DNA from: a virus
Strand: one strand, 5' to 3'
DNA: 64,000 bases
IMG/VR virus record: IMGVR_UViG_3300044712_002679
Coordinates: 52,406 to 116,405 of that record
Numbering within the stretch: the first letter of the stretch is position 1; each line of letters starts with the position of its first letter. The notes beneath the pieces were generated by a model, which worked only from the letters and a program-made list of their open reading frames with translations, did not search any database and was not told where the DNA came from. This document shows, piece by piece, positions 1 through 64,000 of the stretch. Made by a program: the position numbers and the translations under genes.

Positions 1-435
1 TTAGTTGCATCCGAAGATATTATACCCAATATAGAAGAAAGAAAAAAATTAATAGATTCTTGTTGGATTCAAAATTATTGGTCAGCAACAATAAATCCAA
101 ATGGTGCATTTTTTTGTGAAGTCGCAGGGATGTTATCATATTTATATGATGGATTAAAAGGATATGATATTATAGAAAATCCTGATTGGTGGAAATTACC
201 ATTATCCGAATATAAAAATCAAATAGATTGGGCATGTAATAAATGTGGTGGTGCAATACCATTAATTCCTAGAAGATCAATAGAAAATATTGATGATATT
301 TCTATTAGTTCATTATCTAGATTAAAAAATATAAAATCCCCAAAAATTAAAAATGAATCATATATAATTTATAATAAAAATATTGATTACAACCAAGACA
401 GAAATGTTGCCTGGTATTGGGGAAAAGATGAATAA
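1..435 (+). CDS. hypothetical protein, 5'-partial (open from window start; CNKCGG motif)
   Basis: Frame 1 is open from nt 1 through the listed ORF 130..435 with no stop, so the N-terminus lies outside the window. Confidence 0.45.
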   Translation, partial: LVASEDIIPNIEERKKLIDSCWIQNYWSATINPNGAFFCEVAGMLSYLYDGLKGYDIIENPDWWKLPLSEYKNQIDWACNKCGGAIPLIPRRSIENIDDISISSLSRLKNIKSPKIKNESYIIYNKNIDYNQDRNVAWYWGKDE

Positions 436-436
436 A

Positions 437-478
437 TTATTTTTTTGGTTTTTTTTGGTTTTTTTGGTTTTTTTTAAT
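437..478. repeat. T-rich microsatellite (T6-8GG)x4
   Basis: Direct reading: ttttttggttttttttggtttttttggtttttttt between two genes. Confidence 0.6.
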
Positions 479-518
479 TTATTATTTATATTTGTATCGA
501 ATTTTAAATTATTAAAAA

Positions 519-707
519 ATGAAAAAAGAATTAATTTATTTACGAATTGTTGGTGCTGTTATTTTGACCTTTTTACTTTGGTTTGGGTTAGCACCAGCTG
601 CCTTTAATGTTGAACCAATTTTAGGTGCAATTGTTGTAATTGTTGCACCAATTTTGGATTATTGGCTAATTAAACCAATTTTTAAAAATAAACAAATTAA
701 TAATTAA
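519..707 (+). CDS. small two-helix membrane protein
   Basis: 62 aa with two hydrophobic stretches (VGAVILTFLLWFGLAPAAF, ILGAIVVIVAPIL); no overlap with larger ORFs. Confidence 0.4.
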   Translation: MKKELIYLRIVGAVILTFLLWFGLAPAAFNVEPILGAIVVIVAPILDYWLIKPIFKNKQINN

Positions 708-720
708 CAAAAAAATCAAA

Positions 721-1572
721 ATGAAAACAAACGTATTATTTTTAATTTTGTTACTGTTTACAACGATGTCAATGACATCTTGTTACAAAAATGTTGAACC
801 CAGACAGATTGGTATTAAAGTCAAAACTATGGGTAATAATAAAGGTGTTAAACCTGAACCACTTGAAGTTGGCCGTTATTGGATTGGTTATAATTGGGAT
901 TTGTATACATATCCGACAAGTATTACAATTTATCCATTTACACAAGATTCAATTGAAGGTAGTCCAGTAGATGAATCAATAAAATTTCAGGATAAAGATG
1001 GTTTAGCTTGTAGTGTTGATATCGCAATATCTGCATATGTAAATAAACAGAAAGTATCTGATGTTTTCCAAAATTATGGTGGTGAAATGGTAGAAATTAT
1101 CAAAAATTATGTAAGACAAGATGTATGTAATAATTTCATATCTTTTTCAAGTAACTATCCTGCTGAAGAATTATATTCAACCCGAAAAATGGAAATGTTA
1201 GCATATGTTATTAATAAAGTTAAAGATAAGTATAATCCGAATGGTGTAATTTTAGATGATATCGCATATAAAAGTGATATTCGTTTGCCTGAAAAATTAA
1301 AAACCGCAATTAATGATAAAATTGAAGCTACCCAATTAGCATTAAAAGCAGAAGCCCAAATTCAGCAATCGACTGCTGAAGCAAATAAAATGATCGCAAC
1401 TGCTAGGGGTGAATATGTTAGGGATTCACTTCAAGCTGAAGCAAATATACTGTTATCTAAATCACTTACACCGCTATTGGTTACTATGAAAGCTTATGAA
1501 CGATGGAATGGTCAACCTTCAACATATTCTGGAAACGGATCTCCATTACCATTGATATTACAATCTAAGTAA
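721..1572 (+). CDS. SPFH/band-7 (prohibitin/HflC-like) domain lipoprotein
   Basis: N-terminal signal plus lipobox-like MSMTSC. The C-terminal coiled-coil ...AKAEAQIQQSTAEANKMIATARGEY...QAEANILLSKS is typical of SPFH proteins. An intrinsic terminator follows. Confidence 0.65.
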   Translation: MKTNVLFLILLLFTTMSMTSCYKNVEPRQIGIKVKTMGNNKGVKPEPLEVGRYWIGYNWDLYTYPTSITIYPFTQDSIEGSPVDESIKFQDKDGLACSVDIAISAYVNKQKVSDVFQNYGGEMVEIIKNYVRQDVCNNFISFSSNYPAEELYSTRKMEMLAYVINKVKDKYNPNGVILDDIAYKSDIRLPEKLKTAINDKIEATQLALKAEAQIQQSTAEANKMIATARGEYVRDSLQAEANILLSKSLTPLLVTMKAYERWNGQPSTYSGNGSPLPLILQSK

Positions 1573-1590
1573 ATAATAAGTAATAAATAA

Positions 1591-1621
1591 AAAAAGTCCA
1601 ATTTAATTTGGACTTTTTTTA
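1591..1621 (+). terminator. rho-independent terminator
   Basis: Palindrome aaaaagtccaaattt/aaatttggacttttt followed by a T-run. Confidence 0.7.
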
Positions 1622-1699
1622 TTTTATATAGAATTTGTTTTTTTGTTATTAAACTTTTACATAATAAAAGTATATCAATAAAAAAAGATAAATTCTATT

Positions 1700-2641
1700 A
1701 TGTATAAAGAAAAGAAAAAAGTATTAGTTACTGGTGGTGCAGGATTTCTTGGATCACATCTTTGTAAAAGATTACTTAATGAAGGTAACGAAGTTATATG
1801 TCTAGATAATTATTTTACAGGTTCAAAATCAAATGTAAATCATTTATTATCTAATCCCAATTTTGAATTGGTAAGACATGATGTTACAATACCATATTTT
1901 ATTGAAGTTGATGAAATTTATAACCTTGCTTGTCCGGCTTCACCAATACATTACCAATATGATCCAATTCAAACCATAAAAACATCAACAATTGGTGCTA
2001 TAAATATGTTAGGATTAGCAAAAAGATTAAATGCAAAAATATTACAAGCAAGCACTAGCGAAGTATATGGTGATCCAAAAGAACACCCTCAAACTGAAAG
2101 TTATTGGGGAAATGTAAATCCTATCGGAAAAAGATCATGTTACGATGAAGGTAAAAGATGTGCTGAAACATTATTTATGGATTATCATCGTCAAAACAAT
2201 ACCAAAATTAAAATAATTCGAATATTTAATACATATGGACCAAATATGAATCCTGATGATGGTCGAGTTGTATCAAATTTTATAGTTCAAGCAATTAATA
2301 ATAAAGATATTACTATATATGGTAGTGGGAATCAAACACGAAGTTTTCAATATGTAGATGATTTGATAGAAGGTATGATTCGTGTTATGAATACTGTCGA
2401 TAAATTTACTGGTCCAATAAATATCGGTAATCCAAATGAGTTTACTATATTAGAATTAGCTGAAAAAATAATTAAATTAACTGGTTCAAAATCTAAAATA
2501 ATATATGAACCGTTACCATCAGATGATCCTACACAAAGAAAACCAGATATTAGTTTGGCAAAAAAAATAATTAATTGGGAACCAACTATACAACTTGAAG
2601 AAGGATTAATAAAAACAATAAAATATTTCAAAACATTATAA
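1700..2641 (+). CDS. uxs: UDP-glucuronate decarboxylase (UDP-xylose synthase), SDR family
   Basis: [13 protein letters not shown] Rossmann motif, [27 protein letters not shown] catalytic YxxxK region. Collinear with UXS1/ArnA-decarboxylase family across 313 aa. Confidence 0.9.
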
Positions 2642-2642
2642 T

Positions 2643-3236
2643 ATGGAAGAATTAAAAAAAGAACGCAAAAAAAGAACAACTAAAATAAAAGTTCAAGATC
2701 AAAATGTAGAATTTTCTGTTCAAGATGTTCAAAATGAAGAAATTCCTGTAAAAAAAGAACGTAAAAAAAGAACAACTAAAATAAAAATTCTAGATATTCA
2801 AGAAGATCAAGAAAATTCTATAAAAAAAGAACGCAAAAAAAGAACAACTAAAATAAAAGTTCAAAATATTCAAAATCAAGAAGACCTAGAAGAAAACCAA
2901 GAAGATGACCAAGATATATCTACCGATGATGTGAAAAAAGAAAGAAAAAAAAGAACAACAAAAATCAAAATAGATGAAACCATAACTAATGATAATGATA
3001 ATGAAAAAAGAAAAAAGAAAAAAAGAAAAGATACAACACACTCTATTAAAAAAGATAATTGGTTAGATGAAAAAGTAAAATTAAAATATGATCATAAAGG
3101 AATACCCAAAAATACAATTTTAACAATTATTCAACCACCAAACGGTGAAACAAATGATCAATTGTATATTTGGGTAGAATGGCAAAATATTAAAATAAAA
3201 ATTTTACAAATGCATATATTTTTCGTTAAAGTATAA
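2643..3236 (+). CDS. Lys-rich repeat protein (5 x KKERKKRTTKIKV units), possible nucleic-acid binding
   Basis: Five near-identical ~20-aa basic repeats are visible in the protein and as ~60-nt DNA repeats at 2650-3010. Confidence 0.5.
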   Translation: MEELKKERKKRTTKIKVQDQNVEFSVQDVQNEEIPVKKERKKRTTKIKILDIQEDQENSIKKERKKRTTKIKVQNIQNQEDLEENQEDDQDISTDDVKKERKKRTTKIKIDETITNDNDNEKRKKKKRKDTTHSIKKDNWLDEKVKLKYDHKGIPKNTILTIIQPPNGETNDQLYIWVEWQNIKIKILQMHIFFVKV

Positions 3237-3241
3237 GATTT

Positions 3242-3787
3242 TTATACTTTAACGGATTTTTCAAATTTATATAATCTGTATTTACAATCTGGTAATAATT
3301 TTATTTTTGAATAACAATCACCTTCATATTTAATTTCATTTTTTGGCTTTTCTATATGTTCTATTCCAATATATTTAAGAATATCATTAGTTCTTTCATT
3401 TTTATATTCTATCGGATAGGTGTTTGGAATTCTTTCTTTAACTATAACCTTATCATCTATAATATACGTATCATCACCTAAATATTCAATAATATCTATT
3501 GTATCTGTACCATTTAGATAAGATATAACTAAAAGATTTGCATCTTTTTCTTGATTTGTTCTAATATAAATATCATATCCCACTTTAGGGATTACTAATT
3601 TTAGATCAGTATTATCAATATTGGTGTATGTATAAAATTCCGTATTAGATTTGTTTAATACACATTTAGTTTTAAATGATCTATCAAAAAGAAATTCAAG
3701 AATTCTAAATATTATAATACTTTTTGATCCAATTTTATTAAATCTAACTAAATTGTCATTTTTTAAAAAATCATTATAATCTTTCAT
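3242..3787 (-). CDS. hypothetical protein
   Basis: 181-aa ORF with a TAA stop, no conflicting ORF, and a GDDxYI hairpin motif like the small-protein family. Confidence 0.45.
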   Translation of the reverse strand: MKDYNDFLKNDNLVRFNKIGSKSIIIFRILEFLFDRSFKTKCVLNKSNTEFYTYTNIDNTDLKLVIPKVGYDIYIRTNQEKDANLLVISYLNGTDTIDIIEYLGDDTYIIDDKVIVKERIPNTYPIEYKNERTNDILKYIGIEHIEKPKNEIKYEGDCYSKIKLLPDCKYRLYKFEKSVKV

Positions 3788-3834
3788 ATTGTTTTTTTAA
3801 TTATATATTAATAATTAAATAAAAATTGTGTAAT

Positions 3835-4044
3835 TTACAATTTTTCCATATATTTTGGGTGATCTTTTAACCATTGGAAAATATTTATTTTTCCGTTTCC
3901 ACCTTGACACCAACAAATAGTACAAGTATATTGATCATCTTCCATATATTGACAGTCTGGACAATCAATTTCTATTTTTTTGATATCATTAAATATATCA
4001 TTATTAATTTCTTCCATCGGTAATTGTGTGAATGTGTTCAGCAT
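3835..4044 (-). CDS. small Cys-rich (CPDC...CTIC.C) protein
   Basis: 69 aa with CxxC...CxxCxC, a zinc-ribbon-like pattern. Confidence 0.4.
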   Translation of the reverse strand: MLNTFTQLPMEEINNDIFNDIKKIEIDCPDCQYMEDDQYTCTICWCQGGNGKINIFQWLKDHPKYMEKL

Positions 4045-4222
4045 CTAATATTTCTGTTGATGCGATTAATTCATAATATTCGAAATCAAGAGATGAATTT
4101 TCATTTAATACATCAATCCCCTGCCCCATTAAATCTTCAATGTAATTTTTTGTTCTTGACATAGTAGTATATTTTTGTTGTTTTAATTGTACAAATATAT
4201 GAATATTAAATGAAATTAACAA
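4004..4222 (-). CDS. hypothetical small protein
   Basis: 72-aa ORF that tiles between its neighbours. Confidence 0.3.
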   Translation of the reverse strand: MLISFNIHIFVQLKQQKYTTMSRTKNYIEDLMGQGIDVLNENSSLDFEYYELIASTEILDAEHIHTITDGRN

Positions 4223-5019
4223 ATAATTTTTTCGAATTCTGTATAATCCTTATCTAAAATTATAATATAATTGTGTATTTTTTTGGAAAATTTTTCTTTT
4301 TCTATACACAAATCTAAATGTTTATTATACCAATATGATGATTTTATTTCAACTATTAAATCAAAATCAGGTAAATAAAAATCAGAATGATATATTTTAT
4401 CAATATCTAAATATTTATATTTGATTGATAACCCATTTTCTATTTTAACTTTATCTTTATATTTCATAATAAAATCTTTTTCATAACTTCCTTGGTATGT
4501 TAAAGTATCTATATGTTGAATCAAAAGACCATATTTCAATTTTTTATTAAAGAAATCTATATTTTGCGATGGATATTCAACACCATATTTTTTAATATTT
4601 GTATTTTTTATTTTATCTTTAATATATTCTGATTGAAATGGATTTTTTACACCATATTTTTTTAAATTAGTATTTTCGGTATTTTCCTTTATTTGTTTAT
4701 TTTGTTGTGGATTTTCAACACCATATAATTCCAAATTTGATTCTTTTATTTTATCTTTTATTTTATCTAATTGAAATACATTATCAACACCATATTTTTC
4801 TTGTATCGCAATTTGTCTTTTTTTATTTATACAATCTTTATTATTACAATAATATTTTTCGGTATTATTTTTCGTCATATTATTATATGATTGATAAACA
4901 ACATTCTTTATTTGTCCACAATTATCACATTTAGCTTCCACTTTTTTGTGACTATTAAGTGGTAATTTTTTAATGTGTATTATTTTGCTGTGTATTTTTA
5001 TTTCTTTTGTAATTAACAT
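4216..5019 (-). CDS. zinc-ribbon + triple KKYGVxNP repeat + C-terminal PD-(D/E)XK nuclease-like protein (homing-endonuclease-like)
   Basis: N-terminal CDNCGQ...YCNNKDC. Three tandem ~20-aa repeats (LYGVENPQQN, KKYGVKNPFQSEYIKDKIK, KKYGVEYPSQN). C-terminal motif DFYLPDFDLIVEIKS fits PD-x(n)-E-x-K. Confidence 0.45.
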   Translation of the reverse strand: MLITKEIKIHSKIIHIKKLPLNSHKKVEAKCDNCGQIKNVVYQSYNNMTKNNTEKYYCNNKDCINKKRQIAIQEKYGVDNVFQLDKIKDKIKESNLELYGVENPQQNKQIKENTENTNLKKYGVKNPFQSEYIKDKIKNTNIKKYGVEYPSQNIDFFNKKLKYGLLIQHIDTLTYQGSYEKDFIMKYKDKVKIENGLSIKYKYLDIDKIYHSDFYLPDFDLIVEIKSSYWYNKHLDLCIEKEKFSKKIHNYIIILDKDYTEFEKIIC

Positions 5020-5116
5020 AAACTTTTATTTTTTTTTTTATTATATAATTATATATAAAAAAATATTGATCCCACACCATCAATATCAATATTTTTAAAA
5101 AATAATTTTTAACATA

Positions 5117-6343
5117 ATGAAAATTAAAGTATTAGTAATCAACTCAGACATGGATGGGGTGGGTTATCACCGTTTATTATCACCATATATGTGTTTTAAT
5201 GATCCAGATATTGAAGTTGATATAAGATTATTAATGGACAGTACACTACCTTTACATGATGAATTTTTTATGTCACAATATCAAATTCTTGTTTTTAATA
5301 AAGGTATACCGTTTTCTAAACCAGAATACAAAGAAAATTTCAAAAATATTTTAAAGAAATATAACATAAAAACTGTTTTTGATATTGATGATGGTTGGAT
5401 ACTTACAGATTCCCATCCAAATTTTAAGATTTGGAAACAACAAAATGGTCAAAAAATGGTTGAAGATCAATTACGTGAAGCTGATGCGATAACAACAACT
5501 ACAGATTTTTTAGCTAATAAAATTCGTGAAATTAATCCTAATGTAACAGTTGTTCCAAATTCTGTTAATTTGAAAGAACAGCAATGGTGTTCAAATAAAT
5601 TACCAAGGAATAATGATAAAATTAGATTTTTATGGGGTGGTGGTATCACACATATGGTTGATCTACGCTTATTAAAACCAGCATTTGAAGCTTTTGATAA
5701 ATCATTTTTAGAAAAAACACAAATGTATCTATGTGGTTACGATTTAAGGATGAATACGCCCCAAGGTATGAAAAAAGATGATCCAAGACGATCACATTGG
5801 ACGTTTTTTGAATCTATATTTAATAATAATAGAAAATGGATTAAAAATGCTGAATATAATTCTTGGTTAATGAAAGCAGAAGATAATGGTAGGGATAATT
5901 ATGGGTATATGGAAAATTTTAAAAGTGAATTTTACCAAAGAAGATGGACTAAGCCGATTATTACATATGGAACAATGTATAATGATGCTGATGTTGTTAT
6001 TACACCATTAAAAAATAATTTATCATTTAATCAAGTAAAATCACAATTAAAGATAGTAGAAGCTGGCGCACATCATTGTCCAATTATATGTTCTAATTAT
6101 GGTCCATATACGATAGATGATATTGAAGGTAAATTAGATGGAAAACAAAAAGGATTTTTGGTTGATGAAAATACAGATAGTCCAATGAAATGGTATGAAT
6201 GTATGAAATATTATGTAGAAAATCCTGATAAAATTAAAGAACATGGTGAAAATTTATTTGAACATGTTCGTGATAATTATTCGATAGAAATAGCTAATAA
6301 AAAAAGATCAGAACTATTTAAAAAATTAGTAGATAATAATTAA
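5117..6343 (+). CDS. putative GT-B fold glycosyltransferase (GT4-like)
   Basis: ADAITTTTDFLANKIREINPNVTVVPNSV resembles the GT4 ...AD.vi.vS.....-.V.PNGVd block. 408 aa. A UXS gene lies nearby. Confidence 0.4.
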   Translation: MKIKVLVINSDMDGVGYHRLLSPYMCFNDPDIEVDIRLLMDSTLPLHDEFFMSQYQILVFNKGIPFSKPEYKENFKNILKKYNIKTVFDIDDGWILTDSHPNFKIWKQQNGQKMVEDQLREADAITTTTDFLANKIREINPNVTVVPNSVNLKEQQWCSNKLPRNNDKIRFLWGGGITHMVDLRLLKPAFEAFDKSFLEKTQMYLCGYDLRMNTPQGMKKDDPRRSHWTFFESIFNNNRKWIKNAEYNSWLMKAEDNGRDNYGYMENFKSEFYQRRWTKPIITYGTMYNDADVVITPLKNNLSFNQVKSQLKIVEAGAHHCPIICSNYGPYTIDDIEGKLDGKQKGFLVDENTDSPMKWYECMKYYVENPDKIKEHGENLFEHVRDNYSIEIANKKRSELFKKLVDNN

Positions 6344-6351
6344 TAAAAGAT

Positions 6352-6639
6352 ATGAAACAGTTAATAATAATAGTTTATAAAATAAATGTCGATGGATTAT
6401 CCCGTTCTCGAGTAGATGAACAAATTGATATTTTAAATCATTCATATTCTTTAACAAAAGATGAAGAATTAAAAAATGATTATATAATAAGAGAAATTTG
6501 GTTACCTATTACTGAATCACCGTCAGATGTTAAAGTTATATATCCAGTAACTTTAGATAATGAACAATTAGAAGATTTGATAAATGATTTAAAAGTTGGA
6601 TTAATTAATGATAGAAGTTTTAAAGACATTCAATTATAA
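6352..6639 (+). CDS. hypothetical protein
   Basis: 95-aa ORF immediately after the GT gene. Confidence 0.35.
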   Translation: MKQLIIIVYKINVDGLSRSRVDEQIDILNHSYSLTKDEELKNDYIIREIWLPITESPSDVKVIYPVTLDNEQLEDLINDLKVGLINDRSFKDIQL

Positions 6640-7357
6640 TCAACCAAATATTGAAATATTTAGTGATAAAAATTCATTAAAATTTGGTCCAAGTGGTTTT
6701 CGTAAAAAATTTGAAATTATAAAAGAAAACGAATTTTATATTTTAAAAATAAATGGAAACCAATGGATGATGTATGATACAATAACACACCTTCAAGCAT
6801 CACAATTATTTGCACATTATTATATTGCATCTGGTGATGTAATTGTAACAGGATTGGGTTTTGGTATTCGTGAAAATTGGTTATTAAATAAATCAAATAT
6901 TAAATCATTAACAATATTGGAAAAAAATGAAGATATTATAGAATATCATAAAGCATTCAATCCAATTTTATTTGAAAAAGCGACAATAATTAATTGTGAT
7001 GCAAAAACATATAAAGGTAAATGTGATACTTTATTATTAGATCATTATGAATTTGAATCATTGTTTGAAATTACTAATGATGTCAAAATGATTTGTTCTA
7101 ACATTGAATGTGATAAAATGTGGTTTTGGCACGTAGAAACTCAAATATTGGCAGATTTACATCAAACATATGAACAAAATATATGTGAAAGATTTAGAAA
7201 TGGTGAATTTAAGTTTAATGTTGATACACTTAAAAATGTAAAATATGCTTATGAATGCATTAAATCAAATAATAATTTATCAAAATTACCAGATTTAACC
7301 CAAGAGGAATTACAATTAATTTTATCAATATATACGCATTTTTTTCAAAAAATGTAA
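6608..7357 (+). CDS. possible Rossmann-fold SAM-dependent methyltransferase
   Basis: DVIVTGLGFGIRE resembles motif I (hh-D/E-h-GxGxG). LTILEKNED (motif II acidic) and LLLDHYEF (motif IV) follow. Confidence 0.35.
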   Translation: MIEVLKTFNYNQPNIEIFSDKNSLKFGPSGFRKKFEIIKENEFYILKINGNQWMMYDTITHLQASQLFAHYYIASGDVIVTGLGFGIRENWLLNKSNIKSLTILEKNEDIIEYHKAFNPILFEKATIINCDAKTYKGKCDTLLLDHYEFESLFEITNDVKMICSNIECDKMWFWHVETQILADLHQTYEQNICERFRNGEFKFNVDTLKNVKYAYECIKSNNNLSKLPDLTQEELQLILSIYTHFFQKM

Positions 7358-7427
7358 AATATAATTCTTTTAAATTGGCATTTAAAGATTATTTTTCATT
7401 AGCATCTAATTTATTAGATGCTTTTTT

Positions 7428-7817
7428 TTATATAATATTATATTTTGATCCTTTTCTAATATAATCCAAATTTCCTAGACATTTAGGATCATATTTAAAT
7501 TTTTTAACATATTCTGCTGAATTTTTAAGAAATTCCATTTTGAATTTATTTTTAAATTTTTCAAGTATTCCCGAACTGGTTCCTTCTTCTAAATAATATA
7601 TATCGTCATCTGATCCACGTTCTATTATAACTGAATAATACTTATTATTAGTCATAAATATTATTTTATAATTATCACCAATTCTTTTTGTATGTATTTC
7701 AGACCAATCTGAATTCATTATTTGTTCAAAGTTTTTATACCAATATATATTTATAGTATCATCTTTATCACCAATTGATTCATTCATTGTGTTTATAAAA
7801 TCTGAATATTGTAACAT
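7428..7817 (-). CDS. small-protein paralog family member (GDDD hairpin, C-terminal SKYNII)
   Basis: YYSVIIERGSDDDIYYLEEG core plus C-terminal ...GSKYNII. The 3' end carries the conserved AAAATATAATATTAT DNA element. Confidence 0.5.
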   Translation of the reverse strand: MLQYSDFINTMNESIGDKDDTINIYWYKNFEQIMNSDWSEIHTKRIGDNYKIIFMTNNKYYSVIIERGSDDDIYYLEEGTSSGILEKFKNKFKMEFLKNSAEYVKKFKYDPKCLGNLDYIRKGSKYNII

Positions 7818-7863
7818 AATTTATAATTTTATTTTTAATATATATTAAAAATAATATTCAATT

Positions 7864-8589
7864 ATGATTCTTTCTGGTAACACAATAGATTTTAGAAATA
7901 TTAAAAATTCACAAGAATTAACTACAGTATTAAATAGCTTAAACAATCAAGGGTTTGGATATTTTAATGAATATAATGCACATAAAGCTAAAATTGATAA
8001 TATGGTTATTAAACGAAATACTTTAAATATTGAAGAATCTAAATATAGTTCTGAAATTAATAATTTAAAAAATTTAAAAGATTATAATGAAATACAAAAT
8101 AAAATAAATGATATATTTTCTAAATGGTCATCCGATGATAAAATTATGGAATATATAAATACATTTTCCATTACACCAACTAGTGTAGGAAAAACACCCG
8201 ATACATCAAATAATAAAGATAATGTTATTATTGACTGGTGGAAATTTAAAAAACGATATAATTTAAAGGATGAATTCGAACCAAATTCAACTGTAAAATT
8301 TTATAATTTGGATAAAAAAACAATTAAGATAAATTTTGGAAAAAATTATAATTTTGAACAATTCTATAAATTATTATATAATGAAAACTGTCCAGATTTA
8401 GATAAAATATATTTTCTTGGTGATTGGGCAGATTTAGGTAAAATTAAAATGAAAAAATATCAAAATGGTAATGTTGAATTAGATGGTGACTTAGTGTTAT
8501 ATAAAGAATATTTTTATAAATATTTAGTTAATGCTAGGTGGCATAAAAATATAATAATATTATATAATAATAAGATAACAAAATTTTGA
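7864..8589 (+). CDS. hypothetical protein
   Basis: 241-aa ORF. Confidence 0.45.
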   Translation: MILSGNTIDFRNIKNSQELTTVLNSLNNQGFGYFNEYNAHKAKIDNMVIKRNTLNIEESKYSSEINNLKNLKDYNEIQNKINDIFSKWSSDDKIMEYINTFSITPTSVGKTPDTSNNKDNVIIDWWKFKKRYNLKDEFEPNSTVKFYNLDKKTIKINFGKNYNFEQFYKLLYNENCPDLDKIYFLGDWADLGKIKMKKYQNGNVELDGDLVLYKEYFYKYLVNARWHKNIIILYNNKITKF

Positions 8590-8701
8590 TTATCAAATTA
8601 TCTAATGTTTTCATATATTTTTGAAAATTATGTCACAAATACACATAATTTTTTTAAACTTAATTGTTAATTTTTTATAAATTAAATAAAAAATTTACTA
8701 T

Positions 8702-9124
8702 ATGAAAAAACTATTTTTATTATTAACAATATTATTATTTAATATTGGATTATTTGCGCAAAATCAGCGATATTATGATGTTAGAAATTATATCATAAAT
8801 TTAGGTTATACGATAGATGAAACTTCAAATGTTTGGCATCAAAATTTAACTGAAAAAGAATTTTTTTATAATTATAAAACTTATTATCAGGATACTGAAT
8901 ATATATTAGTTGCCTTTTCACAAGATTTGGATGTTTTAGATATTGATTTATGGTTATGTAATACTGATAATAGTATCTTTAAAAAGGATACAGATATCGA
9001 AAATTCAGCAGTTTTAACTTTTTGTCCTGCACAAAATTATTATATGAAGACTGTTGTACAAAATTACAGTTCGAATTATCCAACTTACCCATCTACGTGT
9101 TGGTTGATTATTGGATATAAATAA
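8702..9124 (+). CDS. secreted hypothetical protein
   Basis: Signal peptide MKKLFLLLTILLFNIGLFAQ with an AQ/N cleavage context. A terminator follows. Confidence 0.5.
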   Translation: MKKLFLLLTILLFNIGLFAQNQRYYDVRNYIINLGYTIDETSNVWHQNLTEKEFFYNYKTYYQDTEYILVAFSQDLDVLDIDLWLCNTDNSIFKKDTDIENSAVLTFCPAQNYYMKTVVQNYSSNYPTYPSTCWLIIGYK

Positions 9125-9131
9125 ATAAAAA

Positions 9132-9157
9132 AAGGTAGTTTTTAACTACCTTTTTTT
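9132..9157. terminator. bidirectional intrinsic terminator between convergent genes
   Basis: aaaaaaggtagtttttaactacctttttttt: stem ggtagtt/aactacc flanked by an A-run and a T-run. Confidence 0.65.
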
Positions 9158-9178
9158 ATTTTTATTTTATAGAATGGT

Positions 9179-11209
9179 TTACCAACTACCACCACCTCCA
9201 CCACCACCAAAATCACCGCCACCGCTACTGAAGCTACTTCCACTATCATAACTACTGCTACTGCTACTTCCACTATCATAACTTGAATAGCTATTATAAG
9301 AATTTCTTCTACGATCTTCATCTTCCCGTTCTCTACGTCTACGATCTTCTTCTCTACGTCTACGATCTTCTTCTTCTTGTATCCTACGAATTCTTTCTAT
9401 TTCGTTTTGAATATCTTGTTTTATATTTCGTAGTAAATTGTCAAGTTCATCTATAATGTTTTTAAGCGTTTCTGCCCCATAAATCACATCAACAATAGGT
9501 GTGGTCATAAACATGGTAGCCTTTGATTTAAGTGTATTAAAAACAGATTTACGGTTAGATGTCACACCATCTTTATTGATATTATTTTCGATACTTGAAA
9601 TATAATCAGATATTTTAGATTTATTTAAACTTATATATGATAAGCTGTTGTTATAATCAGAAAATAACTTATTAATAGTTTCAAAATAATTTAAGATAGA
9701 TGTTTTTTCTAATAAATATGCATTGTATGTTTTTATTGCATTATCTAAATCATCATTTTTTAAAAATTTTTCACTATCAACCAATAATAATCTTAAATTG
9801 TTATCAATTTCATCAATATTAATATTTTTTGAAAAATCACCAATTTTTGCATTAGATAAAATATTTTTTTGTTCTAAATAATTTAAATATGATTTTTTTA
9901 AAGATTTTGTAATGTTTATAATAAATGAATTAATTTCATCAACAATATCATTAACCTTATCGAGTTTAATTTTAAATGCATTAAATTTAGAATTAATAAT
10001 ATTTATCGTTTTTTTGAGTTTGATTAAATTTTCTGTTGTATATTCAGTATTGATTTCGATAATATTTAATATTAAATTTAATTCATTTATATTTGATTCA
10101 ATACAATATCTAAATTTGTGTTCAACCCAATTAGATATTTCTATTTTCTTATTTTCAAGATATTTAATACATTCATTAATATCTAATATCATTTTTTTAT
10201 AATCAGATAACTTATTATATACTGTCTGTAGTTCAGTTTGAGTTTCAGTAGTTACAATTTTTGAATCCATATATAAATCTTCAAGGTCTTTTGGTAATTT
10301 TATATTTAATTCAGAAAATGAATTATAAATTTTTTGAATATCATCGGTTATACCTAATATACTTGTTACTAATTTCTTATATTTTACCAATTCAAATTTA
10401 ATATTATTATTATAATTTTTGGTATCTTCAGTTATAAGTTTTTTTGTCAAATGGAAAATTCTAGAATTATACATATTTTCAAGATTAATAGGTAATTTGT
10501 ACCCACTAGAAATAATCCAAGAATAAAGTGTATTAATATCAAAATTAATAGTATTTATTTCATTTTTTAATTTTAAAAGTACTTGTTTTCTTTTATTTAA
10601 GAAATATATCAAATATCCAATACCTGCTAATAGTATTAAAATTAATAATATATTCAACAAATGACTAAAAAAATTAGATACAGCAGCTTTATGTTCAGCA
10701 GCTTTACGTTCCTTATTTTTTATTAAAAAAGCATAACCATCAAATCCGATTTTATCCTGACATGCAACAATAAATGCACGTAAGCCATCATAATACAATT
10801 CATTTTTAAAATATGGAATTAGATCTGAATCTCTATATCTAGATAACCAACCATCAGGTAAAAATTCTTCAAGTCCATATCCTGTTCGGTATTCAATATG
10901 TCGTTGAGCTTTTGAAAAAATTATAACAAATCCATTATTAAGTCCTTTTTGACCAATTTTCCATTGTTTAGCCAAATCAGTAGAATACATAAAATCAAAA
11001 TTCGCAGAAGTCGCTAAACAAAATTGAATAGATGTTTTTGCTTCATAATCTTTCATTATATTTATTAAATCAGCTTTTTCATCTGGTGTGAACACACCTT
11101 CAAGATCAACCACATAGTTATCTGGTTCTGCTATATCCATTAAATTTTGACATAACACACTTGAATAACTTAAAATAATAATAAATACTAATAATACTAT
11201 TTTTTTCAT
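9179..11209 (-). CDS. TPM-domain (YgcG-like) membrane protein with long coiled-coil insert and Gly-rich C-terminus
   Basis: Signal peptide, then a TPM/TLP18.3-like N-domain (LEGVFTPDEKADLINIMKDYEAKTSIQF...). One TM helix follows (LLNILLILILLAGIGYLIYFL). There is a long Asn/Ile-rich coiled coil, an EEDRRRRE repeat, and a terminal SSGGGDFGGGGGGGSW tail as in E. coli YgcG. Confidence 0.65.
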   Translation of the reverse strand: MKKIVLLVFIIILSYSSVLCQNLMDIAEPDNYVVDLEGVFTPDEKADLINIMKDYEAKTSIQFCLATSANFDFMYSTDLAKQWKIGQKGLNNGFVIIFSKAQRHIEYRTGYGLEEFLPDGWLSRYRDSDLIPYFKNELYYDGLRAFIVACQDKIGFDGYAFLIKNKERKAAEHKAAVSNFFSHLLNILLILILLAGIGYLIYFLNKRKQVLLKLKNEINTINFDINTLYSWIISSGYKLPINLENMYNSRIFHLTKKLITEDTKNYNNNIKFELVKYKKLVTSILGITDDIQKIYNSFSELNIKLPKDLEDLYMDSKIVTTETQTELQTVYNKLSDYKKMILDINECIKYLENKKIEISNWVEHKFRYCIESNINELNLILNIIEINTEYTTENLIKLKKTINIINSKFNAFKIKLDKVNDIVDEINSFIINITKSLKKSYLNYLEQKNILSNAKIGDFSKNINIDEIDNNLRLLLVDSEKFLKNDDLDNAIKTYNAYLLEKTSILNYFETINKLFSDYNNSLSYISLNKSKISDYISSIENNINKDGVTSNRKSVFNTLKSKATMFMTTPIVDVIYGAETLKNIIDELDNLLRNIKQDIQNEIERIRRIQEEEDRRRREEDRRRREREDEDRRRNSYNSYSSYDSGSSSSSSYDSGSSFSSGGGDFGGGGGGGSW

Positions 11210-11329
11210 TTGAACAAGTTTTAATTAATAATTCAACAAAGATAGATATTTGTTTTTATAAAACCAAAAAATGACCCAAATATTTTAATATATAACTTAA
11301 CTTAAAATTCAAAAACAAAAGAATTAATT

Positions 11330-12640
11330 ATGACTCAAATCACTAAATTGAATAAATCAAATGAAAATATAATTGATTTATTACAAAACAAAGAATTACT
11401 CATATATGAAGATATACAAGGTGCGCAAATTTTTGTGAAATGGACTGGTCAAAAATTTATAATTAAACCTAAATCAATCAGCAATACAGAATTAAATTTT
11501 GTTGATTTAGCAACACAAAAATTTTATAATACGGTTTTTAATCATTGTTACACTCTACCTGAATATGTGACAAATTTATTATCACCAACTTGGTGGTTTT
11601 GTTTTGAATATTTTCCAGATAATCAACCTGCACATATTGAATATAAAAAAATTCCAAAAAATAATTTAATATTAACATGTATTGTTAAAGGAACTAAATA
11701 TAAATACAATTATGATGAAATAGTTGAATATGCTAAATTATTAGATGTTGATTCACTACCTGTAATATTTAAAGGAAAATTAAATGATAAACAATTAGAA
11801 GTTATAAATTTATTTTTACATACATCTGAAAATGATTTAGATTATGTTTTTGGTGAAAATAATTTTGCATATTTTTTTTATAAAATATTAAACCCAAATT
11901 TACAAAATTCGTTTTTGATGGATGATTTTAATGATAATTTAGAAAAAATTATAATTCGAATTGATGGAAATGATGAACAATCATTTGAAATATTCAATCC
12001 CAATTATGAAAAAATGAATTTGAGTAATAAAACTGAATATTTAGATACATATACATTAATATTGTTAAATTTTTTAGAATTCTTACAGCTTATTGATTTT
12101 GATAAAGTTAAATTGAAAGAAATCACAAAGGATGAACTATATATTGAATTTATTTCGATAGTTTTTAATGAATTTGCTGATAATATAAAAAAGGAAATAA
12201 AAACTTGGAACTTATCTATACCTGGATTTTTTTCTGATGATAAATTTAAAATTAATACATTTTTATTAAAAAATCAAAAAACAATAGATATAATTAAATC
12301 TGATGATAAATTTGAATATTTTTTTAAACTTATCTTAGGATCATTCAATAAAACAAAAAAGAAACCTATCGGTATTTTTGATGAAAAAACTGTTGAATTG
12401 TTTAATAAAGAAGTTAAAAAAATATCTAATTATTTAGAATCAGTATTAAAAATAAATCGTGAATATTTATTAAGAAATAATGACTTACTAAATTTTAAAG
12501 ATTATTTTAATGTCAATTATAACACAGATAGCCAAGGTGATATATATCCTGATGTGGATAAACTAATGTCAGAAATACCAGATGGTGAAGAAAAGAAAAA
12601 GAAATCATCTATGCCCCCAACAAAAAAACCTACTAAGTAG
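11330..12640 (+). CDS. hypothetical protein (ends in tandem TAG-TAG)
   Basis: 436-aa ORF; the stop is tag tag. Confidence 0.5.
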   Translation: MTQITKLNKSNENIIDLLQNKELLIYEDIQGAQIFVKWTGQKFIIKPKSISNTELNFVDLATQKFYNTVFNHCYTLPEYVTNLLSPTWWFCFEYFPDNQPAHIEYKKIPKNNLILTCIVKGTKYKYNYDEIVEYAKLLDVDSLPVIFKGKLNDKQLEVINLFLHTSENDLDYVFGENNFAYFFYKILNPNLQNSFLMDDFNDNLEKIIIRIDGNDEQSFEIFNPNYEKMNLSNKTEYLDTYTLILLNFLEFLQLIDFDKVKLKEITKDELYIEFISIVFNEFADNIKKEIKTWNLSIPGFFSDDKFKINTFLLKNQKTIDIIKSDDKFEYFFKLILGSFNKTKKKPIGIFDEKTVELFNKEVKKISNYLESVLKINREYLLRNNDLLNFKDYFNVNYNTDSQGDIYPDVDKLMSEIPDGEEKKKKSSMPPTKKPTK

Positions 12641-13466
12641 TAGGTTTTTTTATTATATTATTTTGATAACTTCTAATACAGGATCGACAACTTGGGATAA
12701 AAACACCATAAAACCGTGTATTAATTTCTTTAAACACTTCCCTAAATCCACTTTCTAAATAATTTTCAACATTTTCATATTTCCAACACCCAAATCCACA
12801 TTTATAAATATCACCTTCTTCATCAATTAAAAAAGAATATTTTTTATCCGGATTACTACAATATGTTCCAAACATTGAATAACGTCCATACGTAAACATA
12901 GACCTACCAATAGGAATCATATCTTCTTCTTTTTCTTTTAAAGTCGATTCAAATGTTTTAATATTATATTTTGTTAAATATTCTTTCGCTTTTTCATTAT
13001 TTATATTGTGATGAAAACTATCTTTAGATATTGATACATAAATATTATCAAATTGTGATAAAAATTTTGCAAAATCATCATCAATTGCAGCCCAATCACC
13101 GTTTGATACTATTCTAACAACTTGGGCTACTGGAATTATATTTAATAGAATATCTTTGTAGTTTGGATTACAAAATATTTCACCACCCATAACATTTAAT
13201 GAATATACTCCATTATTTTTAATGAATTTACTAATTTTTAATGATGTTTCAATAGACATATGGATATCATTGTTTGGTGAACATTCATAACAACAATGAC
13301 TACAAGATTGGGTGCATTTTAATGTTATTCTAATAGTAGCTGATAAACGTTTAGGACATTCTTTAAAAACATTACATGTTGAACAATTACATTTATGTTC
13401 AGTTTTATTACATACTTTATCTAAACAGATATCACAAGCTGGAAATTTATCAAAAAAATCTTTCAT
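12633..13466 (-). CDS. radical SAM enzyme (Cys-rich N-extension, possible auxiliary cluster)
   Basis: CTQSCSHC fits CX3CX2C within ...TLKCTQSCSHCCYEC. Extra Cys motifs occur N-terminally (CDICLDKVC, CNCSTC) and C-terminally (CGFGC). The stop is also a tandem TAG-TAG. Confidence 0.65.
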   Translation of the reverse strand: MKDFFDKFPACDICLDKVCNKTEHKCNCSTCNVFKECPKRLSATIRITLKCTQSCSHCCYECSPNNDIHMSIETSLKISKFIKNNGVYSLNVMGGEIFCNPNYKDILLNIIPVAQVVRIVSNGDWAAIDDDFAKFLSQFDNIYVSISKDSFHHNINNEKAKEYLTKYNIKTFESTLKEKEEDMIPIGRSMFTYGRYSMFGTYCSNPDKKYSFLIDEEGDIYKCGFGCWKYENVENYLESGFREVFKEINTRFYGVFIPSCRSCIRSYQNNIIKKPTT

Positions 13467-13522
13467 TTTTAATTTTTTATAAATTCAGCACAAAGATAAT
13501 ATAATAATAGATAAGAACAAAT

Positions 13523-14197
13523 TTAATTTGGAATATTTAACTGATTTTTTATATAAATATAGTCATCATCACACATTTTACCACTTGAAAAACAACTATA
13601 ATTCCAATCATCATTAATTTTTCCTTTTGATAACATATGACATAAATTCATAACATAATGTCCCTTTGATCCTAATATACGATAATTATCATTTTGGGGT
13701 TGAGTTTCAAATTCCCAAGGAGTTTTTACATCTTTTAAATAATTTAAAAAAAACATTCTATTCCAAATTGAATTTATTAATGATAATCTATAATTAACAT
13801 TTTGATATAATTCGATAATATTATCATTCACATAAAACCAACCTTGATATACTTTAAGGCTTTTATCATCTAGAATAGATATAACTCGTGATTCAATATC
13901 TTTTGTTAATCCAATTCTACCAACACTATTATCTAAATGCATTTCTAATTTTTTTAATAATTCTGTATCAACATCAGACATAAGAATCATATCATTTAAT
14001 ATTAATATAAAAAAATCATCATCAATATTAGAAAAATAATTATAAAAATCATCAGCCCAAAATTCGGGTGAACGATATTCATTACTAAATTTAATTATAT
14101 TTAAATCTATATTGTTACTCCAATATTTATTTATAGAATATTTTAAAATGTTTGTAATGTGTTCTGTACCTTGTGGTTCATGTACGTATACTTTCAT
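13523..14197 (-). CDS. hypothetical protein
   Basis: 224-aa ORF; overlaps the NUDIX gene in ATGA. Confidence 0.45.
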   Translation of the reverse strand: MKVYVHEPQGTEHITNILKYSINKYWSNNIDLNIIKFSNEYRSPEFWADDFYNYFSNIDDDFFILILNDMILMSDVDTELLKKLEMHLDNSVGRIGLTKDIESRVISILDDKSLKVYQGWFYVNDNIIELYQNVNYRLSLINSIWNRMFFLNYLKDVKTPWEFETQPQNDNYRILGSKGHYVMNLCHMLSKGKINDDWNYSCFSSGKMCDDDYIYIKNQLNIPN

Positions 14198-14691
14198 AAA
14201 ATAGCATCTTTTATGATTTTTAGTGATTTATAATCATTTAATAATAATTCTAATCCTGGATGTTTTTTCTTTAAATTCAATAATTCTTCAAATGTAACCC
14301 ATTTATAACCATCTGATTCCCAATTTAATATTGGTTTAAATTCCTTATCAATAATTCCTATAAAATTGTGGTATTCGAATGTTCTATTACCATTTCTAAA
14401 AATATAAGCTGGTATTAATTCTAAATAATCATTATACCCTGTTTCTTGATCTAATTCATAAATAACGGTATCTTCCAAACTATCACCTTCTTCTACTTTA
14501 CCACCCCACAAACCCCATGTATGAGGTTCATTAACATACGATGATCTATAACAAAGTAATATTCTTTTTGTTTCAGTTGATATTGGCAAACATCCTGCTG
14601 CAACATTACCCCAAAATGCTTCACCAGCATCATTATCATATACTGCGTGAGTACCATCACCAAAATATTCGAAGGTTTTTATATATTTCAT
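14194..14691 (-). CDS. NUDIX hydrolase
   Basis: Nudix box GGKVEEGDSLEDTVIYELDQETG (GX5EX7REUXEEXGU pattern); 165 aa. Confidence 0.75.
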   Translation of the reverse strand: MKYIKTFEYFGDGTHAVYDNDAGEAFWGNVAAGCLPISTETKRILLCYRSSYVNEPHTWGLWGGKVEEGDSLEDTVIYELDQETGYNDYLELIPAYIFRNGNRTFEYHNFIGIIDKEFKPILNWESDGYKWVTFEELLNLKKKHPGLELLLNDYKSLKIIKDAIL

Positions 14692-15179
14692 AAAATATTA
14701 TATTTTTTTGCTTTTTTATATATTAGATATTCTTCAATATTGAATGTTTTATATTTTTTTGATCCACCAAAAAAATATATTTTATCATCATCACCAACTT
14801 CAATATCAATTTCACCCAATTGGGCTAATAATATTCGTATTAATTCATTTTTTTGCTTATCATAAATATCATCCCAAAATCCTACACCATGACCATTTCT
14901 TTGATACCATATATATCCACCTACCGAATCATCAGATATATCTTCAAATATATCTTTATCTAACTCAATTGCTGTATTTATAAACCATTCTATTTCTTCT
15001 TTTGCTTGTTTTCTAGCGTCATCACTAAAATCATAAATTGTTTTATTTTTATTAATTAAATCTTGGTGTGTATCTTCACCTGTAAATAACGCTGTTACGA
15101 AATAATCATTAATTATGTTATCTATACCATAATCAATTAATACATTTTCATTTAAAAATAATTTAAATTTAGTTATCAT
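14688..15179 (-). CDS. small-protein paralog family member (C-terminal KKYNIL)
   Basis: EIDIEVGDDDKIYFFGG...NIEEYLIYKKAKKYNIL. The last 20 nt are identical to the 3' end of 42181..42516. Confidence 0.5.
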   Translation of the reverse strand: MITKFKLFLNENVLIDYGIDNIINDYFVTALFTGEDTHQDLINKNKTIYDFSDDARKQAKEEIEWFINTAIELDKDIFEDISDDSVGGYIWYQRNGHGVGFWDDIYDKQKNELIRILLAQLGEIDIEVGDDDKIYFFGGSKKYKTFNIEEYLIYKKAKKYNIL

Positions 15180-15206
15180 ATTATTATATATAAATTATTG
15201 AAAATA

Positions 15207-15235
15207 AAAAAAGCCCCAATATGGAGCTTTTTTAT
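15207..15235 (-). terminator. intrinsic terminator downstream of 15253..15726
   Basis: aaaaaaagccccaatatggagcttttttt: imperfect hairpin with flanking A-run and T-run. Confidence 0.5.
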
Positions 15236-15252
15236 TTATATGTATATAAAAA

Positions 15253-15726
15253 TTATGACAATAATACAATTTTCCAACCTTTTCGGACACCAACTTTTTT
15301 TATTTCAAGATTTAATCTGTCTTCAATAAGTCCAATCATAAATCCATATGTTCTTTTGTGTAATTCACGATCCCTAAGAATATTTAATTTATTGCTTTCA
15401 AAATTTTTTCTATATTCTTCGAGTTCTTTTTGAAAATGGCAATCATTTTCATGATCAACTAACATCAAACAATGTTGATCAACAACACAACCATCAATAT
15501 TCTTTGAACTTTCACGTAATTCTTTTAATGCATCAGTTTCATATAGACTTTTCATATATGACCAAAGACCCTTTTCCAAATCTGTCATATCACCAACAAC
15601 AATTTCATTTTGTGAAATTTCTTGATCTACTTCTGTGTATTCACCATTTTCCATGTATAGTATTGCTTTTTCAACAAAAGTATCTTTAAATGCAACACTT
15701 AATTGTTTAATTGTGTTTTGATTCAT
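15253..15726 (-). CDS. hypothetical protein
   Basis: 157-aa ORF. Confidence 0.45.
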   Translation of the reverse strand: MNQNTIKQLSVAFKDTFVEKAILYMENGEYTEVDQEISQNEIVVGDMTDLEKGLWSYMKSLYETDALKELRESSKNIDGCVVDQHCLMLVDHENDCHFQKELEEYRKNFESNKLNILRDRELHKRTYGFMIGLIEDRLNLEIKKVGVRKGWKIVLLS

Positions 15727-15752
15727 AATTTTTATTTTTAATTTATTATACG

Positions 15753-16721
15753 TTATATTTTATCAATATTTTCTTTTATTGATTTATTATCAAGTGTATG
15801 ATTAGCTTTTTTACCAATCTTTTTGATAATAGCATCCAATGTTAAATTACAATATTCATCAACCCAATCACCGATATAATATAAATTTTTTGATCCTACG
15901 ATAACACCAAATAATATTGGGTCTTTTCTTTTTTCTTTTTCTTCATTTGTTTCTGATACCGAATCATTATTATAATCATAATGCATAATTACATAATTAT
16001 CAAAAATTTTAAGTTCATCTGCTTCTTTTTTTAATTTTGTTATATCATCAGGAATAACTTTAACAAAATTTTTAATGTAAGTTAAACACAATTTTGTTTT
16101 TAGTTTTTCGTGTACTGAAGCAACATTATAAAATTTAACAACTTCATCTTCGGTAAGATATTTGTTGAATTTTGATTGACATAAAATTAATTCCGATTTG
16201 AGAATTTCAGCATATTCTAAAATTCTTTCAACAAGAGCAGTTTGATTATTGTCCTGGGCATTTAATACAGTTAGTTGATATTTATCTAATACTTCATTAA
16301 TACTATCTTTATCTAGTATATTTACGTTGTTTTTTATCGTATCAAAAAATAATTTTAAATCTTCTTGGGATATTTCCTTTTTTAAAATTTCTGATGTTAA
16401 ATATTTTTTGAATATTTTTTTATATGCCCAAATTTGACATTTTAATTTAAACGTTGGTTTATTGGAATATAAACTTTGTAATGATTGCAAAGCTTTAATT
16501 CTAGCTTGTTGTCCATCATTTGATCCAATCCAATTATTAGATATATTACCACCAACTATTCCAAAATTCACATTAGATGAACCAAATGGATCTAATTCTA
16601 TTTTAAATTTAGGTAAATTATTATCTATTGATACATTCTGCAATAACAAAATTTTTCCATCTTTTATCATATGATTAATATTTAATTTTTTGTGAATATA
16701 TAACAATTTTTTAATTTCCAA
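15753..16721 (-). CDS. hypothetical protein
   Basis: 322-aa ORF. Confidence 0.45.
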   Translation of the reverse strand: MEIKKLLYIHKKLNINHMIKDGKILLLQNVSIDNNLPKFKIELDPFGSSNVNFGIVGGNISNNWIGSNDGQQARIKALQSLQSLYSNKPTFKLKCQIWAYKKIFKKYLTSEILKKEISQEDLKLFFDTIKNNVNILDKDSINEVLDKYQLTVLNAQDNNQTALVERILEYAEILKSELILCQSKFNKYLTEDEVVKFYNVASVHEKLKTKLCLTYIKNFVKVIPDDITKLKKEADELKIFDNYVIMHYDYNNDSVSETNEEKEKRKDPILFGVIVGSKNLYYIGDWVDEYCNLTLDAIIKKIGKKANHTLDNKSIKENIDKI

Positions 16722-16767
16722 AAAATATTGTAATTATTTTATTTCAATGTACGTTCTGTATATATTG

Positions 16768-17793
16768 TTATTTTTTATGAATTGGACAATTTGGATCAAA
16801 TATTGGAGTTTCGCTTGGATATAATTCAACATTATCTATTTTTGGACAAGTACATTTTGGTGTTTCCCAAAATTTATGATAGGAAACATCTTCCTTTTCA
16901 CCATACAATATTTGCATATTATATTCAATGTTTGTTAACTTTTTATAATATTTTTGTAAATTATCAGTATTGGATTTGATTTCATCATAAATTTTAAGTT
17001 TTTCTAATAAACAGTTTTTTAATTTATCTAAATTCTCAGTAATTAATATTCTATCTAAGTTTACCCATTCTCTTAATTTTTTATATTTGACTAGATATAT
17101 ATCATTAGATTCAATTTTTTCTAACATATCTTCAAATGAAATATTATTTTCTTTTAAATCTTGAAATTCTTGTAAATCCAATTCAGTTATTGATTCTTCA
17201 ATTTCTTGAAACATTTCATTTTTATCTTGTGGTCCACCATGAAATGATATTTCATAAAAAATTGCATTAAATAATTCAAAAAGTGTAAATGATTTATTAC
17301 CGATTTTTAAAACTATATCATCTTTTTTATTTTCGATTTTATTATAATCAACAATTTCAATATTTGTATTTATTTTTATTTTACAATTTTTTATATTATT
17401 TAATCCAATAAAATCGAGCGCACAATCATCTAATTTTGGTGATATACCATGAAGTGATGGTAATATATTTACATCATCATCACATTTATCACACAACCAA
17501 TATAATTCAATATAATCAATATCCAATATTTCTGTTGGATTATTTTCAATTTCTTGTAAATATGGTTCAAGCATAAGACCACCCAAAGCAGATTCATATA
17601 TATTGTTCAATTTATCTATATTAGCAGACACTATTTCGAAAATTCTTTTTATTGTTACACTTTCGCCAAGTTCAACATATTCAGATAAAAAGCTTATAAT
17701 ATCTTCAATATCTAAAATATCCACTTCATCCTTAGATGAAGTGGATATTGAATATTCACTATAATAAATATTATTGTTAGTTATTGTTATCAT
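16768..17793 (-). CDS. hypothetical protein (acidic, Cys pair CTCPK...CPIH at C-terminus)
   Basis: 341-aa ORF. Confidence 0.45.
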   Translation of the reverse strand: MITITNNNIYYSEYSISTSSKDEVDILDIEDIISFLSEYVELGESVTIKRIFEIVSANIDKLNNIYESALGGLMLEPYLQEIENNPTEILDIDYIELYWLCDKCDDDVNILPSLHGISPKLDDCALDFIGLNNIKNCKIKINTNIEIVDYNKIENKKDDIVLKIGNKSFTLFELFNAIFYEISFHGGPQDKNEMFQEIEESITELDLQEFQDLKENNISFEDMLEKIESNDIYLVKYKKLREWVNLDRILITENLDKLKNCLLEKLKIYDEIKSNTDNLQKYYKKLTNIEYNMQILYGEKEDVSYHKFWETPKCTCPKIDNVELYPSETPIFDPNCPIHKK

Positions 17794-18097
17794 TTAAATC
17801 AGATTTAGTTTCAATTACTGAATTATCTTCTACTACTGGAACAACATCTTCTGATATTATTTCTACATTACTTAAATCCACTGAATCCCAATCTTCATTC
17901 AATTCATCAACATTTACATCAGGTCCAATAACTTCTTCTGTTGAAGTGTGTGCTTCTCTACTTGCCATCAATTCTTGCTGCATTTTGATATATTCTTCAA
18001 TTAACTTTTTTTTACGTGCTTTTTCTGCAATCTTAATATTAATTTTATATTTAGCAACCTTTTCACGATGACCTTTACGATGTTTAGATACTCCCAT
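17777..18097 (-). CDS. small basic-N/acidic-C protein
   Basis: MGVSKHRKGHREKVAKYK... then an acidic tail; 106 aa. Confidence 0.4.
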   Translation of the reverse strand: MGVSKHRKGHREKVAKYKINIKIAEKARKKKLIEEYIKMQQELMASREAHTSTEEVIGPDVNVDELNEDWDSVDLSNVEIISEDVVPVVEDNSVIETKSDLNDNNN

Positions 18098-18152
18098 AAT
18101 ATTTATTTTTTTCTTTATATAGAAAAATATTATGAAAAAGTTTAATAGAAAA

Positions 18153-18605
18153 TTAAAAGATAGATTTTATTTCTGTTACTATACCGTTTACGAATATTGG
18201 TTCAACAATTTGCCAATTTTCTATACGATTAGAATCAGCAGGTTTAGCACCAATAGGATTAATTGCTAATGTAATATGTGGAAATGATGGACCATCTGTG
18301 AGTTCTAGTTTTTCTATATTAAAAAATCCAGTAACTTTAACTGCAACAGCTTTATCACTTATACCCAATTCTGTTACAGTTAATGATACTTTTTCATCTA
18401 ACCAATAACGTTTTATATGTTCTGGTAATCCACCTAAACAAATTGTCATGTGATCACATATTTTAATCCAATCAGAATATATTGGATCATTATAAATAAA
18501 TTTTGATAGTAATAAATTCTTAGAATAAGAATCTAACACAATAGATGAATATACTATCGGTGTACCTGTTTTATAAAATTTAAAATCTTCAAACAATGTA
18601 ATCAT
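18153..18605 (-). CDS. 2H phosphoesterase superfamily protein (LigT/CPDase/Acb1-like)
   Basis: Two H-x-T-x motifs 58 aa apart (CDHMTICLGG and PHITLAIN) in a 150-aa protein, the size of minimal 2H enzymes. Confidence 0.55.
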   Translation of the reverse strand: MITLFEDFKFYKTGTPIVYSSIVLDSYSKNLLLSKFIYNDPIYSDWIKICDHMTICLGGLPEHIKRYWLDEKVSLTVTELGISDKAVAVKVTGFFNIEKLELTDGPSFPHITLAINPIGAKPADSNRIENWQIVEPIFVNGIVTEIKSIF

Positions 18606-18624
18606 AAAATATATATAAAATATT

Positions 18625-18660
18625 ATAATAAAAAAAAAAAGGAATCAAACGATTCCTATT
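18625..18660 (-). terminator. intrinsic terminator after 18663..19502
   Basis: On the minus strand: hairpin aggaatcgtttgattcct followed by a T11 run. Confidence 0.7.
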
Positions 18661-18662
18661 TA

Positions 18663-19502
18663 TTAAAGTGCATCACTATAAACTTTAACTATATTTAATA
18701 ATTTAATTTTATTATGAAAATAATCAGTACACACATCTGTATATGAAAAATTTAGATTTTTAAGATTTATCATAATATCAGATAATTCATCTTTAGTTTT
18801 TGTAATAAAACCGCCAACTTTATAGTTATTATAATAATAATTTAATATAGCTATATCTTCATTAAGTTCATTAGTGGTGTCATCATTAGTGGTATCTTCA
18901 TTAAGTTCATTAATCATATCTACCATATCATGATTGATATTTTGTCTAAATTGATCTACTATATCACTAATAACACTGTTAGATTTACCAAAAAAAATAT
19001 TAGGATCAATTTCATTATTATTTTCAGATTTTTCATGTTTTTTAATATTAATATTTTCACCTGTTAATGGTTTTTCATATAATGTTCGGTAATCCGTAAT
19101 TTTACTTTTTATCGTATCATTAGAATATTCTACAATATTTTTTGTATCAATTCTTTTAATGTGTTCAACAATATCTTCAAAAACATAATTGGTTTTACTA
19201 AAGAATTCTTCAGTATCAACACCAGTATAGGGTTTAAACAAATGTAGAAATAATATTTTTTGAATTTTACTACCATCATCTAATATATAATATGTTTGAT
19301 CTTGTTGTAATACTGTAACGATATGATTTGGGTCAGATTTGGATATATATTGTTTATTAATAGTATCCATATCATTATCTTTTATATATTTTTTGATAAC
19401 ATCTTCAATAAAAGAACTTTTATTGATGTTTTTTTCGGTTGTTAAAGAATCAAATATTTCGAACAATGATTCGTCAATTGAATAAGTTTTTGTTACTTTC
19501 AT
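18663..19502 (-). CDS. hypothetical protein
   Basis: 279-aa ORF with an internal NELNEDTTNDDTTNELNED repeat. Confidence 0.45.
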   Translation of the reverse strand: MKVTKTYSIDESLFEIFDSLTTEKNINKSSFIEDVIKKYIKDNDMDTINKQYISKSDPNHIVTVLQQDQTYYILDDGSKIQKILFLHLFKPYTGVDTEEFFSKTNYVFEDIVEHIKRIDTKNIVEYSNDTIKSKITDYRTLYEKPLTGENINIKKHEKSENNNEIDPNIFFGKSNSVISDIVDQFRQNINHDMVDMINELNEDTTNDDTTNELNEDIAILNYYYNNYKVGGFITKTKDELSDIMINLKNLNFSYTDVCTDYFHNKIKLLNIVKVYSDAL

Positions 19503-19556
19503 GGTATTTAATTTTTTAAAGTATATATATTTAAATTAATGTCATAAATAACATTT

Positions 19557-19895
19557 TTAACAAATATTTTTTAATCTTAAAATTTTATCTTTTCTGAGTA
19601 AAAAAATATAATCAATCATTTTAATTAAACTAAATTTTCCCAGGATTGGTATTAATTCAGTACTACAAAAATAATATGAATTTTCAAATTTAAATATTAA
19701 ATAATTATCATAACTAGCATATAAAACAAAACTTTCAAGATTATCTAATTCGATAACCTTGAAAGTTTTAATTTCAGATATAATAACTTTTGAATTTTTT
19801 AGATTTGTTAATCTAATTTCATCTATTTTATCACTAGAAGACCAAATTAGATTAATAATTTCAGAAAAAAATTCTTTTTTATTTTTCAGATTCAA
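19557..19895 (-). CDS. hypothetical protein
   Basis: 112-aa ORF. Confidence 0.35.
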   Translation of the reverse strand: MNLKNKKEFFSEIINLIWSSSDKIDEIRLTNLKNSKVIISEIKTFKVIELDNLESFVLYASYDNYLIFKFENSYYFCSTELIPILGKFSLIKMIDYIFLLRKDKILRLKNIC

Positions 19896-20661
19896 TTATT
19901 GGTTCTTCATTTTTTACCCTATCATCATTATTATAACCATCCATAGCATTTAATGAATTTATCCAATTTTGAAATTGGTTCGAAACTCTTTCTAAAATTA
20001 CACCATATGCATTGAATAGTTTTGTCATTTTACCAATTTCAGATAAGACTATTCTAAAATATGTGAAACTATCACTTCCACCTTTTTCTTCATGTTTCAT
20101 CAACAAGTGATAAAGCAATACTAAACTTTGAATTGAACATATTGGTGTAAAAGAATCAATAGATTTTGGTAAATCTTTAAAAATTGCATTAGTTGGTGCT
20201 ATAAATTTAGTATATAATTCCCAATAGTTAAATATTTCTTGACCATTATATGACAACTTAGTTGTTAATGTGTGGTCAATATAATGCCATTCTTTTCGTG
20301 ATAATTCAAAATTAAAACAGATTGAACTATATTTAGCATTATAATTTGAAAATAATTCTTTACCATAACCGAACAATTTACTTCTTTCTGCTTCTGACAT
20401 ATTTTTAACTTCTTCTGAATCTGTACGGAATCTAGTTAAAAATTCATTTAAATTAGTATATGCACTTTCATAATTTGTTAGTGATATATTTTCTAAATAT
20501 AATCCACCTAGTTCATTAATGATATCTTCTGCATCTTTTAATTTTGTATCATTTGGATTAGTTGGTTTATATTCTTCACCTTGAAATAATGCATCATATT
20601 CTGCATTTAAATCAAATTCTTGATTTCCTGTAAAATCAAATAATTTCTTTTCTTCACTCAT
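19879..20661 (-). CDS. hypothetical (possible virion/tail-associated) protein
   Basis: 260-aa ORF in a co-oriented block below the giant membrane-protein gene. Confidence 0.45.
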   Translation of the reverse strand: MSEEKKLFDFTGNQEFDLNAEYDALFQGEEYKPTNPNDTKLKDAEDIINELGGLYLENISLTNYESAYTNLNEFLTRFRTDSEEVKNMSEAERSKLFGYGKELFSNYNAKYSSICFNFELSRKEWHYIDHTLTTKLSYNGQEIFNYWELYTKFIAPTNAIFKDLPKSIDSFTPICSIQSLVLLYHLLMKHEEKGGSDSFTYFRIVLSEIGKMTKLFNAYGVILERVSNQFQNWINSLNAMDGYNNDDRVKNEEPIIESEK

Positions 20662-21119
20662 TAGTATCTTTTATTTTTTTTTGGTTTTTGATCTTTTTCT
20701 TCTTTTTCTTTTTCTTCTAATTGTTCTTTAAGTAAAATAATCATTTGATTTGCACGTTTTACTGCATCATTTCCATATTTATCAAATATACTATTAGAAG
20801 TCATAATATTAGGTTTACCTATTTTAAGTGTGCCTTTTTCATAGTTAAATTCTAATAAAGCTAATTCTTGATCAATTAAGATTGTTTTTGCTTCATCATC
20901 AAAAGAATCAAAATATTGTTCATTAAAACTAACTATTAAATCAGCTTTTAATAAAACAGAATACCTATCAGGAATTTTGACAATCTTCAATAATGTTTTT
21001 TGTTTAGCATCAGATTGGAATAAAATTTTTAAATCCGTTGGAAAACTTAATTTTTTTTCTAATTCATTAAAATACTCAATAACATCTTCCGATAATTCAT
21101 TAAATTGTTCTTTACTCAT
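20661..21119 (-). CDS. hypothetical protein
   Basis: 152 aa; TAATG overlap with the downstream gene. Confidence 0.45.
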   Translation of the reverse strand: MSKEQFNELSEDVIEYFNELEKKLSFPTDLKILFQSDAKQKTLLKIVKIPDRYSVLLKADLIVSFNEQYFDSFDDEAKTILIDQELALLEFNYEKGTLKIGKPNIMTSNSIFDKYGNDAVKRANQMIILLKEQLEEKEKEEKDQKPKKNKRY

Positions 21120-21173
21120 AATTATATTTTTTTATGTTTATTTTTAACATATATTAAAAACAATCATGAAAGT

Positions 21174-21587
21174 TTATAAAAAAATGAAAAGTGATATAAT
21201 ACCAAACAAAAAAATAAATATGGTCAATATAGCAAAAAATGTTGCCCATTTTTTAAGGTCAATATATTTAAATTTAAGTACTATTCTAATGTTGTATTTA
21301 TCAATTTGTTTGATATTTTTTATATCCAATGTGACATATTCTAATATACCTAATTCAAATAAAAAATTATTTATTTCAACAATATTATTATTGACGTAAT
21401 TATATCCATATTTATTCATATCTTTATCATCAAAAAATGGCAAATTAAATACTGTATACAATCTGAATATCCAATCGTATTGGATACCCAATGGATTAGG
21501 ATTATTATTAATCCTACTATCTGCTAAAATTTTCTTATTTTTTTTAAGAAGACTTATATATTTGAATAAATGAAACAATTTTTTCAT
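21174..21587 (-). CDS. hypothetical C-terminally membrane-anchored protein
   Basis: 137 aa with C-terminal TM helix ATFFAILTIFIFLFGIISLFIFL. Confidence 0.4.
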   Translation of the reverse strand: MKKLFHLFKYISLLKKNKKILADSRINNNPNPLGIQYDWIFRLYTVFNLPFFDDKDMNKYGYNYVNNNIVEINNFLFELGILEYVTLDIKNIKQIDKYNIRIVLKFKYIDLKKWATFFAILTIFIFLFGIISLFIFL

Positions 21588-21610
21588 AATTATTTTTATT
21601 TCTATATATT

Positions 21611-21645
21611 ATAAAAAATGGGTTCTGTTGTTAAGAACCCAAAAA
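21611..21645 (-). terminator. intrinsic terminator after 21666..25496
   Basis: gggttct...agaaccc hairpin followed, in the minus direction, by a T-run. Confidence 0.6.
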
Positions 21646-21665
21646 ATTTATAAAAATTTTATTAA

Positions 21666-24600
21666 TTATGCCCAAGGCGAATCTTGTTTAGCTGGTTTTG
21701 CCATTTCATCTTTAATATTTTCCAATATATTTCTAATATATGCAACATCTTCATAGAATTGTTGTTTTTTCTTTAATTCTACTGTTTTATCATCAACAAC
21801 AACTTTATTTTCTTCTTCGATTGTAGGTTTAGTTGCTACTGTTTCATATAACCCTTTCATTGTAGATAATAAATTCGCTTGTTCTGATGGAATATTATTT
21901 ATCATTTGCAATGATGTCTTATATTTATCAACAGATTTTAATACGTTATCAAATTTTGTGTCATCTATGATACTAATTAAAAATAAGCCTTTTGATAAAT
22001 TACTAAATCCATCTAAATTATTGTTTACTGATGTGAGCGATGCTGCTAATGATGCAAATGAATTTGATAATTTATTTATTGATTCAATTTTTGGATCAAG
22101 TGCTGTCATATCAGGTAATTTACCAAATTCGGACAAAAATGATTGATAACCTGTCATTACGCCAGTAGGCATAGGTTGTAAATTTGATAAAATTTGTAGT
22201 GCGGATACTAATGTTAATAATGCAGTAGAAAAATTAGAAAAATCATTCATATCTCGTTTCTTTTTTCCAACTATCGCACGTATTCCTTTTCCTAGTAATC
22301 CACTTGGTGTTTCGTGCATAAACGAATCTACACCAGATCCTAATTCTGCTAAAGATTCTGATATTTTACCCATATTATCAACCATAGAATCTTTAATTTC
22401 GGGCATTTGATTAAGCTTATTTACAGAATTTATGATAATAGCAATAGATTTATCAAATTTATCAAAATCTTGTATATCATAATCTTTTCTAGCTAAATCA
22501 CTATAAGTTAATAAGAAATACGAAAAAGAATTGGTGTATTTCTTATCAGGTATATTACTATAATTACCATCACCTAATATTTTACTAGCTTTAGATATTG
22601 TTGTTGCTGCACTTATTGAAAATGTTGAAAATTTATCATCAATTTCAAGATTTTTTATAGATTTAGATATTTTGCTCATTTCTATTATTGTGTGAGCAAA
22701 ACCATCCACATATTTTTTATCTATAATATTTGAAAAATTACCTTCAGCTAATATTTTTGATGCGGCAACCAATGATGTTGATGCTTCAATTACAAATTCT
22801 TGTAATGTTTGTTTATTACCACCACCAAATAATTCGCTAATTGTTCCTAAAAATCCTTTTGAGTTTAATTTAGAATAAGCATCAGCCATATTAATTAAAA
22901 ATGAACCCACACCTTCTGAATACGCTTTTGATGGATATTTAGATGTATTCCAATCCACTTTACTTAAAATACTATTTGCTGTAACCATTGTTTGTGCAGC
23001 ATCAGAAACAAATGAAGTAAAACTTGTAGTTTCGCCAAATAAACTATTAAATCCATTGACTTTAGATATACTTGCAAAAGCATTAGCTAACGATTCTAAA
23101 AATCCACCAACACCTTCGGCATATGCTTTTGATGGATGTTTTGCTGATGACCAATCAACATTTAATTTATCATGCACTTTTAACATTGCATTAGATGCAT
23201 TATCCATAAATGTCATAAAATTATCACTACCACCACCAAATAAACTTGTTACAATATTATTAAATCCTTCAATTTTAGATATTTTTGAAAAAACATTAGC
23301 TAACGATTCTAAAAATCCACCAACACCTTCAGCATATGCTTTTGATGGATGTTTTGCTGATGACCAATCAACAGAATTCAATTTATCATGACTAAATATT
23401 ATAGCATCTGTTGCATTTTTAATAAATACCATAAATGTATCAGATTGTCCACCACCAAATAAACTTGATACTATTTTATTAAACCCTTCAACTCTAGATA
23501 TTTTTGCAAATACCCCAGCAAATGCTAATAACAATCCACCAACACCTTCTGCGTAGTCTTTTGTTGGATGTTTTGCGCTTGTCCAATCAACTTCATTTAA
23601 TTTGTTTGCAACATTAACCATACGTTGTGCTAATGCTACCAATGGATCAGTACCACCCGTAAATAATTTACCAATTAAATTTGATGCACCTGCTGCTAGT
23701 GCAGCCACCGAAGCAACACTAAATGCAAGTAATGATAAACCAACAGATGTTGACCATTTTAATGATGGATAATTAGTATATTTACCTGCACCAAGAATAT
23801 ATGATACAGCAACAATGGTTCCCGAAATAAATAAAAGTGCAGGTAATCCTAATGCAAATGCTAGTGCTTGTGGACCAGCTAATAACATACCTACACCAAT
23901 TGCTAATGCACCAAATGATAATAATGATAATCCCGTACCAAGTGTCCACTTTATCTCAGGATACTTCATTTCATTTGGTAATAATTTTAATATGACAGCA
24001 GTTAATACTATTGATAATGCAATCAATGGTATTGCAATCATACCATCTATTATTTTATCTAATCCAAATTTACCAACCACCCAAAGAATAGGTGCAAAAA
24101 CTAAAATTGATAAACCAACACCTAAACTCCACATAAAATCCGGATATCTCATATCATTTGGTAATTCTCTAAAAACATATGCTGCACCCACAATAGCAAG
24201 TGCAACTAGTGGAATACTTACTGTTCCTTTAAGTATATCTTCAAATTTCATTTTTCCAATTGTTTTAATAATTGGCGAAAAAATCAAAACAGATATTCCA
24301 ATTAATGCTGTACTAATAATAAATTCCAATGGATTTCTAAGTGGTTCAAAATCTTGTAAAATGTGACTAGATAAAGTTAAAGCCAATGCTATTACTGGTA
24401 ATACCCAAGGTAAAGCAAAAATGGTTGGTCCATTTTTTATAATATCAACATTTTTAATAGCTTTCAATAAAATCCAAGTTGCTATACCCAATGATGCACC
24501 AACAAAAAGTAAAGATAACCCTTGTCTGAATCCAACAATAGGAAAATTTTGTATAATTAATGCTGATAAAAATAATGCTATTGATATTGTAGGTAAAATA

Positions 24601-25496
24601 AATGGTAATAAAAATACCTTTCCAAAATCTTTTTTAAGATCAATATCTTTAATAGCTTTTAATAATACCCAAGTTGCTATACCTAATGATGCACCAACAA
24701 AAAGTAAAGATAAACCTTGTCTAAATCCAATAATTGGAAAATTTTGTATAATTAATGCAGATAAAAATAATGCTATTGATATTGTAGGTAAAACAAATGG
24801 CAATAAAAATACCTTTCCAAAATCTTTAATTTCAACATCTTTTATGGATTTTAATAATAACCACGTTGCAACACCTAACGCACCACCAACAAAAATCATA
24901 GATAATCCTTGCGTAAAACTAATATGTGGTATTTTTGATATTAAAAACGCTGATATTAATATAGCTAAAGACATTATGGGCAAAATTGATGCAACTTTAA
25001 ATATATCAACATATTTCATATTTTTTAATTCGGTAAGTTGACTAAATGTTTTTGCCATTATAAAAATTGATCCAGATAAAGCAATAACTGATAAAAAATC
25101 CACTTTACCAATTATTTTAAATGCCATACCCAAAGCTAATACACCACTAGCAATCAATATAACTACTTTTATACCATCTACGATTTTATTTTTATTTTTT
25201 GGATCTTCAATTCGATCGAACATACCAGATTCTTTTTGTTGTTTTATACTTTCAATCTTTTTTAATATAGTATTGTTTTGATCTTTGATATCTTTAAATC
25301 CTTTTGTTGTTGTTTGTCTAATAATTTTTAGTTCATCTACAACTTTTGTTAAATCACCCATTGGTGTACCAACAAAACCATTAACGACATCTTCTGTGCC
25401 TTTTTTTTGTTGGTCCTTTAATGTTTCAACAATTTCTTCTAGTGCTTCAGTAAAAGTACCAAGTGCTTTAATATATTTATCATCTATTCTCGACAT
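21666..25496 (-). CDS. 1276-aa multi-pass membrane protein with internal repeats (tape-measure-like candidate)
   Basis: N-terminal coiled coil, then more than 12 hydrophobic helices including three near-identical FGKVFLLPFVLPTISIALFLSALIIQNFPI(I/V)GFRQGLSLLFVGASLGIATW units. A Gly/Ala-rich region follows. C-terminal ~50-aa repeats carry (V)DW(S)SAKHPSKAYAEGVGGFLESLAN. It sits just downstream of two small chaperone-sized ORFs. Confidence 0.55.
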   Translation of the reverse strand: MSRIDDKYIKALGTFTEALEEIVETLKDQQKKGTEDVVNGFVGTPMGDLTKVVDELKIIRQTTTKGFKDIKDQNNTILKKIESIKQQKESGMFDRIEDPKNKNKIVDGIKVVILIASGVLALGMAFKIIGKVDFLSVIALSGSIFIMAKTFSQLTELKNMKYVDIFKVASILPIMSLAILISAFLISKIPHISFTQGLSMIFVGGALGVATWLLLKSIKDVEIKDFGKVFLLPFVLPTISIALFLSALIIQNFPIIGFRQGLSLLFVGASLGIATWVLLKAIKDIDLKKDFGKVFLLPFILPTISIALFLSALIIQNFPIVGFRQGLSLLFVGASLGIATWILLKAIKNVDIIKNGPTIFALPWVLPVIALALTLSSHILQDFEPLRNPLEFIISTALIGISVLIFSPIIKTIGKMKFEDILKGTVSIPLVALAIVGAAYVFRELPNDMRYPDFMWSLGVGLSILVFAPILWVVGKFGLDKIIDGMIAIPLIALSIVLTAVILKLLPNEMKYPEIKWTLGTGLSLLSFGALAIGVGMLLAGPQALAFALGLPALLFISGTIVAVSYILGAGKYTNYPSLKWSTSVGLSLLAFSVASVAALAAGASNLIGKLFTGGTDPLVALAQRMVNVANKLNEVDWTSAKHPTKDYAEGVGGLLLAFAGVFAKISRVEGFNKIVSSLFGGGQSDTFMVFIKNATDAIIFSHDKLNSVDWSSAKHPSKAYAEGVGGFLESLANVFSKISKIEGFNNIVTSLFGGGSDNFMTFMDNASNAMLKVHDKLNVDWSSAKHPSKAYAEGVGGFLESLANAFASISKVNGFNSLFGETTSFTSFVSDAAQTMVTANSILSKVDWNTSKYPSKAYSEGVGSFLINMADAYSKLNSKGFLGTISELFGGGNKQTLQEFVIEASTSLVAASKILAEGNFSNIIDKKYVDGFAHTIIEMSKISKSIKNLEIDDKFSTFSISAATTISKASKILGDGNYSNIPDKKYTNSFSYFLLTYSDLARKDYDIQDFDKFDKSIAIIINSVNKLNQMPEIKDSMVDNMGKISESLAELGSGVDSFMHETPSGLLGKGIRAIVGKKKRDMNDFSNFSTALLTLVSALQILSNLQPMPTGVMTGYQSFLSEFGKLPDMTALDPKIESINKLSNSFASLAASLTSVNNNLDGFSNLSKGLFLISIIDDTKFDNVLKSVDKYKTSLQMINNIPSEQANLLSTMKGLYETVATKPTIEEENKVVVDDKTVELKKKQQFYEDVAYIRNILENIKDEMAKPAKQDSPWA

Positions 25497-25502
25497 TTAA
25501 AA

Positions 25503-25907
25503 TTAAAAATTTTTTTCTCTTGCATTTTTAGTATAAGATGTTGGTTTAATTTTTTTATTAGATTTGACTAATTGTTTTTCCAAATTATTGATTTGGTTAA
25601 CTGTTTTATCAAATTCTTCCACTTGATCCCCATATTCTTTCACTTGCGTTTTAACATCTTTTTGATTTTCAGGTTCCATATTTTGAATATTATTCAATAA
25701 TCCTTTTTCTATTGTATCTTTTTGTGTAATAATTCTTTGTCGTTGTTCTTCTGTATTTTGTAAAATACTATCAACTTCATCAGTAGGTTTTTGCTGTTGA
25801 TTGTTTGGTTTTAATTTTGGTTTTTTTGACAATGAATCCAAATAACCTTGTGGTGTATTTGGATTATTTTCTTCTACGAATAATTTATAATTATTTAAAT
25901 GTTTCAT
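25503..25907 (-). CDS. hypothetical protein (tail-assembly-chaperone-like position)
   Basis: 134 aa. Its N-terminus MKHLNNYKLFVEENNP resembles that of the upstream ORF MKIKKYTDFVFEKIEP. Confidence 0.4.
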   Translation of the reverse strand: MKHLNNYKLFVEENNPNTPQGYLDSLSKKPKLKPNNQQQKPTDEVDSILQNTEEQRQRIITQKDTIEKGLLNNIQNMEPENQKDVKTQVKEYGDQVEEFDKTVNQINNLEKQLVKSNKKIKPTSYTKNAREKNF

Positions 25908-25909
25908 AT

Positions 25910-26446
25910 TTATTTTTTATTTTCATTTTGTACTAAAATAGGTTGTGGTTTAGGTTTTTTTGTTAATTGGGTAACATCTTCTATTTCCCCAGATTTTTTA
26001 ATATTTGAATAGGGTTCTAATTGTTGTTTTTTTCGTCTTCTACCTTCCTTTGCTTTTTCATCTACAAATACTTTTTTATTTGGATTGGGTTTTACTTGCT
26101 GATGTTCTGGATTATTTCTTGATGTTAATGTGCTAACATTAGGTTTTTCTTCTTGATGTTCAGGTGTAATTTTTTCACTTCCAATTTTTGGATTATGTGG
26201 TTGTTTATTTACAATAACATCAGATGTATCGGGTGGATTATTAGAAGTATTCATTTTAACTTGTTTATTGTATATTGCAACATCTTCATCATCTCTAGAA
26301 TTTATTTTTTCCATTTCCCCCAATTTTAATTTCAATGTTTGCCAAAAATGTTCAAATTTTTCTGCAATATCATTATACGCATCAACAAAATTTTTTGATG
26401 GTTCAATTTTTTCAAATACAAAATCAGTATATTTTTTAATTTTCAT
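25910..26446 (-). CDS. hypothetical protein (tail-assembly-chaperone-like position)
   Basis: 178 aa, directly upstream of 25503..25907. Confidence 0.4.
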   Translation of the reverse strand: MKIKKYTDFVFEKIEPSKNFVDAYNDIAEKFEHFWQTLKLKLGEMEKINSRDDEDVAIYNKQVKMNTSNNPPDTSDVIVNKQPHNPKIGSEKITPEHQEEKPNVSTLTSRNNPEHQQVKPNPNKKVFVDEKAKEGRRRKKQQLEPYSNIKKSGEIEDVTQLTKKPKPQPILVQNENKK

Positions 26447-26468
26447 TATTGTAATTTTTATTTTATTT

Positions 26469-28817
26469 TTATAATGTATTACTTAATTTTTGAAGTAAAT
26501 CAAATGTTTTCACATCATTAACTTGTAAAAATTTTGGTTTATTTTTTTGAAAATCATTGTAATTATAATCTTTTTGATTAACAGAAAATTTGAAAGCACT
26601 TCTCCATTCTTCAAATCCAATTTCTATAAATTTAGAAAATGCTAAAGCTTCAAATTTATGTAAATATGCTTCCGAATTAAAATTAGTAAATAAATTGTCA
26701 CTCAATAATACATTATTTGCACTAGATATATTACTTTTTAAAAATATTTGACTACTTCCATCACTATAAATATATTCATTTAATACATATATTGGAAATG
26801 TATAACTTTTTGTAGATTGTGGAAATATTTGACCCTTTTTAATAACAAAGTATACATTAATATAATTTATATTAGTTTTATTTAATTCATTATTTTTTGA
26901 TTTAAATAATTTATCAAATTCTTGGTTTTCAATACTCGAATGATTTGTAGCATCAATATTATCAAAAGCCATCGGTATTTGCATTAATCCTATTTGTTGT
27001 TTAAATGCGAATGAAACTGGTGCAACTGATATATTATATAATACATTTTTATAATTAATACTACCATAACACCACAATCCATCACTTAAAGATTTAAAAT
27101 TAACTGTTCCAGTTTGAATTGGTAACTTATTTTGAACTTCTGCTATTGCTTTTTGATTTCTAATATCATTTGTTAAACCTTTTACGCTTGTTTCAATTTT
27201 TTTATTATTTAATCCACCAAAATCACCTTTTATTATATTAACTTTTTCAATATCCATTAAATTAGTAAATGCTGCATAAGTTTTTGTTACTTCTTTATCC
27301 CATCGTAATTTTAATGAATCATCACTTTTACCATCGGTGGTTTGTTTAGCTAATAATTGTTCTGCTGATAATTGAATTGTTCTTAAATTGTATGGATTTA
27401 CATATGTTGATACTTTTTCTTTAATATTTGACCCTGGATTAGATTTTTCAATATTAACAATAGTTTTTTCAATTTCAGCTAAATTTATACTATGAACATC
27501 AAGATTGAAATCTTCTTCTTTATCTTTATATTTTTCTTTATCTCTTTTATTCAATATATCACCAACTGTTGCAGAAGAACCAGCTTTCATTTCTATTGAT
27601 CGACCAAATCCAACTTTACCTGCTTGTGGGTTGTCTAATTTAACTTTTGTTGTAAATTCATTTAATAAATCAAAATCTTTTAAAAATGATATAGCTTCAA
27701 ATAAACCACTTTTTTGATGTTGTTTTATTGTTAAAAGCTGCATATAGTTCATATATAATATTTCCATTTTCTTTTTATTATCATCACCCATACTATCATA
27801 CATAGATGCATATTTATTAAAAAATGCATCGGCATCAACTTTTAACAAATTGAAATTTGGAAAACCTTTTGGTAATAATCTAATTGGTGCAACTTCCATT
27901 TTTTGACCATTTTTATCAAAAAATATTTTATTTTTTGTATTATCGACATCAGTGACTATAATATCAATAACCTCACCATTTATTATTGTTGAATATTCAT
28001 CACCAATTTTAATAGTGTTTGATGCTATTTTTTGAAATTTTTGATCAAATTCTGTATTAGATATTGATCCTAAACCTTTAGCGACATTAGGTAAATTTTC
28101 TGATGTTGGTTCAAAATCATATTTATTTTTACATGCTTGTTTAAGTGAATCTAAATTATCTGTTTTAGTTGTTGTATCACCTAAATTAGACAATTCTTGT
28201 CTAAGTTTAGCTAAATAAATTTCAGAACTTTTTATACTTTCAATAATATCATTAAGTATAGCCTGTTGTTTTTCAATTTTATTTAGTTTTATAACTTTTT
28301 TATTCTTATCAGTTTCTTCTGTATAATCTTTATTTAATTGTCTAATAGTATTAACCATTGTTATTTTTTGCCATTGAGCTTTTTTTAAATCATCAGATAC
28401 ACTAGCAATTTTTTCTTCTATTTGTTCTTTTGTCAATTTTTTTTCCGTTGTTGTTGCACTTATTTCGCCAACATCACCCGCTTCACCTTCTTCTTCACCT
28501 ACATTAGATTTAATTTCTTCTTCTTTATTTTCTATAACACCAGTCTTTAAATCGACATTATTATCAAAACAAAACAAAATAATTCCTCGCATCAATTCAT
28601 TAACTAATTGTGCAACTAATCTATTAATAAAAAAGAGCGATTTAGATTTTCTATATAAATTTGCAATTGGACTAAATATACCATTAATTAATTTACCTAA
28701 ATACGTATCTTTTAATTTAGCATTATTAGCAAAACCATCACGTGAACCAACACCACCTTCAGTACCACCAAATTCATATATTTTTATAAAATCCTTACGA
28801 TTGTGAATATTTTTCAT
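26469..28817 (-). CDS. large hypothetical structural protein
   Basis: 782-aa ORF upstream of the chaperone-like pair and the giant membrane protein. Confidence 0.5.
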   Translation of the reverse strand: MKNIHNRKDFIKIYEFGGTEGGVGSRDGFANNAKLKDTYLGKLINGIFSPIANLYRKSKSLFFINRLVAQLVNELMRGIILFCFDNNVDLKTGVIENKEEEIKSNVGEEEGEAGDVGEISATTTEKKLTKEQIEEKIASVSDDLKKAQWQKITMVNTIRQLNKDYTEETDKNKKVIKLNKIEKQQAILNDIIESIKSSEIYLAKLRQELSNLGDTTTKTDNLDSLKQACKNKYDFEPTSENLPNVAKGLGSISNTEFDQKFQKIASNTIKIGDEYSTIINGEVIDIIVTDVDNTKNKIFFDKNGQKMEVAPIRLLPKGFPNFNLLKVDADAFFNKYASMYDSMGDDNKKKMEILYMNYMQLLTIKQHQKSGLFEAISFLKDFDLLNEFTTKVKLDNPQAGKVGFGRSIEMKAGSSATVGDILNKRDKEKYKDKEEDFNLDVHSINLAEIEKTIVNIEKSNPGSNIKEKVSTYVNPYNLRTIQLSAEQLLAKQTTDGKSDDSLKLRWDKEVTKTYAAFTNLMDIEKVNIIKGDFGGLNNKKIETSVKGLTNDIRNQKAIAEVQNKLPIQTGTVNFKSLSDGLWCYGSINYKNVLYNISVAPVSFAFKQQIGLMQIPMAFDNIDATNHSSIENQEFDKLFKSKNNELNKTNINYINVYFVIKKGQIFPQSTKSYTFPIYVLNEYIYSDGSSQIFLKSNISSANNVLLSDNLFTNFNSEAYLHKFEALAFSKFIEIGFEEWRSAFKFSVNQKDYNYNDFQKNKPKFLQVNDVKTFDLLQKLSNTL

Positions 28818-29242
28818 TATTTTTTACTAATTTTTTGTATTTTTAATCCATTATAAGAATATTTCTTACCATATAAAATAAAATAATCATTATCAAATTT
28901 AAGTGGTAATTCTTTTGATTTATCTATACTTGAATCATAAATAATATCATTATTTACACTCAAAGAAAAGAATTTCAATTCTTTGATATATGATTCATAC
29001 AATTCTTTATTCGATTTTATTACTTTTTCCAATTTTATGTTTTCTTTTTTATTTAGTGTTTCTAATATCACTTCTTTTTTTTTAATTTTTAATGGTTCAG
29101 ATGGTTTATCTACAATTAATTGTTCATTATTTTCTGGAATATATTGAAATTGTTCAGTAATTTCAAGTTTCTTAGTAGATTTCTTTTTAACTTCTTGTGT
29201 ATTATCTACTTCGTTTATTGTAACGTTTGTTTCTTCTGACAT
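28817..29242 (-). CDS. hypothetical protein (start trimmed to internal Met MSEETNV)
   Basis: The listed ORF 28817..29473 overlaps the plus gene 29329..30093. The internal ATG at 29240-29242 removes the overlap and sits ~25 nt below a TATATATA element. Confidence 0.4.
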   Translation of the reverse strand: MSEETNVTINEVDNTQEVKKKSTKKLEITEQFQYIPENNEQLIVDKPSEPLKIKKKEVILETLNKKENIKLEKVIKSNKELYESYIKELKFFSLSVNNDIIYDSSIDKSKELPLKFDNDYFILYGKKYSYNGLKIQKISKK

Positions 29243-29328
29243 GATTAAATATTTTTTCTGTATATATAAAATAATATAATTCCTCATTATATATAAAAAT
29301 TGAAAATTGAAATTTAATATATAACTAC

Positions 29329-30093
29329 ATGAAAATATTAAATTATAGTCGATATTCTTTTTTAAATGAATGTGGGATTTTAGAAGGTTCTGAATTTCAA
29401 CAATTTCAATTTGGATTAGAACCGATGGGAACACAAGGTGGTGGTGGACAATATGCTTTTGCTCAAGACCCAAGTTTATCGTATTTTAATTACCAGGATA
29501 GTCCATACACGGATTTTTATGCCCGTCAATCTGGATTAGTTGCTAATTTAGATCAAGCAGCAAAAAACGCACGTGGTCAAAGTAATACCATTTTTAAAGA
29601 TACTAATGCATTTCTCGAAGATGTAAATCTATATAAAAACATTAAAATATTAAGAATTTTTGAAAATACAAATTTAAAACTTGATGTTTATGTATCATTC
29701 GATTATGATGATAATGAATACTTTGGTGCATTTAGAAATTTTAATGGTTTAACTAAACCCAAATTCGAATCTGAATTATATCATGAACCAAATTATAGAT
29801 TTCGATTCGATGGTGAATATAAAATGAGATTGGGAAATTTCTTTTATAAAAAATTAGAAAAATGGTTTATTCCCGATAAAGGATTATATAAAAATATGAA
29901 AAATGAAAATCGGGTTAAAGATACTATGGGTAAATTATATGAAGTACAATCTGATCAAGTTGTTGAAGTACTTGGATATAATTTGAACACTGATAATAAA
30001 CCATATGTAATTATAAAATGTAAAGATAAAACATATCACGTTGAAGGTAATGATTATTATTATTTCAAATGGAGATTCGATAAAATAAATTAA
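29329..30093 (+). CDS. hypothetical protein (Gly-rich MGTQGGGGQYAF segment)
   Basis: 254-aa ORF; the true start is possibly the internal Met at 29425. Confidence 0.45.
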   Translation: MKILNYSRYSFLNECGILEGSEFQQFQFGLEPMGTQGGGGQYAFAQDPSLSYFNYQDSPYTDFYARQSGLVANLDQAAKNARGQSNTIFKDTNAFLEDVNLYKNIKILRIFENTNLKLDVYVSFDYDDNEYFGAFRNFNGLTKPKFESELYHEPNYRFRFDGEYKMRLGNFFYKKLEKWFIPDKGLYKNMKNENRVKDTMGKLYEVQSDQVVEVLGYNLNTDNKPYVIIKCKDKTYHVEGNDYYYFKWRFDKIN

Positions 30094-30126
30094 GTTATTT
30101 TAAATTTAACAAAATTAAAAATAAAT

Positions 30127-30441
30127 ATGAAATATATTAAAAAGTATGATTCTGCTAATATGAAGAATACAGAACCTTATACATATAATGATGGTGATAT
30201 TGTTTTTATAAATATAAATAACCAAAAAAAGCACGAAATTGATAATAGTGCAATAAGATTTTTAGATAATTTAAATCCAATTCAAATGATACATAATATT
30301 GGTGGGTTTTATTATATCGAAAATGATAATTGGTATAAAAACTTTTTTATTGAACCTGATTCTATAAAAAGATTAGCTACATCGAAAGAAATTTATAATT
30401 ATTTAATGATGATAAAAATGAAAAAATATAATATAATATAA
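30127..30441 (+). CDS. small-protein paralog family member (MKYIK... N-terminus, C-terminal KKYNII)
   Basis: Collinear with 42181..42516 (MKYIKKYD..YTYNDGDIVFI vs MKYLKTFEE..YKYDVGDYVLL) and shares the C-terminal element. Confidence 0.55.
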   Translation: MKYIKKYDSANMKNTEPYTYNDGDIVFININNQKKHEIDNSAIRFLDNLNPIQMIHNIGGFYYIENDNWYKNFFIEPDSIKRLATSKEIYNYLMMIKMKKYNII

Positions 30442-30472
30442 AACTTTTTTTCATAATCATATATAATACTAT

Positions 30473-32209
30473 ATGATCATAAAATCCATTACACTTAAAA
30501 ATTTCAAATCATTTGGAAATAATAAACAAACCTTAACATTTAATACGGTTACAGGTGATTTAATACTTATTTCTGGAAAAAACGGTAATGGTAAATCTTC
30601 CCTACAACAATCAATTGACTTTTCATTATATGGTATTGTTCGGGGAAAAAATGGCAAACGTGTACCACAATCAATATTACCAAATAGAATTAATAAAAAT
30701 TTAGAAACTGAAATATTATTTGATAATAATTTGTCAAATGAAATATTGATTCAAAGAAACTTAGAACCAAATTCAGCTAAAATTTTAATAGATAATATAG
30801 ATGAAACAAAGAAAATTAAAAAAGATGATCTTTTAAACATATTAGGGTTTGATTTTGATACATATAAAAGTATTATTTCTATGTCGGTATCAGATTTTGC
30901 AAATTTTATTGATCTTACACCAGAAGAAAAACGAAATATCATCAATAAACTATTTAATCTTCAAGATTTAGATAATTATTTGACTTTATGTAATGGGAAA
31001 ATTAAACAATTTACCGAAGAAAAAACAAAAAATATTGCAATTATTGAAACTAATAAGCAAACAATCCAAACATTAAATCAAAATATTATTACCATTAAAA
31101 GAAGTGGAATTGAAGATAGTGAAAAAGAAATCGAAAAACTTAAAATTGAAAAAGAATCTAAAAGAATACCTGGATCAAAATTAAAAACAGAAATTGAATC
31201 ATTAACACCCAAATTAATTGATTTAGAAAAACGACGACAAGATTTAGAAAATCAAAGGAATATAATAATTAATGAACTTTTTGAATTAAAAGTAGAATTA
31301 AAAAATCTTGATGATAAAATAATAGTATATAAATCGGGAATATGTCCAGTTTGTGATAGCGATCTTAATGATACTAATCATCAACATAATTTAAATGATA
31401 TAATATCAAAACAACACAATTTACAAACAAAATGCCAAAATTTAGAAATAAATAAAAACAACACTATATTAAAATTAACACAGATTTCAAATGAAAAAGA
31501 ATCATTATCAAGACAAAAAAACAATTTGACAATTCAATATAATAATATCGTTAATGAATTTAAAACTATCACAAAGAAAATTGATGAATTATCAATAAAT
31601 AATAAACATAATATATCTATTGAAGAACTTTCAAAAAATATAACTGAACTTAAACAAAAAAATATCGAATACACTAATAAAGTTGATGAATTAAATACCA
31701 ATATTAAGATATATGATGAATTAAAAGATATATTTTCAATTAAAGGTGTAAGAAAAAATATAATAAAAAATATTGTTAAACCAATAAATGTATATCTTCA
31801 GGATATTTTAAATGAATTAAAATCACCATACAATATTAAAATTGATGAAGAATTCAATGTAAATATATTTGAAAGATTGACATTTGAAGTTCATCCCGAA
31901 AGTTTATCTACAGGTGAAGGAAAAAAAATAAATATCGCAATAGCACTATCATATTTGAAGTTAATTTTGAAATTCCGAAAATTAAATATACTTTTTTTAG
32001 ATGAAGTATTTTCTTCAATGGATCCTGATAATGTAGAATATGCTTTAAAGGTGCTTAAAGATTTTACTAAGGAATATAATCTAAATATCATTATATTAGA
32101 CCCCAACGTATATTTAAATGATAATTCTATTGGACTAGATTATTTTGATAGAATTATTAAAATACGGAAAAAAATGACATTTTCAGTTATTGAAGAAGAA
32201 AAAAAATAG
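30473..32209 (+). CDS. Rad50/SbcC-like ABC ATPase with coiled coil and CxxC zinc hook
   Basis: N-terminal FKSF...ISGKNGNGKSSLQQSIDFSLYG (Walker A). Long coiled coil with central CPVCDS hook. Signature LSTGEGKK and Walker B ILFLDEVFSSMD/D-loop at the C-terminus. 578 aa, similar in size to T4 gp46. Confidence 0.8.
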   Translation: MIIKSITLKNFKSFGNNKQTLTFNTVTGDLILISGKNGNGKSSLQQSIDFSLYGIVRGKNGKRVPQSILPNRINKNLETEILFDNNLSNEILIQRNLEPNSAKILIDNIDETKKIKKDDLLNILGFDFDTYKSIISMSVSDFANFIDLTPEEKRNIINKLFNLQDLDNYLTLCNGKIKQFTEEKTKNIAIIETNKQTIQTLNQNIITIKRSGIEDSEKEIEKLKIEKESKRIPGSKLKTEIESLTPKLIDLEKRRQDLENQRNIIINELFELKVELKNLDDKIIVYKSGICPVCDSDLNDTNHQHNLNDIISKQHNLQTKCQNLEINKNNTILKLTQISNEKESLSRQKNNLTIQYNNIVNEFKTITKKIDELSINNKHNISIEELSKNITELKQKNIEYTNKVDELNTNIKIYDELKDIFSIKGVRKNIIKNIVKPINVYLQDILNELKSPYNIKIDEEFNVNIFERLTFEVHPESLSTGEGKKINIAIALSYLKLILKFRKLNILFLDEVFSSMDPDNVEYALKVLKDFTKEYNLNIIILDPNVYLNDNSIGLDYFDRIIKIRKKMTFSVIEEEKK

Positions 32210-32218
32210 GATAATTAA

Positions 32219-33271
32219 TTATCCTATTTTTTTTCTAATATTAAGTATAACTTCTTTAATAGTATTATTATCAATATCATCAGGTAAATCTGTTTTTGTA
32301 TAAACTTCAACTAATCTATCGGATTTTTCTTTTATTTTTTTCATAATTTCATCATATGAAATTAAACCTTTTTTAACAGATAATAACCAATCCCGATCAG
32401 GTCGAATCAAATTAACACCATCACCACACCCAATTTCAATAGCCATATCAAGCAATCTATTACAATGAAGCATATTTTTTCCATCATAATTTTGATTGTG
32501 TGATATATTATCATTGTATCTAACAGGATTTCTATGTTCTACCCATTCCCAATATTCTTTGTATTCTTTACAATAACAAACATATCCATTCTTGTTATAA
32601 GTCAAAAATCCTTCTAATTGATAATTTTTTGGGATTTCACTATGCCTTATGGAATTTGAATTATCTTTAATGATACCTTTGAAATTTTCACCATAATATA
32701 TTTTATATAATTCGACACCATTTGGCATTTGTGCTAATCCAATATTTTTCTGATCATATCCCATTTTTCTTAACCATTGATTTGCTAACATCATATATCC
32801 AGTTTCTTTATCAAAAATATGACAAAAATCTAATGGTGTTTTTTTCTCTTTTTCAATTGGATTAACAATTTTCTTATTTAACCCTCTTGCTTTTTTTATT
32901 TGTGATATAGCATACCCACCAAAAGTGTGTTGTAATTTTTTTGTTAAAAAACTTTCCTTGTTAACTAAAACATTACTTTTAAATAATGGATGACAATATT
33001 GAATCATATTATCGTTTGAAAATAACAATTCAATAATATTTGGATTATTTTCTTTTATTAATTCCATAAACCTATTCAATTCATAATATGTGATATTATT
33101 ACTATCATCACTTATTTGTGGAATATATTCATTGGTTAATAAATAATCGTTAGGCAATAAAAACACACCTTTTATATCAATATCAGATTCAGGTGTATTT
33201 AATCCATATGCTTGACTACCAACAATCGCTTTGAAAAGCAAATATTTATCAATATTTTCTAAGGTTATCAT
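32219..33271 (-). CDS. Pol-beta-superfamily nucleotidyltransferase (PF10127-like minimal NTase N-domain)
   Basis: GSQAYGLNTPESDIDI (hG[GS]x9-13Dh[DE]h) at residues 18-33, followed by a ~300-aa helical extension. Confidence 0.65.
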   Translation of the reverse strand: MITLENIDKYLLFKAIVGSQAYGLNTPESDIDIKGVFLLPNDYLLTNEYIPQISDDSNNITYYELNRFMELIKENNPNIIELLFSNDNMIQYCHPLFKSNVLVNKESFLTKKLQHTFGGYAISQIKKARGLNKKIVNPIEKEKKTPLDFCHIFDKETGYMMLANQWLRKMGYDQKNIGLAQMPNGVELYKIYYGENFKGIIKDNSNSIRHSEIPKNYQLEGFLTYNKNGYVCYCKEYKEYWEWVEHRNPVRYNDNISHNQNYDGKNMLHCNRLLDMAIEIGCGDGVNLIRPDRDWLLSVKKGLISYDEIMKKIKEKSDRLVEVYTKTDLPDDIDNNTIKEVILNIRKKIG

Positions 33272-33277
33272 GTCATT

Positions 33278-34015
33278 TTACATTAAGTTAGTATAAAAAT
33301 GTGGAATAAACATACCTTGATAACATCCGACAACAGGAATTAAATTATCACCCCTCACATCAACACCATCAATAGTTGTTATATTTTTGTACCATGACTT
33401 TTCATATTCTTTTTTAATTTTATCAAGTTCAATTAATAAATGAAATCCACCATGTGTTTTTAAATATGTTAAAGAATCATAGTTTATTGATTCTTCAATT
33501 GTTGGTTTGATATCGTTTATTTCAACATTATCGAAATCTATATCAAAATATTTTTTTGTTCCACTTGCTTTTTGAATTTCAGTTAAAACAATTTGATGTG
33601 GATTGTATCCAGTATAACTATTTGTTACCAGTCTAACTAATTCAATAGCACTTTCCCTTGCAGCAACTTCGTAATTGCGAGGATTTAGTGATATATATAA
33701 CGCCAATGCTTCTTGTGGGATGGATAAATGTTTTTGTTTATATGATCCAAATTCACATTCCAATTGTTTGATTTTATCAAATAAATATTCTTTAGTTGTT
33801 GTAAATCTGCGCAATTGTTGTTTATCTGATTTTAACATAGAATCTTTAGCATATTTGTTCCTTGCAAATAAGCTAACATAATAACATTCATTGTTTTTTA
33901 ATTCTGGAAGCCAATTGATAAATTCAATTAATTTGGCTTCATCAGCAATAATTTTATAATTCATCTTTATATAATTTTGTTGTGCAAAGATATAATATTT
34001 TTTGACAAACACCAA
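33278..34015 (-). CDS. possible archaeo-eukaryotic primase (AEP/PrimPol)-like protein
   Basis: KYFDIDFD (hhhDhD motif I), THGGFHLLIEL (sGxGxH motif II) and a downstream DGVDVRGDNLIPVVG (motif III-like) at appropriate spacing. Confidence 0.4.
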   Translation of the reverse strand: MVFVKKYYIFAQQNYIKMNYKIIADEAKLIEFINWLPELKNNECYYVSLFARNKYAKDSMLKSDKQQLRRFTTTKEYLFDKIKQLECEFGSYKQKHLSIPQEALALYISLNPRNYEVAARESAIELVRLVTNSYTGYNPHQIVLTEIQKASGTKKYFDIDFDNVEINDIKPTIEESINYDSLTYLKTHGGFHLLIELDKIKKEYEKSWYKNITTIDGVDVRGDNLIPVVGCYQGMFIPHFYTNLM

Positions 34016-34061
34016 TTAAATATCGCATTTTTTATTTTATATATACAATAAAAACCAAAAT

Positions 34062-34813
34062 ATGAACAATAAAAAATTATTTACAACAGAAGATGAAATT
34101 AATCTCATAAAAAAATATTATTATATTGATAATTTAAGTTCCATTGATATTTCAAAAATATTAAAATGTAGTCATAATACAATAGTTAGGGTATTAATTC
34201 GAAATGGATGTATATTAAGACCAAAATCTAAACACACAAATTTAAAATATTCTATAAATGAAAATTATTTTAAGATTATTGATACACAAAAAAAAGCATA
34301 TTTTCTAGGCTTGTTATATTCTGATGGAACATTATGTTTAAAAGATAAATTGGTTGCCATATCATTATCAGAAAAAGATGGATATATAATAGATGAATTT
34401 ATTAAAGATATTAAATTTACTGGTATTTTAAGAATAGTAAAATCGAAAAATATTAAACATTCAATAAATCATTAATTTTAAAATTTCCAACGATGGATAT
34501 TTTACCAAAGCATTTGATATCACATTTTATTAGGGGATATTTTGATGGTGATGGTTGTGCTTTTAATGATTTAAAAAGAAATAAAAAAAGAATATGTTTT
34601 GTTGGTACATATGAATTTTTATCAATTGTTAAATATATTTTAATTGAAAATTTAAAAATTAATGATACTAAAATTTCACCAAAAAGTAAAAATAATACAT
34701 TTGATTATCGTATAAATAAACAATCCGATGTTAAAAAAGTTACTGATTTTTTATATAATGAATCAATAATTCATTTAAATCGAAAATATGATAAATTAAA
34801 AATAATTTTATAG
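34062..34813 (+). pseudogene. LAGLIDADG homing endonuclease, split by a frameshift into two ORFs
   Basis: ORF 34062..34475 carries an N-terminal HTH and the first LAGLIDADG motif YFLGLLYSDGTL. ORF 34493..34813 carries the second motif IRGYFDGDGCAF in a different frame. Confidence 0.7.
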
Positions 34814-35056
34814 TTTTGGTAAATTAAAAGCCCGATTTTGATTTAATTGTGTTTCAATATCCATTTCCAAGTCATATACTTCCATGACCCTTTGCATATC
34901 ACCAGGATTGTTATATTTTTCTAAACATTCATCACTATCCATACAATAGACTGGATAATCATCATAGTCATATGTATCACAAACCACAATAAGGTATTTT
35001 GCATCCTTATTCTTAGCTTCATTAAGCCACTGTCTAATGTCATTCTGTGTAGTCAT
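34808..35056 (-). CDS. hypothetical acidic small protein
   Basis: 82-aa ORF. Confidence 0.4.
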   Translation of the reverse strand: MTTQNDIRQWLNEAKNKDAKYLIVVCDTYDYDDYPVYCMDSDECLEKYNNPGDMQRVMEVYDLEMDIETQLNQNRAFNLPKL

Positions 35057-35117
35057 AATTTATTTAATTTTAATTGATACAAAGATAATAAAATATTTTT
35101 AATTACAAAAATTAAAT

Positions 35118-35546
35118 TCAAATAACATTATATTTTTTTGCAGCAAAATAGGTTTGAATATTTTCTAATCCAACTTTTAAAAATTCTTTTGGTCTAATAT
35201 CATATGGTCTATCATTATTTTTTACACTATCAAAAAATATAAAACTCACATCAATATATAAAAAATAATAATAATGCATATCAATTTTCCAAGCATCACA
35301 AAAATTATATTTATTTCTTATAAAATAGTCATCATCATCACCAATAAAACTATATTTTTTTAATTCTGTAATAACATTATCTTTAATATCATTTGTTATT
35401 ATTTCATTTCCTGTGTTATGCATACCAATAGTAAAGGTAAATGATGTTCCTTGTTTCAACACATTAGATGAACGATATTCATTGTCTTCGTTAATAAATT
35501 GTTTATAGTTTTTCATAAGAATATATATAAATAATTTTATCAACAA
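35118..35546 (-). CDS. small-protein paralog family member (C-terminal KKYNVI)
   Basis: KKYSFIGDDDDYFIRNKY core; the tail ...TYFAAKKYNVI is encoded by gcaaaaaaatataatgttatttga. Confidence 0.5.
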   Translation of the reverse strand: MLIKLFIYILMKNYKQFINEDNEYRSSNVLKQGTSFTFTIGMHNTGNEIITNDIKDNVITELKKYSFIGDDDDYFIRNKYNFCDAWKIDMHYYYFLYIDVSFIFFDSVKNNDRPYDIRPKEFLKVGLENIQTYFAAKKYNVI

Positions 35547-36350
35547 TTGGGTTATTATTTAATATTTTTTTGTATATTTGCACTATCATTTAAAACAATA
35601 ACAATGAACACGATAGGATTTGCTAATCAATTTTATACACTGTGGAATGTTGACACAGAACCAGTATATACTTGTGATTCATACGGAAAATATTGGTTAA
35701 CTGGTTATAATACACAATATTTCTATATTAAAAACATTTCTACTGACATCGAAAAGGTAAAAATCTTATATCCAACACTAACAATTGATGAAGATTTAAG
35801 GGGATATACAAATTCTTGGGAAAGAAAAAATCAAGAAGATTTATGCCCACAAATTATGAAATTTGGTAAATATCGTGGTGAAAATATTGATGAATTGATT
35901 GCGAACGATTTCGATTACATTTTGTGGTTAATAAACAATAATTGTAATTCTAATAGTAAATATGCAGAATCATCTCCAATAGTAATTGATTATTTTAATC
36001 ATATTGAATTAAAAAAAGCTGAAGAAAAAAAGAAAAAAGAAAAAAAATTCAATAAATTTTTAAATAAAGGTGAATACACATTTATTTCCGATAAAAATTT
36101 AAGACTGTATGATGATAAAGCATATTTGTCAACCGATTTGGATGAAGAAATATTTGTTTCATTTATATTTTCTGATTTTTCACCACAATCATATCACGGT
36201 TATGATTTTGCATATCCATTAGTTAATGGAAAAGCAAAAAGAATTAAAAATAAATATATTACAATAAAATTTAAATTAAGTAACATTGATACTAATGATA
36301 TTGATTGTGCTAGATTTCTTGATGTTACTGAAATAATAATCAATAAATAA
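35547..36350 (+). CDS. hypothetical protein
   Basis: 267-aa ORF. Confidence 0.45.
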   Translation: MGYYLIFFCIFALSFKTITMNTIGFANQFYTLWNVDTEPVYTCDSYGKYWLTGYNTQYFYIKNISTDIEKVKILYPTLTIDEDLRGYTNSWERKNQEDLCPQIMKFGKYRGENIDELIANDFDYILWLINNNCNSNSKYAESSPIVIDYFNHIELKKAEEKKKKEKKFNKFLNKGEYTFISDKNLRLYDDKAYLSTDLDEEIFVSFIFSDFSPQSYHGYDFAYPLVNGKAKRIKNKYITIKFKLSNIDTNDIDCARFLDVTEIIINK

Positions 36351-36359
36351 TCTGAACTA

Positions 36360-36656
36360 ATGGAAAGAATCATCTATAAATATACACCTTACAACAACAG
36401 AACTCTTATTTATGAAGGAACTTTCATTGTAGGTGATGATGTTGAAATAAATGTTGGAGATGAAATATTGGTATTTCATAAGTGTAATACTTGTGGTATA
36501 AATATATTACAGGTTGTAGAAAAGAAAATAATAGCTTATTATTTTAATGATGTACCTGTATATGATTACCATGTTATTAACGGAGGAAGTTATAAATGTA
36601 ATATAAAACATATAAGTATTTATGATCAATTATTAGGAGAATGTTTAATGAAATAA
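36360..36656 (+). CDS. hypothetical protein
   Basis: 98-aa ORF. Confidence 0.4.
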   Translation: MERIIYKYTPYNNRTLIYEGTFIVGDDVEINVGDEILVFHKCNTCGINILQVVEKKIIAYYFNDVPVYDYHVINGGSYKCNIKHISIYDQLLGECLMK

Positions 36657-36663
36657 AATATCA

Positions 36664-36936
36664 TTAATCTTGTTTTTTTACCCATTTTAAAAAATTTCTA
36701 ACTTTTTCACTTGAAAGTAACAATTCTTTAGTATAATAATATTTTCCCAATTCCTTTTCTGTATAAAAGACATGGATATTTTTATGACAATCATGACATA
36801 AATCTAAACCGTGGGTTGCCATATATTTATGGTCATATAATTTTTTAAAAACCTTATTGTTATGTAATGTTTTCGGTATAAGGTGATGAAATGATAATAT
36901 TTTCATTCTTCCACATAATTCGCATTTTTCTTCCAT
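36664..36936 (-). CDS. HNH endonuclease
   Basis: CELCGR...HHLIPK...HGLDLCHDCHKNIH, an HNH-Cys4 pattern. 90 aa, immediately downstream of the terminase-like ATPase. Confidence 0.8.
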   Translation of the reverse strand: MEEKCELCGRMKILSFHHLIPKTLHNNKVFKKLYDHKYMATHGLDLCHDCHKNIHVFYTEKELGKYYYTKELLLSSEKVRNFLKWVKKQD

Positions 36937-36961
36937 TCGTTTGAAATTTTATTTAACTTTT

Positions 36962-37606
36962 CTAATTTTCTTTTTCTTTCATACCGAATACTATCCGTAT
37001 CCAACAATCCACTTGATTTATAAGAAAACAAATTAATATCCAAAGATACATTATATTCTGATATAAATTCTGGCCATTGTTTAGATAATTCATCATTTTT
37101 TTTTTTATATTTATATAATAATCATTTTTACAATCAATTTTTTTAATTATATCAAATTCCACTTTTGTTCCTGTAAATATACATTTACAATTATGATAAT
37201 ATATATAATTCATCAATATTTCAAACTTACTTGATATTTTTTCATAGAATAGTTCATCATATATAATTAATTCGGGTTTTAAATACATTAAATCATTGCA
37301 ATATGAATCACCAATTGAATGAAATTTCAATGCATTATTATTTATAAATTTTATCGTATTTTTTGTGATACCAATTATTATATTGGATTGCGAAAAAAAT
37401 TTTAACATTTCTGTTTGATTATGTTCACAATTCTTTTGATAATTTCCGAAAAATATAATGTCATGGTCGTTATTATATTTTACGTAATTTTCTATGTAAG
37501 CATACAAAACACCACTTTTTCCTGTGTGTCTTGCCCATAATAAAAATGATTTATCGTGATAAATTAATTTTCTAAGTGTATCATTTTGATAATTTTTCAG
37601 TTTCAT
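36962..37606 (-). CDS. terminase large subunit-like ATPase domain only (no nuclease domain)
   Basis: Deviant Arg-containing Walker A WARHTGKS, as in T4 gp17 SRQLGKT. Walker B LIIYDE, as in gp17 MIYIDE. C-motif IFTGT, as in gp17 IITTT. The HSIGDSYCNDL block is collinear with TerL coupling-motif region. Ends with TAG; an A11 homopolymer lies in the C-terminal codons (37096-37106). Confidence 0.5.
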   Translation of the reverse strand: MKLKNYQNDTLRKLIYHDKSFLLWARHTGKSGVLYAYIENYVKYNNDHDIIFFGNYQKNCEHNQTEMLKFFSQSNIIIGITKNTIKFINNNALKFHSIGDSYCNDLMYLKPELIIYDELFYEKISSKFEILMNYIYYHNCKCIFTGTKVEFDIIKKIDCKNDYYINIKKKMMNYLNNGQNLYQNIMYLWILICFLINQVDCWIRIVFGMKEKEN

Positions 37607-37639
37607 TCTAATTTTAGAAATAAAACTGAAAAAGGTTTA

Positions 37640-38092
37640 TTAAAATTTTGTTATTTTAGCACATTCCGGACCCAATCCCGTAATTAAACTTTCTGGCACT
37701 GTTATCGTCCGACCGCACCGACCGCAAATACCACGATGATAAACAGCTAAATCTGGATGTAATCTATTATTCATTAAATTTGCGAAAAAATAATTAAATG
37801 CAATATATGATGGTGCTGTATCACCAATTTTTGAATTTTTTGTTAATTTAAAACTATTGTGATTAAATATAGCACCAATGTATGTATAAGCTGATTCATT
37901 ATCCATTCCTGTAAGAACTGAAACAAAATATGGGGAAAGTTCATCATCTTTATCTTTTGCTTTAATTCTATATGTAAACCAACGACTTGTTTGTTTGCTT
38001 TCCAATGTAATGATTGCATTACCACCAATTAAAAATTTCTTAATATCTTCAATATTTGATAATCTATAAATACTTTCTCTATTCAGTTCCAT
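37640..38092 (-). CDS. hypothetical protein with CGRCGR...GPEC zinc-binding-like tail
   Basis: 150-aa ORF directly upstream of the TerL-like gene; a TerS-like role is possible but unsupported. Confidence 0.4.
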   Translation of the reverse strand: MELNRESIYRLSNIEDIKKFLIGGNAIITLESKQTSRWFTYRIKAKDKDDELSPYFVSVLTGMDNESAYTYIGAIFNHNSFKLTKNSKIGDTAPSYIAFNYFFANLMNNRLHPDLAVYHRGICGRCGRTITVPESLITGLGPECAKITKF

Positions 38093-38173
38093 AAATAATA
38101 AATTATTGATTTACAGAACAAAGATACAAAAAAATATTAAATAAAAAAATATTCTTGAAGATATTTCAAGAAT

Positions 38174-39295
38174 TTATAAAAATTTTTTTAGATTTTCTAT
38201 CATTCTGATAATTTCATTTTTATCACTTTCAGGTATAATATAATCATTATCTTTAAATGACATTGCAATAAATCCGATTGGTGTATTTGAATTTTTATAA
38301 ATATTTCGATAATAAAATTTGGATAATTCCCGTTGATTCATAACATAACTGACACTATTGTCTTTTACATCAGCCAAATTTAAAAAATATAAGTCATTAT
38401 CATTAAAATTTAAATAATTTACATTTAATATATTATTACCCATTTCATATAATAAACTATCATAAACCATTGAACCATCATGATTAATTGATAATATAAA
38501 ATTTAATGTGATATACCTATTCGAATAATCATATTTAAAAAAGCTAATATAATCACAATTAGCAACTTTTGATATAACTTGGCAACGAGAATATAATTGT
38601 ATAATATTTTTAATTTCTGTTATTTCCTTTTGACGATTCACTTCATTTAAAAATTCTACATTTCTTGTTAAAAAATCTATTAACTGATTTGATATTTTTT
38701 CGTATTTTACTTGTCTTCGATAAACATAATAGATTAAACATAATATTATTATTAAAAAAAATAATGTTATCATATTGTGATTTATTTTGAACGTAAATAA
38801 TATTTCATTTGCCATAGATTGATAATATCCATTTGTTTCCGAAATATGCTTAAATCTATCTTGTGCTTTTTCTTTATCAAATTTAAGATAACATAAAGCT
38901 GTGTACCATTTAGCTTGTTCAACAAAAATATTATCATTATTATTACACACAATATCATATTCTTTAATAGCATTTTTATAATCTCCAATTTCTTGATATA
39001 ATACACCCAAATAAAAATGTGCTAACATATTATTATCATTATCAGAAATTATTTTTTGTAAAACTATTATAGCATTATCATATTTTTTATTATTCATATA
39101 TTCAAATGCAATTTGTATTGAATCATTTTTTTTATTAGATGAACGTTGATCAACAGTTATACTATATGGTGAATAATATTTATCATATAATTTTTCAACA
39201 GGTTTAGTTATTAATAAAAAACCAACAATAAAAAATACTAATGTAATTGTTAACATTATATTATAAAAATATTTATGTTTTTTTAATTTTATCAT
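38174..39295 (-). CDS. TPR-repeat membrane protein
   Basis: N-terminal TM helix, TPR-like repeats (AIIVLQKII..., AHFYLGVLYQEIGDYKNAIKEY), and a second TM helix (ITLFFLIIILCLIYYVY). Confidence 0.5.
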   Translation of the reverse strand: MIKLKKHKYFYNIMLTITLVFFIVGFLLITKPVEKLYDKYYSPYSITVDQRSSNKKNDSIQIAFEYMNNKKYDNAIIVLQKIISDNDNNMLAHFYLGVLYQEIGDYKNAIKEYDIVCNNNDNIFVEQAKWYTALCYLKFDKEKAQDRFKHISETNGYYQSMANEILFTFKINHNMITLFFLIIILCLIYYVYRRQVKYEKISNQLIDFLTRNVEFLNEVNRQKEITEIKNIIQLYSRCQVISKVANCDYISFFKYDYSNRYITLNFILSINHDGSMVYDSLLYEMGNNILNVNYLNFNDNDLYFLNLADVKDNSVSYVMNQRELSKFYYRNIYKNSNTPIGFIAMSFKDNDYIIPESDKNEIIRMIENLKKFL

Positions 39296-40011
39296 TTCAA
39301 ATTAATTAAAACTGATATTTTTATTGCTATTTCATAAAATTCATCCAATTGTTGTTGTGTTAATGGGTGTGTATGTTTATAATATTCTATTGTGATAAAA
39401 CCAACTGGTGTATTATCATAATCTTGTAAAATAGTTGCATAATATGTATGTATTGATTGACTTTCTAAATATCCTCTTAAAAAAGAATCTTCCAAATTTT
39501 CTGTTGATGGAATAATAATTTCTTCTCTAGTTGCTAATATCTTATTCCACAATGGGTTTATACTAAGCGGAAGATTTTGCATTTCTTTAATATTTGGTTT
39601 AATTTCTAATGATACAGCTTCATAAGAATTACTACATTTTTTAAATTCTACACCAGCCAAATTTTTACCACCATTATGAAATTCATATATTGAAATTCGA
39701 TCTGCACCAAAATTTTGTAATAAATGGTAAAGTTGTATTTGAATTTTGTTTGAATTTTCAGCATAATTTATAAATTTCCCAGTTAATTCAGTTTTTGCAT
39801 TATCGGGTGTCGAAAATTTGTTCATCAAATTGTCGATTCTTCCATACAATTTATCAATTTTTTCTTCTTGTTCACGAATTCTTTTAGTTGAATTTTTGAT
39901 TATCAAATAGGCTACAGATATCGCCAATAATAATATTGTAAATATTACACCATAATTTTGTAATGCCCCCAAAACATCAAATCCTAAAATATAATTTATC
40001 ATTAGTATCAT
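39292..40011 (-). CDS. hypothetical N-terminally membrane-anchored protein
   Basis: 239 aa; ATGA overlap with the downstream gene. Confidence 0.45.
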   Translation of the reverse strand: MILMINYILGFDVLGALQNYGVIFTILLLAISVAYLIIKNSTKRIREQEEKIDKLYGRIDNLMNKFSTPDNAKTELTGKFINYAENSNKIQIQLYHLLQNFGADRISIYEFHNGGKNLAGVEFKKCSNSYEAVSLEIKPNIKEMQNLPLSINPLWNKILATREEIIIPSTENLEDSFLRGYLESQSIHTYYATILQDYDNTPVGFITIEYYKHTHPLTQQQLDEFYEIAIKISVLINLK

Positions 40012-40044
40012 AATTTTTTTTCTTGTTTTATATATAAATTTTTT

Positions 40045-41046
40045 TTAAAATTTTTTAATAATATATTTTTCATTATATCCTTCGTAATCTTCACCTAACG
40101 TATTGTAGATTATTTCACCTTTTTTATTAACACCAGAATAAAAATATTCCCCAGGATTATACGCATTATATAAATTTTCACTCCACACCACTGCCGATAT
40201 AACTTGTTGTTGTTCATCATTATATATGTGATTATTTTCAGCGTGTTCAATTGCAAATTTTTTACTTAACGTTACATAATCTTTATCTACAAAATATTCT
40301 TGATTATTAGATACTGCCCGATACATTGTCAAATATTTTTTACCAATTTCATCTGATAATTTAGTTCCTAGTGTTCGTTCTTCGTTTTCGTTAACTTTAG
40401 GCACTTTTTTTAAGTAGTTTCCTGTTTTTGCACTATAAATATATTGATGATTATACACCGGAATAACATTAAATGATTTTAATGCAATATAAACATCTTC
40501 TAAACATTCATTATCAGCACCACCAACAACTATAACTTTCTTATTTCTCAGTTTTTTAAATAATTCAACCAATTCACCATTAACCAAAAACCATTTATGG
40601 TTATTTCCAATATAAATTAAAAATTCTGTACCATTTTTTAACTTAAATGCATCACCTTCTTTAAATTTATTTTTTTTGGCATTAAATTGGTTGATAGTTT
40701 TTTCATCAAAAATTTGATATATCCATTCGTTGAAACCACCTTTAAGTTTCGAATAAAACTTTTTTATACCATATTTTTTTTCAATAAAATCTTTTTGGTT
40801 TTTAAAAATATATGTGGGTTTAGAACCCGAATTTGAATCCCAAATTTGATACACACCTTCTAATCCAGTTGTTCCCGAAGGAAATTCTAAACAATAATTG
40901 TCTAATTTTTTTAAATAACCATTTGGATCAGTTGGAAAATATTTTTTAAAATTAGATTGAACATCTACGATTAACAATATTCCATCATGATCAATAAGTG
41001 ATATATTCTCATTCATCGAGAATTCCTGATAATTCAATACTTTCAT
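40045..41046 (-). CDS. hypothetical protein
   Basis: 333-aa ORF. Confidence 0.45.
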   Translation of the reverse strand: MKVLNYQEFSMNENISLIDHDGILLIVDVQSNFKKYFPTDPNGYLKKLDNYCLEFPSGTTGLEGVYQIWDSNSGSKPTYIFKNQKDFIEKKYGIKKFYSKLKGGFNEWIYQIFDEKTINQFNAKKNKFKEGDAFKLKNGTEFLIYIGNNHKWFLVNGELVELFKKLRNKKVIVVGGADNECLEDVYIALKSFNVIPVYNHQYIYSAKTGNYLKKVPKVNENEERTLGTKLSDEIGKKYLTMYRAVSNNQEYFVDKDYVTLSKKFAIEHAENNHIYNDEQQQVISAVVWSENLYNAYNPGEYFYSGVNKKGEIIYNTLGEDYEGYNEKYIIKKF

Positions 41047-41077
41047 ATATTTATATATTAATTTTAAAAACTATTTT

Positions 41078-41146
41078 TTTAATATATAAAAATAAAAAAT
41101 GATAAAAAGACATCATTTTAATATATAAAAATAAAAAATGATAAAA
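41078..41146. repeat. direct repeat (2 x ~28 bp: ttaatatataaaaataaaaaatgataaaa)
   Basis: Direct reading of the intergenic sequence upstream of 41146. Confidence 0.55.
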
Positions 41147-41397
41147 TGATAAAAAGACATTATTTTTTAGATAAAAAAATTATATCAACAGAAGAATTTA
41201 ATAAAAATAAATACATTATATTACCATCTAATGTTTTAAATGTGGCAAGAATATTGAAAATCCAATCTACATCTTTTCCTTTTTTATCAGAAGAAACTAA
41301 ATCAATTAAATTTAATTTTATTGTTAAATCAAAAAAATTATATTTATTAGAATCAATAGATACTGATATGATACTAGAAATCTATATTAATATTTAA
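41146..41397 (+). CDS. hypothetical protein, short paralog of 41425..42177
   Basis: EEFNKNKYIILPSNVLNVARILKIQ and LYLLESIDTDMILEIYINI align with the EQYHRNQYLILPPEVEDIVRIVKID and LQLLTSIDTDLMLEVYSRI segments of the next ORF. Confidence 0.45.
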   Translation: MIKRHYFLDKKIISTEEFNKNKYIILPSNVLNVARILKIQSTSFPFLSEETKSIKFNFIVKSKKLYLLESIDTDMILEIYINI

Positions 41398-41424
41398 TAT
41401 ATACATAAAAATAATAATTATGTT

Positions 41425-42177
41425 ATGTCAATGACAATTGATCAATTAGTGGATATAGTACAAGGTGATTTAACAATTTCTGGGTTGTTTGATAAAATTT
41501 TACCCGATATTGAAATTATTCGTTTAGTTAGAGAAGAAGCATTAGAATGGTTCTACAAAAATTATCAATTTTCTAAAATTAAAATATTTTATTTTTTAGA
41601 AAAAAATTTTATGACAACAGAACAATATCATAGGAACCAATATTTAATACTTCCCCCAGAAGTTGAAGACATTGTAAGAATCGTAAAAATTGATAACCCC
41701 ACACTCTTTCGTCTTGGTATACAAGCCCCCCATTTATCCATAAATCTAGGTGTTACAAATCAACCATTTTTGACATCATTTGTTACAACTGCTGGTGAAC
41801 TTGGTGTTTATCGTTCGGTTATTAGTAATTTTGCAGATCAAATAAATAAAATGACCCATAATACAATACGATTTAATTATAATCATATTAGTAAAAGATT
41901 ACAATTATTGACATCAATTGATACGGATTTGATGTTAGAAGTTTATAGTAGAATTGAAGAAGAAGAAATGTTCGATAATGTCTATTTTAAACAATATGTT
42001 ATTGGAATGTGTCAAATGAGAATGGGTCAGGCTGTTGGTAGATTCAATTTTAATATGCCAGGAAATTTTCAATATAATGCTGCTGATATGATTACCCAAG
42101 GTGAAAAAAAGATGACTGATGTTATCGAAAAAATTAAAGCTGAAACTAACGTGTGTTGGTTTATTATGGATAGATAG
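41425..42177 (+). CDS. hypothetical protein (paralog of 41146..41397; ends TAG, in frame with next ORF)
   Basis: 250 aa; the stop is TAG at 42175-42177. Confidence 0.5.
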   Translation: MSMTIDQLVDIVQGDLTISGLFDKILPDIEIIRLVREEALEWFYKNYQFSKIKIFYFLEKNFMTTEQYHRNQYLILPPEVEDIVRIVKIDNPTLFRLGIQAPHLSINLGVTNQPFLTSFVTTAGELGVYRSVISNFADQINKMTHNTIRFNYNHISKRLQLLTSIDTDLMLEVYSRIEEEEMFDNVYFKQYVIGMCQMRMGQAVGRFNFNMPGNFQYNAADMITQGEKKMTDVIEKIKAETNVCWFIMDR

Positions 42178-42180
42178 ATA

Positions 42181-42516
42181 ATGAAGTATTTGAAAACATT
42201 TGAAGAAACTATAATATGTGGTATCACATACAAATATGATGTGGGTGATTATGTATTGCTCAATAAAGAAGAAATGGATAAAAATACAATAGAAGATCAT
42301 GTGTCACCACACGATTTAGTTGAATTTAAAGTAAAAATAATAGAAATAAGAACTAAAGATGAATATGGAAAACAATATCCATACCCATACATAATTGAAA
42401 CTTTTGATAATAAAAAATGTGCAATTAAAGATACAGAAATACTTCGAAAATTAACAGTCAATGAAATTGAAGAATATAAAATCAAAAAATTATCAAAAAA
42501 ATATAATATTTTATAA
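42181..42516 (+). CDS. small-protein paralog family member (MKYLKTFEE N-terminus, C-terminal KKYNIL)
   Basis: 111 aa; shares both ends with 30127..30441; a terminator follows. Confidence 0.55.
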   Translation: MKYLKTFEETIICGITYKYDVGDYVLLNKEEMDKNTIEDHVSPHDLVEFKVKIIEIRTKDEYGKQYPYPYIIETFDNKKCAIKDTEILRKLTVNEIEEYKIKKLSKKYNIL

Positions 42517-42525
42517 ATAAAAAAA

Positions 42526-42548
42526 TCCCGATATATCGGGATTTTTTA
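42526..42548. terminator. bidirectional intrinsic terminator
   Basis: aaaaaaatcccgatatatcgggatttttt between convergent genes. Confidence 0.75.
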
Positions 42549-42553
42549 TTTAT

Positions 42554-44047
42554 TTAATCATCGTTTTTCGATATAAAATGTGCCATATTTATTCTACCTT
42601 CAGTTGATGCAATCTTTGTAATTTCATAATTATCATCATTATGTTCAAATAAATCTAAAAAAGATTTAACATCGGGTTCAACCGATTCAATTTCACATTC
42701 GGATTCTATTTCTTCATCAAAAAAAGATTTACTTTCAATTGGATTTGGTGTTATATTATTAGAACTAGATTTAATTAAAATTGCTTCTGAATTTTCTATA
42801 TTTTTTGAAATATCCCAAAAATCTTTTACTACATCATCTTTTTCTTCTTCTAAAATATCCCAATAACCATGAACAGTAAACTCTGTCGTTGTTGTCGTTG
42901 TTACAGGTTCTAATGGTGCTACTGTCGTTGTTGGTGCTACTGTTGTTGTAGGTGCTACTGTTGTTGTAGGTGCTACTGTTGTTGTAGGTGCTACTGTTGT
43001 TGTGGGTGCTACTGTCGTTGTAGGTGCTACTGTTGTTGTGGGTGCTACTGTCGTTGTAGGTGCTACTGTCGTTGTAGGTGCTACTGTCGTTGTAGGTGCT
43101 ACTGTCGTTGTAGGTGCTACTGTCGTTGTAGGTGCTACTGTATAATCATCATCATCCTTTTTTTTGCCAATTTTAAGCTTTTTTAAGTCATCTTTTTCTT
43201 TTGGTATATCTTGCGTATTATCTAACGTTAATTGATTAATTCCGATTAATAATGCTATTGCTAATGGGTCAAAAACACATATAATAAGTAATGCAATAAT
43301 ATTAACAATTCTATTAATGGGTGCGCCTGTTATATCAGCAATAAATTTATATGGACCAATTTCAGATGAAATATCATTAGATTTTAATTCAATTATTTTT
43401 AAATCATAATATGCTATCGAATCATTAACAGCATTTGTTTGTTTCATCAAATCTGTTATTTCTTTATTCATCTGACTTATTTGTTGATCTGCACCATTAA
43501 TTTGGGTTTCAGTTCTTTTAGCACTACTTACATTATTTTTGTCATATAAATTATCTAATCGTTGTTCTTGTTGTGTTCTTAATCCTGATAATGTGTTCAT
43601 TCGTGTATTTGAACTTTCAATTGATTTATTTATTCTATCCAATTGATTAACAAATAAATTCTTTTTGTTTTCTACTATCACAATTTGTGAATCCCTAGAT
43701 TCCAATTTTGTGGCAGTTTGTTGATATGCACCAGTTAAAAATCCATAAATACCTACTGATGTCAATAACATAATAAATACTACTGCAAACACATAAAAGC
43801 CTCTTAATCCTTTTTTTATTGTATTCCAAAACCTATATACATACGAAACAGTAACCAATTTAGCAAATTCTAATGATGCTGCAAGTATAGTAATACCTAT
43901 ACCAGCCGCAGCAAAAAGTTTTGTTAAACCAAAAACTGAAAAATATGCAGCAGTACCAGCTAATGATAATGCAGCCATGGATAATAACAATATAAATACC
44001 CAATTTTTCTTCATTTCCTTTAATTTATTTTTATTTATAAAAACCAA
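42554..44047 (-). CDS. membrane protein with (VAPTTT)x13 tandem repeat and acidic C-terminal domain
   Basis: Four N-terminal TM helices, a coiled coil, another TM helix, then 13 perfect TVAPTT repeats encoded by 18-nt repeats at 42895-43140, then an Asp/Glu-rich tail. Confidence 0.6.
   Translation of the reverse strand: MVFINKNKLKEMKKNWVFILLLSMAALSLAGTAAYFSVFGLTKLFAAAGIGITILAASLEFAKLVTVSYVYRFWNTIKKGLRGFYVFAVVFIMLLTSVGIYGFLTGAYQQTATKLESRDSQIVIVENKKNLFVNQLDRINKSIESSNTRMNTLSGLRTQQEQRLDNLYDKNNVSSAKRTETQINGADQQISQMNKEITDLMKQTNAVNDSIAYYDLKIIELKSNDISSEIGPYKFIADITGAPINRIVNIIALLIICVFDPLAIALLIGINQLTLDNTQDIPKEKDDLKKLKIGKKKDDDDYTVAPTTTVAPTTTVAPTTTVAPTTTVAPTTTVAPTTTVAPTTTVAPTTTVAPTTTVAPTTTVAPTTTVAPTTTVAPLEPVTTTTTTEFTVHGYWDILEEEKDDVVKDFWDISKNIENSEAILIKSSSNNITPNPIESKSFFDEEIESECEIESVEPDVKSFLDLFEHNDDNYEITKIASTEGRINMAHFISKNDD
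42895..43140. repeat. 18-bp tandem repeat (ggtgctactgtYgttgta)x~13 inside a CDS
   Basis: Direct reading. Confidence 0.8.
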
Positions 44048-44232
44048 CTATTAATAACAACACAAATATAAACATTTATGTCATTAAAACTTTTTGGAAT
44101 TTTTTTATTTAATTTCCTATAATTACGCCTATTCACATAAACAATAAAATCATTGTTACATATTCCAATTCCATTAATTCCTTTAAATTTTTTTACATAT
44201 ATTCTAAAATCTTCAATTATTTGTTCTGTCAT
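44035..44232 (-). CDS. hypothetical small protein
   Basis: 65-aa ORF. Confidence 0.3.
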   Translation of the reverse strand: MTEQIIEDFRIYVKKFKGINGIGICNNDFIVYVNRRNYRKLNKKIPKSFNDINVYICVVINSWFL

Positions 44233-44238
44233 TTTTAG

Positions 44239-44673
44239 TTAATCTTTTCTACCTGAAACATATCTATCTTTATATGTTTTTTTAATATTAGTAAATGAAA
44301 TAAACTTATCATCTATTGTTATATTAAAACTATATAAATTGTTGTCATTATTTAATAATTGTTTTATTTTTTCTACATCTATATGGGATCGAATTTCAAA
44401 ATCTTTAATTTCAAATTTTATTCCATCATTTTCTTCTATTTTATTTTTAAATTCAGGTAATCGAAGAAATTCCATAATTAGATTTAATAATTTTCCAAAT
44501 TTATTCGAACCCTTCCTAAATTCACCAGCAAATTCTTTATATGTTTTTATTCTTGGATCAGCCCCATAATTTTGACCAACAATAGGAAGTTTACCTTCTG
44601 GTCCTGCTACTGTCGGGGTGTAAAATAAATTGTCCCTTGTCGTAATCATTTCATCAAATCTTTCTATTTTCAT
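44239..44673 (-). CDS. hypothetical protein
   Basis: 144-aa ORF. Confidence 0.4.
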   Translation of the reverse strand: MKIERFDEMITTRDNLFYTPTVAGPEGKLPIVGQNYGADPRIKTYKEFAGEFRKGSNKFGKLLNLIMEFLRLPEFKNKIEENDGIKFEIKDFEIRSHIDVEKIKQLLNNDNNLYSFNITIDDKFISFTNIKKTYKDRYVSGRKD

Positions 44674-44707
44674 AAAATATTGTATTTTTTAGCTTTTTCA
44701 ACACATT

Positions 44708-44893
44708 CTACTTCTGAAATATTTTAGCCATATACAAATTTTGTTTGGCAACTTCTAGATAAGATTTAGTTGTTGAATTCCCACACATTTTAATCAAATT
44801 GTCTATTTGATTCATAATTGATGAAATTTCTGTAGATATTTCTTTTTTATCGAATGAACCTAGTTCTTCAAATTTTTTTACATGATGATTCAT
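44708..44893 (-). CDS. hypothetical small protein
   Basis: 61-aa ORF with a TAG stop. Confidence 0.3.
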   Translation of the reverse strand: MNHHVKKFEELGSFDKKEISTEISSIMNQIDNLIKMCGNSTTKSYLEVAKQNLYMAKIFQK

Positions 44894-44934
44894 AACTTTA
44901 CCGTTTTTTTTTAATCGAATGATGATTCATAACT

Positions 44935-46332
44935 TTACCATTTTTTACCTTTTGTTTGTGGAATTTTCATATCTTTTAAATCTTGGGCAGGTGATCCTTT
45001 TTTATCAGATGTAGGTGTTTCATGAAAATAATTAATATCAGTAACAATTCTTGCTGAATCTTCAATTATAGCATTTGGTCCAATCTTACACATTCTTAAA
45101 ACAGAATTGCCTTTAACACTACCATCAATATTACACATATATAAATAACAATCACTAATTTCAGATTCTTTATCAATTTTTGCATTTTCTATCTTTGAAT
45201 TAAATATGTTACTACCAACTACATCCCCACCATGTATTGTACCATTTACCAATTCAGATGATATAAAATTACAAATATTATATCTACCACTATTTATAAC
45301 ACATTCAATAAAATCAATATCATTAAGATCAAAAATTGTCTTAAATGTACCTTCAACTAATTCAATTCTATTTAATTCTGAATCATAATTAATTATACAA
45401 TTTTTAAGATTATATGTGTTTCTTACAATTTCATAAATATCATTATACATCTTATCGTAATATCCTTTCAAAATTCCATAATCACTAAATTTATCTACCT
45501 GGATATCAATTGTTGGAAATTCTGAAATAAAATCATCGTAATTTGCAAAAGTTTTGAAAATATTAATATTTTCAAATAAATATTTTTGTAATTTTTCTTT
45601 ATCTTCTTCATTTAATGGCTGATTAATACAATCCCATGTTTTTGTTATAAAATAATCCATAAGTGATATAATTTCAGATGTTTTCTTATGATATCCATTA
45701 CCACCAATATAACGCCATTCTAATCTACCTTCTTGAATAGTTTGAAAATTTATTCCATAATATTTAGTATCCGGATATTGAATATTTGTCTGTAATATTT
45801 CAATCGCATTTGTAGAAAAATCAAATCCTTTAAATGGTATTAATGTTTTTACACTTTTTGCATAAATATTATTTTTTCTTTCTGGAAAGTAATTATAAAT
45901 TAAATCTTCATCAACTTCTAATATTAATTTTAATGCATTTAAATTGTTAAGAATCATACCATCACCATTATCTTCGAATGAAATATTAATATGTATTGAA
46001 CATTTTTCATCTGTTCGAGCATATTTATCCAATGTTTTTAGAATTTTTAATAATATAATTTTACAATTTATATATGGAATTGGTCCAGTTACTAATTCAA
46101 CTAATTCTGGCCCACCAGAAAGGTCTGGTTCAATTTTGAAATTATTTTCATCTGGTTTAAAACTTGAATGATATTTTCTATAACCATGGACTTGAATAGG
46201 TGCGAGTGTATTATTTAATAATTCCAATAATTTAAAATAAGATCGTTCAGTATAGAATTCAAATTCAAATCCAACGATAGCTTTTTTTAATATATCAATA
46301 TCTGTAATGTATTCATTTGAATAAATTTTCAT
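44935..46332 (-). CDS. hypothetical protein; N-terminal GFEFEF/SIHINIS amidoligase-like hints, C-terminal beta-helix-like repeats
   Basis: AIVGFEFEFYTE, GGPELVELVTGPI and CSIHINISF loosely resemble the Amidoligase_2 motifs. The C-terminal 100 aa have a G/N-rich periodic pattern. Confidence 0.3.
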   Translation of the reverse strand: MKIYSNEYITDIDILKKAIVGFEFEFYTERSYFKLLELLNNTLAPIQVHGYRKYHSSFKPDENNFKIEPDLSGGPELVELVTGPIPYINCKIILLKILKTLDKYARTDEKCSIHINISFEDNGDGMILNNLNALKLILEVDEDLIYNYFPERKNNIYAKSVKTLIPFKGFDFSTNAIEILQTNIQYPDTKYYGINFQTIQEGRLEWRYIGGNGYHKKTSEIISLMDYFITKTWDCINQPLNEEDKEKLQKYLFENINIFKTFANYDDFISEFPTIDIQVDKFSDYGILKGYYDKMYNDIYEIVRNTYNLKNCIINYDSELNRIELVEGTFKTIFDLNDIDFIECVINSGRYNICNFISSELVNGTIHGGDVVGSNIFNSKIENAKIDKESEISDCYLYMCNIDGSVKGNSVLRMCKIGPNAIIEDSARIVTDINYFHETPTSDKKGSPAQDLKDMKIPQTKGKKW

Positions 46333-46401
46333 TAATTTAAACTATTTTTTTGTATATATTAAAAATTAAAATACAAAAAAATGAACATAAAATAAATAAA
46401 A

Positions 46402-46800
46402 TTAGAAACCAATATTTTTTATTTCTAACCAATCTGAGTGTGGTATTTTATGGAGTTTTTTAATAAATTTTTTGGGAATTTCCTGCATTAAAGCAAACCA
46501 TATTGAATTATCATTTCTTATTCCACCTTTCCATAAATATGGATAACCGATCCATCGGTGATCTGATGCATCATATGGTATTTTAAATTCAAAAACATAA
46601 GCATATTTATCGTCAGGTACAGCATGATATAACGCAGATTCTATATCTGTTGCCATCATATACCAACCTTGACCATAACCTAAATTACTTTTTAATCCTT
46701 CTTCTTCTATTTTTTTGATAAACTTAGCATTAGTACCATGATAAACAGTAATATATTCTTGCTTTTTTTCTTTTAAATATTCTATAAATTTTATATTCAT
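46402..46800 (-). CDS. Tpt1-C-terminal-like / ADP-ribosyltransferase-fold small protein
   Basis: TVYHGTNAKFIKKIEEEGL closely parallels the ILYHGTSPESYKIIQKTGL segment of the Tpt1 gene at 61875..62399. 132 aa; it lacks the Tpt1 N-domain. Confidence 0.4.
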   Translation of the reverse strand: MNIKFIEYLKEKKQEYITVYHGTNAKFIKKIEEEGLKSNLGYGQGWYMMATDIESALYHAVPDDKYAYVFEFKIPYDASDHRWIGYPYLWKGGIRNDNSIWFALMQEIPKKFIKKLHKIPHSDWLEIKNIGF

Positions 46801-46988
46801 ATCATTTGTTGTATATAATTAATTAGATACCAATCAGGGATTCCATCTACATCATAAATAATCGTAAATTCAAAAACATAATTATAATTTTTAATTTTTA
46901 ATGATGTTATTATATTTTTACTATCAATTTCAGGTTTTGGTAATCTATTAATTGCTGTTTTTGCGGCATAAATGTTTATATCTTTCAC
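46797..46988 (-). CDS. hypothetical small protein
   Basis: 63 aa; ATGA overlap. Confidence 0.3.
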   Translation of the reverse strand: MKDINIYAAKTAINRLPKPEIDSKNIITSLKIKNYNYVFEFTIIYDVDGIPDWYLINYIQQMI

Positions 46989-47165
46989 ATTATTAATTTT
47001 TTTTTGTGATGGTATGAAGAATCGAACTTCCTTAAAATTAATATAAATACCTGCCCGATATACGTATGTTGTCTTTCACCAACCGTAATTTGTTTTCACC
47101 GAGATACCATCAAAGATATATATAAAAATTTTAATATATATCTTTTTTAAAAATAAAATATCATA

Positions 47166-47372
47166 ATGAAAAAGACATTACCATTAGGTTTATATTACGA
47201 AATAATAAATATTGGCACAGTTAATAATACTTTATATAGAGTTGTATCAAATATTCCTATGATTAATAATTTAAGATCAAATATAGATGAAACTGAAGAT
47301 CAATTTATTATCAGAATAACAAAATTAGTTCATAATGAATTTTATGTGACAAATATCACACAAAATGTTTGA
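47166..47372 (+). CDS. hypothetical small protein
   Basis: 68-aa ORF. Confidence 0.3.
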   Translation: MKKTLPLGLYYEIINIGTVNNTLYRVVSNIPMINNLRSNIDETEDQFIIRITKLVHNEFYVTNITQNV

Positions 47373-47421
47373 TTATTAAACTTTTATAATTTTTATTTAT
47401 ATATAAAATAAAAATAATACT

Positions 47422-47784
47422 ATGGAAAAATTGACATTAGAAACATTCAAAGAAAAAATAATGAACTATGAAATTAATAAAAATGAATGGAAATTTGAAG
47501 GAAAATTACCAGCCATTATTGATTTTTATGCTGATTGGTGTGGTCCATGCAAAATGATATCACCAATTCTCGATTCATTAAGTAAAGAATATGATGGTAA
47601 GGTTGATATTTATAAAGTTAATACCGAAGAAGAACAAGAATTATCAGCGATGTTTGGTATAAGAAGTATTCCATCAATATTATTTATCCCCATTATTGGT
47701 GACCCACAAATGAATTTGGGTGCATTATCAAAAGATAAATTCATAGAAGCGATAAATGATGTGTTATTAAAAAAAGAGTTGTAA
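47422..47784 (+). CDS. trx: thioredoxin
   Basis: FYADWCGPCKMISP active site (WCGPC) with the usual flanking fold; 120 aa. Confidence 0.85.
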   Translation: MEKLTLETFKEKIMNYEINKNEWKFEGKLPAIIDFYADWCGPCKMISPILDSLSKEYDGKVDIYKVNTEEEQELSAMFGIRSIPSILFIPIIGDPQMNLGALSKDKFIEAINDVLLKKEL

Positions 47785-47793
47785 TACAACTCT
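47775..47793. terminator. bidirectional intrinsic terminator
   Basis: aaaaagagttgtaatacaactcttttttat between convergent genes. Confidence 0.7.
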
Positions 47794-47796
47794 TTT

Positions 47797-48057
47797 TTAT
47801 TTATTAAATAGCTTAATTAAAGCATCATATAATCCACTTTGTTCATTTGTAAAATTTCTTCGATATAGTTCGAGTTCAATTCCTCTAATAAAAACACAAT
47901 CAATAATTGTATCTAAAATTTCATCTTCTGATGGTTTAATTTTTGCATCATCATTAGCTTGCCAACCAAGAATAAACGTTTGTAGATCAGCACTAGTAAC
48001 CATTGGATACTTTTTTTTGAATGCAACTACTGCATCATTAAGTTTTTTATTTTCCAT
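47797..48057 (-). CDS. hypothetical protein
   Basis: 86-aa ORF. Confidence 0.4.
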   Translation of the reverse strand: MENKKLNDAVVAFKKKYPMVTSADLQTFILGWQANDDAKIKPSEDEILDTIIDCVFIRGIELELYRRNFTNEQSGLYDALIKLFNK

Positions 48058-48364
48058 TTTTTAAATCAATTTTAATTGCTAATTCTTTTGAACTTCCTAT
48101 TTTTTTATATAAATCATCAGGATGATATCCTGGTTTCCATTCAACACCCCCAGAAATATGAAATTTTTCGCATAATAAATGATGATCGGGACAAACAGTT
48201 ATACCATTTTCGATTATATATCCACCATTTGGCATTTCATTTCTATCTGTAATGTGATGTGCATCAAGATCATGTTTTATATCACAAAAAACACATTTGT
48301 GATGATCTCGTTCGAAAACTTTATTTCTAAAATTTTCCCTTATTTGTTTTTTACTTATTCCCAT
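48047..48364 (-). CDS. HNH endonuclease
   Basis: HHKCVFCD...DAHHITDRNEMPNGGYIIENGITVCPDHH: an HNH motif with paired Cys/His. Confidence 0.8.
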   Translation of the reverse strand: MGISKKQIRENFRNKVFERDHHKCVFCDIKHDLDAHHITDRNEMPNGGYIIENGITVCPDHHLLCEKFHISGGVEWKPGYHPDDLYKKIGSSKELAIKIDLKNGK

Positions 48365-48660
48365 TTATGAATATCATATTTTTCCATTATTACAAGAACT
48401 GAAACCCATCCATTATTTGCCAACGATATAGATGATGTTTTTACAATATATCCTTCTGATGTTTTTTTATCAATAAAATAATTAACTTGATTCATTTCAT
48501 TAGTCCGAATTGTTTTGCAATATGTTACAGTCGATAATGGTTTATCTGGCTGAATATGCATCAAATTTGATTCTCTAATTGGATTTGATTTTGTTGGTTC
48601 TGAATTTGCTACACAAATCGCTAACAAAATACTTACAAAAAATACTAATATTACTTTCAT
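48355..48660 (-). CDS. small secreted protein (start moved to MKVILVFF)
   Basis: The listed ORF's first 25 codons are antisense to the tRNA gene. The internal Met begins a typical signal peptide MKVILVFFVSILLAICVANSEP. Confidence 0.45.
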   Translation of the reverse strand: MKVILVFFVSILLAICVANSEPTKSNPIRESNLMHIQPDKPLSTVTYCKTIRTNEMNQVNYFIDKKTSEGYIVKTSSISLANNGWVSVLVIMEKYDIHKWE

Positions 48661-48678
48661 TTTTTTAATTAATGTTAG

Positions 48679-48749
48679 TATCCTAGTCGGGAATCGAACC
48701 CGAGATAAAGGTTTTAGAGACCTCCGCTTTACCACTTAGCTACTAGAAC
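48679..48749 (-). tRNA. tRNA with anticodon CUA (amber-suppressor type, tRNA-Sup)
   Basis: Hand-folded cloverleaf. Acceptor GTTCTAG/CTAGGAT (7 bp, two G-U). D arm GCTA-AGTGGTA-AAGC. Anticodon stem GAGGT/ACCTT with loop C-T-CTA-A-A (U33, A37). 4-nt variable loop. T arm TCGGG-TTCGATT-CCCGA. Discriminator A; no encoded CCA. Confidence 0.7.
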
Positions 48750-48861
48750 GAATAAAAAACAACCAATAATCTGACTTTCTTGAATTACTCACCAGATAGT
48801 ACCCCTTAGCTTTGTAGTATCAGTTGTTCATAATAGTGGATACAAATATACTTATTAATTA

Positions 48862-49281
48862 TTAATTTACCAAACTTTTATAGAAATTACCTTTTTCTTT
48901 TTTGTATTCCATTAAAAGTTTTTCAGATTCAGCTTGTGCTTTTAACCAAGCTTTTCTTGTATTTTGAATTGCTTCTTCTTTAGCTGAAACTTTAATACGT
49001 ATTCTACCAATACAAAAATTTTGGGTTAAAATACCAAAGAATGTATTAATTCTTCTTAATGTTGGTTTGTTACTAATCCAAAAACAATATTTTTGGATTT
49101 TTTTCATTTGATTCTTTGATATGTTTTTATCAAATTTATCAATATTCCGGATTTTACCCGACACTTGAAATTTGTTATTTTTAACTACGTTTTCAATTAT
49201 ATCAATTGTATTATTGATCACGTTCTTTAATTCACTCTTGTTGTATGTGTAATTTACACCATTTTCTACTATTGCTTCCAT
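48862..49281 (-). CDS. hypothetical protein
   Basis: 139-aa ORF. Confidence 0.4.
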   Translation of the reverse strand: MEAIVENGVNYTYNKSELKNVINNTIDIIENVVKNNKFQVSGKIRNIDKFDKNISKNQMKKIQKYCFWISNKPTLRRINTFFGILTQNFCIGRIRIKVSAKEEAIQNTRKAWLKAQAESEKLLMEYKKEKGNFYKSLVN

Positions 49282-49394
49282 AATTTTATTTATTTATTTT
49301 TTTTATTTATAATATTTGTTGTTTTATGATATTCCAATTATGGAAACTATTAAGGTGGTTTAATCTAGAACATAACTTCCTCCTTTCTTTTTTT

Positions 49395-49643
49395 TTATAA
49401 TTCAGTTTCAATTATTTTATAAAATTTATATTTTTCTAACCAACCCCAACCCAATTCTTCATGACCCCAATTTATCCAATAAGAATTTGAATAATTTGAA
49501 TTGTTTTGTAATTTATAAACCATATCTAAATGATGCATATATTTTTTCGCATCATCAAAATTATCAAAAATCTTATCATAATTATTGTTGTGTTCATAAT
49601 CATAAAATCGGATTTTTATTACATATTTTTCTTTACTAGACAT
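49395..49643 (-). CDS. hypothetical small protein
   Basis: 82 aa; overlaps the PTH2 stop. Confidence 0.4.
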   Translation of the reverse strand: MSSKEKYVIKIRFYDYEHNNNYDKIFDNFDDAKKYMHHLDMVYKLQNNSNYSNSYWINWGHEELGWGWLEKYKFYKIIETEL

Positions 49644-50025
49644 AGCAATTTTCCTTTCTTACATAAGAATTTTTATCAATTTTATCAATAGATTTATATT
49701 CCTTTAACATTAAAGGATATGATGATAATAATCGTCTAGATTGATCAGATGGTTCAATAGCAATAGCTGTTATTTGATCATCGAGATCAGGTTCTCTGAA
49801 GATAGAATACTTAATATTGTTTTTTTGTAATTTTTCGATGAGATTTTTGAGATCATCTTCATCTGCACACGATAATTGTGCTAAATATGGTTCTTTTATC
49901 CATAATTTTGCAATTTCTGGATGTTCAAAGACAAATTGAATAGCAGCATGGGATGCCATTACAGCTTGATATCCTGCGGTTGTATCACGTCTTGATACTG
50001 TTGATAATTTGTAAATCTAAGTCAT
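49636..50025 (-). CDS. pth2: peptidyl-tRNA hydrolase PTH2 family; in-frame TAG at codon 3 (50017-50019)
   Basis: ...RRDTTAGYQAVMASHAAIQ aligns with the PTH2 ...R.D.KMGKGKIAAQCSHAA core. W, an acidic DEDDL block, and TAIAIEP (PTH2 TVLGIGP) follow at the right spacing. The N-terminal strand IYKLSTVSRRD is only encoded upstream of the listed Met and downstream of ATG-ACT-TAG, which has a good SD (AAAGGA, 6-nt spacer). Confidence 0.6.
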
Positions 50026-50195
50026 AATATTTTTCCTTTTTACTTATATATAAAATTTTTTAATTTGTTTTTGTAAATGTATGTATATTTTTTAAATATA
50101 CAAATTATTATTCATATTATTTATATTTTTAACATAATAACATAATTTGACTTTTTATTTTATATATAAAAATTTTACTTTTTGTTTTATTTTTC

Positions 50196-50561
50196 TTATA
50201 ATATTTCACCCAAAACAGCACCATCCTTTTTCCGAATCAATAGTGGAACGTTGCTACCACTTAATTCAATATTAACATTTCCTTTTTTTATTTCGGATAT
50301 GATTTGATTGTTGGTATATCTTTGATTACCTGCTTCATCATTACTGATATGAATAGTCAAGATCATCTTTGGTTTATTTCTAAGGTCTTTACGATTAGGA
50401 TTGTACATATGCTTAGTGACATCATCTAGCCAACCATTTTCTTTTGCTTTACGATACGCTGTGGCATCACGAACACTAAATTCTGTTCGAGTTACATATT
50501 TTTTTGCGATTATTTCACAAGCATCTTTAGTCCAAGTAAATCCTGTTCTTCTTTCCTTCAT
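50196..50561 (-). CDS. hypothetical protein
   Basis: 121-aa ORF at the distal end of the 50-60 kb operon. Confidence 0.4.
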   Translation of the reverse strand: MKERRTGFTWTKDACEIIAKKYVTRTEFSVRDATAYRKAKENGWLDDVTKHMYNPNRKDLRNKPKMILTIHISNDEAGNQRYTNNQIISEIKKGNVNIELSGSNVPLLIRKKDGAVLGEIL

Positions 50562-50605
50562 AATATAATTTTTTATACAAATATATAATATTTTTTTATT
50601 AAATC

Positions 50606-51004
50606 TTACTGAACACTTAAAGTCAACTCAATATCTTCTGTTTCAAAATAAAGATTTTGTAATCTGTGGACATATTTCGGTTGGACTTTTATTTGTTTTC
50701 CGTTTATCCACCAACCATGATTTGTATTATAGACAAATTGTCCTTTAGTATAAACCCTAAATTCATTTTGATTTCCCTGAATAGTTTCACACGAAAAGCC
50801 AAATTTAGGGAGCCAATCTTCTGTCAACAATATTGGTTCTATACAATCTTCTGTTAGTGTACATTCACCTAGCGCATACCAATCAGATTCATTCCATTGG
50901 AAATTGTCATCAAAGTTTGAAATAACACCATCATTATTTCTATAAGACCAAATTGATACATTGTGATGTACCCAATTACCTATTTTTAATTGTTTTACAT
51001 TCAT
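50606..51004 (-). CDS. hypothetical protein (operon partner of the ATP-grasp gene)
   Basis: 132-aa ORF, 27 nt downstream of 51032..52177. Confidence 0.4.
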   Translation of the reverse strand: MNVKQLKIGNWVHHNVSIWSYRNNDGVISNFDDNFQWNESDWYALGECTLTEDCIEPILLTEDWLPKFGFSCETIQGNQNEFRVYTKGQFVYNTNHGWWINGKQIKVQPKYVHRLQNLYFETEDIELTLSVQ

Positions 51005-51031
51005 GTTTGATAAAATAAAACTTCTGATCCT

Positions 51032-52177
51032 TTAATTTATTTGTTTTAAATTTAAATCATTAACATCATTTGTAATAATATGTGGCATAAAATAAGACAT
51101 ATTATTAGTAATTTTACAATCTGTTTCACGAATACCAATTCCACAAGATTCCCCACCAATCACCCAAGAACCAATAATAGGATATTTTCCATCTTGTGGT
51201 TCAATTTCGACAAGTTCCTGGTAAATGAATCCTTCTTCACCATATTCACCACAAGTTTCACAATCCAACACACCATTTTTATATAATGATACATTGGCAC
51301 CTTCACGGGAATATATTGGTTTTTTACAATAATTACCCGATATCAGTGGATTTGTGTCCGCATTTAGAATATATGGTGAAGTAGGAAACAATTTTGATAA
51401 TACTACAAGCATATACTTATTACTCATAATAGCTTTCCACAACGGTTCAATGAAAGTCGTTTCACAATTTGGTATAGATTTACCAAATTCTTCATTAAAC
51501 ATCCATTCATATGGATATAATTTGAATAAAAAGTCAATATGTTGATCAGATTTATTATAAAACAAATCATCTTGACAATCAATATCTTCAATATCAAATA
51601 TTGATGTATTTAATCCCGCTTCAGCAGCAGTTGATAAAATATATGATGTTGTTGTATAATCTTCTAAATTATCACAAATACAACAAAAATCTACACGTTC
51701 ACTTTCATAATCTTTTTGAATATCAATCCAACTTTGTATCAATGCTTCGTGAAGACTATTAAATTGATCATTTTTGGGAAATAAATCTTCTTTCCATTCC
51801 CATTGAACTACACTTGCTTCAAATAATGATGTTGGTGTATCTGCATTAAATTCAAGTAATTTAATTTTACCATTTACAAAAGCAAAATCAAACCTACCAT
51901 ATAAACTTAATTCATCGTTTTCCCAACTATCAATCAATGTCGGAACAATATATCTTGGGATATGTAATTCATCCCAAAGATCGTTCTTTATGACATATTC
52001 AACAGCATCAATATACATTTGATAACATGCATTTGTTGCCGTTTCGATTTCAGTTATTTGTTTTTTAGAAAATTCATAATATGCATTTTCCAACCAATAA
52101 TTAGCATCAAAATAAAAACCTAAATCTTGAATTTTTTCTTTGTAATTAATTCTTGGTGCAATTGTAATTCTTTTCAT
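51032..52177 (-). CDS. glutathionylspermidine synthase-like (GspS/YgiC/YjfC family) ATP-grasp amidoligase
   Basis: Family hallmark RFDFAFVNGKIKLLEFNADTPTSLFEASVVQWEW (the E(Y/F)NADTP block) plus overall ~380-aa length. Confidence 0.7.
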   Translation of the reverse strand: MKRITIAPRINYKEKIQDLGFYFDANYWLENAYYEFSKKQITEIETATNACYQMYIDAVEYVIKNDLWDELHIPRYIVPTLIDSWENDELSLYGRFDFAFVNGKIKLLEFNADTPTSLFEASVVQWEWKEDLFPKNDQFNSLHEALIQSWIDIQKDYESERVDFCCICDNLEDYTTTSYILSTAAEAGLNTSIFDIEDIDCQDDLFYNKSDQHIDFLFKLYPYEWMFNEEFGKSIPNCETTFIEPLWKAIMSNKYMLVVLSKLFPTSPYILNADTNPLISGNYCKKPIYSREGANVSLYKNGVLDCETCGEYGEEGFIYQELVEIEPQDGKYPIIGSWVIGGESCGIGIRETDCKITNNMSYFMPHIITNDVNDLNLKQIN

Positions 52178-52204
52178 TTGTTGTTTTAATTTTTAAGATT
52201 AATA

Positions 52205-52585
52205 TTAAGAAGCAGACGATGATGAATGTCCACTAGTTCCAAAACCTTTTGATGATTTTGCACCTGTGCTAGATTTTGCACCATTTGCACCACTTCTAGT
52301 AAACTTAGATGTTCTAGGGATTGATGATGGGCGACTTACTACAGCACCACTAGGACTTCTATATTCACCACTCGATGGATAATAACACACTGTTGTGCGT
52401 TGACCATTCATCATTGAATAAATCATCCAATAACCCATAGCACTATTCCATGTGCTAGTATTACCACGATTATCAATGTAGGTTTGACCATCAGTTGGGG
52501 ATTCAGGATATTCGTTCTTTTTTTCACAAGATGACAATAAACTTAATGCTAATATTGCCAAAAAAATTGGATTTGATTTTTTCAT
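52205..52585 (-). CDS. lipoprotein (Ser/Gly-rich)
   Basis: MKKSNPIFLAILALSLLSSC lipobox followed by a low-complexity S/G/T-rich mature region. Confidence 0.55.
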   Translation of the reverse strand: MKKSNPIFLAILALSLLSSCEKKNEYPESPTDGQTYIDNRGNTSTWNSAMGYWMIYSMMNGQRTTVCYYPSSGEYRSPSGAVVSRPSSIPRTSKFTRSGANGAKSSTGAKSSKGFGTSGHSSSSAS

Positions 52586-52664
52586 AAATCTTAAACTTTT
52601 TAATTTTTAATTTATTTTTAAAGATTCAAATATATAAAACTTTTTAATATTTTCAAAATTATTT

Positions 52665-54347
52665 TTATTTTTTATTGATAAAATATACAGAATCATGATT
52701 AACCACAATTATACCACCATTGGTACAATGTATTACTGAATTTTCAAATATTTCAGTACTTTGATAACTTACCAATTCTTGCATATTAGAAGAATTAATT
52801 AATGTTAATTTATCATCTTCTGGCATAACCAAAATGTTATCATTTAAATAATCAAACATTCGTAATGATGTATAAGTTGAATCAAATATTTCAACTTGCA
52901 AATTTTTGATAAAAAACATTTTATAACAAACGCTTTCGTTTTCAATAACCTCAATTATACCAAATTGTCCACTTTGATGTAAATTCTTTATTTTATATTT
53001 TAAAAATGCTGAATTTAATCCATTTTTTTCATAAAATAAAACGGTATTACCTGATACATTTTGATATAAACTATATAAGCTATTAAATCTGCCACCAAAA
53101 ACTTCAGTTGTATCATATGATATTTTATCACCAAATTTATTGTTAAGATCAAATTTATACATAGTATCATTTGTGACAATAACTAAAATATTGTTGTATA
53201 AATCGGATTTTAAATTATTGGTATTAAATTTCATAATCACTTTATCATTCAATACATCAATCAAATTATTATCGACAATTGAATAAACATCGTTATTATA
53301 AACAAATAATTTGTTTTTAGTATTTATATTTTCTTTAATCAATATTAACTTAAATGTACCCTTTAATGAAACATCATAAACCAATAATTGATTTTTATCA
53401 TTCAACAAAACTAATCTATCTTTACTAGAATAACTATTAATAATATTTCCAGTATATTTGGCAATTAATGTGTGTATCACGAGTTCATTTGTTTTAATTA
53501 CTGTTGGTATAACTACTTTTTGTGTTTTTACTACAGGTTGTTGTACTTTACTATTCAAATCAATAATAAATCGTTCACCATTATTAAATATTCTTTCAAA
53601 TTGAATTAATATATTTGGATTTGAAATCGGTTCATAACATTTTGGTACAATAACATCAGAACTATTCAGTATAGATTTTTTATTGAACATTCTATCTGAA
53701 ATTTTAGGCATAGTTTTACAAACACCTTTAAATGGATGTGTGTATGTTAACCCATTAAACGCCAATACACCAAGTGCAAAATAATCACTTTTTATAGTAA
53801 CATTTCCACCATATAAATAATCTCTAATATCATCTAACAATATTCCGGAATGCTTAATTGATGGGGTTTCATAGGAATCAACATCCAAAAAATATATCAT
53901 ACCCCTATCATTTACTAAAATATTGTATGGATTGAGATCACCAATTACAATATTTTTGGAATGTGCAAATTTTACAGCATCAATAAGTCTTTCAATTATT
54001 AATTCTTTAATTTTATCTGTAATACCTTCACGAATACAAAAATTTTTATTGAAAACAGACAACAATGGATAAAAATTTGATGGAACTTTTCGCATAATAA
54101 ACCCAATGACCTTTTTTCTATCATCAAATAATAATTCATCAGGTTTAATAAAAATATTATTTTTTAATTCAGATAATTCATTAAATTTGGTTTCGGCAAT
54201 TGGTTTAATATTGGGTAAATATATTTTTGCAACCTTATCAGTCGAAATATCTATTATCTTACCTTCACCACCCCTAGCAATTTCATTACTTTCGTTGATA
54301 TTGTATAATAAATCACCTTTTTTGTTATATGCTTTCAACATAATCAA
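52665..54347 (-). CDS. Ser/Thr protein kinase-like domain protein with large C-terminal extension
   Basis: Gly-rich loop ARGGEGKI, VAKIY lysine, catalytic-loop analogue HSKNIVIGDLNPYNILV, and DFG analogue FLDVDSYE within the first ~200 aa; 560 aa total. Confidence 0.6.
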   Translation of the reverse strand: MIMLKAYNKKGDLLYNINESNEIARGGEGKIIDISTDKVAKIYLPNIKPIAETKFNELSELKNNIFIKPDELLFDDRKKVIGFIMRKVPSNFYPLLSVFNKNFCIREGITDKIKELIIERLIDAVKFAHSKNIVIGDLNPYNILVNDRGMIYFLDVDSYETPSIKHSGILLDDIRDYLYGGNVTIKSDYFALGVLAFNGLTYTHPFKGVCKTMPKISDRMFNKKSILNSSDVIVPKCYEPISNPNILIQFERIFNNGERFIIDLNSKVQQPVVKTQKVVIPTVIKTNELVIHTLIAKYTGNIINSYSSKDRLVLLNDKNQLLVYDVSLKGTFKLILIKENINTKNKLFVYNNDVYSIVDNNLIDVLNDKVIMKFNTNNLKSDLYNNILVIVTNDTMYKFDLNNKFGDKISYDTTEVFGGRFNSLYSLYQNVSGNTVLFYEKNGLNSAFLKYKIKNLHQSGQFGIIEVIENESVCYKMFFIKNLQVEIFDSTYTSLRMFDYLNDNILVMPEDDKLTLINSSNMQELVSYQSTEIFENSVIHCTNGGIIVVNHDSVYFINKK

Positions 54348-54931
54348 TTAATTTTTACTAAGTTATAAATTTCAGTAAGTCTATTTTGATATTCCATTTC
54401 AATATCTTCACCTTTAAATGGGTGATTTCTGAACCCAGAACTTGTAATAGCTTCACCTGGTTCTGGACTAAGTATATGATTTATTTCATGTGATTCATAG
54501 GTTATCATATCAAGGGGTTCATCATAAAAATGTGAATTTATTGATAATTCAGCACATTTAAAACTATAACCATCTAAAGATATAATTTTCAAAATACTCA
54601 ATAATTTACCATCTCTTGTAATACGTTTAATGAAATATTTGGATATTATTGGATTAAATTCATCACATAATTGTTCATAAGAAATTTCATTCAAAACATC
54701 TAGTGGTTTTATATCAGATAAAATTACAATTGATAATTCACCTAATCTATAATCCCTCGTTGATAAAGAATTCAATTTACTAACTAATTTTTTATTATAT
54801 GGAAATATACACATCCATATTTGTTGATTTTCGTTTAGTTCATAAATCTTACAAAACTTTAAATCACTTGGAACATTTAAAATAAATTCTTCTGTTCCTG
54901 AATAATGGCGACGTTGAATTTTATATTTCAT
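54344..54931 (-). CDS. hypothetical protein with HExxH motif (possible zinc metallopeptidase)
   Basis: SHEINHIL near the C-terminus; no other recognisable features. Confidence 0.3.
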   Translation of the reverse strand: MKYKIQRRHYSGTEEFILNVPSDLKFCKIYELNENQQIWMCIFPYNKKLVSKLNSLSTRDYRLGELSIVILSDIKPLDVLNEISYEQLCDEFNPIISKYFIKRITRDGKLLSILKIISLDGYSFKCAELSINSHFYDEPLDMITYESHEINHILSPEPGEAITSSGFRNHPFKGEDIEMEYQNRLTEIYNLVKIN

Positions 54932-54934
54932 AAT

Positions 54935-55315
54935 TTATTTATAAAAGCTATCAACAATATTTTTAAATTCTATTGGAATTTCAATATCAACAATATTACA
55001 ATCATCCAATACATTAACATCACAAGTTCTACCTATACATAAATCATCTCCACCAAATAAATGTTTCCAAAATCCCATCAAACCAATAGATGACCCTCCA
55101 TCACTATGTTTAGTAAGCATTATTGGTGCAAAACTACCACCTTCTCTTGGTGCTTTCTTAATTAAATTAACCGCATCTTGAGTTATATCAACTTCTTTTG
55201 TGTCAATAACACAACCTAGTTGACCCGAACTTTTTGGATTATTGATAAATGTTCCATTATCTAAATCAGTTTCAGCACCTATAACCCCCTTGTAAGCAAA
55301 AATTTTTGTTTTCAT
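54935..55315 (-). CDS. hypothetical protein
   Basis: 126-aa ORF in the operon. Confidence 0.4.
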   Translation of the reverse strand: MKTKIFAYKGVIGAETDLDNGTFINNPKSSGQLGCVIDTKEVDITQDAVNLIKKAPREGGSFAPIMLTKHSDGGSSIGLMGFWKHLFGGDDLCIGRTCDVNVLDDCNIVDIEIPIEFKNIVDSFYK

Positions 55316-55349
55316 ATCGTTTTTGATTTAGTTCAAAAATATATTTTTA

Positions 55350-55793
55350 TTAACCAATATCATTTATTTTTCTTTTAAATACACAATGAGTATTATTTAA
55401 ACTTATAAAGTCATATCCAAAAACATAATAATCATTTATCATTTTTTCAAGATTAATTTGATCATCAATTAATACTACCTTATAAATATCAAAATTTAAA
55501 TTTAAATCATTTATTACGTGCATCATTGTAGTTTCGCACACAAATTCTTTATCTCCACAACCAATATGAACAAAATCTTTTAATTCAGATGATAAATAAT
55601 ACCCATTAATTTTAACTGGATTAACACCACCACCACCATCTAAATTATTAATAATTATATATTTCCATTCATTATAAATATAAATTTGTAAATAATAACG
55701 TTCTTCATCATTATCAAATGTTATTATTCTTACTCGAAATTTATCATTCAAATATCCATAAATATTAGATTTAATTTTTTTCATATTTTTCAT
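55350..55793 (-). CDS. hypothetical protein
   Basis: 147-aa ORF in the operon. Confidence 0.4.
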   Translation of the reverse strand: MKNMKKIKSNIYGYLNDKFRVRIITFDNDEERYYLQIYIYNEWKYIIINNLDGGGGVNPVKINGYYLSSELKDFVHIGCGDKEFVCETTMMHVINDLNLNFDIYKVVLIDDQINLEKMINDYYVFGYDFISLNNTHCVFKRKINDIG

Positions 55794-55801
55794 ATTGATT
55801 T

Positions 55802-56524
55802 TTAATAAATAAATCTAACAACTGATAAATCATCAAAATTTGAATATCCATTTTTTGGTTGTGTCAAAATATTATATTTTCTAGCCAACATAACTTCACT
55901 ATCAATTAATTTTTTATCATATAATAAATCTTCTATAACATTTGAATATGTTTTAGATGAATCGGAATTTCTGAATGAATAAATACCATCTGAACAAATA
56001 GATAATCCATTTTGTATATTATCAAATTTGAATTTTTTAATGTTTTTTTCATACACATCAAAAACTTTTTCATTTAAATGGTATGCTAAATAATCTGGTG
56101 CATTTTCAAATGATTCTAGTTTTATTTCTTTATCATCAACCACAATACAACCATCACCAGAAACTATGATATAAGCTTGATTTTCTTTAAAAAAGACAAT
56201 AATAAAAGTTGATAATATTTCTAAGTCTTTTAAACTTAATGTGTGTTTGATTTTCTTTAATTTATTAAAAAACTTAACAAATGTTTGTTTAGCAATATCT
56301 TCTAATGAATGATCCCCATCATCAAACATTTGATATGTTTTTGTATTTAAAACCCTATTTAAGATTTTAGAATATAAATTAGATGCAAAATGACTTTTTG
56401 TTCCAGTTGAACAACCATCAAAAACTGCACCAACATAATATGGTTCGGCAATAGAAAAAAACAGATCATCCTCGCAATTAACGGGATGATCTGTTCCTTT
56501 TTTTAATACTGTCCTAATTAACAT
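55802..56524 (-). CDS. PP2C-family Ser/Thr phosphatase
   Basis: VGAVFDGCSTG (PP2C motif hhGhFDGHGG with a Cys variant), then SGDGCIV and SDG acidic motifs at the expected spacing; 240 aa. Confidence 0.65.
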   Translation of the reverse strand: MLIRTVLKKGTDHPVNCEDDLFFSIAEPYYVGAVFDGCSTGTKSHFASNLYSKILNRVLNTKTYQMFDDGDHSLEDIAKQTFVKFFNKLKKIKHTLSLKDLEILSTFIIVFFKENQAYIIVSGDGCIVVDDKEIKLESFENAPDYLAYHLNEKVFDVYEKNIKKFKFDNIQNGLSICSDGIYSFRNSDSSKTYSNVIEDLLYDKKLIDSEVMLARKYNILTQPKNGYSNFDDLSVVRFIY

Positions 56525-56526
56525 AG

Positions 56527-57210
56527 TTAGAATGTTACAACGGGATTATTTCCACTTGCACTCTTTGATATCGAGCTAGAAATAAACGAAATCATCTTTT
56601 TTATTTCTTTTCCAGTATCACCAACTTTTGCTAAGTGTTCAATACCCATTTCAAGTTGTGCATTTTCAAAATGTGCCTGAGTTCCAACACCAAATAATAT
56701 GGTAGTAAAACTAAAAGCATTTGCTTCATTATCTTTAATTGTTTCTAATGAAGATTTAACTTTTTGGGCAGCATTATTTGCACTTGAATTGTCTTCACCA
56801 TCGGTAATAACAAATACTAATGTTTTAACATTAATGCCCGAACTTTCGAGATTTTCCCTATATTCTACTGCATTTTTAATACCAGACATAACAGCATCAT
56901 ATAATGCTGTACCACGACCTTGTGGAACAAATGTTGTTACAGGTACACCAATAATAGGCTGAAATCCACTACGTACCCTTACATCTTCATCAAACTCAAC
57001 AATAGAAACAAATAATCTGTCGTGTACGTGTGATGCTTGCATTGTTTGAACAAAATCGTTGAATGCATTGTTTAAATCATCAATATAACGACCAACACTT
57101 GGTGATACATCCACTACAAAAACACAGTTTATTGTTTCTTCCACCTGGATTTTATCAGGATCAAAATTATTAAAAGTCAACCCCAAATCAAAATTATCAA
57201 ATTCACTCAT
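56527..57210 (-). CDS. von Willebrand factor A (vWA) domain protein, TerY-like
   Basis: MIDAS DxSxS as FVVDVSPSV, then LYDAV(T) and LVFVITDGEDN motifs; 227 aa. Confidence 0.75.
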   Translation of the reverse strand: MSEFDNFDLGLTFNNFDPDKIQVEETINCVFVVDVSPSVGRYIDDLNNAFNDFVQTMQASHVHDRLFVSIVEFDEDVRVRSGFQPIIGVPVTTFVPQGRGTALYDAVMSGIKNAVEYRENLESSGINVKTLVFVITDGEDNSSANNAAQKVKSSLETIKDNEANAFSFTTILFGVGTQAHFENAQLEMGIEHLAKVGDTGKEIKKMISFISSSISKSASGNNPVVTF

Positions 57211-57215
57211 ATTTA

Positions 57216-58004
57216 TTATAGATTAATGTTAGTTGATGTTTCAAATCTGATACCGAGTTTTTTTGCATCATCATAGATTTTATCTGCGATGTGTTCAAAT
57301 CCTGTCACATTAGACATACAATCGGTCAAAATGATGAATTTTTTTGCCAATTCTGGTGTGTATTCCATTGCTTGTTTTAGTGTGTTAGCAACACAGTGAG
57401 ACATTGCTTCACCCGCAAAATAAATTTCATCAAATTGTTCCAATTTTTTAAGCAATCCTTGATTTAATTGTGTTTCAGGTTTACCTTCAACTGGCACGTT
57501 TGCACGAAAAGCCCCAAAATGTTCAGTCATAGGATAAGTACCCTTAGTAACAACTTGATAAAAATTCTTATTTGCACGACACCATTGTTTAATAGGCAAC
57601 ATAATGGAATCTACAAAACTTGCACCCATTGTTCCAATAATACAATGTTCAGGCCAAATACAATGTGGAAATTCACCTTGTTTTTCAAGTTCTTCAACAT
57701 ATTTGATCGCTTCGTTTGGTGCAAATCTTGGACTCCAAGTTCCAGATAGCACATCAGATACAGATATAATAGTGAATGGGTTTGGATAATTTCCATCCTT
57801 ATCCATCCAAAAACTTGGATGACTAATATCATTCACCTGATGTGAATCCATTGTCAATCCGATAAAATCAATTTGTTTCTCATTCTTGCGAATAAACTCA
57901 CCCACACGTACCATATCTGCATCTGCACCTTGTACAAACAGTGATCCTTGTGGATTACAAAAATCAAATTGACCATCAATAATTAATAATGCAATTTTCT
58001 TCAT
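57216..58004 (-). CDS. isochorismatase-family cysteine hydrolase (nicotinamidase/PncA-like)
   Basis: ALLIIDGQFDFC (catalytic Asp region) and FAGEAMSHCVANT (GxxxxxCV nucleophile motif); 262 aa. Confidence 0.7.
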   Translation of the reverse strand: MKKIALLIIDGQFDFCNPQGSLFVQGADADMVRVGEFIRKNEKQIDFIGLTMDSHQVNDISHPSFWMDKDGNYPNPFTIISVSDVLSGTWSPRFAPNEAIKYVEELEKQGEFPHCIWPEHCIIGTMGASFVDSIMLPIKQWCRANKNFYQVVTKGTYPMTEHFGAFRANVPVEGKPETQLNQGLLKKLEQFDEIYFAGEAMSHCVANTLKQAMEYTPELAKKFIILTDCMSNVTGFEHIADKIYDDAKKLGIRFETSTNINL

Positions 58005-58049
58005 TTTGTTATTTTTTTGTTATTAATTTATGAATAAAAGCCTGTTTCA

Positions 58050-59798
58050 TTATTGAAACAAGCTAATTAAAGTGTCTTTCGACATATCAGTTAAATCTAT
58101 TTTAGCTTCATTTTTTGCAATGGTAAACCCTGCATCAATAAGAACATCTTTCAAGTTCAGATAACAATCTAAGATTGATATCGCATATGTTGTATACAAA
58201 TCTGTTATAGAATTATATGATACACGACCATTTCCGGTTCTAAATTGTGCCAATATGAACTTTTCACCTGTAAGAACCCCTAAAGATTTTTCTTTTGAAT
58301 CCATTTCCATATCGACAGTAAACAACACATTATTTGGATCAACCATATAATTTTTATGTATATTTCCAATTTTTTCAGATGCTAAAAACATCTTAAATTT
58401 TGAATTTGGTGATCCACCAAACATATTAACTTTAACAATTGATGGTGTAAATCCTTTACCTGCATAATATAATTCTGTTGCATCAGGTTCAGCATATGTC
58501 ATATCACCAGAATATATAATAGAATTTCTTTCGTTAGTATAACTTGCATTCCAACCATATTTTTTACCATCAATTGTCATTAATGATAAGTCAAGATCGT
58601 TAGCACCATCAACATTTTTCCAATTAATACCAACAATACAGTCCGTTTCACTAAAATCGAAAGATGTTCCAATTGGATAATTACCAACAAATGATTTTTC
58701 TGATGTTGGTATTGTGATATTAACACCCTTTGGAATATTAATTACACACGCTTTTTCTTTCAAAGAATCAATTAAACTTTGATAAATAATCGCATAAACT
58801 TTGCTTAAATAAGCCATGTTTATTGTATTTGTATTCTCTTTCATATACAACTTTCCATTTCGGATACCAAAACTTTTCATTTCAGTTTCTTTTAATCGAA
58901 TATTGATAGTTTGAAGCAACAATACTTTCTTAAAATTGGTAACTTTAGAAAGTTTTTCGTGTAATTTTGTTAAATCCTGTTCAAAACCTAACAACCTTTC
59001 AAAATAACCCAATTCTAATGGTTTATGATTAGTATTAGCCAACTTTCTTAATTTGTTTACACATTTATTGTTCACTTTATTTCCTTTAAAAGCCAAAAAT
59101 ATTGGTTTGAATCTGAAAAATACTTCAGATAATTTTTCATATCCAAATTTTTCAACAATCTTACTAATATCAATTTTACTATTTTTTATAGTAAAAATTG
59201 TAACTCTATCTTTGATTAATAAAGTTTTACCTGTTACATTATATACCAAAAATCTAACCATTTCAACCGGATCAGATGGTAATATACCAAGTTTTTTACA
59301 AAGAAACATTTTAGCTTCTTTATTTTTAACTTTTTCAATATCAATGGTATATTTGAATTCATCAAGTAATGTCAAAACATCTTCAATGGTTTCTTGTTTT
59401 AAGGCAATACCACTAAATAACATCTTTTCGCATCTTTCGATACATTCTTCTTGTGTTATTGGTAAAATAACCTTATATGTTGAATACTGAATCAATTCAG
59501 GTTCGTCATTAGGTATATATGGTGTACCTTCGAAATTTGTACCATATGTTGACATATAATGAAGACATTGATCAACAAACAATTCAAATCTTGTTTTGTC
59601 CGTGATATCTTTAAATGTTTTATAAAAAGTTGAATTATAATTAACTTGTTTAGTTTTCAAAAACTCAACAACCGTTTTATTAACACAACTAGGATGAATA
59701 ATATATCCAACCTTTAATGCCAATTCAATAACTTGTGCATATGTTGCACCATCGCTGTTTCTAACTAAACTTCTGTTGAATAATTTTAACTCTGTCAT
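58050..59798 (-). CDS. large protein with C-terminal TerD-like domain (tentative)
   Basis: The C-terminal 200 aa contain VDGANDLDLSLMTIDGKKYGW and IIYSGDMTYAEPDATELYY. These resemble the TerD acidic Ca-binding motifs (GDN.TGEGDGDDE) only loosely. Confidence 0.35.
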   Translation of the reverse strand: MTELKLFNRSLVRNSDGATYAQVIELALKVGYIIHPSCVNKTVVEFLKTKQVNYNSTFYKTFKDITDKTRFELFVDQCLHYMSTYGTNFEGTPYIPNDEPELIQYSTYKVILPITQEECIERCEKMLFSGIALKQETIEDVLTLLDEFKYTIDIEKVKNKEAKMFLCKKLGILPSDPVEMVRFLVYNVTGKTLLIKDRVTIFTIKNSKIDISKIVEKFGYEKLSEVFFRFKPIFLAFKGNKVNNKCVNKLRKLANTNHKPLELGYFERLLGFEQDLTKLHEKLSKVTNFKKVLLLQTINIRLKETEMKSFGIRNGKLYMKENTNTINMAYLSKVYAIIYQSLIDSLKEKACVINIPKGVNITIPTSEKSFVGNYPIGTSFDFSETDCIVGINWKNVDGANDLDLSLMTIDGKKYGWNASYTNERNSIIYSGDMTYAEPDATELYYAGKGFTPSIVKVNMFGGSPNSKFKMFLASEKIGNIHKNYMVDPNNVLFTVDMEMDSKEKSLGVLTGEKFILAQFRTGNGRVSYNSITDLYTTYAISILDCYLNLKDVLIDAGFTIAKNEAKIDLTDMSKDTLISLFQ

Positions 59799-59828
59799 AA
59801 TGTGTTTTTTGTTGTTAATTAATAAAAA

Positions 59829-60155
59829 TAAAGGCGAATAGTAACTTTTTTCATAAATTGAGTTTGTAATAGGAACTATTTATGCCTTTTTGAAAAAAGC
59901 GGATTGTAAATCACATATAAGGTTTTTATAGGAACAATCTATGCTTAATTTTCGTGACAAATATAATACTTATTTTTTAATCACCAAATTTATTGTAAAA
60001 ATTTTTTAATTTTTGTAGGAATAAAAAAGATAAAAGCGAATAGTATTTTTCCGTTGCATTGATTTGTAATAGGAACTATTTATGCCTTTATCTTAAAAAT
60101 AGCGAGTTGTATTGGTTATCTTGTAAAAGGTAAAATAGGAACAACTTATGCTATT
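59829..60155. repeat. duplicated ~115-bp intergenic unit carrying four ATAGGAAC(N5)TATGCY iteron-like sites
   Basis: Units at 59829-59945 and 60041-60155. Iteron sites at 59868-59885, 59927-59944, 60069-60086 and 60135-60152. Each unit has inverted-repeat arms aaaggcgaatagt/actatttatgccttt. Confidence 0.7.
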
Positions 60156-60223
60156 ATGTATATATAAAAATTTTTTATCAAAAAGTTTATTTTATATTGA
60201 ATAATATTTTTATATATAATTTT

Positions 60224-60742
60224 TTATTGTAATTTATCGGATAATAATCTTTTTGCTTGATCCGTGTATTGATTTTTAAATGATGCAACATATGTTAAAT
60301 CACTTAAATCTGAATCATTTATTTTAATTGATACTAATCCACGATAAAAAAATGCAGAAGGATTTTTATTGTCTTCGTATATTGCAAGATTTAATTGATA
60401 ATATGATTCAAGATAATTTCCCAATTCATATTCACATCTACCCCTCATTACACGACCGTTATACATTGATGATGCGCTAGTAAAATATATTAATGCATTT
60501 TTAAAATCCCCCGAATTAAAATATATCATACCTGCTAAGTATGCTGGTTCTGAATTCCATGCATTACAATCAAATTTTCTTGATTTTATACAATCATTTA
60601 TTGCATCATTGTAATTTTTATTGCTGTTTTTGATAATTGCTTGATTATAATAATATCGTGCAGAATCCACATTGGTTTGACAATATGTATTAAAATTGAA
60701 AACAACAATAAAAATGGATAATATTATATTTTTTGTTTTCAT
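60224..60742 (-). CDS. secreted TPR-like repeat protein
   Basis: Signal peptide MKTKNIILSIFIVVFNFNTYCQ, then TPR-like helices (YLAGMIYFNSGDFKNALIYF). Confidence 0.5.
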   Translation of the reverse strand: MKTKNIILSIFIVVFNFNTYCQTNVDSARYYYNQAIIKNSNKNYNDAINDCIKSRKFDCNAWNSEPAYLAGMIYFNSGDFKNALIYFTSASSMYNGRVMRGRCEYELGNYLESYYQLNLAIYEDNKNPSAFFYRGLVSIKINDSDLSDLTYVASFKNQYTDQAKRLLSDKLQ

Positions 60743-61089
60743 TGTATAAATATTAATTACAATACAAAGATAGCAAAAAATATAATATTATCCAAATAAA
60801 AAATCAATTATTCTGTAGCCAGGATTCTGTCATTTAAATCTCACATTTATCTAAAGTCTTTCGACTTTCCTTTCCAAAGAAAGGCGCACCAACCCGTTCT
60901 CATAAAATCGCTCACCTTCTCGAACTGTTTGGCTTGCTATCTCAGTAGTAAAAACGACTTATTAAGTCTCCTACTTTGAGCGAAATAGTCCTGAACTTCC
61001 TCTAATTTTTCAACCAGCGTAAGATCAAATAATCAATTTCATACAAAGATACAAAAAATATTTTAATATCAAAAATTTATATATAAAAT

Positions 61090-61593
61090 ATGAATACAAA
61101 ATTTATAGATTTTATTAATGAAGAATTGTCTGATGATGTAAAAGTATTAAGATTAAATTCAAAAGAAACACACAGTCTATTATTTTATGATGATAATAAA
61201 TTTAAAGATAAAACTTTACCAATTAGATTACAGTTTGTAGCACATAATAATTTTAAAGATTATATTAATAATTATTACATTATTTTAATGTTAAATGAAC
61301 TAATTATTGGAATATCAAAGATTTCTAATATTTCAAAAAATACAACAATAATAGATTTTATTAATATTGATGAAAAATATAGGCGTAATAAATTAACTAG
61401 ATTAATATTAGATACTATATTTAAAGATGCAAAAAAATATAACAAGCAAATAAGTATTACACCATATACAAAATTGGGTAAAAATCGGGTTCAACATATT
61501 TTAAAAGAATTTGCTAATAAATATAAAGTCAATTTTATAGATAGAAAATACACAGATTCAATTTATACAGATGAATATATGTCTGATATTTAA
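61090..61593 (+). CDS. hypothetical protein (weak GNAT-like motif)
   Basis: YRRNKLTRLIL resembles the GNAT motif A region; 167 aa. Confidence 0.35.
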   Translation: MNTKFIDFINEELSDDVKVLRLNSKETHSLLFYDDNKFKDKTLPIRLQFVAHNNFKDYINNYYIILMLNELIIGISKISNISKNTTIIDFINIDEKYRRNKLTRLILDTIFKDAKKYNKQISITPYTKLGKNRVQHILKEFANKYKVNFIDRKYTDSIYTDEYMSDI

Positions 61594-61871
61594 TTTTTAG
61601 ATGGTTCTATAAAATCAACTACATTACTATAAATCCCTAGATTAAAATAACCACCAGTTTCAATTTCATTTTTTAATGAATCTAAATATGTTTTAGGTTT
61701 TTCTTTAGATTTTATATAATGTTTCGAATCAAACTTATAATATGATAAAAATTCGACTAAACATTCATAAATCCCGATTTCAAATTCACCTACACCATCA
61801 GCATCCATTTTATCTAGTTTACGATCAACTATTTTTTGAAATGCTCGATATTCCAACTTTAGTTCTGTCAT
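61590..61871 (-). CDS. hypothetical protein
   Basis: 93-aa ORF. Confidence 0.4.
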   Translation of the reverse strand: MTELKLEYRAFQKIVDRKLDKMDADGVGEFEIGIYECLVEFLSYYKFDSKHYIKSKEKPKTYLDSLKNEIETGGYFNLGIYSNVVDFIEPSKN

Positions 61872-61874
61872 AAA

Positions 61875-62399
61875 TCAAATAGTAATATATTTCACAGGCA
61901 CATTATCAGTTAACCAAACATTATTTTCACTTAAATAAAATTTTATTCCATCAGCATACATTGCAGCAGAATCAATTTTCAATATGATTGGGGAATTACG
62001 TTTTGAATAACGCTTTCCAACTGAATATGCAACATCTTCTTTGTCTGTTAAATGGACATGAAGTCGATTCATTTTAGATAGTCCCGTTTTTTGAATAATC
62101 TTATAACTTTCAGGTGATGTTCCATGATAAAGTATTTTTGGTGGTCTAGCTGATTTAAGTTCAACATCAACCTTAATTGAATGACCTTGTGATGCCCTTA
62201 TCTTTGTTTTATCTTCATTATAAGCCAATCTTTTCTTGTCATTAGTATCAACAATGTGATCTAATTCTTTTTGTGTTATTTTAACTTTACTTAAAAGTGA
62301 ATTAACATCAACATATCCGTGTTTATCCATCATTAAATCTTCTGGATTGTGTCGCAATAAATACGATATGTGCTTCCCGATTTGTATATAATCTTTCAT
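61875..62399 (-). CDS. kptA: RNA 2'-phosphotransferase Tpt1/KptA
   Basis: ISYLLRHNPE...GYVDV..LL...RASQGHS...ILYHGT...GL...LHVHL is collinear with the Tpt1/KptA family over 174 aa. Confidence 0.85.
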   Translation of the reverse strand: MKDYIQIGKHISYLLRHNPEDLMMDKHGYVDVNSLLSKVKITQKELDHIVDTNDKKRLAYNEDKTKIRASQGHSIKVDVELKSARPPKILYHGTSPESYKIIQKTGLSKMNRLHVHLTDKEDVAYSVGKRYSKRNSPIILKIDSAAMYADGIKFYLSENNVWLTDNVPVKYITI

Positions 62400-62478
62400 T
62401 TTTTAATTTTTATAATTCCACAAAGATATAAACTGTTCTTTAATAAAAAAATATATGTTTATTTTTTTTTGAATTTTT

Positions 62479-63165
62479 TTAATTACACCAATCAAATCTT
62501 AATTCACCATTTGGAAATAGTGTTTGTTTTGTTTCATCGTATATTGGTTCAGGTAAATTGAATATTGGCACTAAATCCATATCACGTTTATCACTATTGT
62601 CTCGTATTACCCAATACGATATATTATTCAATCCTATTTTATTTAAGCTATTTTTTATTTTTTCTAAATCATTAACAGTAGATATCCCACCTTTAAATAG
62701 TGGTATATTTATTCTAATAACAAGATTTGTAATATTTTCAATATCTTTAAGTTTAGCCATTGTTGGTGGTAAAAATTTTGTTTTTAATGTTTTTTTTGAT
62801 TTATTTGGATCAATATTGTGTACGGTAACATATAAATGTGTAAGACCCATTTTTTTCCACTTTTTTAAATAATCTATAGAAGATTCTAACAAAATTCCAT
62901 TAGTATATAATTTTATCTTTTTAATGTTAAAATCACGAAGGGTATATAATGTTCTACTTATTTCATCTAAATGAAGTAATGGTTCACCACCACCAGAAAT
63001 AGATAATTCTTCTAATGTATCTATATTATCCTTTACGATTGTTTTTAATAATTCGAAATCAAATATCTTAGCTGTTCTATGTTGTCTTCCTGCACAAAAT
63101 GAACAATTTGCATTGCACCGTTCATTAGCAACCAAAACACCCAATTTTCTTATCCCAATTGACAT
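62479..63165 (-). CDS. radical SAM enzyme (QueE/NrdG/PFL-activase-like small class)
   Basis: CNANCSFCAG (CX3CX2C) at residues 17-24 and SGGGEPLL glycine-rich SAM motif; 228 aa. Confidence 0.7.
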   Translation of the reverse strand: MSIGIRKLGVLVANERCNANCSFCAGRQHRTAKIFDFELLKTIVKDNIDTLEELSISGGGEPLLHLDEISRTLYTLRDFNIKKIKLYTNGILLESSIDYLKKWKKMGLTHLYVTVHNIDPNKSKKTLKTKFLPPTMAKLKDIENITNLVIRINIPLFKGGISTVNDLEKIKNSLNKIGLNNISYWVIRDNSDKRDMDLVPIFNLPEPIYDETKQTLFPNGELRFDWCN

Positions 63166-64000
63166 ATAGCACCATATTTAATCCACGAATAATAAACACC
63201 ACCATCTTGTAAAACTACAAGCTGTCTAACAAAATCTTTTTTTGGATTATGTTTTGTGACATAATCCGTCAATCTAACTATTTTTCCGTAGAGGTCATAT
63301 ACACCACCACCCCATTCGTGTGAATGACAAAGTTTACCATTTTTTGCTAACCATCGCCAAATTCTATATACATTCCAACGTGATGGTGTATATTCGTTCC
63401 TTGTACCATCAGGATTTCCAACGGTCCAAGATGTTATATTATTATAACCATCACCAAATAAATGCAATAATGCTGCATTAAATTCATTTGGTTTATCAAT
63501 TCCACCCTTTCTAAGTAATATTGTTGATCTAACACCAATACCGTGTTTTTTAATATTTTGTGATATTGATTCAAATGATGGATATTTTTTGACACCATAT
63601 ACCTTTGCTTGTTCGGATACTGAATAATGATGAACCGAAACTACGATATTCGTTAATCCTAATTCTTTCCAAATTGGTAAATATTTATCACAAAAATTTG
63701 AATCACCAAATAAAATACCATTTGTAAACATATTAACATTTGGGAAATATGCACCTTGTTTAACACATTTTTGATAAACATTAAGTGCTTCTGTAATAGC
63801 ATCTGGATCACATGTTGGTTCACCTGCGGATGTCAATGATAAGCTCCATCCACCATATTTGGCTGATAATTTTATTGCAAACTCGAGATTTCTCATATTT
63901 GTTTGATGTAAAATTTCATTTTGTTGACCCCTACCTAATGTTTTTCCTGAACAAAATGAACAATTAGCATTACACGAACCATTTCCAATTACCGCAGATA
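63150..64000 (-). CDS. radical SAM enzyme, paralog of the previous, N-terminus beyond window end
   Basis: The frame stays open above the listed Met to nt 64000 and encodes ...GSCNANCSFCSGKTLG... (the same CX3CX2C), followed by SAGEPT. Confidence 0.6.
   Translation of the reverse strand, partial: SAVIGNGSCNANCSFCSGKTLGRGQQNEILHQTNMRNLEFAIKLSAKYGGWSLSLTSAGEPTCDPDAITEALNVYQKCVKQGAYFPNVNMFTNGILFGDSNFCDKYLPIWKELGLTNIVVSVHHYSVSEQAKVYGVKKYPSFESISQNIKKHGIGVRSTILLRKGGIDKPNEFNAALLHLFGDGYNNITSWTVGNPDGTRNEYTPSRWNVYRIWRWLAKNGKLCHSHEWGGGVYDLYGKIVRLTDYVTKHNPKKDFVRQLVVLQDGGVYYSWIKYGAICQLG

What the first reader, a model, noticed from the sequence alone, without database searches (positions are those of the whole stretch)
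48679..48749. tRNA with a CUA anticodon (amber-suppressor type) in a genome that uses TAG as a stop
A 71-nt tRNA folds cleanly on the minus strand (7-bp acceptor, GG-containing D loop, canonical TTCGATT T loop). Its anticodon loop C-U-CUA-A-A puts CUA at positions 34-36. At least seven ORFs in this window end in TAG, two of them with tandem TAG-TAG, and no long ORF is broken by TAG. So this is not wholesale recoding. It is a suppressor tRNA coexisting with amber stops. Phage suppressor tRNAs are known from stop-codon-recoded phages, where they switch on late genes. Here the tRNA could drive programmed readthrough of specific genes (see the PTH2 finding), extend TAG-terminated proteins, or be an early stage toward recoding. 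The short variable arm and A73 leave the amino-acid identity open (Gln/Lys/Tyr-like).
Basis: seen in the sequence. Interest (0 to 1): 0.75.

Follow-up and report, generated by a model that had tools for sequence, protein, structure and literature searches.

The report
Amber suppressor tRNA with amber-gated hydrolase
A giant bacteriophage that otherwise reads TAG as "stop" carries a tRNA that reads TAG as an amino acid. Next to it lies a peptidyl-tRNA-hydrolase-like gene that can only be made in full if that tRNA reads a TAG at its third codon; I found the same pairing in 75 of 80 related loci from other phage sequences and no description of it in the papers I could search.

Summary
Window 48679-48749 (-) is a canonical 71-nt tRNA with anticodon CUA, found by ARAGORN and by Rfam (64.5 bits). 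It is the only tRNA in the window. The window reads as standard code: 7 of 81 ORFs end in TAG, and treating TAG as sense adds no coding coverage.

The new result concerns the PTH2-like gene 0.9 kb upstream on the same strand. It really starts ATG-ACT-TAG (50025-50017), and the 22 residues after the TAG are homologous to the start of the PTH2 fold. I fetched 80 IMG/VR loci by protein similarity alone. Of these, 75 have the same layout: ATG, then 1-8 codons, then TAG, then the domain. Of the 75, 62 carry a tRNA-CUA within 5 kb, always on the same strand. The 5 loci without the TAG have no such tRNA.

The module also occurs in cultured mycobacteriophages Bxz1 and Myrna and in the complete 735-kb LR756501 genome. 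LR756501 shows no genome-wide TAG recoding.

The tRNA is therefore an active amber suppressor paired with an amber-gated hydrolase gene, in a genome where TAG otherwise means stop. Recoding elsewhere in the ~501-kb source genome cannot be excluded. The amino acid inserted is unresolved; Gln, Glu or Lys are possible.

The parts
48679..48749 (-). Amber suppressor tRNA (anticodon CUA at 48717-48715). Elongator type, A36-A37-A38, A73, no encoded CCA.
   Evidence: ARAGORN. Rfam RF00005 at 64.5 bits, full length. In an alignment with 25 module-linked tRNA-CUA genes from other phages, the 7-nt loop CUCUAAA is invariant and 18 of 20 stem pairs show compensatory changes.
48843..48874 (-). Bacteroidetes-type promoter-like motif (TTTG-N20-TATATTTG) in the spacer between ORF139 and the tRNA, 94 nt upstream of the tRNA 5' end.
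   Evidence: The pattern TTTG-N18-22-TAnnTTTG occurs 19 times in the window against 6.9+-2.9 in shuffles, and 0 of 100 shuffles reach 19. Most copies lie just upstream of gene starts. The consensus itself is taken from established knowledge of Bacteroides promoters. Function is inferred.
48862..49281 (-). ORF139, a conserved protein of unknown function that lies directly upstream of the tRNA-CUA in this lineage.
   Evidence: Homologs directly precede tRNA-CUA genes in L001 (LR756501), L074-L080, L110, L173 and L174. There are 51 homologs in the protein collection. The AlphaFold2 model has pLDDT 88.5 and no PDB fold match.
49395..49643 (-). ORF82, a small ORF between the PTH2-like gene and ORF139. 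It overlaps the end of the PTH2-like gene by 8 nt. Function unknown.
   Evidence: ORF list. No Pfam family.
49636..50025 (-). PTH2-like (peptidyl-tRNA hydrolase 2 family) gene. It begins with ATG 50025-50023 and ACT, has an in-frame TAG at 50019-50017 (codon 3) followed by the PTH2 domain, and ends in TAG (49638-49636) backed directly by TAA (49635-49633).
   Evidence: Sequence. The residues between the TAG and the ORF-finder's ATG (49959) align with the N-termini of homologs. Pfam PF01981 rises from 21.7 bits (below the cut-off of 23) to 25.4 bits when the N-terminus is restored. A profile of the family matches archaeal Pth2 2zv3 from its residue 1, E=1.6e-8. This is the only ATG-NNN-TAG followed by >=70 sense codons in the window.
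41425..42516 (+). Possible second client (speculative). A head-tail adaptor-like gene, 41425-42177, ends in TAG-A and is in frame with the next ORF, 42181-42516.
   Evidence: phrog_211, E=5.5e-13. Frame analysis. Against it: the LR745206 homolog ends at the same residue with TAA and has no in-frame follower.

Best explanation
This is a functional, phage-encoded amber (UAG) suppressor tRNA in a ~501-kb megaphage. The phage is related to the non-Lak 'Mahaphage' genomes, and its host is probably a member of the Bacteroidota. The tRNA belongs to a conserved same-strand module: an amber-gated Pth2-like hydrolase gene, one or two small ORFs, and the tRNA-CUA. The rest of the visible genome reads TAG as stop. 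How I think it works is as follows. The tRNA is transcribed, probably from its own promoter, receives CCA from the host enzyme and is charged by a host synthetase. It then competes with host RF1 at UAG. Its demonstrable client is codon 3 of the adjacent Pth2-like gene. Termination there yields only a dipeptide, whereas suppression yields the complete PTH2 fold. Hydrolase output is therefore tied to suppressor activity relative to RF1. This is a sensor or AND-gate analogous in logic to the in-frame UGA of prfB. The hydrolase most likely recycles peptidyl-tRNA, or N-blocked aminoacyl-tRNA, released when ribosomes read through or stall. The phage's few TAG-terminated genes tolerate leaky read-through. 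What is shown: the tRNA, the in-frame TAG, the homology across it, the conserved linkage, and standard-code use around it. What is inferred: actual suppression, the amino acid inserted, the hydrolase's substrate, and the purpose of the coupling.
For: The tRNA is canonical and high-scoring. Across 26 module-linked tRNA-CUA genes the loop CUCUAAA is invariant while stems covary. A36-A37-A38 is the MiaA recognition context that favours UAG decoding (established knowledge). The PTH2-like gene needs the TAG to be read: the homologous N-terminal 22 aa lie between the TAG and the first internal ATG, the Pfam score crosses the cut-off only with them, and archaeal Pth2 aligns from its residue 1 right after the gate. 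In 80 loci chosen by protein similarity only, 75 (58 of 62 distinct proteins) have ATG + 1-8 codons + TAG. It is never TAA, although TAA makes up about 80% of stops in these AT-rich genomes. Only 14 of the 75 have a canonical start within 12 codons after the TAG. The base after the TAG is A in 59, G in 14 and C in 2. Of the 75 gated loci, 62 hold a tRNA-CUA within 5 kb, always on the same strand, against 0 of 5 ungated loci. Conversely, 27 loci fetched by a tRNA-CUA pattern or by DNA similarity contain the gene. The module is syntenic in LR756501, LR756500 and ENA contigs L173/L174, and it is present in cultured Bxz1 and Myrna. The surroundings are standard code: the window, the 80 loci and the whole of LR756501, which has 35 TAG stops among 821 ORFs and no more TAG junctions than the TGA control. 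There is a promoter-like motif upstream of the tRNA.
Against: There is no expression, aminoacylation or proteomic evidence. Only about 13% of the source genome is visible. The Pth2-like protein lacks the GKGK loop, and by my reading E replaces D in the aligned catalytic motif, so hydrolase activity is not assured. In Bxz1 and Myrna the codon after the TAG is GTG with a well-spaced Shine-Dalgarno sequence, so those genes could start after the TAG. A module in which the tRNA's only visible client is its own neighbour does not explain the benefit to the phage. LR756504 has the gate but no tRNA-CUA within 5 kb.
Confidence: 0.6

Rival explanations
1. Classical code-15 phage. Late genes (structural, lysis, possibly replication) elsewhere in the ~501-kb genome contain many in-frame TAGs, and the tRNA is the switch that turns them on. 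On this view the window is simply a part of the genome that is compatible with the standard code.
For: Only 64 of ~501 kb is seen. Lak megaphages of the same broad clade use code 15 and carry Sup-CTA tRNAs (PMC8346664). Recoded phages keep early regions and 'code-change' genes in standard code (10.1101/2021.08.26.457843). The window has low GC (24.7%) and TAG is rare among its stops. Some IMG/VR loci with the module are locally TAG-recoded, for example L025 and L067.
Against: The window's nearest relatives are the non-Lak huge phages, and the complete LR756501 genome shows no excess of TAG junctions over the TGA control. A connector-like virion gene in the window has no internal TAG and ends in TAG at the same residue where its homolog ends in TAA. 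No RF2 or aaRS gene was found in the window. The module also sits in cultured mycobacteriophages whose GenBank records are annotated with ordinary coding sequences.
Confidence: 0.2
2. The main target of the suppressor is the host, or competing elements. Read-through of host TAG-terminated genes would disturb host or defence proteins, or the tRNA would replace tRNA function lost to host nucleases. On this view the amber-gated Pth2-like enzyme is only a safety or support device.
For: In LR756501 the PTH2-like gene is the only conspicuous TAG client, so an external benefit is needed. The window carries other tRNA/RNA-care genes: Tpt1, RlaP and radical-SAM enzymes. Bxz1 pairs the module with a tmRNA and a large tRNA array.
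Against: This is purely inferential, with no host data. It does not by itself explain why the TAG sits in the hydrolase gene. It is compatible with the best explanation rather than exclusive of it.
Confidence: 0.1
3. The TAG is not decoded. ATG-X-TAG would be a mini upstream ORF, and the hydrolase would be translated by re-initiation at the next codon (ATT, GTN). The tRNA-CUA would be unrelated, or a decoy or pseudogene.
For: ATT follows the TAG in 44 of 75 loci and can act as a rare start codon. In Bxz1 and Myrna a GTG follows. Two-codon minigenes are known in phage lambda (the bar minigenes; from memory).
Against: The uORF stop is TAG in 75 of 75 gated loci and never TAA, despite about 80% TAA usage. 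The gate co-varies with the presence of a same-strand tRNA-CUA: 62 of 75 against 0 of 5, hypergeometric p about 4e-4 calculated by hand. Many codons after the TAG are not start codons (GTA, GTT, ACA, AGC, AAC, AAA, CTT). Additional internal TAGs occur in some homologs, at FP#IY in L001/L173/L174 and in L050 and L058. The tRNA keeps all canonical features and its stems covary.
Confidence: 0.07
4. The tRNA is an initiator-type or pyrrolysine-type tRNA, so that UAG is used as a start codon or for Pyl.
For: ARAGORN labels it tRNA-Pyl. The TAG lies at the very start of the gene. From memory, E. coli initiator tRNA mutated to CUA can initiate at UAG.
Against: It has C11:G24, only two G:C pairs at 29-31:39-41, and G1.U72 rather than a C1xA72 mismatch, so it is not an initiator (read). 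It has canonical G18G19, a T-psi-C loop and a 5-bp anticodon stem, unlike tRNA-Pyl. No Pyl genes were seen among the Pfam hits. An in-frame ATG precedes the TAG in 75 of 76 loci where TAG is the upstream in-frame stop.
Confidence: 0.02

Closest known systems
Suppressor tRNA(CUA) of TAG-recoded (code 15) phages: Lak megaphages and crAss-like phages (Ivanova 2014; Devoto 2019; PMC8346664; Borges et al. preprint 10.1101/2021.08.26.457843)
   Same: A phage-borne tRNA with a CUA anticodon in a very AT-rich, huge genome of the Mahaphage clade. TAG is a minority stop codon. The surrounding 'machinery' region is in standard code.
   Different: No in-frame TAG occurs in about 85 genes of the window apart from one N-terminal gate. 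TAG terminates 7-8 ORFs, including a connector-like gene. The closest complete relative shows no genome-wide recoding. In Lak-A1 the PTH2-like homolog is ungated and lies next to a tRNA with anticodon UUA.
'Code-change operon' of TGA-recoded Jade phages (RF1 + TrpRS + Sup-tRNA; Borges et al. preprint, Fig. S6)
   Same: A suppressor tRNA clustered with translation-factor genes and encoded in standard code.
   Different: Here the partner is a Pth2-like hydrolase, not a release factor or synthetase, and the partner gene itself carries the cognate stop codon at its 5' end. The module also occurs in phages with no sign of recoding.
prfB (RF2) autoregulation through an early in-frame UGA (established knowledge)
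   Same: The logic is the same: an early in-frame stop codon in a translation-related gene makes its own synthesis depend on the balance between termination and an alternative decoding event.
   Different: prfB uses a +1 frameshift and senses RF2. Here a dedicated suppressor tRNA reads UAG, and the gene product is a hydrolase. This is an analogy, not homology.
Archaeal/eukaryotic peptidyl-tRNA hydrolase Pth2 (PF01981; PDB 2zv3, 1rzw, 1q7s Bit1)
   Same: Full-length profile match. The conserved His (H23), the R-x-D-L strand and the ...TA(I/V)A..P motif are present.
   Different: The GKGK loop is absent, the motif is F-x-E-P-D instead of D-A-G-x-T, the protein is phage-encoded, and it has an N-terminal amber codon. 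Catalytic competence has not been tested.
Mycobacteriophage cluster C: Bxz1 gp154 / Myrna gp84 'peptidyl tRNA hydrolase', plus the neighbouring 'tRNA-OTHER' in Bxz1 and a gene annotated tRNA-Ser in Myrna
   Same: The same module. The layout is start codon, TAG, GTG, then the PTH2-like domain, with a tRNA-CUA 130-305 nt downstream on the same strand.
   Different: These genomes have high GC by my recollection (about 64%; not measured here) and a Gram-positive host. The module heads a 27-tRNA + tmRNA array. The GTG after the TAG could itself be the start codon. The records do not annotate the tRNA as a suppressor.
Phage lambda bar minigenes (two-codon ORFs that cause peptidyl-tRNA drop-off and are toxic when Pth is limiting; from memory)
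   Same: An AUG-X-stop mini-ORF with a functional connection to peptidyl-tRNA hydrolase.
   Different: Here the stop is always UAG, it is in frame with a downstream domain, and a cognate suppressor tRNA is linked.

Membership tests
tRNA (Rfam RF00005) | Cloverleaf with conserved tertiary nucleotides; score above the gathering threshold | tested here: met
   64.5 bits against 29, full length. ARAGORN also calls it. U8, A14, G18G19, U33 and T54-psi55-C56 are present.
Amber suppressor tRNA | CUA at positions 34-36 | tested here: met
   Two independent tools place CUA in the anticodon.
Amber suppressor tRNA | Actually decodes UAG as an amino acid in vivo | not testable with these tools
   The support is indirect: a conserved in-frame TAG in the adjacent gene co-varies with the tRNA. 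A reporter assay or proteomics is needed.
Amber suppressor tRNA | Identity of the charged amino acid | tested here: inconclusive
   No close isoacceptor was found by similarity. Internal TAGs in homologs align with E, D, Q, N, S or I. U35 with a weak 1:72 pair fits GlnRS, and U35 with A73 fits LysRS (established knowledge).
TAG-recoded (genetic code 15) phage genome | Many genes with internal in-frame TAG; coding density rises when TAG is read as sense | tested here: not met
   For the window, coverage is 0.91 against 0.91, and the only in-frame TAG is the PTH2-like gate. Not testable for the other ~437 kb of the genome.
TAG-recoded (genetic code 15) phage genome | Structural and lysis genes carry in-frame TAG | tested here: inconclusive
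   Only one virion-type gene is recognisable (41425-42177, phrog_211). It has no internal TAG and ends in TAG.
TAG-recoded (genetic code 15) phage genome | Accessory RF2 or aaRS genes | tested here: not met
   None found among the Pfam/PHROG results for the window ORFs. The rest of the genome is unseen.
Pth2 peptidyl-tRNA hydrolase (PF01981) | Pfam score above the curated cut-off over most of the domain | tested here: met
   25.4 bits against 23 with the N-terminus restored. Relatives score 30.7 and 38.1 bits over profile positions 2-103. The truncated ORF alone scores 21.7.
Pth2 peptidyl-tRNA hydrolase (PF01981) | Similarity to solved Pth2 structures | tested here: met
   The profile of A1 matches 2zv3_A at E=1.6e-8 over residues 1-115, and also 24bt, 1rzw and 1q7s. 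This is sequence-profile level only; no structural model was made.
Pth2 peptidyl-tRNA hydrolase (PF01981) | Catalytic residues and hydrolase activity | tested here: inconclusive
   The His is conserved, E replaces D in the aligned motif, and the Lys-rich loop is absent. The assignment of catalytic residues is from memory.
Bacterial initiator tRNA (considered for UAG initiation) | 1x72 mismatch, A11:U24, and three G:C pairs at 29-31:39-41 | tested here: not met
   The tRNA has G1.U72, C11:G24, and G29-C41, G30-C40, U31-A39 (read).
tRNA-Pyl (ARAGORN label) | Atypical Pyl architecture (short D loop lacking G18G19, 6-bp anticodon stem, 3-nt variable loop), plus pyl genes | tested here: not met
   The D and T loops are canonical, the anticodon stem has 5 bp and the variable loop 4 nt. 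No Pyl genes appear among the window's Pfam hits.
Amber-gated PTH2-like / tRNA-CUA module (defined here) | ATG + 1-8 codons + TAG directly before the PTH2 domain, with a same-strand tRNA-CUA within a few kb | tested here: met
   In the window the gate is ATG-ACT-TAG and the tRNA lies 887 nt downstream on the same strand. The layout is shared with 75 of 80 protein-selected loci.

The most novel reading that the evidence does not exclude
The tRNA-CUA and the amber-gated Pth2-like gene form an autonomous, widely distributed translational circuit. It is present in standard-code phages ranging from mycobacteriophage Bxz1 to 735-kb megaphages. It installs controlled, self-monitored amber suppression in a standard-code host. 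It would then be the pre-adaptation, or 'seed', from which full TAG-to-sense recoding of late genes has repeatedly evolved. Annotation misses it because gene callers truncate or drop the gated gene.
Probability: 0.45. Interest if true: 0.85.

Novelty: new variant of a known kind. Interest (0 to 1): 0.7.

Why it matters
Phage suppressor tRNAs are known, but how a stop codon begins to be reassigned in a virus whose host and own genes still use it as a stop is an open question. This locus shows a concrete intermediate. A suppressor tRNA is fixed in standard-code genomes because a neighbouring translation-quality-control gene depends on it through a conserved amber codon at its 5' end.

The pairing spans very distant phages, including cultured mycobacteriophages (Bxz1, Myrna). 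The idea can therefore be tested directly by deleting the tRNA, mutating the TAG, and using reporters and proteomics.

There is also a practical point for annotation. In one metagenome contig the source annotation calls no gene where the gated PTH2-like sequence lies, and an ORF finder cuts the window's copy short at an internal ATG. In addition, ARAGORN labels a CUA tRNA 'Pyl', and the Bxz1 and Myrna records call theirs 'tRNA-OTHER' and 'tRNA-Ser'.

Tried and rejected
- **Exact tRNA search.** The exact 71-nt tRNA in IMG/VR gave no match.
- **ORF139 as a probe.** A single-protein search of IMG/VR with ORF139 gave nothing.
- **Recovering the source contig.** The look-up of encoding contigs with four window proteins or P0001 found nothing on record, so the rest of the 501-kb genome could not be read.
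- **Amino-acid identity by similarity.** Comparison with about 600 phage tRNAs and with LR756501's own 59 tRNAs gave no convincing nearest isoacceptor.
- **Alignment A1.** It was too diverse for a locus search; the narrower alignment A2 worked.
- **Sigma-70 scan.** Promoter-like hits around the module were not above shuffles, and there was no terminator between the hydrolase gene and the tRNA.
- **Rfam around the tRNA.** A scan at E<=1 found no ribozyme or other RNA family.
- **Other amber-gated genes.** None in the window, and no enrichment over TGA/TAA controls in LR756501.
- **Back-up stops.** The idea that TAG-terminated genes have unusually close back-up stops was rejected; distances of 0-112 codons look like those after TAA and TGA.
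- **41425-42177 + 42181-42516 as a conserved read-through fusion.** Not supported by the LR745206 homolog.
- **Initiator-tRNA and Pyl readings.** Rejected on structural features.
- **ORF139 function.** The AlphaFold2 model is good, but there is no PDB fold match; the best Foldseek E-value is 1.4.
- **Literature.** Searches linking Pth2 or peptidyl-tRNA hydrolase with suppressor tRNAs or recoding in phages found nothing relevant. The library is limited to open-access papers and bioRxiv, so this is not proof of novelty.
Full report
**1. The observation**

ARAGORN finds exactly one tRNA in the 64-kb window, at 48678-48749 on the minus strand, with anticodon CTA. Rfam's tRNA model matches 48749->48679 end to end at 64.5 bits against a gathering score of 29. 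A permissive Rfam scan of 48300-50200 finds nothing else.

The alignment shows a textbook class-I elongator tRNA:
- a 7-bp acceptor stem with a G1.U72 wobble;
- U8, A14, G18G19 and a G15-C48 pair;
- a 5-bp anticodon stem and the loop C-U-C-U-A-A-A;
- a 4-nt variable loop, T-loop UUCGAUU, discriminator A73 and no encoded CCA.

ARAGORN's label 'Pyl' is just its name for a CUA anticodon; the molecule has none of the atypical tRNA-Pyl features. It is also not initiator-like: it has C11:G24, only two G:C pairs next to the loop, and no 1x72 mismatch.

**2. How the window uses TAG**

The window is 24.7% GC and densely coding under the standard code.
- Of 81 non-overlapping ORFs of >=80 aa, 67 end in TAA, 7 in TGA and 7 in TAG.
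- Coverage by long open frames is 0.91 whether TAG is read as stop or as sense.
- Two convergent genes end in TAG-TAG inside a small palindrome.
- One TAG-terminated gene, 41425-42177, is head-tail-adaptor-like (phrog_211). Its homolog in LR745206 ends at the same residue with TAA, so this TAG is a real stop.

**3. The exception**

The ORF finder reports a 107-aa PTH2-like ORF at 49636-49959 on the tRNA's strand, 0.9 kb upstream of the tRNA. It matches Pfam PF01981 only from profile position 22 and scores below the cut-off.

Reading upstream in frame gives ATG(50025) ACT TAG(50019-50017) ATT TAC AAA TTA .... The 19 residues between that TAG and the ORF finder's ATG, IYKLSTVSRRDTTAGYQAV, align with the conserved N-terminus of homologs, KLxVVTRRDLxPGYQAVQ.

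Three results show the gene needs those residues:
- With them restored, the Pfam score passes the cut-off.
- A family profile aligns to archaeal Pth2 (2zv3) from its residue 1, exactly where the gate sits.
- No other window gene has an ATG-led short leader ending in TAG.

The gene also ends in TAG, followed immediately by TAA.

**4. The layout is conserved and linked to the tRNA**

I tested the link in both directions.

*From the tRNA to the gene.* A loose tRNA-CUA pattern retrieved 71 IMG/VR contigs. Including two GenBank loci fetched by DNA similarity, 27 loci contain a homolog of the PTH2-like gene. It is always on the tRNA's strand, 8-3264 nt away, and 24 of 28 homologs have the ATG-(1-8 codons)-TAG leader.

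*From the gene to the tRNA.* I then searched IMG/VR with the protein alone. Of 80 loci:
- 75 (58 of 62 distinct proteins) have the gate;
- the leader is ATG plus one codon in 43, plus two in 16, and longer in the rest;
- the codon closing the leader is TAG in all 75 gated loci and never TAA, although TAA dominates stops in these genomes;
- only 14 of the 75 have ATG, GTG or TTG within 12 codons after the TAG;
- the base after TAG is a purine in 73 of 75;
- 62 of the 75 have a tRNA-CUA within 5 kb, always on the same strand, either 28-200 nt upstream or 19-3264 nt downstream;
- none of the 5 ungated loci has one. The hypergeometric p is about 4e-4, calculated by hand.

The tRNAs themselves are very diverse. 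In an alignment of the window tRNA with 25 of them, the seven loop nucleotides CUCUAAA are invariant and 18 of 20 stem pairs show compensatory changes. The conserved feature is therefore 'a working tRNA that reads UAG', not a particular tRNA lineage.

**5. Lineage and genome context**

The protein directly upstream of the tRNA (ORF139) is 100% identical to a database protein from a 501,337-bp contig, so the window comes from a megaphage. That contig could not be fetched.

The nearest GenBank relatives of window proteins are the non-Lak huge phages of Al-Shayeb et al. 2020: LR756501/3, LR756504, LR745206 and LR756502. Lak phages are more distant.
- LR756501 (735 kb) has the syntenic arrangement: a gated PTH2-like gene with a second internal TAG, an ORF139 homolog, and two tRNA-CUA genes.
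- Two ENA contigs found through ORF139 have the same arrangement. In one of them (L173) the source annotation calls no gene where the PTH2-like sequence lies.
- LR756500 has the module too. LR756504 has the gate but no tRNA within 5 kb.

I assembled the whole of LR756501 from 15 fetches.
- Its 59 tRNAs lie in arrays more than 320 kb from the two tRNA-CUA genes.
- Code-11 ORFs cover 88% of the genome, with 627 TAA, 159 TGA and only 35 TAG stops.
- TAG 'junctions' between long frames are no more frequent than the TGA control: 18 against 27 overall, and 4 against 3 for clean ones.

The best available complete relative is therefore a standard-code genome with TAG-poor termination and a self-contained suppressor module. 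The neighbourhoods of the 80 IMG/VR loci likewise show no excess of in-frame TAG, although a few loci with the module are locally recoded.

**6. Beyond megaphages**

A tblastn search against GenBank phages finds the protein in 233 records. Of these, 207 are cluster-C mycobacteriophages, where it is annotated 'peptidyl tRNA hydrolase'.
- In Bxz1 the gene is preceded by GAAGG-c-ATG-TAG-GTG. A tRNA with anticodon CTA follows 305 nt downstream; the record calls it 'tRNA-OTHER'. It stands at the head of a 27-tRNA + tmRNA array.
- In Myrna the sequence is GGAGG-c-GTG-TAG-GTG, with a tRNA-CTA 130 nt downstream that the record annotates as tRNA-Ser.

In these two phages the GTG after the TAG could itself be the start codon, so the gate is less certain there. 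The linkage and the TAG are nevertheless conserved. Lak-A1 carries a divergent, ungated PTH2-like gene next to a tRNA with anticodon UUA.

**7. Mechanism**

*Shown:*
- a canonical tRNA-CUA;
- an in-frame UAG at codon 3 of the neighbouring PTH2-family gene, with homology on both sides of it;
- tight evolutionary coupling of the two;
- standard-code use around them.

*Inferred:*
- The tRNA is transcribed. A Bacteroidetes-type promoter motif lies 94 nt upstream, and this motif is enriched about threefold in the window.
- It is matured and charged by host enzymes and competes with RF1.
- Termination at codon 3 gives a harmless dipeptide, while suppression gives the full enzyme.
- Hydrolase synthesis therefore tracks suppressor activity. 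The logic resembles prfB's early in-frame UGA.

The likely job of the hydrolase is to recycle peptidyl-tRNA, or N-blocked aminoacyl-tRNA, produced when ribosomes read through stops or stall. This fits its company here: Tpt1 and RlaP in the window, and a tmRNA in Bxz1. However, its active site deviates from canonical Pth2 and its substrate is unknown.

The amino acid inserted is unresolved. Internal TAGs in homologs align mostly with E, D and Q. U35 with a weak 1:72 pair would suit GlnRS, and U35 with A73 would suit LysRS. Published work on recoded phages favours Gln.

**8. Rivals**

The main rival is that late genes elsewhere in the 501-kb genome are TAG-recoded, as in Lak and crAss-like phages. 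I cannot exclude this, because 87% of the genome is unseen. The relatives' genomes and the TAG-terminated connector-like gene argue against it.

Re-initiation after a mini-uORF, a decoy or pseudogene tRNA, and initiator or Pyl readings are each disfavoured by specific tests; see the rival explanations and membership tests.

**9. Novelty**

Phage amber-suppressor tRNAs, their occasional presence in standard-code relatives, and the proposed path 'low GC, then loss of TAG/TGA stops, then suppressor tRNA, then recoding' are all published.

I found no paper linking a Pth2 or peptidyl-tRNA hydrolase gene, or an N-terminal amber gate, to these tRNAs. The library searched covers open-access papers and bioRxiv only.

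I therefore rate the tRNA as a member of a known kind, and the gated module as a new variant worth experimental follow-up in Bxz1-type phages.

Noticed in passing
window 12630-12643 (ends of 11330-12640 + and 12633-13466 -): Two convergent genes overlap by 8 nt. Both end in tandem TAG-TAG within a palindrome (CTACTA..TAGTAG), and read-through would give the same tail, '#VFLL', on both strands.
   Followed up: partly
window 61875-62399 (-), 32219-33271 (-), 62479-63165 (-), 12633-13466 (-), 14194-14691 (-): An RNA/tRNA-care gene set: Tpt1/KptA RNA 2'-phosphotransferase (PF01885, 4e-46), an RlaP RNA-repair nucleotidyltransferase, two radical-SAM proteins and a NUDIX hydrolase. Tpt1 homologs lie 3-4 kb from the PTH2-like gene in L074, L076, L078 and L079.
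   Followed up: partly
window 47422-47784 (+): A thioredoxin (PF00085, 5.5e-22). Homologs at about 60% identity recur within 1-2 kb of the PTH2-like/tRNA-CUA module in 14 of the protein-selected IMG/VR loci.
   Followed up: no
window 41425-42516 (+): A head-tail adaptor-like gene ends in TAG-A and is in frame with the next 111-aa ORF, so suppression would give a 362-aa fusion. The LR745206 homolog ends with TAA at the same residue and has no in-frame follower.
   Followed up: partly
window, 19 sites, e.g. 11237-11268 (-), 13491-13521 (-), 35080-35109 (-), 48843-48874 (-), 52627-52657 (-), 60765-60796 (-): The Bacteroidetes-type promoter motif TTTG-N18-22-TAnnTTTG is about threefold enriched over shuffles and sits just upstream of many gene starts. 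This suggests a Bacteroidota host.
   Followed up: partly
window 48862-49281 (-) (ORF139): A conserved helical protein (AlphaFold2 pLDDT 88.5) with no PDB fold match. In this lineage it always lies directly upstream of the tRNA-CUA. It may be a third component of the module.
   Followed up: partly
L154 (Lak-A1, MK250017) 9194-9266 and about 9880-10280: In Lak-A1 a tRNA with anticodon TTA (ochre type) lies 620 nt upstream of an ungated, divergent PTH2-like gene. Published work notes that all Lak phages carry such a tRNA with no known use.
   Followed up: no
L173 8843-9202 (ENA ERZ4201038 contig); L155 6657-6729 (Bxz1); L156 3463-3534 (Myrna): Annotation gaps. The source annotation calls no gene over the two-TAG PTH2-like sequence in L173. 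The Bxz1 record calls its CUA tRNA 'tRNA-OTHER', and the Myrna record annotates a tRNA-Ser at that position.
   Followed up: yes
L001 / L173 / L174 (FP#IY), L050 (FP#NT), L058 (EPG#VS): Some PTH2-like homologs carry a second, internal in-frame TAG. In L001, L173, L174 and L050 it falls in the same alignment column, where relatives mostly have Glu.
   Followed up: partly
window 51032-52177 (-), 52665-54347 (-), 55802-56524 (-), 9179-11209 (-): Accessory genes unusual for phages: glutathionylspermidine synthase (PF03738, 4e-128), a protein kinase/RIO-like protein, a PP2C phosphatase and a TPM-domain protein.
   Followed up: no
window 4216-5019 (-), 48047-48364 (-): Homing-endonuclease-like genes: 4216-5019 (PHROG homing-endonuclease families) and an HNH_2-like gene immediately downstream of the tRNA region. 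In L136/L137 a degenerate PTH2-like fragment lies next to homologs of window genes 4216-6343, which hints at rearrangement around these elements.
   Followed up: no
L175 (LR756500) about 5330-5380: Directly after the PTH2-like stop codon, a 14-codon remnant 'ATG AAA TAG ATT AAA...' repeats the gate motif. It may be a trace of a duplication.
   Followed up: no

What the first reader, a model, noticed from the sequence alone, without database searches (positions are those of the whole stretch)
49636..50046. PTH2 peptidyl-tRNA hydrolase gene whose only SD-served start is followed by an in-frame amber codon at position 3
The listed ORF starts at MASHAAIQ..., which is the middle of the conserved PTH2 core (family consensus ...AAQCSHAA). 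The missing N-terminal beta-strand (IYKLSTVSRRDTTAGYQAV) is encoded in the same frame just upstream. The only ATG with a good Shine-Dalgarno (AAAGGA, 6-nt spacer) is at 50023-50025. It is followed by ACT and then TAG (50017-50019): ATG ACT TAG ATT TAC AAA TTA TCA ACA GTA TCA AGA CGT GAT.... Without suppression the gene yields a dipeptide or an N-truncated, probably inactive hydrolase. With the CUA tRNA encoded 1.3 kb away it yields a full-length ~129-aa PTH2. A peptidyl-tRNA hydrolase gated by an amber codon next to a phage suppressor tRNA looks like a built-in feed-forward circuit. Suppressor activity causes readthrough, and readthrough generates aberrant peptidyl-tRNAs and extended proteins. 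The hydrolase is then made only when the suppressor is active.
Basis: partly seen in the sequence, partly recalled or inferred. Interest (0 to 1): 0.8.

Follow-up and report, generated by a model that had tools for sequence, protein, structure and literature searches.

The report
Suppressor-tRNA-gated genes in a megaphage
In a roughly half-megabase phage, a peptidyl-tRNA-hydrolase-like gene and a tiny neighbouring leader peptide each carry, just after the start codon, a stop codon matching the phage's own suppressor tRNA; dozens of huge phages share this layout, so it is most likely a switch that turns these genes on only when that tRNA is working.

Summary
On the minus strand the gene reads ATG(50025-50023) ACT TAG(50019-50017) ATT…, and the window's only tRNA (anticodon CUA, 48749-48678) lies 1.27 kb downstream on the same strand. 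The protein has a PTH2 fold, and the segment after the TAG is its first core strand.

The case rests on comparison with other phages, not on the Shine-Dalgarno argument: only 1 of 73 window genes has an SD.
- 81 of 84 homologous loci from huge phages start ATG, 1-3 codons, stop.
- In 67 non-redundant genes the head holds 67 TAG and no CAA/CAG. The bodies hold 449 CAA/CAG and 5 TAG.
- The flanking genes use the standard code.
- 66 of the 81 loci have a cognate suppressor tRNA on the same strand within 3 kb.
- In the one lineage whose tRNA is UUA, the early stop is TAA.

I also found a second element at 49386-49274. It is a leader, M-F-TAG-I-K-P-P-TAA, with a strong SD. The sequence after its stop pairs with the start codon of the next gene. 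Pro-Pro-stop endings occur in 29 of 705 early-TAG mini-ORFs, against 3 of 1,760 controls.

Best reading: these are translational gates that depend on the suppressor tRNA. I rate this a new variant of known kinds.

The parts
49636..50025 (-). PTH2-like gene read from ATG 50025 through the codon-3 TAG; 129 aa, ending at TAG 49638-49636 with a backup TAA at 49635-49633
   Evidence: Pfam PTH2 scores 25.4 bits with the N-terminal segment and 21.7 without it, against a cutoff of 23. The family profile hits solved PTH2 structures at E=7e-9. The AF2 model has pLDDT 87.9, and the top 14 Foldseek hits are all PTH2.
50017..50019 (-). Early in-frame amber codon (codon 3), followed by ATT
   Evidence: It is conserved at codons 2-5 in 81 of 84 homologous loci. 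Heads hold 67 TAG and no CAA/CAG, whereas bodies hold 5 TAG and 449 CAA/CAG. The base after the stop is a purine in 67 of 67.
50034..50039 (-). AAAGGA, 8 nt upstream of the ATG (SD-like; significance doubtful)
   Evidence: Only 1 of 73 window genes has an SD-like motif.
49395..49643 (-). 82-aa ORF overlapping the end of the PTH2-like gene; function unknown
   Evidence: no Pfam match
49379..49386 (-). Strong SD (AAAGGAGG), 5 nt upstream of the leader ATG
   Evidence: It is conserved as AAGAAAGGAG(G) across the window's clade, and it is unusual in a genome that otherwise lacks SDs.
49350..49373 (-). Leader mini-ORF ATG TTC TAG ATT AAA CCA CCT TAA, i.e. M-F-(amber)-I-K-P-P-stop
   Evidence: Pro-Pro-stop endings occur in 29 of 705 early-TAG mini-ORFs, against 1 of 590 (TGA) and 2 of 1,170 (TAA). 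Third positions of the Pro codons vary among loci. In the ochre phage both stops are swapped (early TAA, terminal TAG).
49336..49347 (-). 5' arm (GTTTCCATAATT) of the start-masking helix, beginning 3 nt after the leader stop
   Evidence: The MFE fold is -16.35 kcal/mol, z = -2.4. An 11-bp helix is kept in 7 of 7 clade members. Other clades keep the complementarity with unrelated sequences.
49274..49285 (-). 3' arm (AATTATGGAAGC), which includes the AUG (49281-49279) of the downstream gene
48862..49281 (-). 139-aa protein controlled by the leader; conserved and helical, function unknown
   Evidence: There is no Pfam or PHROG match and no PDB match by sequence or fold.
48678..48749 (-). Suppressor tRNA, anticodon CUA; amino-acid identity undetermined
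   Evidence: The same syntenic slot holds CUA tRNAs in relatives and a UUA tRNA in the ochre phage.

Best explanation
The window comes from a huge phage of about 0.5 Mb that uses the standard genetic code. It carries a small module that depends on its own suppressor tRNA.

(1) The PTH2-like gene. Translation starts at ATG 50025 and meets UAG at codon 3. It continues into the enzyme only if the phage's own tRNA(CUA), encoded 1.27 kb downstream on the same strand, decodes that codon. Otherwise the ribosome makes only Met-Thr. The stop sits at codons 2-5 and is always followed by a purine. From my own knowledge, release factors act poorly on very short nascent chains, and a purine after UAG favours suppression. 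If so, even a weak suppressor can pass here without disturbing ordinary gene ends.

(2) The leader. A leader peptide with a strong SD (M-F-UAG-I-K-P-P-UAA, 49373-49350) uses the same head. Without the suppressor the ribosome leaves at codon 3. With it the ribosome goes four codons further and pauses at Pro-Pro-stop. There it covers the segment 49347-49336, which otherwise pairs with 49285-49274 and hides the AUG of the 139-aa gene lying just upstream of the tRNA gene.

Both outputs are therefore made only when the suppressor tRNA is expressed, processed and charged.

Shown here: the sequence anatomy, the PTH2 fold, conservation and position specificity of the early stop, linkage to the tRNA and covariation with its anticodon, the Pro-Pro-stop enrichment, and the predicted helix.

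Inferred: actual readthrough, stalling, unmasking of the start codon, the amino acid inserted, the enzyme's activity, and what the gate is for. My guess at its purpose is timing, or supplying peptidyl-tRNA recycling capacity when suppression and short-ORF drop-off are active.
For: Fold: profile against PDB gives E=7e-9 to PTH2 structures and includes β1 just after the TAG. The AF2 model has pLDDT 87.9, with Foldseek TM about 0.7 to PTH2 only.

Conservation: 81 of 84 loci have ATG, 1-4 codons, then a stop. An ATG lies 1-4 codons before the bounding stop in 101 of 277 cases for TAG, 38 of 648 for TAA and 12 of 270 for TGA (Fisher p=2e-35, ignoring phylogeny). The stop is at codon 3 (44 genes), 4 (16), 5 (5) or 2 (2). 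Heads hold 67 TAG and no CAA/CAG, while bodies hold 5 TAG and 449 CAA/CAG. The next base is A in 55 and G in 12. 32 of 67 genes have no canonical start within 30 codons after the stop. The distance from the stop to β1 varies by 0-10 residues.

Not general recoding: stops joining two long open stretches number 25 TAG, 50 TAA and 36 TGA. The window has one clear in-frame TAG among about 73 genes. A 150-kb sample of LR756501 looks like standard code.

Linkage: 66 of 81 loci have a suppressor tRNA within 3 kb, always on the same strand and cognate, and about 20 have it 25-200 nt upstream of the ATG. In LR756501 the CUA tRNAs sit 2.4 kb from this gene, about 300 kb away from the main 16-tRNA array.

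Covariation: two contigs from different samples pair ATG ACG TAA with a tRNA(UUA). Their leader has early TAA and terminal TAG.

Outgroups without suppressors have no early stop: the high-GC clade and Myrna gp84.

Leader. The same leader type precedes at least two unrelated protein families.
Against: - There is no experimental evidence of any kind.
- The amino-acid identity of the tRNA is unknown, and its acceptor stem is weak (G1·U72, U3·G70).
- Two loci (L089, L094) have CUA tRNAs but no early stop. 15 of the 81 early-stop loci show no suppressor tRNA within the 3 kb fetched.
- Eight ORFs of at least 90 aa in the window end in TAG and would be read through by an efficient suppressor, so suppression must be partial or context-dependent.
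- The loci are phylogenetically related, so counts overstate the number of independent events. The TAA/UUA pairing is a single event.
- The start-masking helix is supported in 11 of 26 leaders and absent in 15. Within the window's clade no pair changes on both sides.
- The window's leader ends IKPP, not RAPP. Arrest by so short a peptide is unproven, and published work says the RAPP core alone is insufficient (PMC12992588).
- The PTH2 catalytic motif is not conserved.
Confidence: 0.7

Rival explanations
1. TAG is simply a sense codon in a phage with a reassigned code (code 15). The codon-3 TAG is a neutral, inherited way of writing Gln or Glu and has no regulatory role.
For: Relatives of these phages (the Lak and huge-phage lineages) are described as TAG-recoded (10.1101/2021.08.26.457843). 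LR756501 has a second, mid-gene TAG in this gene, aligned to Glu. Many database entries translate the head as MTQIYKL under code 15.
Against: TAG is almost absent from the gene bodies (5 against 449 CAA/CAG) yet present in all 67 heads with no CAA/CAG. Neighbouring genes and 150 kb of LR756501 show no excess of in-frame TAG. The codons around the stop and its distance from the ATG vary while the stop stays. The stop switches to TAA where the tRNA is UUA, in a phage whose own genes mostly end in TAA (13 of 18), so that case cannot be a code change.
Confidence: 0.12
2. There is no readthrough. ATG-ACT-TAG is a two-codon upstream mini-ORF, like the lambda bar minigenes, and the enzyme is made by reinitiation at the next codon (ATT) or at Met23.
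For: ATT follows the stop in 40 of 67 genes, and ATA, ATC or ATG in 6 more. AUU can serve as a weak bacterial start codon (my own knowledge; infC). Two-codon minigenes are known to interact with peptidyl-tRNA hydrolase in E. coli (my own knowledge).
Against: In 21 of 67 genes the next codon is not a near-cognate start (GTA, GTT, AAC, AGC, ACA, ACT, AAA, AGA, GGC). 32 of 67 have no canonical start within 30 codons. Starting at Met23 removes β1 and half of α1. The cognate tRNA linkage and the TAA/UUA switch have no role in this model. The leader's conserved Pro-Pro codons after its early stop would go untranslated.
Confidence: 0.07
3. The gene is a pseudogene, or the TAG is a sequencing or assembly error.
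For: The source annotation calls only the 107-aa fragment, as a hypothetical protein (P0002).
Against: The same head appears in 81 of 84 loci from many samples. A second assembly has identical sequence. The rest of the ORF is intact and conserved.
Confidence: 0.01
4. For the leader only: the mini-ORF is not translated as a sensor. The conserved sequences act purely as RNA, for example an SD/CCACC hairpin and a start-masking helix opened by some other factor, or they are a decayed copy of the PTH2-like head.
For: The MFE fold also pairs the SD region with the CCACCU of the Pro codons. 15 of 26 leaders show no masking helix. Heads of the PTH2-like gene are demonstrably copied around by homing-endonuclease insertions.
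Against: The Pro-Pro codons vary at synonymous third positions (CCA CCT, CCA CCA, CCG CCG, CCG CCC, CCA CCG) while Pro-Pro-stop is kept. Pro-Pro-stop is about 25-fold enriched, and only after early TAG. The terminal stop is always one the suppressor does not match, and it swaps in the ochre phage. The strong SD stands out in a genome without SDs.
Confidence: 0.2

Closest known systems
Stop-codon recoding by phage suppressor tRNAs (code 15 in Lak and crAss-like phages; the 'code change module' of Borges et al., 10.1101/2021.08.26.457843)
   Same: [quoted passage not shown]
   Different: There, many late, structural and lysis genes carry scattered in-frame stops. Here the genome otherwise uses the standard code, and the stop sits at codons 2-5 of one small enzyme gene and of leader peptides beside the tRNA. 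An ochre (TAA/UUA) version exists. That paper has no occurrence of 'peptidyl' or 'hydrolase'.
bldA tRNA-Leu(UAA) and TTA-codon control in Streptomyces (my own knowledge)
   Same: One dedicated tRNA limits translation of a few genes that contain its rare cognate codon.
   Different: bldA reads a rare sense codon at variable positions. Here the codon is a stop placed right after the start and competes with a release factor.
prfB (RF2) autoregulation through an early in-frame UGA (my own knowledge)
   Same: An in-frame stop early in the ORF makes output depend on the balance between termination and an alternative decoding event. In both cases the product hydrolyses peptidyl-tRNA.
   Different: prfB uses a +1 frameshift and senses its own product. 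Here a suppressor tRNA reads through in frame, and no feedback on the product has been shown.
Leader-peptide translational attenuation and arrest peptides (ermC type; SecM; RAPP peptides ApdA/ApdP: PMC7897499, PMC10951233, PMC12992588)
   Same: A short upstream ORF, a proline-rich C-terminal stall site (RAPP itself in L049, L057, L076 and L050), and a paused ribosome proposed to open a helix that hides the downstream start.
   Different: The input sensed would be a suppressor tRNA, through an early stop inside the leader. The peptides are only 7-14 residues and end directly at a stop. The window's version is IKPP, not RAPP. Known RAPP peptides need an N-terminal region as well.
PTH2 genes in jumbo phages and mycobacteriophage tRNA islands (PMC7824862; Myrna gp84)
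   Same: The same protein family, located among phage tRNA genes.
   Different: Those genes have uninterrupted starts. The early cognate stop and the pairing with a suppressor tRNA are specific to the huge-phage lineage studied here.
Lambda bar minigenes and Pth (my own knowledge)
   Same: An AUG-codon-stop mini-ORF; such ORFs release peptidyl-tRNA that needs a hydrolase.
   Different: bar minigenes stand alone and are toxic only in Pth-deficient hosts. Here the mini-ORF is the head of the hydrolase-like gene itself and is meant to be read through.

Membership tests
PTH2 peptidyl-tRNA hydrolase (PF01981) | Sequence match above the Pfam gathering score | tested here: met
   25.4 bits against a cutoff of 23, but only when the segment after the TAG is included; 21.7 bits for the Met23 form. 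Many homologues carry a precomputed PF01981 assignment.
PTH2 peptidyl-tRNA hydrolase (PF01981) | PTH2 α/β fold including the N-terminal β1 strand | tested here: met
   Profile against PDB gives E=7e-9 over the whole domain. The AF2 model has pLDDT 87.9. The top 14 Foldseek hits are all PTH2 family, with TM about 0.7.
PTH2 peptidyl-tRNA hydrolase (PF01981) | Canonical active-site motif (R-D-A-G-x-T-Q and the upstream Lys) | tested here: not met
   It aligns to R-E-P-D-I-x-N-Q. The invariant residues are H26, E78, D80 and T86. I file it as 'PTH2-like'.
PTH2 peptidyl-tRNA hydrolase (PF01981) | Hydrolysis of peptidyl-tRNA | not testable with these tools
   Needs an enzyme assay.
Phage with a reassigned TAG codon (code 15) | In-frame TAG in a substantial share of genes, with coding density restored by reading TAG as sense | tested here: not met
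   Coverage is 0.908 under the standard code and 0.911 with TAG as sense. One clear in-frame TAG among about 73 genes. The neighbourhoods and 150 kb of LR756501 show the same. Only 64 kb of the 501-kb genome was seen.
Suppressor tRNA | Canonical cloverleaf with an anticodon complementary to a stop codon | tested here: met
   ARAGORN finds anticodon CUA. Rfam tRNA scores 64.5 bits over positions 1-71 of 71.
Suppressor tRNA | Expressed, aminoacylated and active in readthrough | not testable with these tools
   Supported only indirectly, by codon-anticodon covariation.
tRNA-Pyl / pyrrolysine system (ARAGORN's label) | Atypical tRNA-Pyl architecture (no GG in the D-loop, no T-psi-C sequence, 3-nt variable loop) together with pylS and pylBCD genes | tested here: not met
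   The tRNA has GG in the D-loop and a TTCGA T-loop. No Pyl-related Pfam family appears among the 25 of 27 matched families listed for the window's 73 ORFs. The label only reflects the CUA anticodon.
RAPP-type ribosome arrest peptides | C-terminal R-A-P-P (or RGPP/RAGP) core | tested here: not met
   The window's leader ends I-K-P-P. RAPP itself occurs in L049, L057, L076 and L050, and KAPP in L053 and L055.
RAPP-type ribosome arrest peptides | An adjacent N-terminal region that supports arrest, and demonstrated stalling | not testable with these tools
   The peptides are only 7-14 aa. The literature says the core alone is insufficient.
Leader-peptide translational attenuator (erm/cat type) | A short translated ORF upstream of the regulated gene | tested here: met
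   An 8-codon ORF with a strong SD, 68 nt upstream of the 139-aa gene, conserved in the clade. Translation itself is inferred.
Leader-peptide translational attenuator (erm/cat type) | An RNA helix that sequesters the downstream start and lies within reach of a ribosome paused in the leader | tested here: inconclusive
   A 12-bp helix is predicted in the window (z = -2.4), and an 11-bp consensus helix is kept in 7 of 7 clade members. Four other sequence versions keep the complementarity. It is absent in 15 of 26 leaders, and no pair changes on both sides within the clade.

The most novel reading that the evidence does not exclude
In these huge phages the suppressor tRNA does not rewrite the genetic code. 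It acts as a dedicated regulatory RNA in a self-contained switch. Heads of the form 'start, 1-3 codons, cognate stop' form a portable translational gate, placed on a PTH2-like enzyme gene, on homing-endonuclease ORFs that copied the head, and on Pro-Pro-stop arrest leaders. These leaders unmask downstream genes of at least two unrelated families. In the window's clade the leader-controlled gene lies directly upstream of the tRNA gene, so translation of that gene could protect transcription into the tRNA gene. That would give positive feedback and an all-or-none switch. The ochre version, in a genome that ends its own genes in TAA, would show that the early position lets a weak suppressor act only at these gates.
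Probability: 0.3. Interest if true: 0.9.

Novelty: new variant of a known kind. Interest (0 to 1): 0.8.

Why it matters
Suppressor tRNAs in phages are currently read as signs of a changed genetic code. Here genomes that otherwise use the standard code keep a suppressor tRNA together with a very small set of targets, each with a cognate stop at codons 2-5. That points to a gene-specific translational gate and, in the leader, to a new kind of input for leader-peptide attenuation: the activity of a suppressor tRNA.

Practical consequences:
- It gives directly testable constructs of 60-130 nt each.
- It explains why annotation pipelines either truncate this gene or call it under code 15.
- It warns that a suppressor tRNA alone should not trigger re-annotation of a phage under an alternative code.
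- It offers natural parts that depend on position and sequence context for engineered amber or ochre control.
- It links a peptidyl-tRNA-hydrolase-like enzyme to very short ORFs, which are known sources of peptidyl-tRNA drop-off.

Tried and rejected
- ATGNNNTAG(ATT) as a genome-wide motif: it occurs at chance frequency in the window and in 150 kb of LR756501. It is not a general start signal.
- The SD-based start argument: rejected, because only 1 of 73 genes has an SD.
- A second in-frame TAG at 42175 joining ORFs 41425..42177 and 42181..42516: most likely a true stop, since the phrog_211 match runs to profile position 964 of 976.
- Promoter and terminator scans of 48500-50700: promoter-like hits are at chance and no terminator was found.
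- Rfam: only the tRNA. No theta or HDV-like ribozyme lies next to it.
- tRNA identity: it cannot be read from the sequence. Similarity to the Glu(UUC)-like tRNAs of the high-GC clade is only slightly above background.
- TGA versions of the head: none found with a degenerate pattern in the viral or metagenome collections. Only the TAA lineage came back.
- Function of the 139-aa protein: no match in Pfam, PHROGs, PDB sequences or Foldseek/PDB.
- The other early-TAG families (about 193 aa, 146 aa, 85 aa): no Pfam match.
- Lak (Prevotella) phage homologues: present among the tblastn hits (15 records) but ranked below the listed rows, so not examined.
- Literature: no paper in the held library combines PTH2, suppressor tRNA and phage. 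The journal version of Borges et al. is not held, so I read the preprint.
Full report
**1. The observation**

On the minus strand the sequence reads `…GTAAAAAGGAAAAATATT ATG ACT TAG ATT TAC AAA TTA TCA ACA GTA TCA AGA CGT GAT ACA ACC GCA GGA TAT CAA GCT GTA ATG GCA TCC CAT GCT GCT…`.

- The ATG is at 50025-50023 and the TAG at 50019-50017.
- The mechanically listed ORF (49636..49959, 107 aa) starts at the later ATG, Met23.
- ARAGORN finds one tRNA in the 64 kb, with anticodon CUA, at 48678..48749 on the same strand. It matches the Rfam tRNA model end to end at 64.5 bits.
- The gene ends TAG-TAA (49638-49633).

- The spacer after AAAGGA is 8 nt, not 6.
- SD-like motifs precede only 1 of 73 genes in the window, below the 3.5% background. 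This phage essentially does not use Shine-Dalgarno sequences, so the SD argument is weak.
- ATG-NNN-TAG is no more frequent in the window than chance, 33 matches against 30.7 expected. The pattern alone proves nothing.

**2. What the protein is**

- With the upstream segment included, the Pfam PTH2 score rises from 21.7 to 25.4 bits, against a cutoff of 23.
- A profile of 36 family members hits solved PTH2 peptidyl-tRNA hydrolases across the whole domain (24bt, 2zv3, 1rzw, 1q7s/Bit1, 1wn2; best E=7e-9). It aligns `KLxVVTRRDL`, the residues just after the TAG, with PTH2's first β-strand.
- An AlphaFold model has mean pLDDT 87.9. Its 14 best Foldseek matches in the PDB are all PTH2-family structures, with TM about 0.7.
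- In that model β1 and the first half of helix α1 lie before Met23, so a Met23 product would be a broken domain.
- The canonical `R-D-A-G-x-T-Q` motif is replaced by `R-E-P-D-x-x-N-Q`. I therefore call the protein PTH2-like and treat its activity as unproven.
- The source annotation calls only the 107-aa fragment, on a 501,337-bp contig. Other pipelines translate relatives as `MTQIYKL…` under code 15.

**3. The early stop is a conserved, position-specific feature**

The closest relatives are the unannotated huge phages LR756500, LR756501/03 and LR756504. All three start ATG-NNN-TAG-ATT.

A scan of IMG/VR gave 80 more loci, mostly from contigs of up to 480 kb with 23-55% GC. Of 84 loci in all, 81 have an ATG 1-4 codons before an in-frame stop at the head of the gene.

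In 67 non-redundant TAG-type genes:

| Measure | Result |
|---|---|
| Position of the stop | codon 3 in 44, codon 4 in 16, codon 5 in 5, codon 2 in 2 |
| Head | 67 TAG, no CAA or CAG |
| Body (7,728 codons) | 449 CAA/CAG, 5 TAG |
| Codon before the stop | 18 different codons |
| Base after the stop | purine in all 67 (A 55, G 12); 0.658 expected per site |
| No ATG/GTG/TTG within 30 codons after the stop | 32 genes |

The distance from the stop to β1 varies by 0-10 residues. The stop is therefore tied to the start codon and has no fixed place in the fold.

As a control, I counted long ORFs with an ATG 1-4 codons before their upstream bounding stop. The fractions are 36% for TAG, 5.9% for TAA and 4.4% for TGA. 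The p-values are extreme, but they ignore shared ancestry.

**4. It is not a by-product of a changed genetic code**

- Reading TAG as sense barely changes ORF coverage in the window, 0.908 against 0.911.
- Among ORFs of at least 90 aa, 67 end in TAA, 13 in TGA and 8 in TAG.
- The only other candidate in-frame TAG, at 42175, is the natural end of a head-tail-adaptor-like protein.
- Across all loci, stops joining two long open stretches number 25 for TAG, 50 for TAA and 36 for TGA.
- 150 kb sampled from LR756501 also looks like standard code.

**5. Linkage to the suppressor tRNA, and covariation**

- A suppressor tRNA lies within the 3 kb fetched in 66 of the 81 early-stop loci. It is always on the gene's strand and always cognate. 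In about 20 loci it ends 25-200 nt upstream of the ATG.
- In LR756501 the main array of 16 tRNAs is about 300 kb away, while the two CUA tRNAs sit 2.4 kb from this gene.
- One lineage has a UUA (ochre) tRNA in the same syntenic slot, and its gene begins `ATG ACG TAA GTA…`. This appears in two contigs from different samples, and the gene is intact in one of them.
- That phage's own genes mostly end in TAA, 13 of 18. Its suppressor therefore cannot represent a code change and must act weakly or only in special contexts.
- Homologues in lineages without suppressors have uninterrupted starts. These are the high-GC clade (`MATIKMGD…`) and mycobacteriophage Myrna gp84, which sits inside a Ser/Leu tRNA array.
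- Exceptions: L089 and L094 have CUA tRNAs but no early stop.

**6. A second suppressor-dependent element in the window**

About 270 nt downstream of the PTH2-like stop lies `AAAGGAGG AAGTT ATG TTC TAG ATT AAA CCA CCT TAA` (49386-49350). It has a strong SD in a genome that otherwise lacks them.

- **Conservation.** The same leader is present upstream of the homologous gene in relatives. The peptides are `M-x-amber-x-K/R-P-P-TAA`, and the Pro codons vary at their third positions.
- **Ochre phage.** Its leader reads `ATG ACG TAA … AAA CCA CCG TAG`. Both stops are swapped. This is a second covariation with the anticodon.
- **Enrichment.** Across all loci, 29 of 705 mini-ORFs with an early TAG end in Pro-Pro-stop. 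The figures are 1 of 590 for TGA and 2 of 1,170 for TAA, and one of those two is the ochre leader (p=2e-13). Some leaders end in RAPP, the core of known arrest peptides.
- **Masking helix.** The segment right after the leader's stop (49347-49336, `GTTTCCATAATT`) is complementary to 49285-49274 (`AATTATGGAAGC`), which contains the AUG of the next gene.
  - The MFE fold forms this 12-bp helix, with z = -2.4.
  - All 7 clade members keep an 11-bp consensus helix, with only changes to G·U.
  - Four other clades keep the complementarity with unrelated sequences.
  - Against control start regions, 11 of 26 leaders score in the top 0-8% and 15 show nothing.
- **Geometry.** From the coordinates, and assuming about 12-15 nt of mRNA protected downstream, a ribosome at the terminal stop would cover the 5' arm. 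One released at the early TAG would not reach it.
- **Downstream genes.** The next gene is the window's 139-aa family in 13 of 26 loci and an unrelated family of about 123 aa in at least 9. The leader therefore looks like a portable cassette.
- **Function of the 139-aa protein.** It has no detectable relatives of known function or fold.

**7. How it most likely works**

Both elements use 'start, 1-3 codons, cognate stop, purine' as a gate that only the phage's suppressor tRNA opens.

- For the PTH2-like gene the gate is direct.
- For the leader, passing the gate takes the ribosome to a Pro-Pro-stop pause that frees the start of the next gene.

From my own knowledge, release factors terminate very short nascent chains poorly, and a purine after UAG favours suppression. 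If so, the early position lets a weak suppressor work here without disturbing normal gene ends. The ochre lineage fits that idea.

- **Shown:** anatomy, fold, conservation, linkage, covariation, enrichment and the predicted helix.
- **Inferred:** readthrough, stalling, unmasking, the amino acid inserted, enzyme activity and purpose.

An equally plausible one is that the enzyme recycles tRNAs from the short peptidyl-tRNAs that such heads and leaders shed. Neither has been tested.

**8. Rival explanations**

| Rival | Main evidence against | Probability |
|---|---|---|
| Neutral sense codon in a recoded phage | Head/body contrast, standard-code surroundings, the ochre case | about 0.12 |
| Mini-ORF plus reinitiation at ATT or Met23 | 21 of 67 next codons cannot initiate; 32 of 67 lack any canonical start; no role for the tRNA | about 0.07 |
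| Pseudogene or sequencing error | Excluded by conservation | about 0.01 |
| Leader acts purely as RNA | Synonymous variation in the Pro-Pro codons; swapped stops in the ochre phage | about 0.2 for that part |

**9. Comparison with what is known**

- The general idea that phage suppressor tRNAs time the translation of genes with in-frame stops was proposed for recoded gut phages (10.1101/2021.08.26.457843). That text never mentions a hydrolase.
- PTH2 in jumbo phages has been noted without any early stop (PMC7824862).
- Arrest peptides with RAPP-like cores that regulate downstream genes are established (PMC7897499, PMC10951233, PMC12992588).
- I found no paper in the held library that combines these features.
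- The arrangement works like bldA/TTA control and like the early in-frame stop of prfB (both from my own knowledge), and like erm- or SecM-type leaders. It differs from all of these in its input and its anatomy.
- I rate it a new variant of known kinds.

**10. Caveats**

- All evidence is computational.
- The loci are related, so the number of independent events is smaller than the counts suggest. The TAA/UUA switch is a single event.
- Only 64 kb of the 501-kb genome was available.
- The tRNA's amino-acid identity is unknown.
- The tRNAs of the high-GC clade have odd anticodon loops that I could not resolve.
- The masking helix is not universal.
- The window's leader is not a RAPP peptide.

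Noticed in passing
L010:1763-2905, L012:1968-2978, L030:2166-2969, L043:1930-2691, L060:2240-2986, L062:1984-3000, L064:1709-2452 (approximate): Homing-endonuclease-like ORFs (NUMOD3, DUF723, DUF4379) sit just upstream of the PTH2-like gene. Each begins with its own copy of that gene's first 20-25 codons, including ATG-x-TAG, and breaks off after 'GYQAVQ'. The mobile element thus appears to have taken over the gated start.
   Followed up: partly
L115:3922-3996 (-), L114:2573-2647 (-), L073:4809-4883: An ochre suppressor tRNA (anticodon UUA) occurs in a 25%-GC phage whose own genes mostly end in TAA (13 of 18). The preprint on phage recoding that I read reports only TAG and TGA reassignments.
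   Followed up: partly
L056:4741-4899, L097:3984-4132 and other high-GC loci (L084-L105): The tRNAs in the slot downstream of the PTH2-like gene have the loop core UUUCAA. ARAGORN labels them 'Glu|SeC', and some seem to have 8- or 6-membered anticodon loops. The CUA tRNAs are weakly most similar to this group.
   Followed up: partly
L061:2968-3906; L021:2396-2977, L052:2396-2974, L059:2394-2990: A protein of about 193 aa with HDCGKPY…HFPNH motifs and no Pfam match also carries an early TAG head. In L061 it is fused to the C-terminus of the PTH2-like domain, which suggests a functional link.
   Followed up: no
L002:3337-3384; L072:4378-4875: Early-TAG ORFs `MKxIKITIRGPTYLF*` and `MKKxINIRGPDEMF…` share I-R-G-P, which resembles SecM's RAGP arrest core. 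They may be another class of gated arrest peptide.
   Followed up: no
window 12638-12643, 32207-32218, 34811-34822, 36953-36964, 42175-42183, 49633-49638: TAG-terminated genes in the window usually have a TAA, or a second TAG, within 0-2 codons. At 42175 the next gene continues in the same frame after a single codon, so a suppressor would produce a fusion protein.
   Followed up: partly
window 50082-50102 (-): A perfect 9-bp inverted repeat, TGTATATTT-AAA-AAATATACA, lies in the AT-rich spacer upstream of the PTH2-like gene. It could be an operator or a hairpin.
   Followed up: no
L042:624-976, L054:811-1162: Phage-encoded tmRNA genes lie about 2 kb upstream of the PTH2-like gene in some relatives, which fits a ribosome-rescue theme.
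   Followed up: no
window 61875-62399 (-); 51032-52177 (-); RlaP ORF not located: The window encodes a Tpt1/KptA RNA 2'-phosphotransferase, an RlaP RNA-repair nucleotidyltransferase and a glutathionylspermidine synthase. A KptA-like ORF also lies near the module in the ochre phage.
   Followed up: partly
window 42900-43180: In-frame TAGs recur every 18 bases in two non-coding frames, which points to an 18-bp tandem repeat inside the 497-aa gene 42554..44047.
   Followed up: no
window 48355-48735 (-): The mechanical ORF list extends a 101-aa signal-peptide protein (true start at ATG 48660) upstream across the tRNA gene from a GTG start. This is an artefact.
   Followed up: yes

Follow-up and report, generated by a model that had tools for sequence, protein, structure and literature searches.

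The region described here lies in a window of 64,000 nucleotides (the whole stretch of DNA that was analysed), which is part of a 501-kb contig. It carries eleven co-oriented, tightly packed open reading frames on the minus strand, all of which were found where the initial annotation had placed them, with intergenic gaps of -4 to 79 nt (Table 1). The window is probably of phage origin, judging by the size of the contig, homologues in huge-phage genomes and PHROG hits, and not by structural genes in the window. While the initial annotation treated the eleven genes as one Ter-related operon, they are a mosaic of several unrelated modules, neither one system nor a Ter-type operon. Namely, the conserved unit is a four-gene cassette, in the order PncA-like nicotinamidase, vWA, PP2C and kinase-beta-propeller, which is interrupted here by three lineage-specific small ORFs, and two modules are unrelated to it: the TerD-like gene with its tandem RNA hairpins, and a YgiB/YgiC-like pair of lipoprotein and ligase. 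The seven non-cassette genes (the TerD-like gene, the three small ORFs, the lipoprotein and ligase, and the 132-aa ORF) occur in none of the homologous cassette loci examined. What is more, a single 11-gene transcript is doubtful because a terminator-like hairpin parts the 582-aa gene from the rest.

Table 1. Features of the region and its surroundings, in the direction of transcription; positions are those of the window.
Position	Strand	Feature	Remarks
61875..62399	-	Tpt1/KptA NAD-dependent RNA 2'-phosphotransferase	outside the eleven genes; PTS_2-RNA 4e-46
59833..60152	-	four tandem hairpin copies	60152-60101, 60086-60035, 59945-59898, 59886-59833; in the 425-nt leader of the TerD-like gene
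58050..59798	-	582-aa protein (TerD-like gene)	~370-aa N-terminal helical domain and C-terminal TerD-fold beta-sandwich
58039..58064	-	terminator-like hairpin	11-bp stem, then T-rich tail; at the stop codon of the 582-aa gene
57216..58004	-	PncA-like nicotinamidase (cysteine hydrolase)	first gene of the cassette; family-specific insertion of ~50 aa
56527..57210	-	stand-alone vWA protein	intact MIDAS: D34-x-S36-x-S38, T101, D137
55802..56524	-	PP2C-type Ser/Thr phosphatase	PP2C_2 42 bits, 1e-10, over cut-off
55350..55793	-	147-aa ORF inserted in cassette	no family matches
54935..55315	-	126-aa ORF inserted in cassette	real small phage gene; copy elsewhere
54344..54931	-	195-aa ORF inserted in cassette ('HExxH' protein)	12 representative homologues
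52665..54347	-	Ser/Thr protein kinase (residues 1-265) with predicted C-terminal beta-propeller (283-560)	last gene of the cassette
52205..52585	-	lipoprotein, weakly DUF1190-like (YgiB/YjfM type)	partner of the ligase; lipobox LLSSC
51032..52177	-	stand-alone GSP-synthase-family ATP-grasp ligase (YgiC/YjfC type)	without amidase domain; GSP_synth, phrog_6215
50606..51004	-	132-aa ORF	no family matches; found in no related locus

The domain calls of the initial annotation were nearly all real, an exception being the HExxH protein discussed below. The call of an isochorismatase/nicotinamidase-like hydrolase, in particular, agrees with matches of the product to nicotinamidases (PDB 2h0r, 3.7e-10; NCBIfam PncA, 6.9e-11) and with the conservation, in 42-44 of 44 family members, of an Asp-Lys-Cys triad (D10, K154, C204) and of the metal ligands D53, H55, H62 and H120. 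We take the aligned counterparts of these residues in M. tuberculosis PncA to be D8, K96 and C138, and D49, H51, H57 and H71, respectively. That said, the protein stays under the curated cut-offs of both Pfam Isochorismatase (18.5 bits vs 27) and NCBIfam PncA (42 bits vs 174) and, with approximately 262 aa including the insertion, appears from its sequence to be a divergent subfamily. Because of these scores and the insertion, its substrate may not be free nicotinamide. Identity is 56-61% to phage (L006, L007) and Bacteroidota homologues, and 36-43% to those of Acidobacteriota and Armatimonadota.

In homologous loci, the gene immediately downstream of the nicotinamidase-like gene is always the vWA gene. 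The two are paired in 43 loci, and the vWA gene is an obligate partner of the PncA-like gene; in Thermoflexibacter and Variovorax the pair occurs without the kinase, near NrtR, macro-domain, NUDIX and NAD-kinase genes. Both the vWA protein (Pfam VWA, 34.1 bits, 4e-8) and the phosphatase match Pfam over cut-off, in line with their original assignments. The MIDAS residues of the former are kept in 44 of 45 family members and the metal-binding Asp-Gly motifs of the latter in 51-53 of 53; indeed, catalytic or ligand-binding residues are conserved family-wide in all four cassette proteins. The C-terminus of the kinase is predicted to be a beta-propeller of approximately 280 aa, neither a zinc ribbon nor an OB fold, and a Pfam search of the kinase gave no TerY_C.

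Between the phosphatase and the kinase there are three inserted ORFs (147, 126 and 195 aa) and not two as first described, the supposed HExxH protein being one of them. The 147-aa ORF is absent from all homologous cassettes, including that of a close relative with 64% kinase identity, while the 126-aa ORF has a 76%-identical copy in an unrelated neighbourhood on a 363-kb IMG/VR phage contig. As for the 195-aa ORF, its HEINH motif is replaced by NEIKY, YEIPD and others among the representative homologues. It is a chance motif, since it is missing even in an 81%-identical homologue.

The TerD-like gene is an independent, widespread phage gene, with unrelated neighbours elsewhere. The C-terminus of its product does have the TerD beta-sandwich fold, as had been suspected. 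By sequence, it has no Pfam match to TerD at E <= 0.1, and a profile built from 35 homologues matched none of the TerD chains in the PDB. Unlike members of the TerD family (2qz7, 2kxt), it is fused to a conserved helical domain, and its gene is phage-specific and associated with tRNA clusters and with a conserved array of RNA hairpins instead of ter operons. The hairpins in its leader, approximately 50 nt each, follow the consensus RRC-WWA-NNNNGU-UCCUWU-[variable loop]-ACNNNN-C-GYY. A 17-nt core occurs four times in the leader and nowhere else in the window, with 0.09 occurrences expected by chance. Covariation is strong: 99% of the alignment cells are paired and 7 of 9 pairs show double changes, a result equalled in 0 of 500 shuffles; in a larger alignment, the latter figure is 8 of 9. 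The minimum-free-energy fold gives the same P1 and P2 helices in each copy, weak as they are (-4.5 to -6.8 kcal/mol). A covariance model found 82 + 8 matches, all on the gene strand and all beside homologues of the TerD-like gene, and 0 matches in approximately 1.2 Mb of other loci; the hairpin travels with this gene family in about 30 divergent phages. Rfam 15 gave no match at E <= 1, either for positions 48000-62000 of the window or for the hairpins of six motif-rich loci; the motif is previously uncatalogued. The arrangement resembles, and no more than resembles, that of Ro60/Rsr and Y RNA (YrlA) genes, in which a protein gene is flanked by arrays of small structured RNAs and tRNA-like elements. 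The hairpin is, however, not a Y RNA, and no TROVE fold was detected in the 582-aa protein. Weak matches to the YrlA model, far under the gathering score, adjoin the hairpins in two loci. In the boldest reading, the TerD-fold protein and the tandem hairpins would constitute a new RNA-protein or riboregulatory system within phage tRNA regions.

The lipoprotein and the ligase form a common YgiB/YgiC-like phage module, and both original calls hold. The lipoprotein has a lipobox and matches phrog_3739 (4e-6) and, weakly, DUF1190 (E = 0.047). The 381-aa ligase matches GSP_synth with E = 4e-128 (428 bits, profile positions 2-371 of 371). Its best-scoring NF007801 match spans only positions 485-618 of 619 of that model, i.e. 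the C-terminal part of bifunctional Gss, and the N-terminal CHAP amidase domain of that enzyme is absent. As in the YgiB-YgiC and YjfM-YjfC pairs of E. coli and with phage 'gsp' genes, a small lipoprotein gene lies directly upstream of one for an amidase-less ligase of approximately 380 aa; Achromobacter phage Motura has the same arrangement, with a 127-aa DUF1190 lipoprotein in the matching position. The weak DUF1190 match sets the present lipoprotein apart from E. coli YgiB and YjfM.

Could all these genes nevertheless belong to a single operon for Ter-type stress response or signalling, with the TerD-like protein, the triad of vWA, PP2C and kinase, the hydrolase and the ATP-grasp ligase jointly making or sensing a metabolite? 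The confirmed TerD fold, the tight co-oriented packing and the proximity of the TerD-like gene to R2K ATP-grasp and PRTase genes in other phages would fit such a system. We nonetheless consider it most improbable, as related loci conserve none of the adjacencies between modules, the TerD-like gene is parted from pncA by the terminator-like hairpin, and the ligase and lipoprotein pair is found on its own, with ligase homologues in 145 phage records.

The cassette, on the other hand, recurs in dozens of loci with its gene order kept, and the suggestion that its vWA, PP2C and kinase genes are non-coincidental neighbours, together with the nicotinamidase-like gene, was thus well founded. At least six other phage contigs have the four-gene order, as do approximately 40 loci on chromosomes of Bacteroidota, Acidobacteriota and Armatimonadota. 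Colinear phage cassettes are those of LR756500, LR745208, LR756511 (where the sequence retrieved showed PncA, vWA and PP2C but no kinase), L007, L095 and a faecal fragment; overall, the cassette is kept in four huge-phage genomes and in further metagenomic phage contigs. In bacteria, NrtR lies immediately upstream in 23-24 loci, and the neighbours include PncB (8 loci), KptA (9, adjoining the cassette or PP2C-kinase, and 50% identical to the Tpt1/KptA of the window) and NadE (3). One 6.7-Mb genome has the full operon NrtR-PncB-PncA-vWA-PP2C-kinase-NadE, and the bacterial arrangement is an NrtR-controlled operon, NrtR-(KptA/PncB)-PncA-vWA-PP2C-kinase-(NadE/PncB). The Bacteroidales cassette adjoins the ATP-synthase operon, in a chromosomal context that is stable. 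With NrtR ahead of the cassette and PncB, NadE or KptA/Tpt1 beside it, the triad is tied to NAD salvage and not, as originally proposed, to tellurite genes. Ter genes, DNA-processing or restriction systems and defence islands were not found beside the cassette, its neighbours being the four genes just named, a methyltransferase and ATP synthase.

This context also bears on the idea that the triad is TerY-P-type anti-phage defence cargo, serving for example in superinfection exclusion, with the nicotinamidase as an accessory or effector. Its composition and order are those of TerY-P, defence cargo does occur in phages, stand-alone TerY-P-like modules protect against phage (PMC11090510), and the kinase weakly matches PADLOC defence-system kinase models. 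These, however, are generic kinase models only (PD-T4-6, mad6, MkoA); the vWA protein has 0 PADLOC matches, and the phosphatase matches weakly a candidate-system model, PDC-M21C (E = 0.0021), and no TerY-P model, of which the library may hold none. With the propeller speaking against TerY-P defence, and the bacterial homologues residing in NAD-salvage operons and stable housekeeping contexts, we regard defence cargo as distinctly unlikely.

In our judgement, the core of the region is probably a phage copy of a bacterial four-gene NAD-salvage cassette that gates NAD recycling, the region being otherwise a mosaic. We know of no experimental link between any TerY-P-like triad and NAD metabolism, and what follows on hydrolase substrate, kinase target and phage benefit is inferred. 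The nicotinamidase would convert nicotinamide, the product of every NAD-cleaving enzyme, into nicotinate, feeding the Preiss-Handler route, with the vWA protein as its obligate partner. The kinase and PP2C would act as a reversible phosphorylation switch on this pair, the propeller possibly serving as a sensor or docking domain, and would in this way gate nicotinamide clearance and NAD recycling. During infection, the cassette would let the phage keep control of NAD turnover, with NAD-depleting host defences and the phage's own NAD consumers such as Tpt1 as possible causes of NAD cleavage. Note that neither PncB, NadD, NadE nor NrtR is present in the window, unlike around the bacterial homologues; by itself, a nicotinamidase encoded by the phage cannot restore NAD, and host enzymes or genes elsewhere in the contig would be needed. 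Also weighing against this reading, the kinase stands alone or has only PP2C with it in about 20 Bacteroidota loci, and one closely related phage has the kinase without the rest. A bolder claim, namely that a nicotinamidase-vWA pair gated by a propeller-kinase and PP2C is a new bacterial module of NAD homeostasis, captured by huge phages to manage NAD turnover and directly involved in conflict over NAD during infection, is one we put forward only tentatively.

A related proposal is that the cassette is a counter-defence: removal of nicotinamide would free NAD-using phage enzymes from product inhibition or starve Nam-dependent host salvage, or else the cassette would feed NAD reconstitution against NAD-depleting immunity, the kinase switch sensing the attack. 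It overlaps with the NAD-salvage reading and differs in the selective benefit only. The phage NAD reconstitution pathways NARP1-3 are established counter-defences, huge phages keep the cassette, LR756500 has an NAD synthase 4 kb from it, and the NAD-consuming Tpt1 is nearby in the window. Still, the window is without PncB or NadE, NARP1-3 are without PncA, and the bacterial cassette is chromosomal and apparently housekeeping, so that we find a counter-defence role rather unlikely.

How does the cassette compare with known systems? The TerY-P triad was reportedly described by Anantharaman, Iyer and Aravind in 2012, and its stand-alone defence version by Gao et al. in 2020. As in TerY-P, a small MIDAS vWA protein, PP2C and a Ser/Thr kinase are encoded consecutively, and all are predicted to be active, which fits a reversible phospho-switch. 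Unlike in TerY-P, the nicotinamidase-like gene always precedes the vWA gene, and the bacterial context is that of NrtR, PncB, NadE and KptA, not ter genes, restriction systems or CoCoNuTs. Moreover, the TerY-P kinase is defined by a C-terminal zinc ribbon (TerY-C), or an OB fold in the defence version (PMC11090510), in place of which the present kinase has its propeller. The vWA protein, for its part, has the generic VWA profile as its only profile match, and a tblastn search with it of 72,556 plasmids (E <= 0.01) gave 13 records, of which not one is annotated as TerY or comes from an enterobacterial host. A further parallel is provided by the NrtR-regulated pncA-pncB operons of Rodionov et al. 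2008 (PMC2330246), as here too NrtR directly precedes a PncA-type hydrolase, and in several genomes the operon also contains PncB and NadE. The differences are the divergent hydrolase with its insertion and the presence, between pncA and nadE/pncB, of the vWA-PP2C-kinase genes, which that paper does not mention. Finally, like NARP1, NARP2 and NARP3, the cassette represents phage-encoded NAD-metabolism genes acting on the products of NAD cleavage. Whereas those pathways employ Adps/Namat, Nampt/Nmnat or PnuC/NadR, a nicotinamidase is here combined with a kinase/phosphatase switch, with no downstream NAD-building enzyme in the window; in the bolder claim made above, the captured cassette may be a fourth, regulated route against NAD-depleting immunity.

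The eleven minus-strand ORFs between positions 50606 and 59798 do exist and are closely packed. The vWA, PP2C and GSP_synth domains named in the initial annotation all exceed their Pfam cut-offs, and the nicotinamidase-like hydrolase matches solved nicotinamidases as well as the NCBIfam PncA model; its subfamily carries an extra segment of about 50 aa, itself conserved, and scores under curated cut-offs. The supposed HExxH protein, a 195-aa ORF, fared differently: its motif is lost even in an 81%-identical homologue and, because it is not conserved, the metalloprotease reading is ruled out. The overall interpretation, a Ter-like operon joining a phosphorylation switch to a small-molecule ligase, is supported in part only: a TerY-P-like switch variant and a TerD fold are indeed present, and the content of interest is narrower than, and different from, that proposed. 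It comprises a TerY-P switch variant that is linked to a nicotinamidase and common to huge phages and the NAD-salvage operons of bacteria, together with an adjoining TerD-fold protein that has an uncatalogued array of RNA hairpins.

The switch variant is a cassette of four genes, encoding a PncA-like nicotinamidase, a vWA protein, a PP2C phosphatase and a kinase. A single-sequence scan of IMG/VR gave no match to the kinase, and an alignment-based genome scan was required to recover its homologues, which many contigs carry at full length (about 555-570 aa). The PP2C, vWA and PncA-like genes precede the kinase, in the same order, in LR756500, a second phage contig and a Bacteroidetes MAG. Scanning one genome per species yielded 80 loci, on whose ORFs iterative profile searches were run: PncA and vWA occur together in 43 of the scanned loci and all four genes in about 35; these loci belong to Bacteroidota, Acidobacteriota (Pyrinomonadaceae, Blastocatellia) and Armatimonadota. 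PP2C is missing from 4-5 loci, and in about 20 loci of Bacteroidota the kinase stands by itself or is accompanied just by PP2C. The tightest pair is PncA-vWA, since it persists on a different contig from the kinase in a Thermoflexibacter assembly and without kinase or PP2C on Variovorax megaplasmids.

The order PncA, vWA, PP2C, kinase is also kept in LR745208, LR756511 and a faecal fragment, where inserts of differing length separate the genes; the kinase of LR756511 was not found within the stretch fetched. In the loci from LR756511 and LR745208 (L091 and L092), inserts set the cassette genes 2.4-3.5 kb apart, and the cassette withstands such interruption there as it does in the window. What is more, a close relative with a 64%-identical kinase has vWA-PP2C-kinase without inserts, and a second one (68%) has the kinase alone, so that the three small ORFs between PP2C and kinase in the window are lineage-specific insertions. 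A 76%-identical copy of one of these ORFs lies at an unrelated site of a 363-kb phage. An NMNAT-like match of another, the 147-aa ORF, scored 19.8 bits where the cut-off is 198, and was taken as noise. All related cassette loci examined lack the remaining seven of the eleven genes.

In bacteria, the cassette lies in an NAD-salvage context. Clustering of the flanking ORFs gave as recurrent neighbours a NUDIX + NrtR winged-helix regulator immediately upstream on the same strand (23-24 loci), nicotinate phosphoribosyltransferase (PncB; flanking, 8 loci), KptA/Tpt1 (flanking, 9 loci), NAD synthase (NadE; downstream, 3 loci) and a methyltransferase-domain protein of about 740 aa (downstream, 11 loci). 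The whole series NrtR-PncB-PncA-vWA-PP2C-kinase-NadE is present in one 6.7-Mb genome. On plasmid 2 of Variovorax sp. WDL1 (L098), the PncA-like and vWA pair faces an NrtR gene and is surrounded by NUDIX, macro-domain, nucleoside deoxyribosyltransferase-like and NAD-kinase genes; this pair might be what the 2008 NrtR paper calls nrtX-nrtY. Operons of the nrtR-pncA-pncB kind are already known (PMC2330246), and our literature search found no mention of a vWA-PP2C-kinase triad embedded in them. In the window, Tpt1 lies 4 kb upstream of pncA and is 50% identical to the bacterial cassette neighbour; PncB, NadE and NrtR are absent from the 64 kb.

The roughly 740-aa protein, whose methyltransferase domain is N-terminal, directly follows the kinase in L050, L064, L065, L070, L075, L077, L080, L084-L086 and L096, and could belong to the bacterial operon too; the phage has no such gene.

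Depletion of NAD versus its rebuilding is a central front of the conflict between bacteria and phages. The mechanism we propose builds on the observed gene linkage, catalytic-residue conservation and NAD-salvage context. The PncA-like hydrolase would deamidate nicotinamide, the vWA protein would bind the hydrolase or be the target of phosphorylation, and the kinase propeller would sense a protein or ligand, such that the kinase/PP2C switch would gate nicotinamide clearance and the phage could use the cassette to control NAD turnover during infection. It is also possible that the cassette is a counter-defence device, an explanation which overlaps with this one, or that it is defence cargo carried by the phage; as to the latter, in Bacteroidales the cassette is fixed in position beside the ATP-synthase operon, which is unlike a defence island. 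If control of NAD turnover is indeed its role, a phage nicotinamidase under a kinase/phosphatase switch would add a regulated Preiss-Handler-type arm to the NAD conflict. To our knowledge, vWA-PP2C-kinase triads are widespread and their mechanism is unexplained; the nicotinamidase-linked variant gives such a triad a concrete hypothesis, i.e. control of nicotinamide clearance within NrtR operons.

Positions of features in the window and in comparison loci (L-numbers)
Feature	Position	Strand	Remarks
PncA-like nicotinamidase	57216-58004	-	D10, K154, C204; metal ligands D53, H55, H62, H120; conserved in nearly all members
vWA protein	56527-57210	-	MIDAS D34-x-S36-x-S38, T101, D137; conserved in nearly all members
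PP2C phosphatase	55802-56524	-	four Asp-Gly / Asp-Asp metal motifs; conserved in nearly all members
Kinase	52665-54347	-	glycine loop, K41, D137, N142, D155; conserved in nearly all members
Tandem structured hairpin motif, about 50 nt	59833-60152	-	also L001, L003, L100-L137, L138, L139
tRNA, CUA anticodon (amber suppressor)	48678-48749	-	ARAGORN label tRNA-Pyl; Rfam tRNA 64.5 bits
Tpt1/KptA	61875-62399	-	
RlaP-family nucleotidyltransferase	32219-33271	-	
PTH2-like protein	49636-49959	-	
Two adjacent radical-SAM-like proteins	62479-63165, 63150-63896	-	just upstream of Tpt1
676-aa protein	9179-11209	-	N-terminal TPM-phosphatase domain (E = 9e-28), unusual for phage
Locus with the PncA-vWA pair, Variovorax sp. 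WDL1 plasmid 2	L098: 652780-663355		
TerD-fold locus, S-CRM01	L138: 130601-136418		
TerD-fold locus, S-CBWM1	L139: 13705-19531		
YrlA-like matches	L104: 3259-3330, 3421-3496; L128: 3621-3703		

The adjoining 582-aa protein belongs to a family of >940 clusters, and structural relatives that match it over the full length occur in Campylobacter and Lactobacillus phages. Its TerD fold is revealed by structure only: by sequence, there was no Pfam match to TerD and a PDB profile search was also empty. A Ro/TROVE-like fold for its N-terminal domain found no support, and a 568-aa protein of another phage (L007) was ruled out as a distant homologue (hhalign probability 0.1%). Neighbours of the TerD-fold gene differ between loci; the tRNA gene cluster surrounds it in two cultured cyanophages, S-CRM01 (as g174) and S-CBWM1 (as gp22). 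An identical protein is encoded on a 501-kb JGI contig.

The 425-nt leader of this gene holds four copies of a hairpin motif that the rest of the window lacks, and the motif also precedes the homologous gene in an unrelated contig. Instances in 38 IMG/VR loci follow one design: the outer helix has 3 bp and the inner one 6 bp, closed by GU/AC; a WWA bulge faces a single C; UCCU(A/U)U is conserved; and the loop is A-rich and variable, sometimes with an extra hairpin. A third helix, pairing UCC with GGA, was dropped, being present in only 22 of 64 copies. In the first alignment 99% of cells were paired, with compensatory changes in 7 of 9 pairs, a covariation that no shuffle or register shift approaches, and the outer helix covaries (GC, AU, GU, UA, CG) though it lay outside the selection rule. 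G-U pairs are present and A-C pairs absent, consistent with an RNA encoded by the strand of the gene. A covariance model gave 82 hits in 377 kb, all on that strand, with 1-6 copies per homologue; each hit lies either up to about 600 nt upstream of a homologue or immediately after it, and among these hits 8 of 9 pairs covary. Other huge-phage sequence, about 120 kb of it, gave no hit, and in a further 1.16 Mb of other loci the hits of the model were confined to three that carry the TerD-fold gene. The S-CRM01 and S-CBWM1 genes have the motif despite 28-30% protein identity.

Rfam 15 gave no match across the hairpins. In L104 and L128, sub-threshold matches to the YrlA model (31-41 bits, the gathering score being 69) are interleaved with the hairpins beside tRNA genes and may be tRNA-like elements; in two loci, a stretch of about 1 kb that follows the TerD-fold gene is without an ORF and full of hairpins and tRNA-like elements. 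An annotated antisense ORF of S-CRM01 (g173c, 49 aa) overlaps the array and is probably spurious. Each window copy folds to the proposed shape, if weakly (-4.5 to -6.8 kcal/mol), and stabilisation by a protein or ligand is plausible. The array is possibly a new regulator acting in cis, an operator for autoregulation or an RNA that partners the TerD-fold protein. It accompanies the TerD-fold gene family in highly divergent phages, two cultured ones among them, and is a clean candidate structured RNA; it suggests that this protein family, which occurs in hundreds of large phages, has a function related to RNA.

The ligase, a GSP-synthase homologue that stands alone, is of the YgiC/YjfC type and occurs in 145 phage records. 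Its counterpart in phage Motura is preceded by a DUF1190 lipoprotein of 127 aa, just as the 126-aa lipoprotein precedes the ligase of the window; the two genes are an ordinary phage accessory pair.

That the window is huge-phage DNA is well supported by context, short of proof from the window alone. Its GC content is about 24%, and relatives of several of its genes are held by the 'uncultured phage' genomes LR756500, LR756511 and LR745208 (462-595 kb). No capsid or tail gene was recognised within the 64 kb, and when the region was compared by megablast with 50,697 phage records, a 5% match to LR756500 was the only one. The window also encodes an SbcC-like protein and, scattered across it, Tpt1/KptA, RlaP and PTH2-like proteins, which look like an RNA-repair and translation-rescue set. 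There is an amber-suppressor-type tRNA as well, overlapped by a 126-aa mechanical ORF; the genes of the finding do not need TAG read-through. A promoter scan was uninformative in DNA of such low GC content (102 sites against 95 expected).

How, then, does the triad relate to TerY-P, with which it shares the composition of vWA, PP2C and kinase? Described TerY-P kinases have a C-terminal zinc ribbon, and the defence version an OB fold (PMC11090510), whereas the window kinase ends in a beta-propeller and is therefore not a member by definition. The window vWA protein as query found no plasmid TerY; among PADLOC models, none matches it, and PP2C is a weak match to a candidate-system model only. 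Given the propeller and the missing TerY and PADLOC matches for vWA, we treat the triad as a distinct TerY-P variant, one that probably works like the TerY-P phospho-switch but is coupled to nicotinamidase and NAD salvage.
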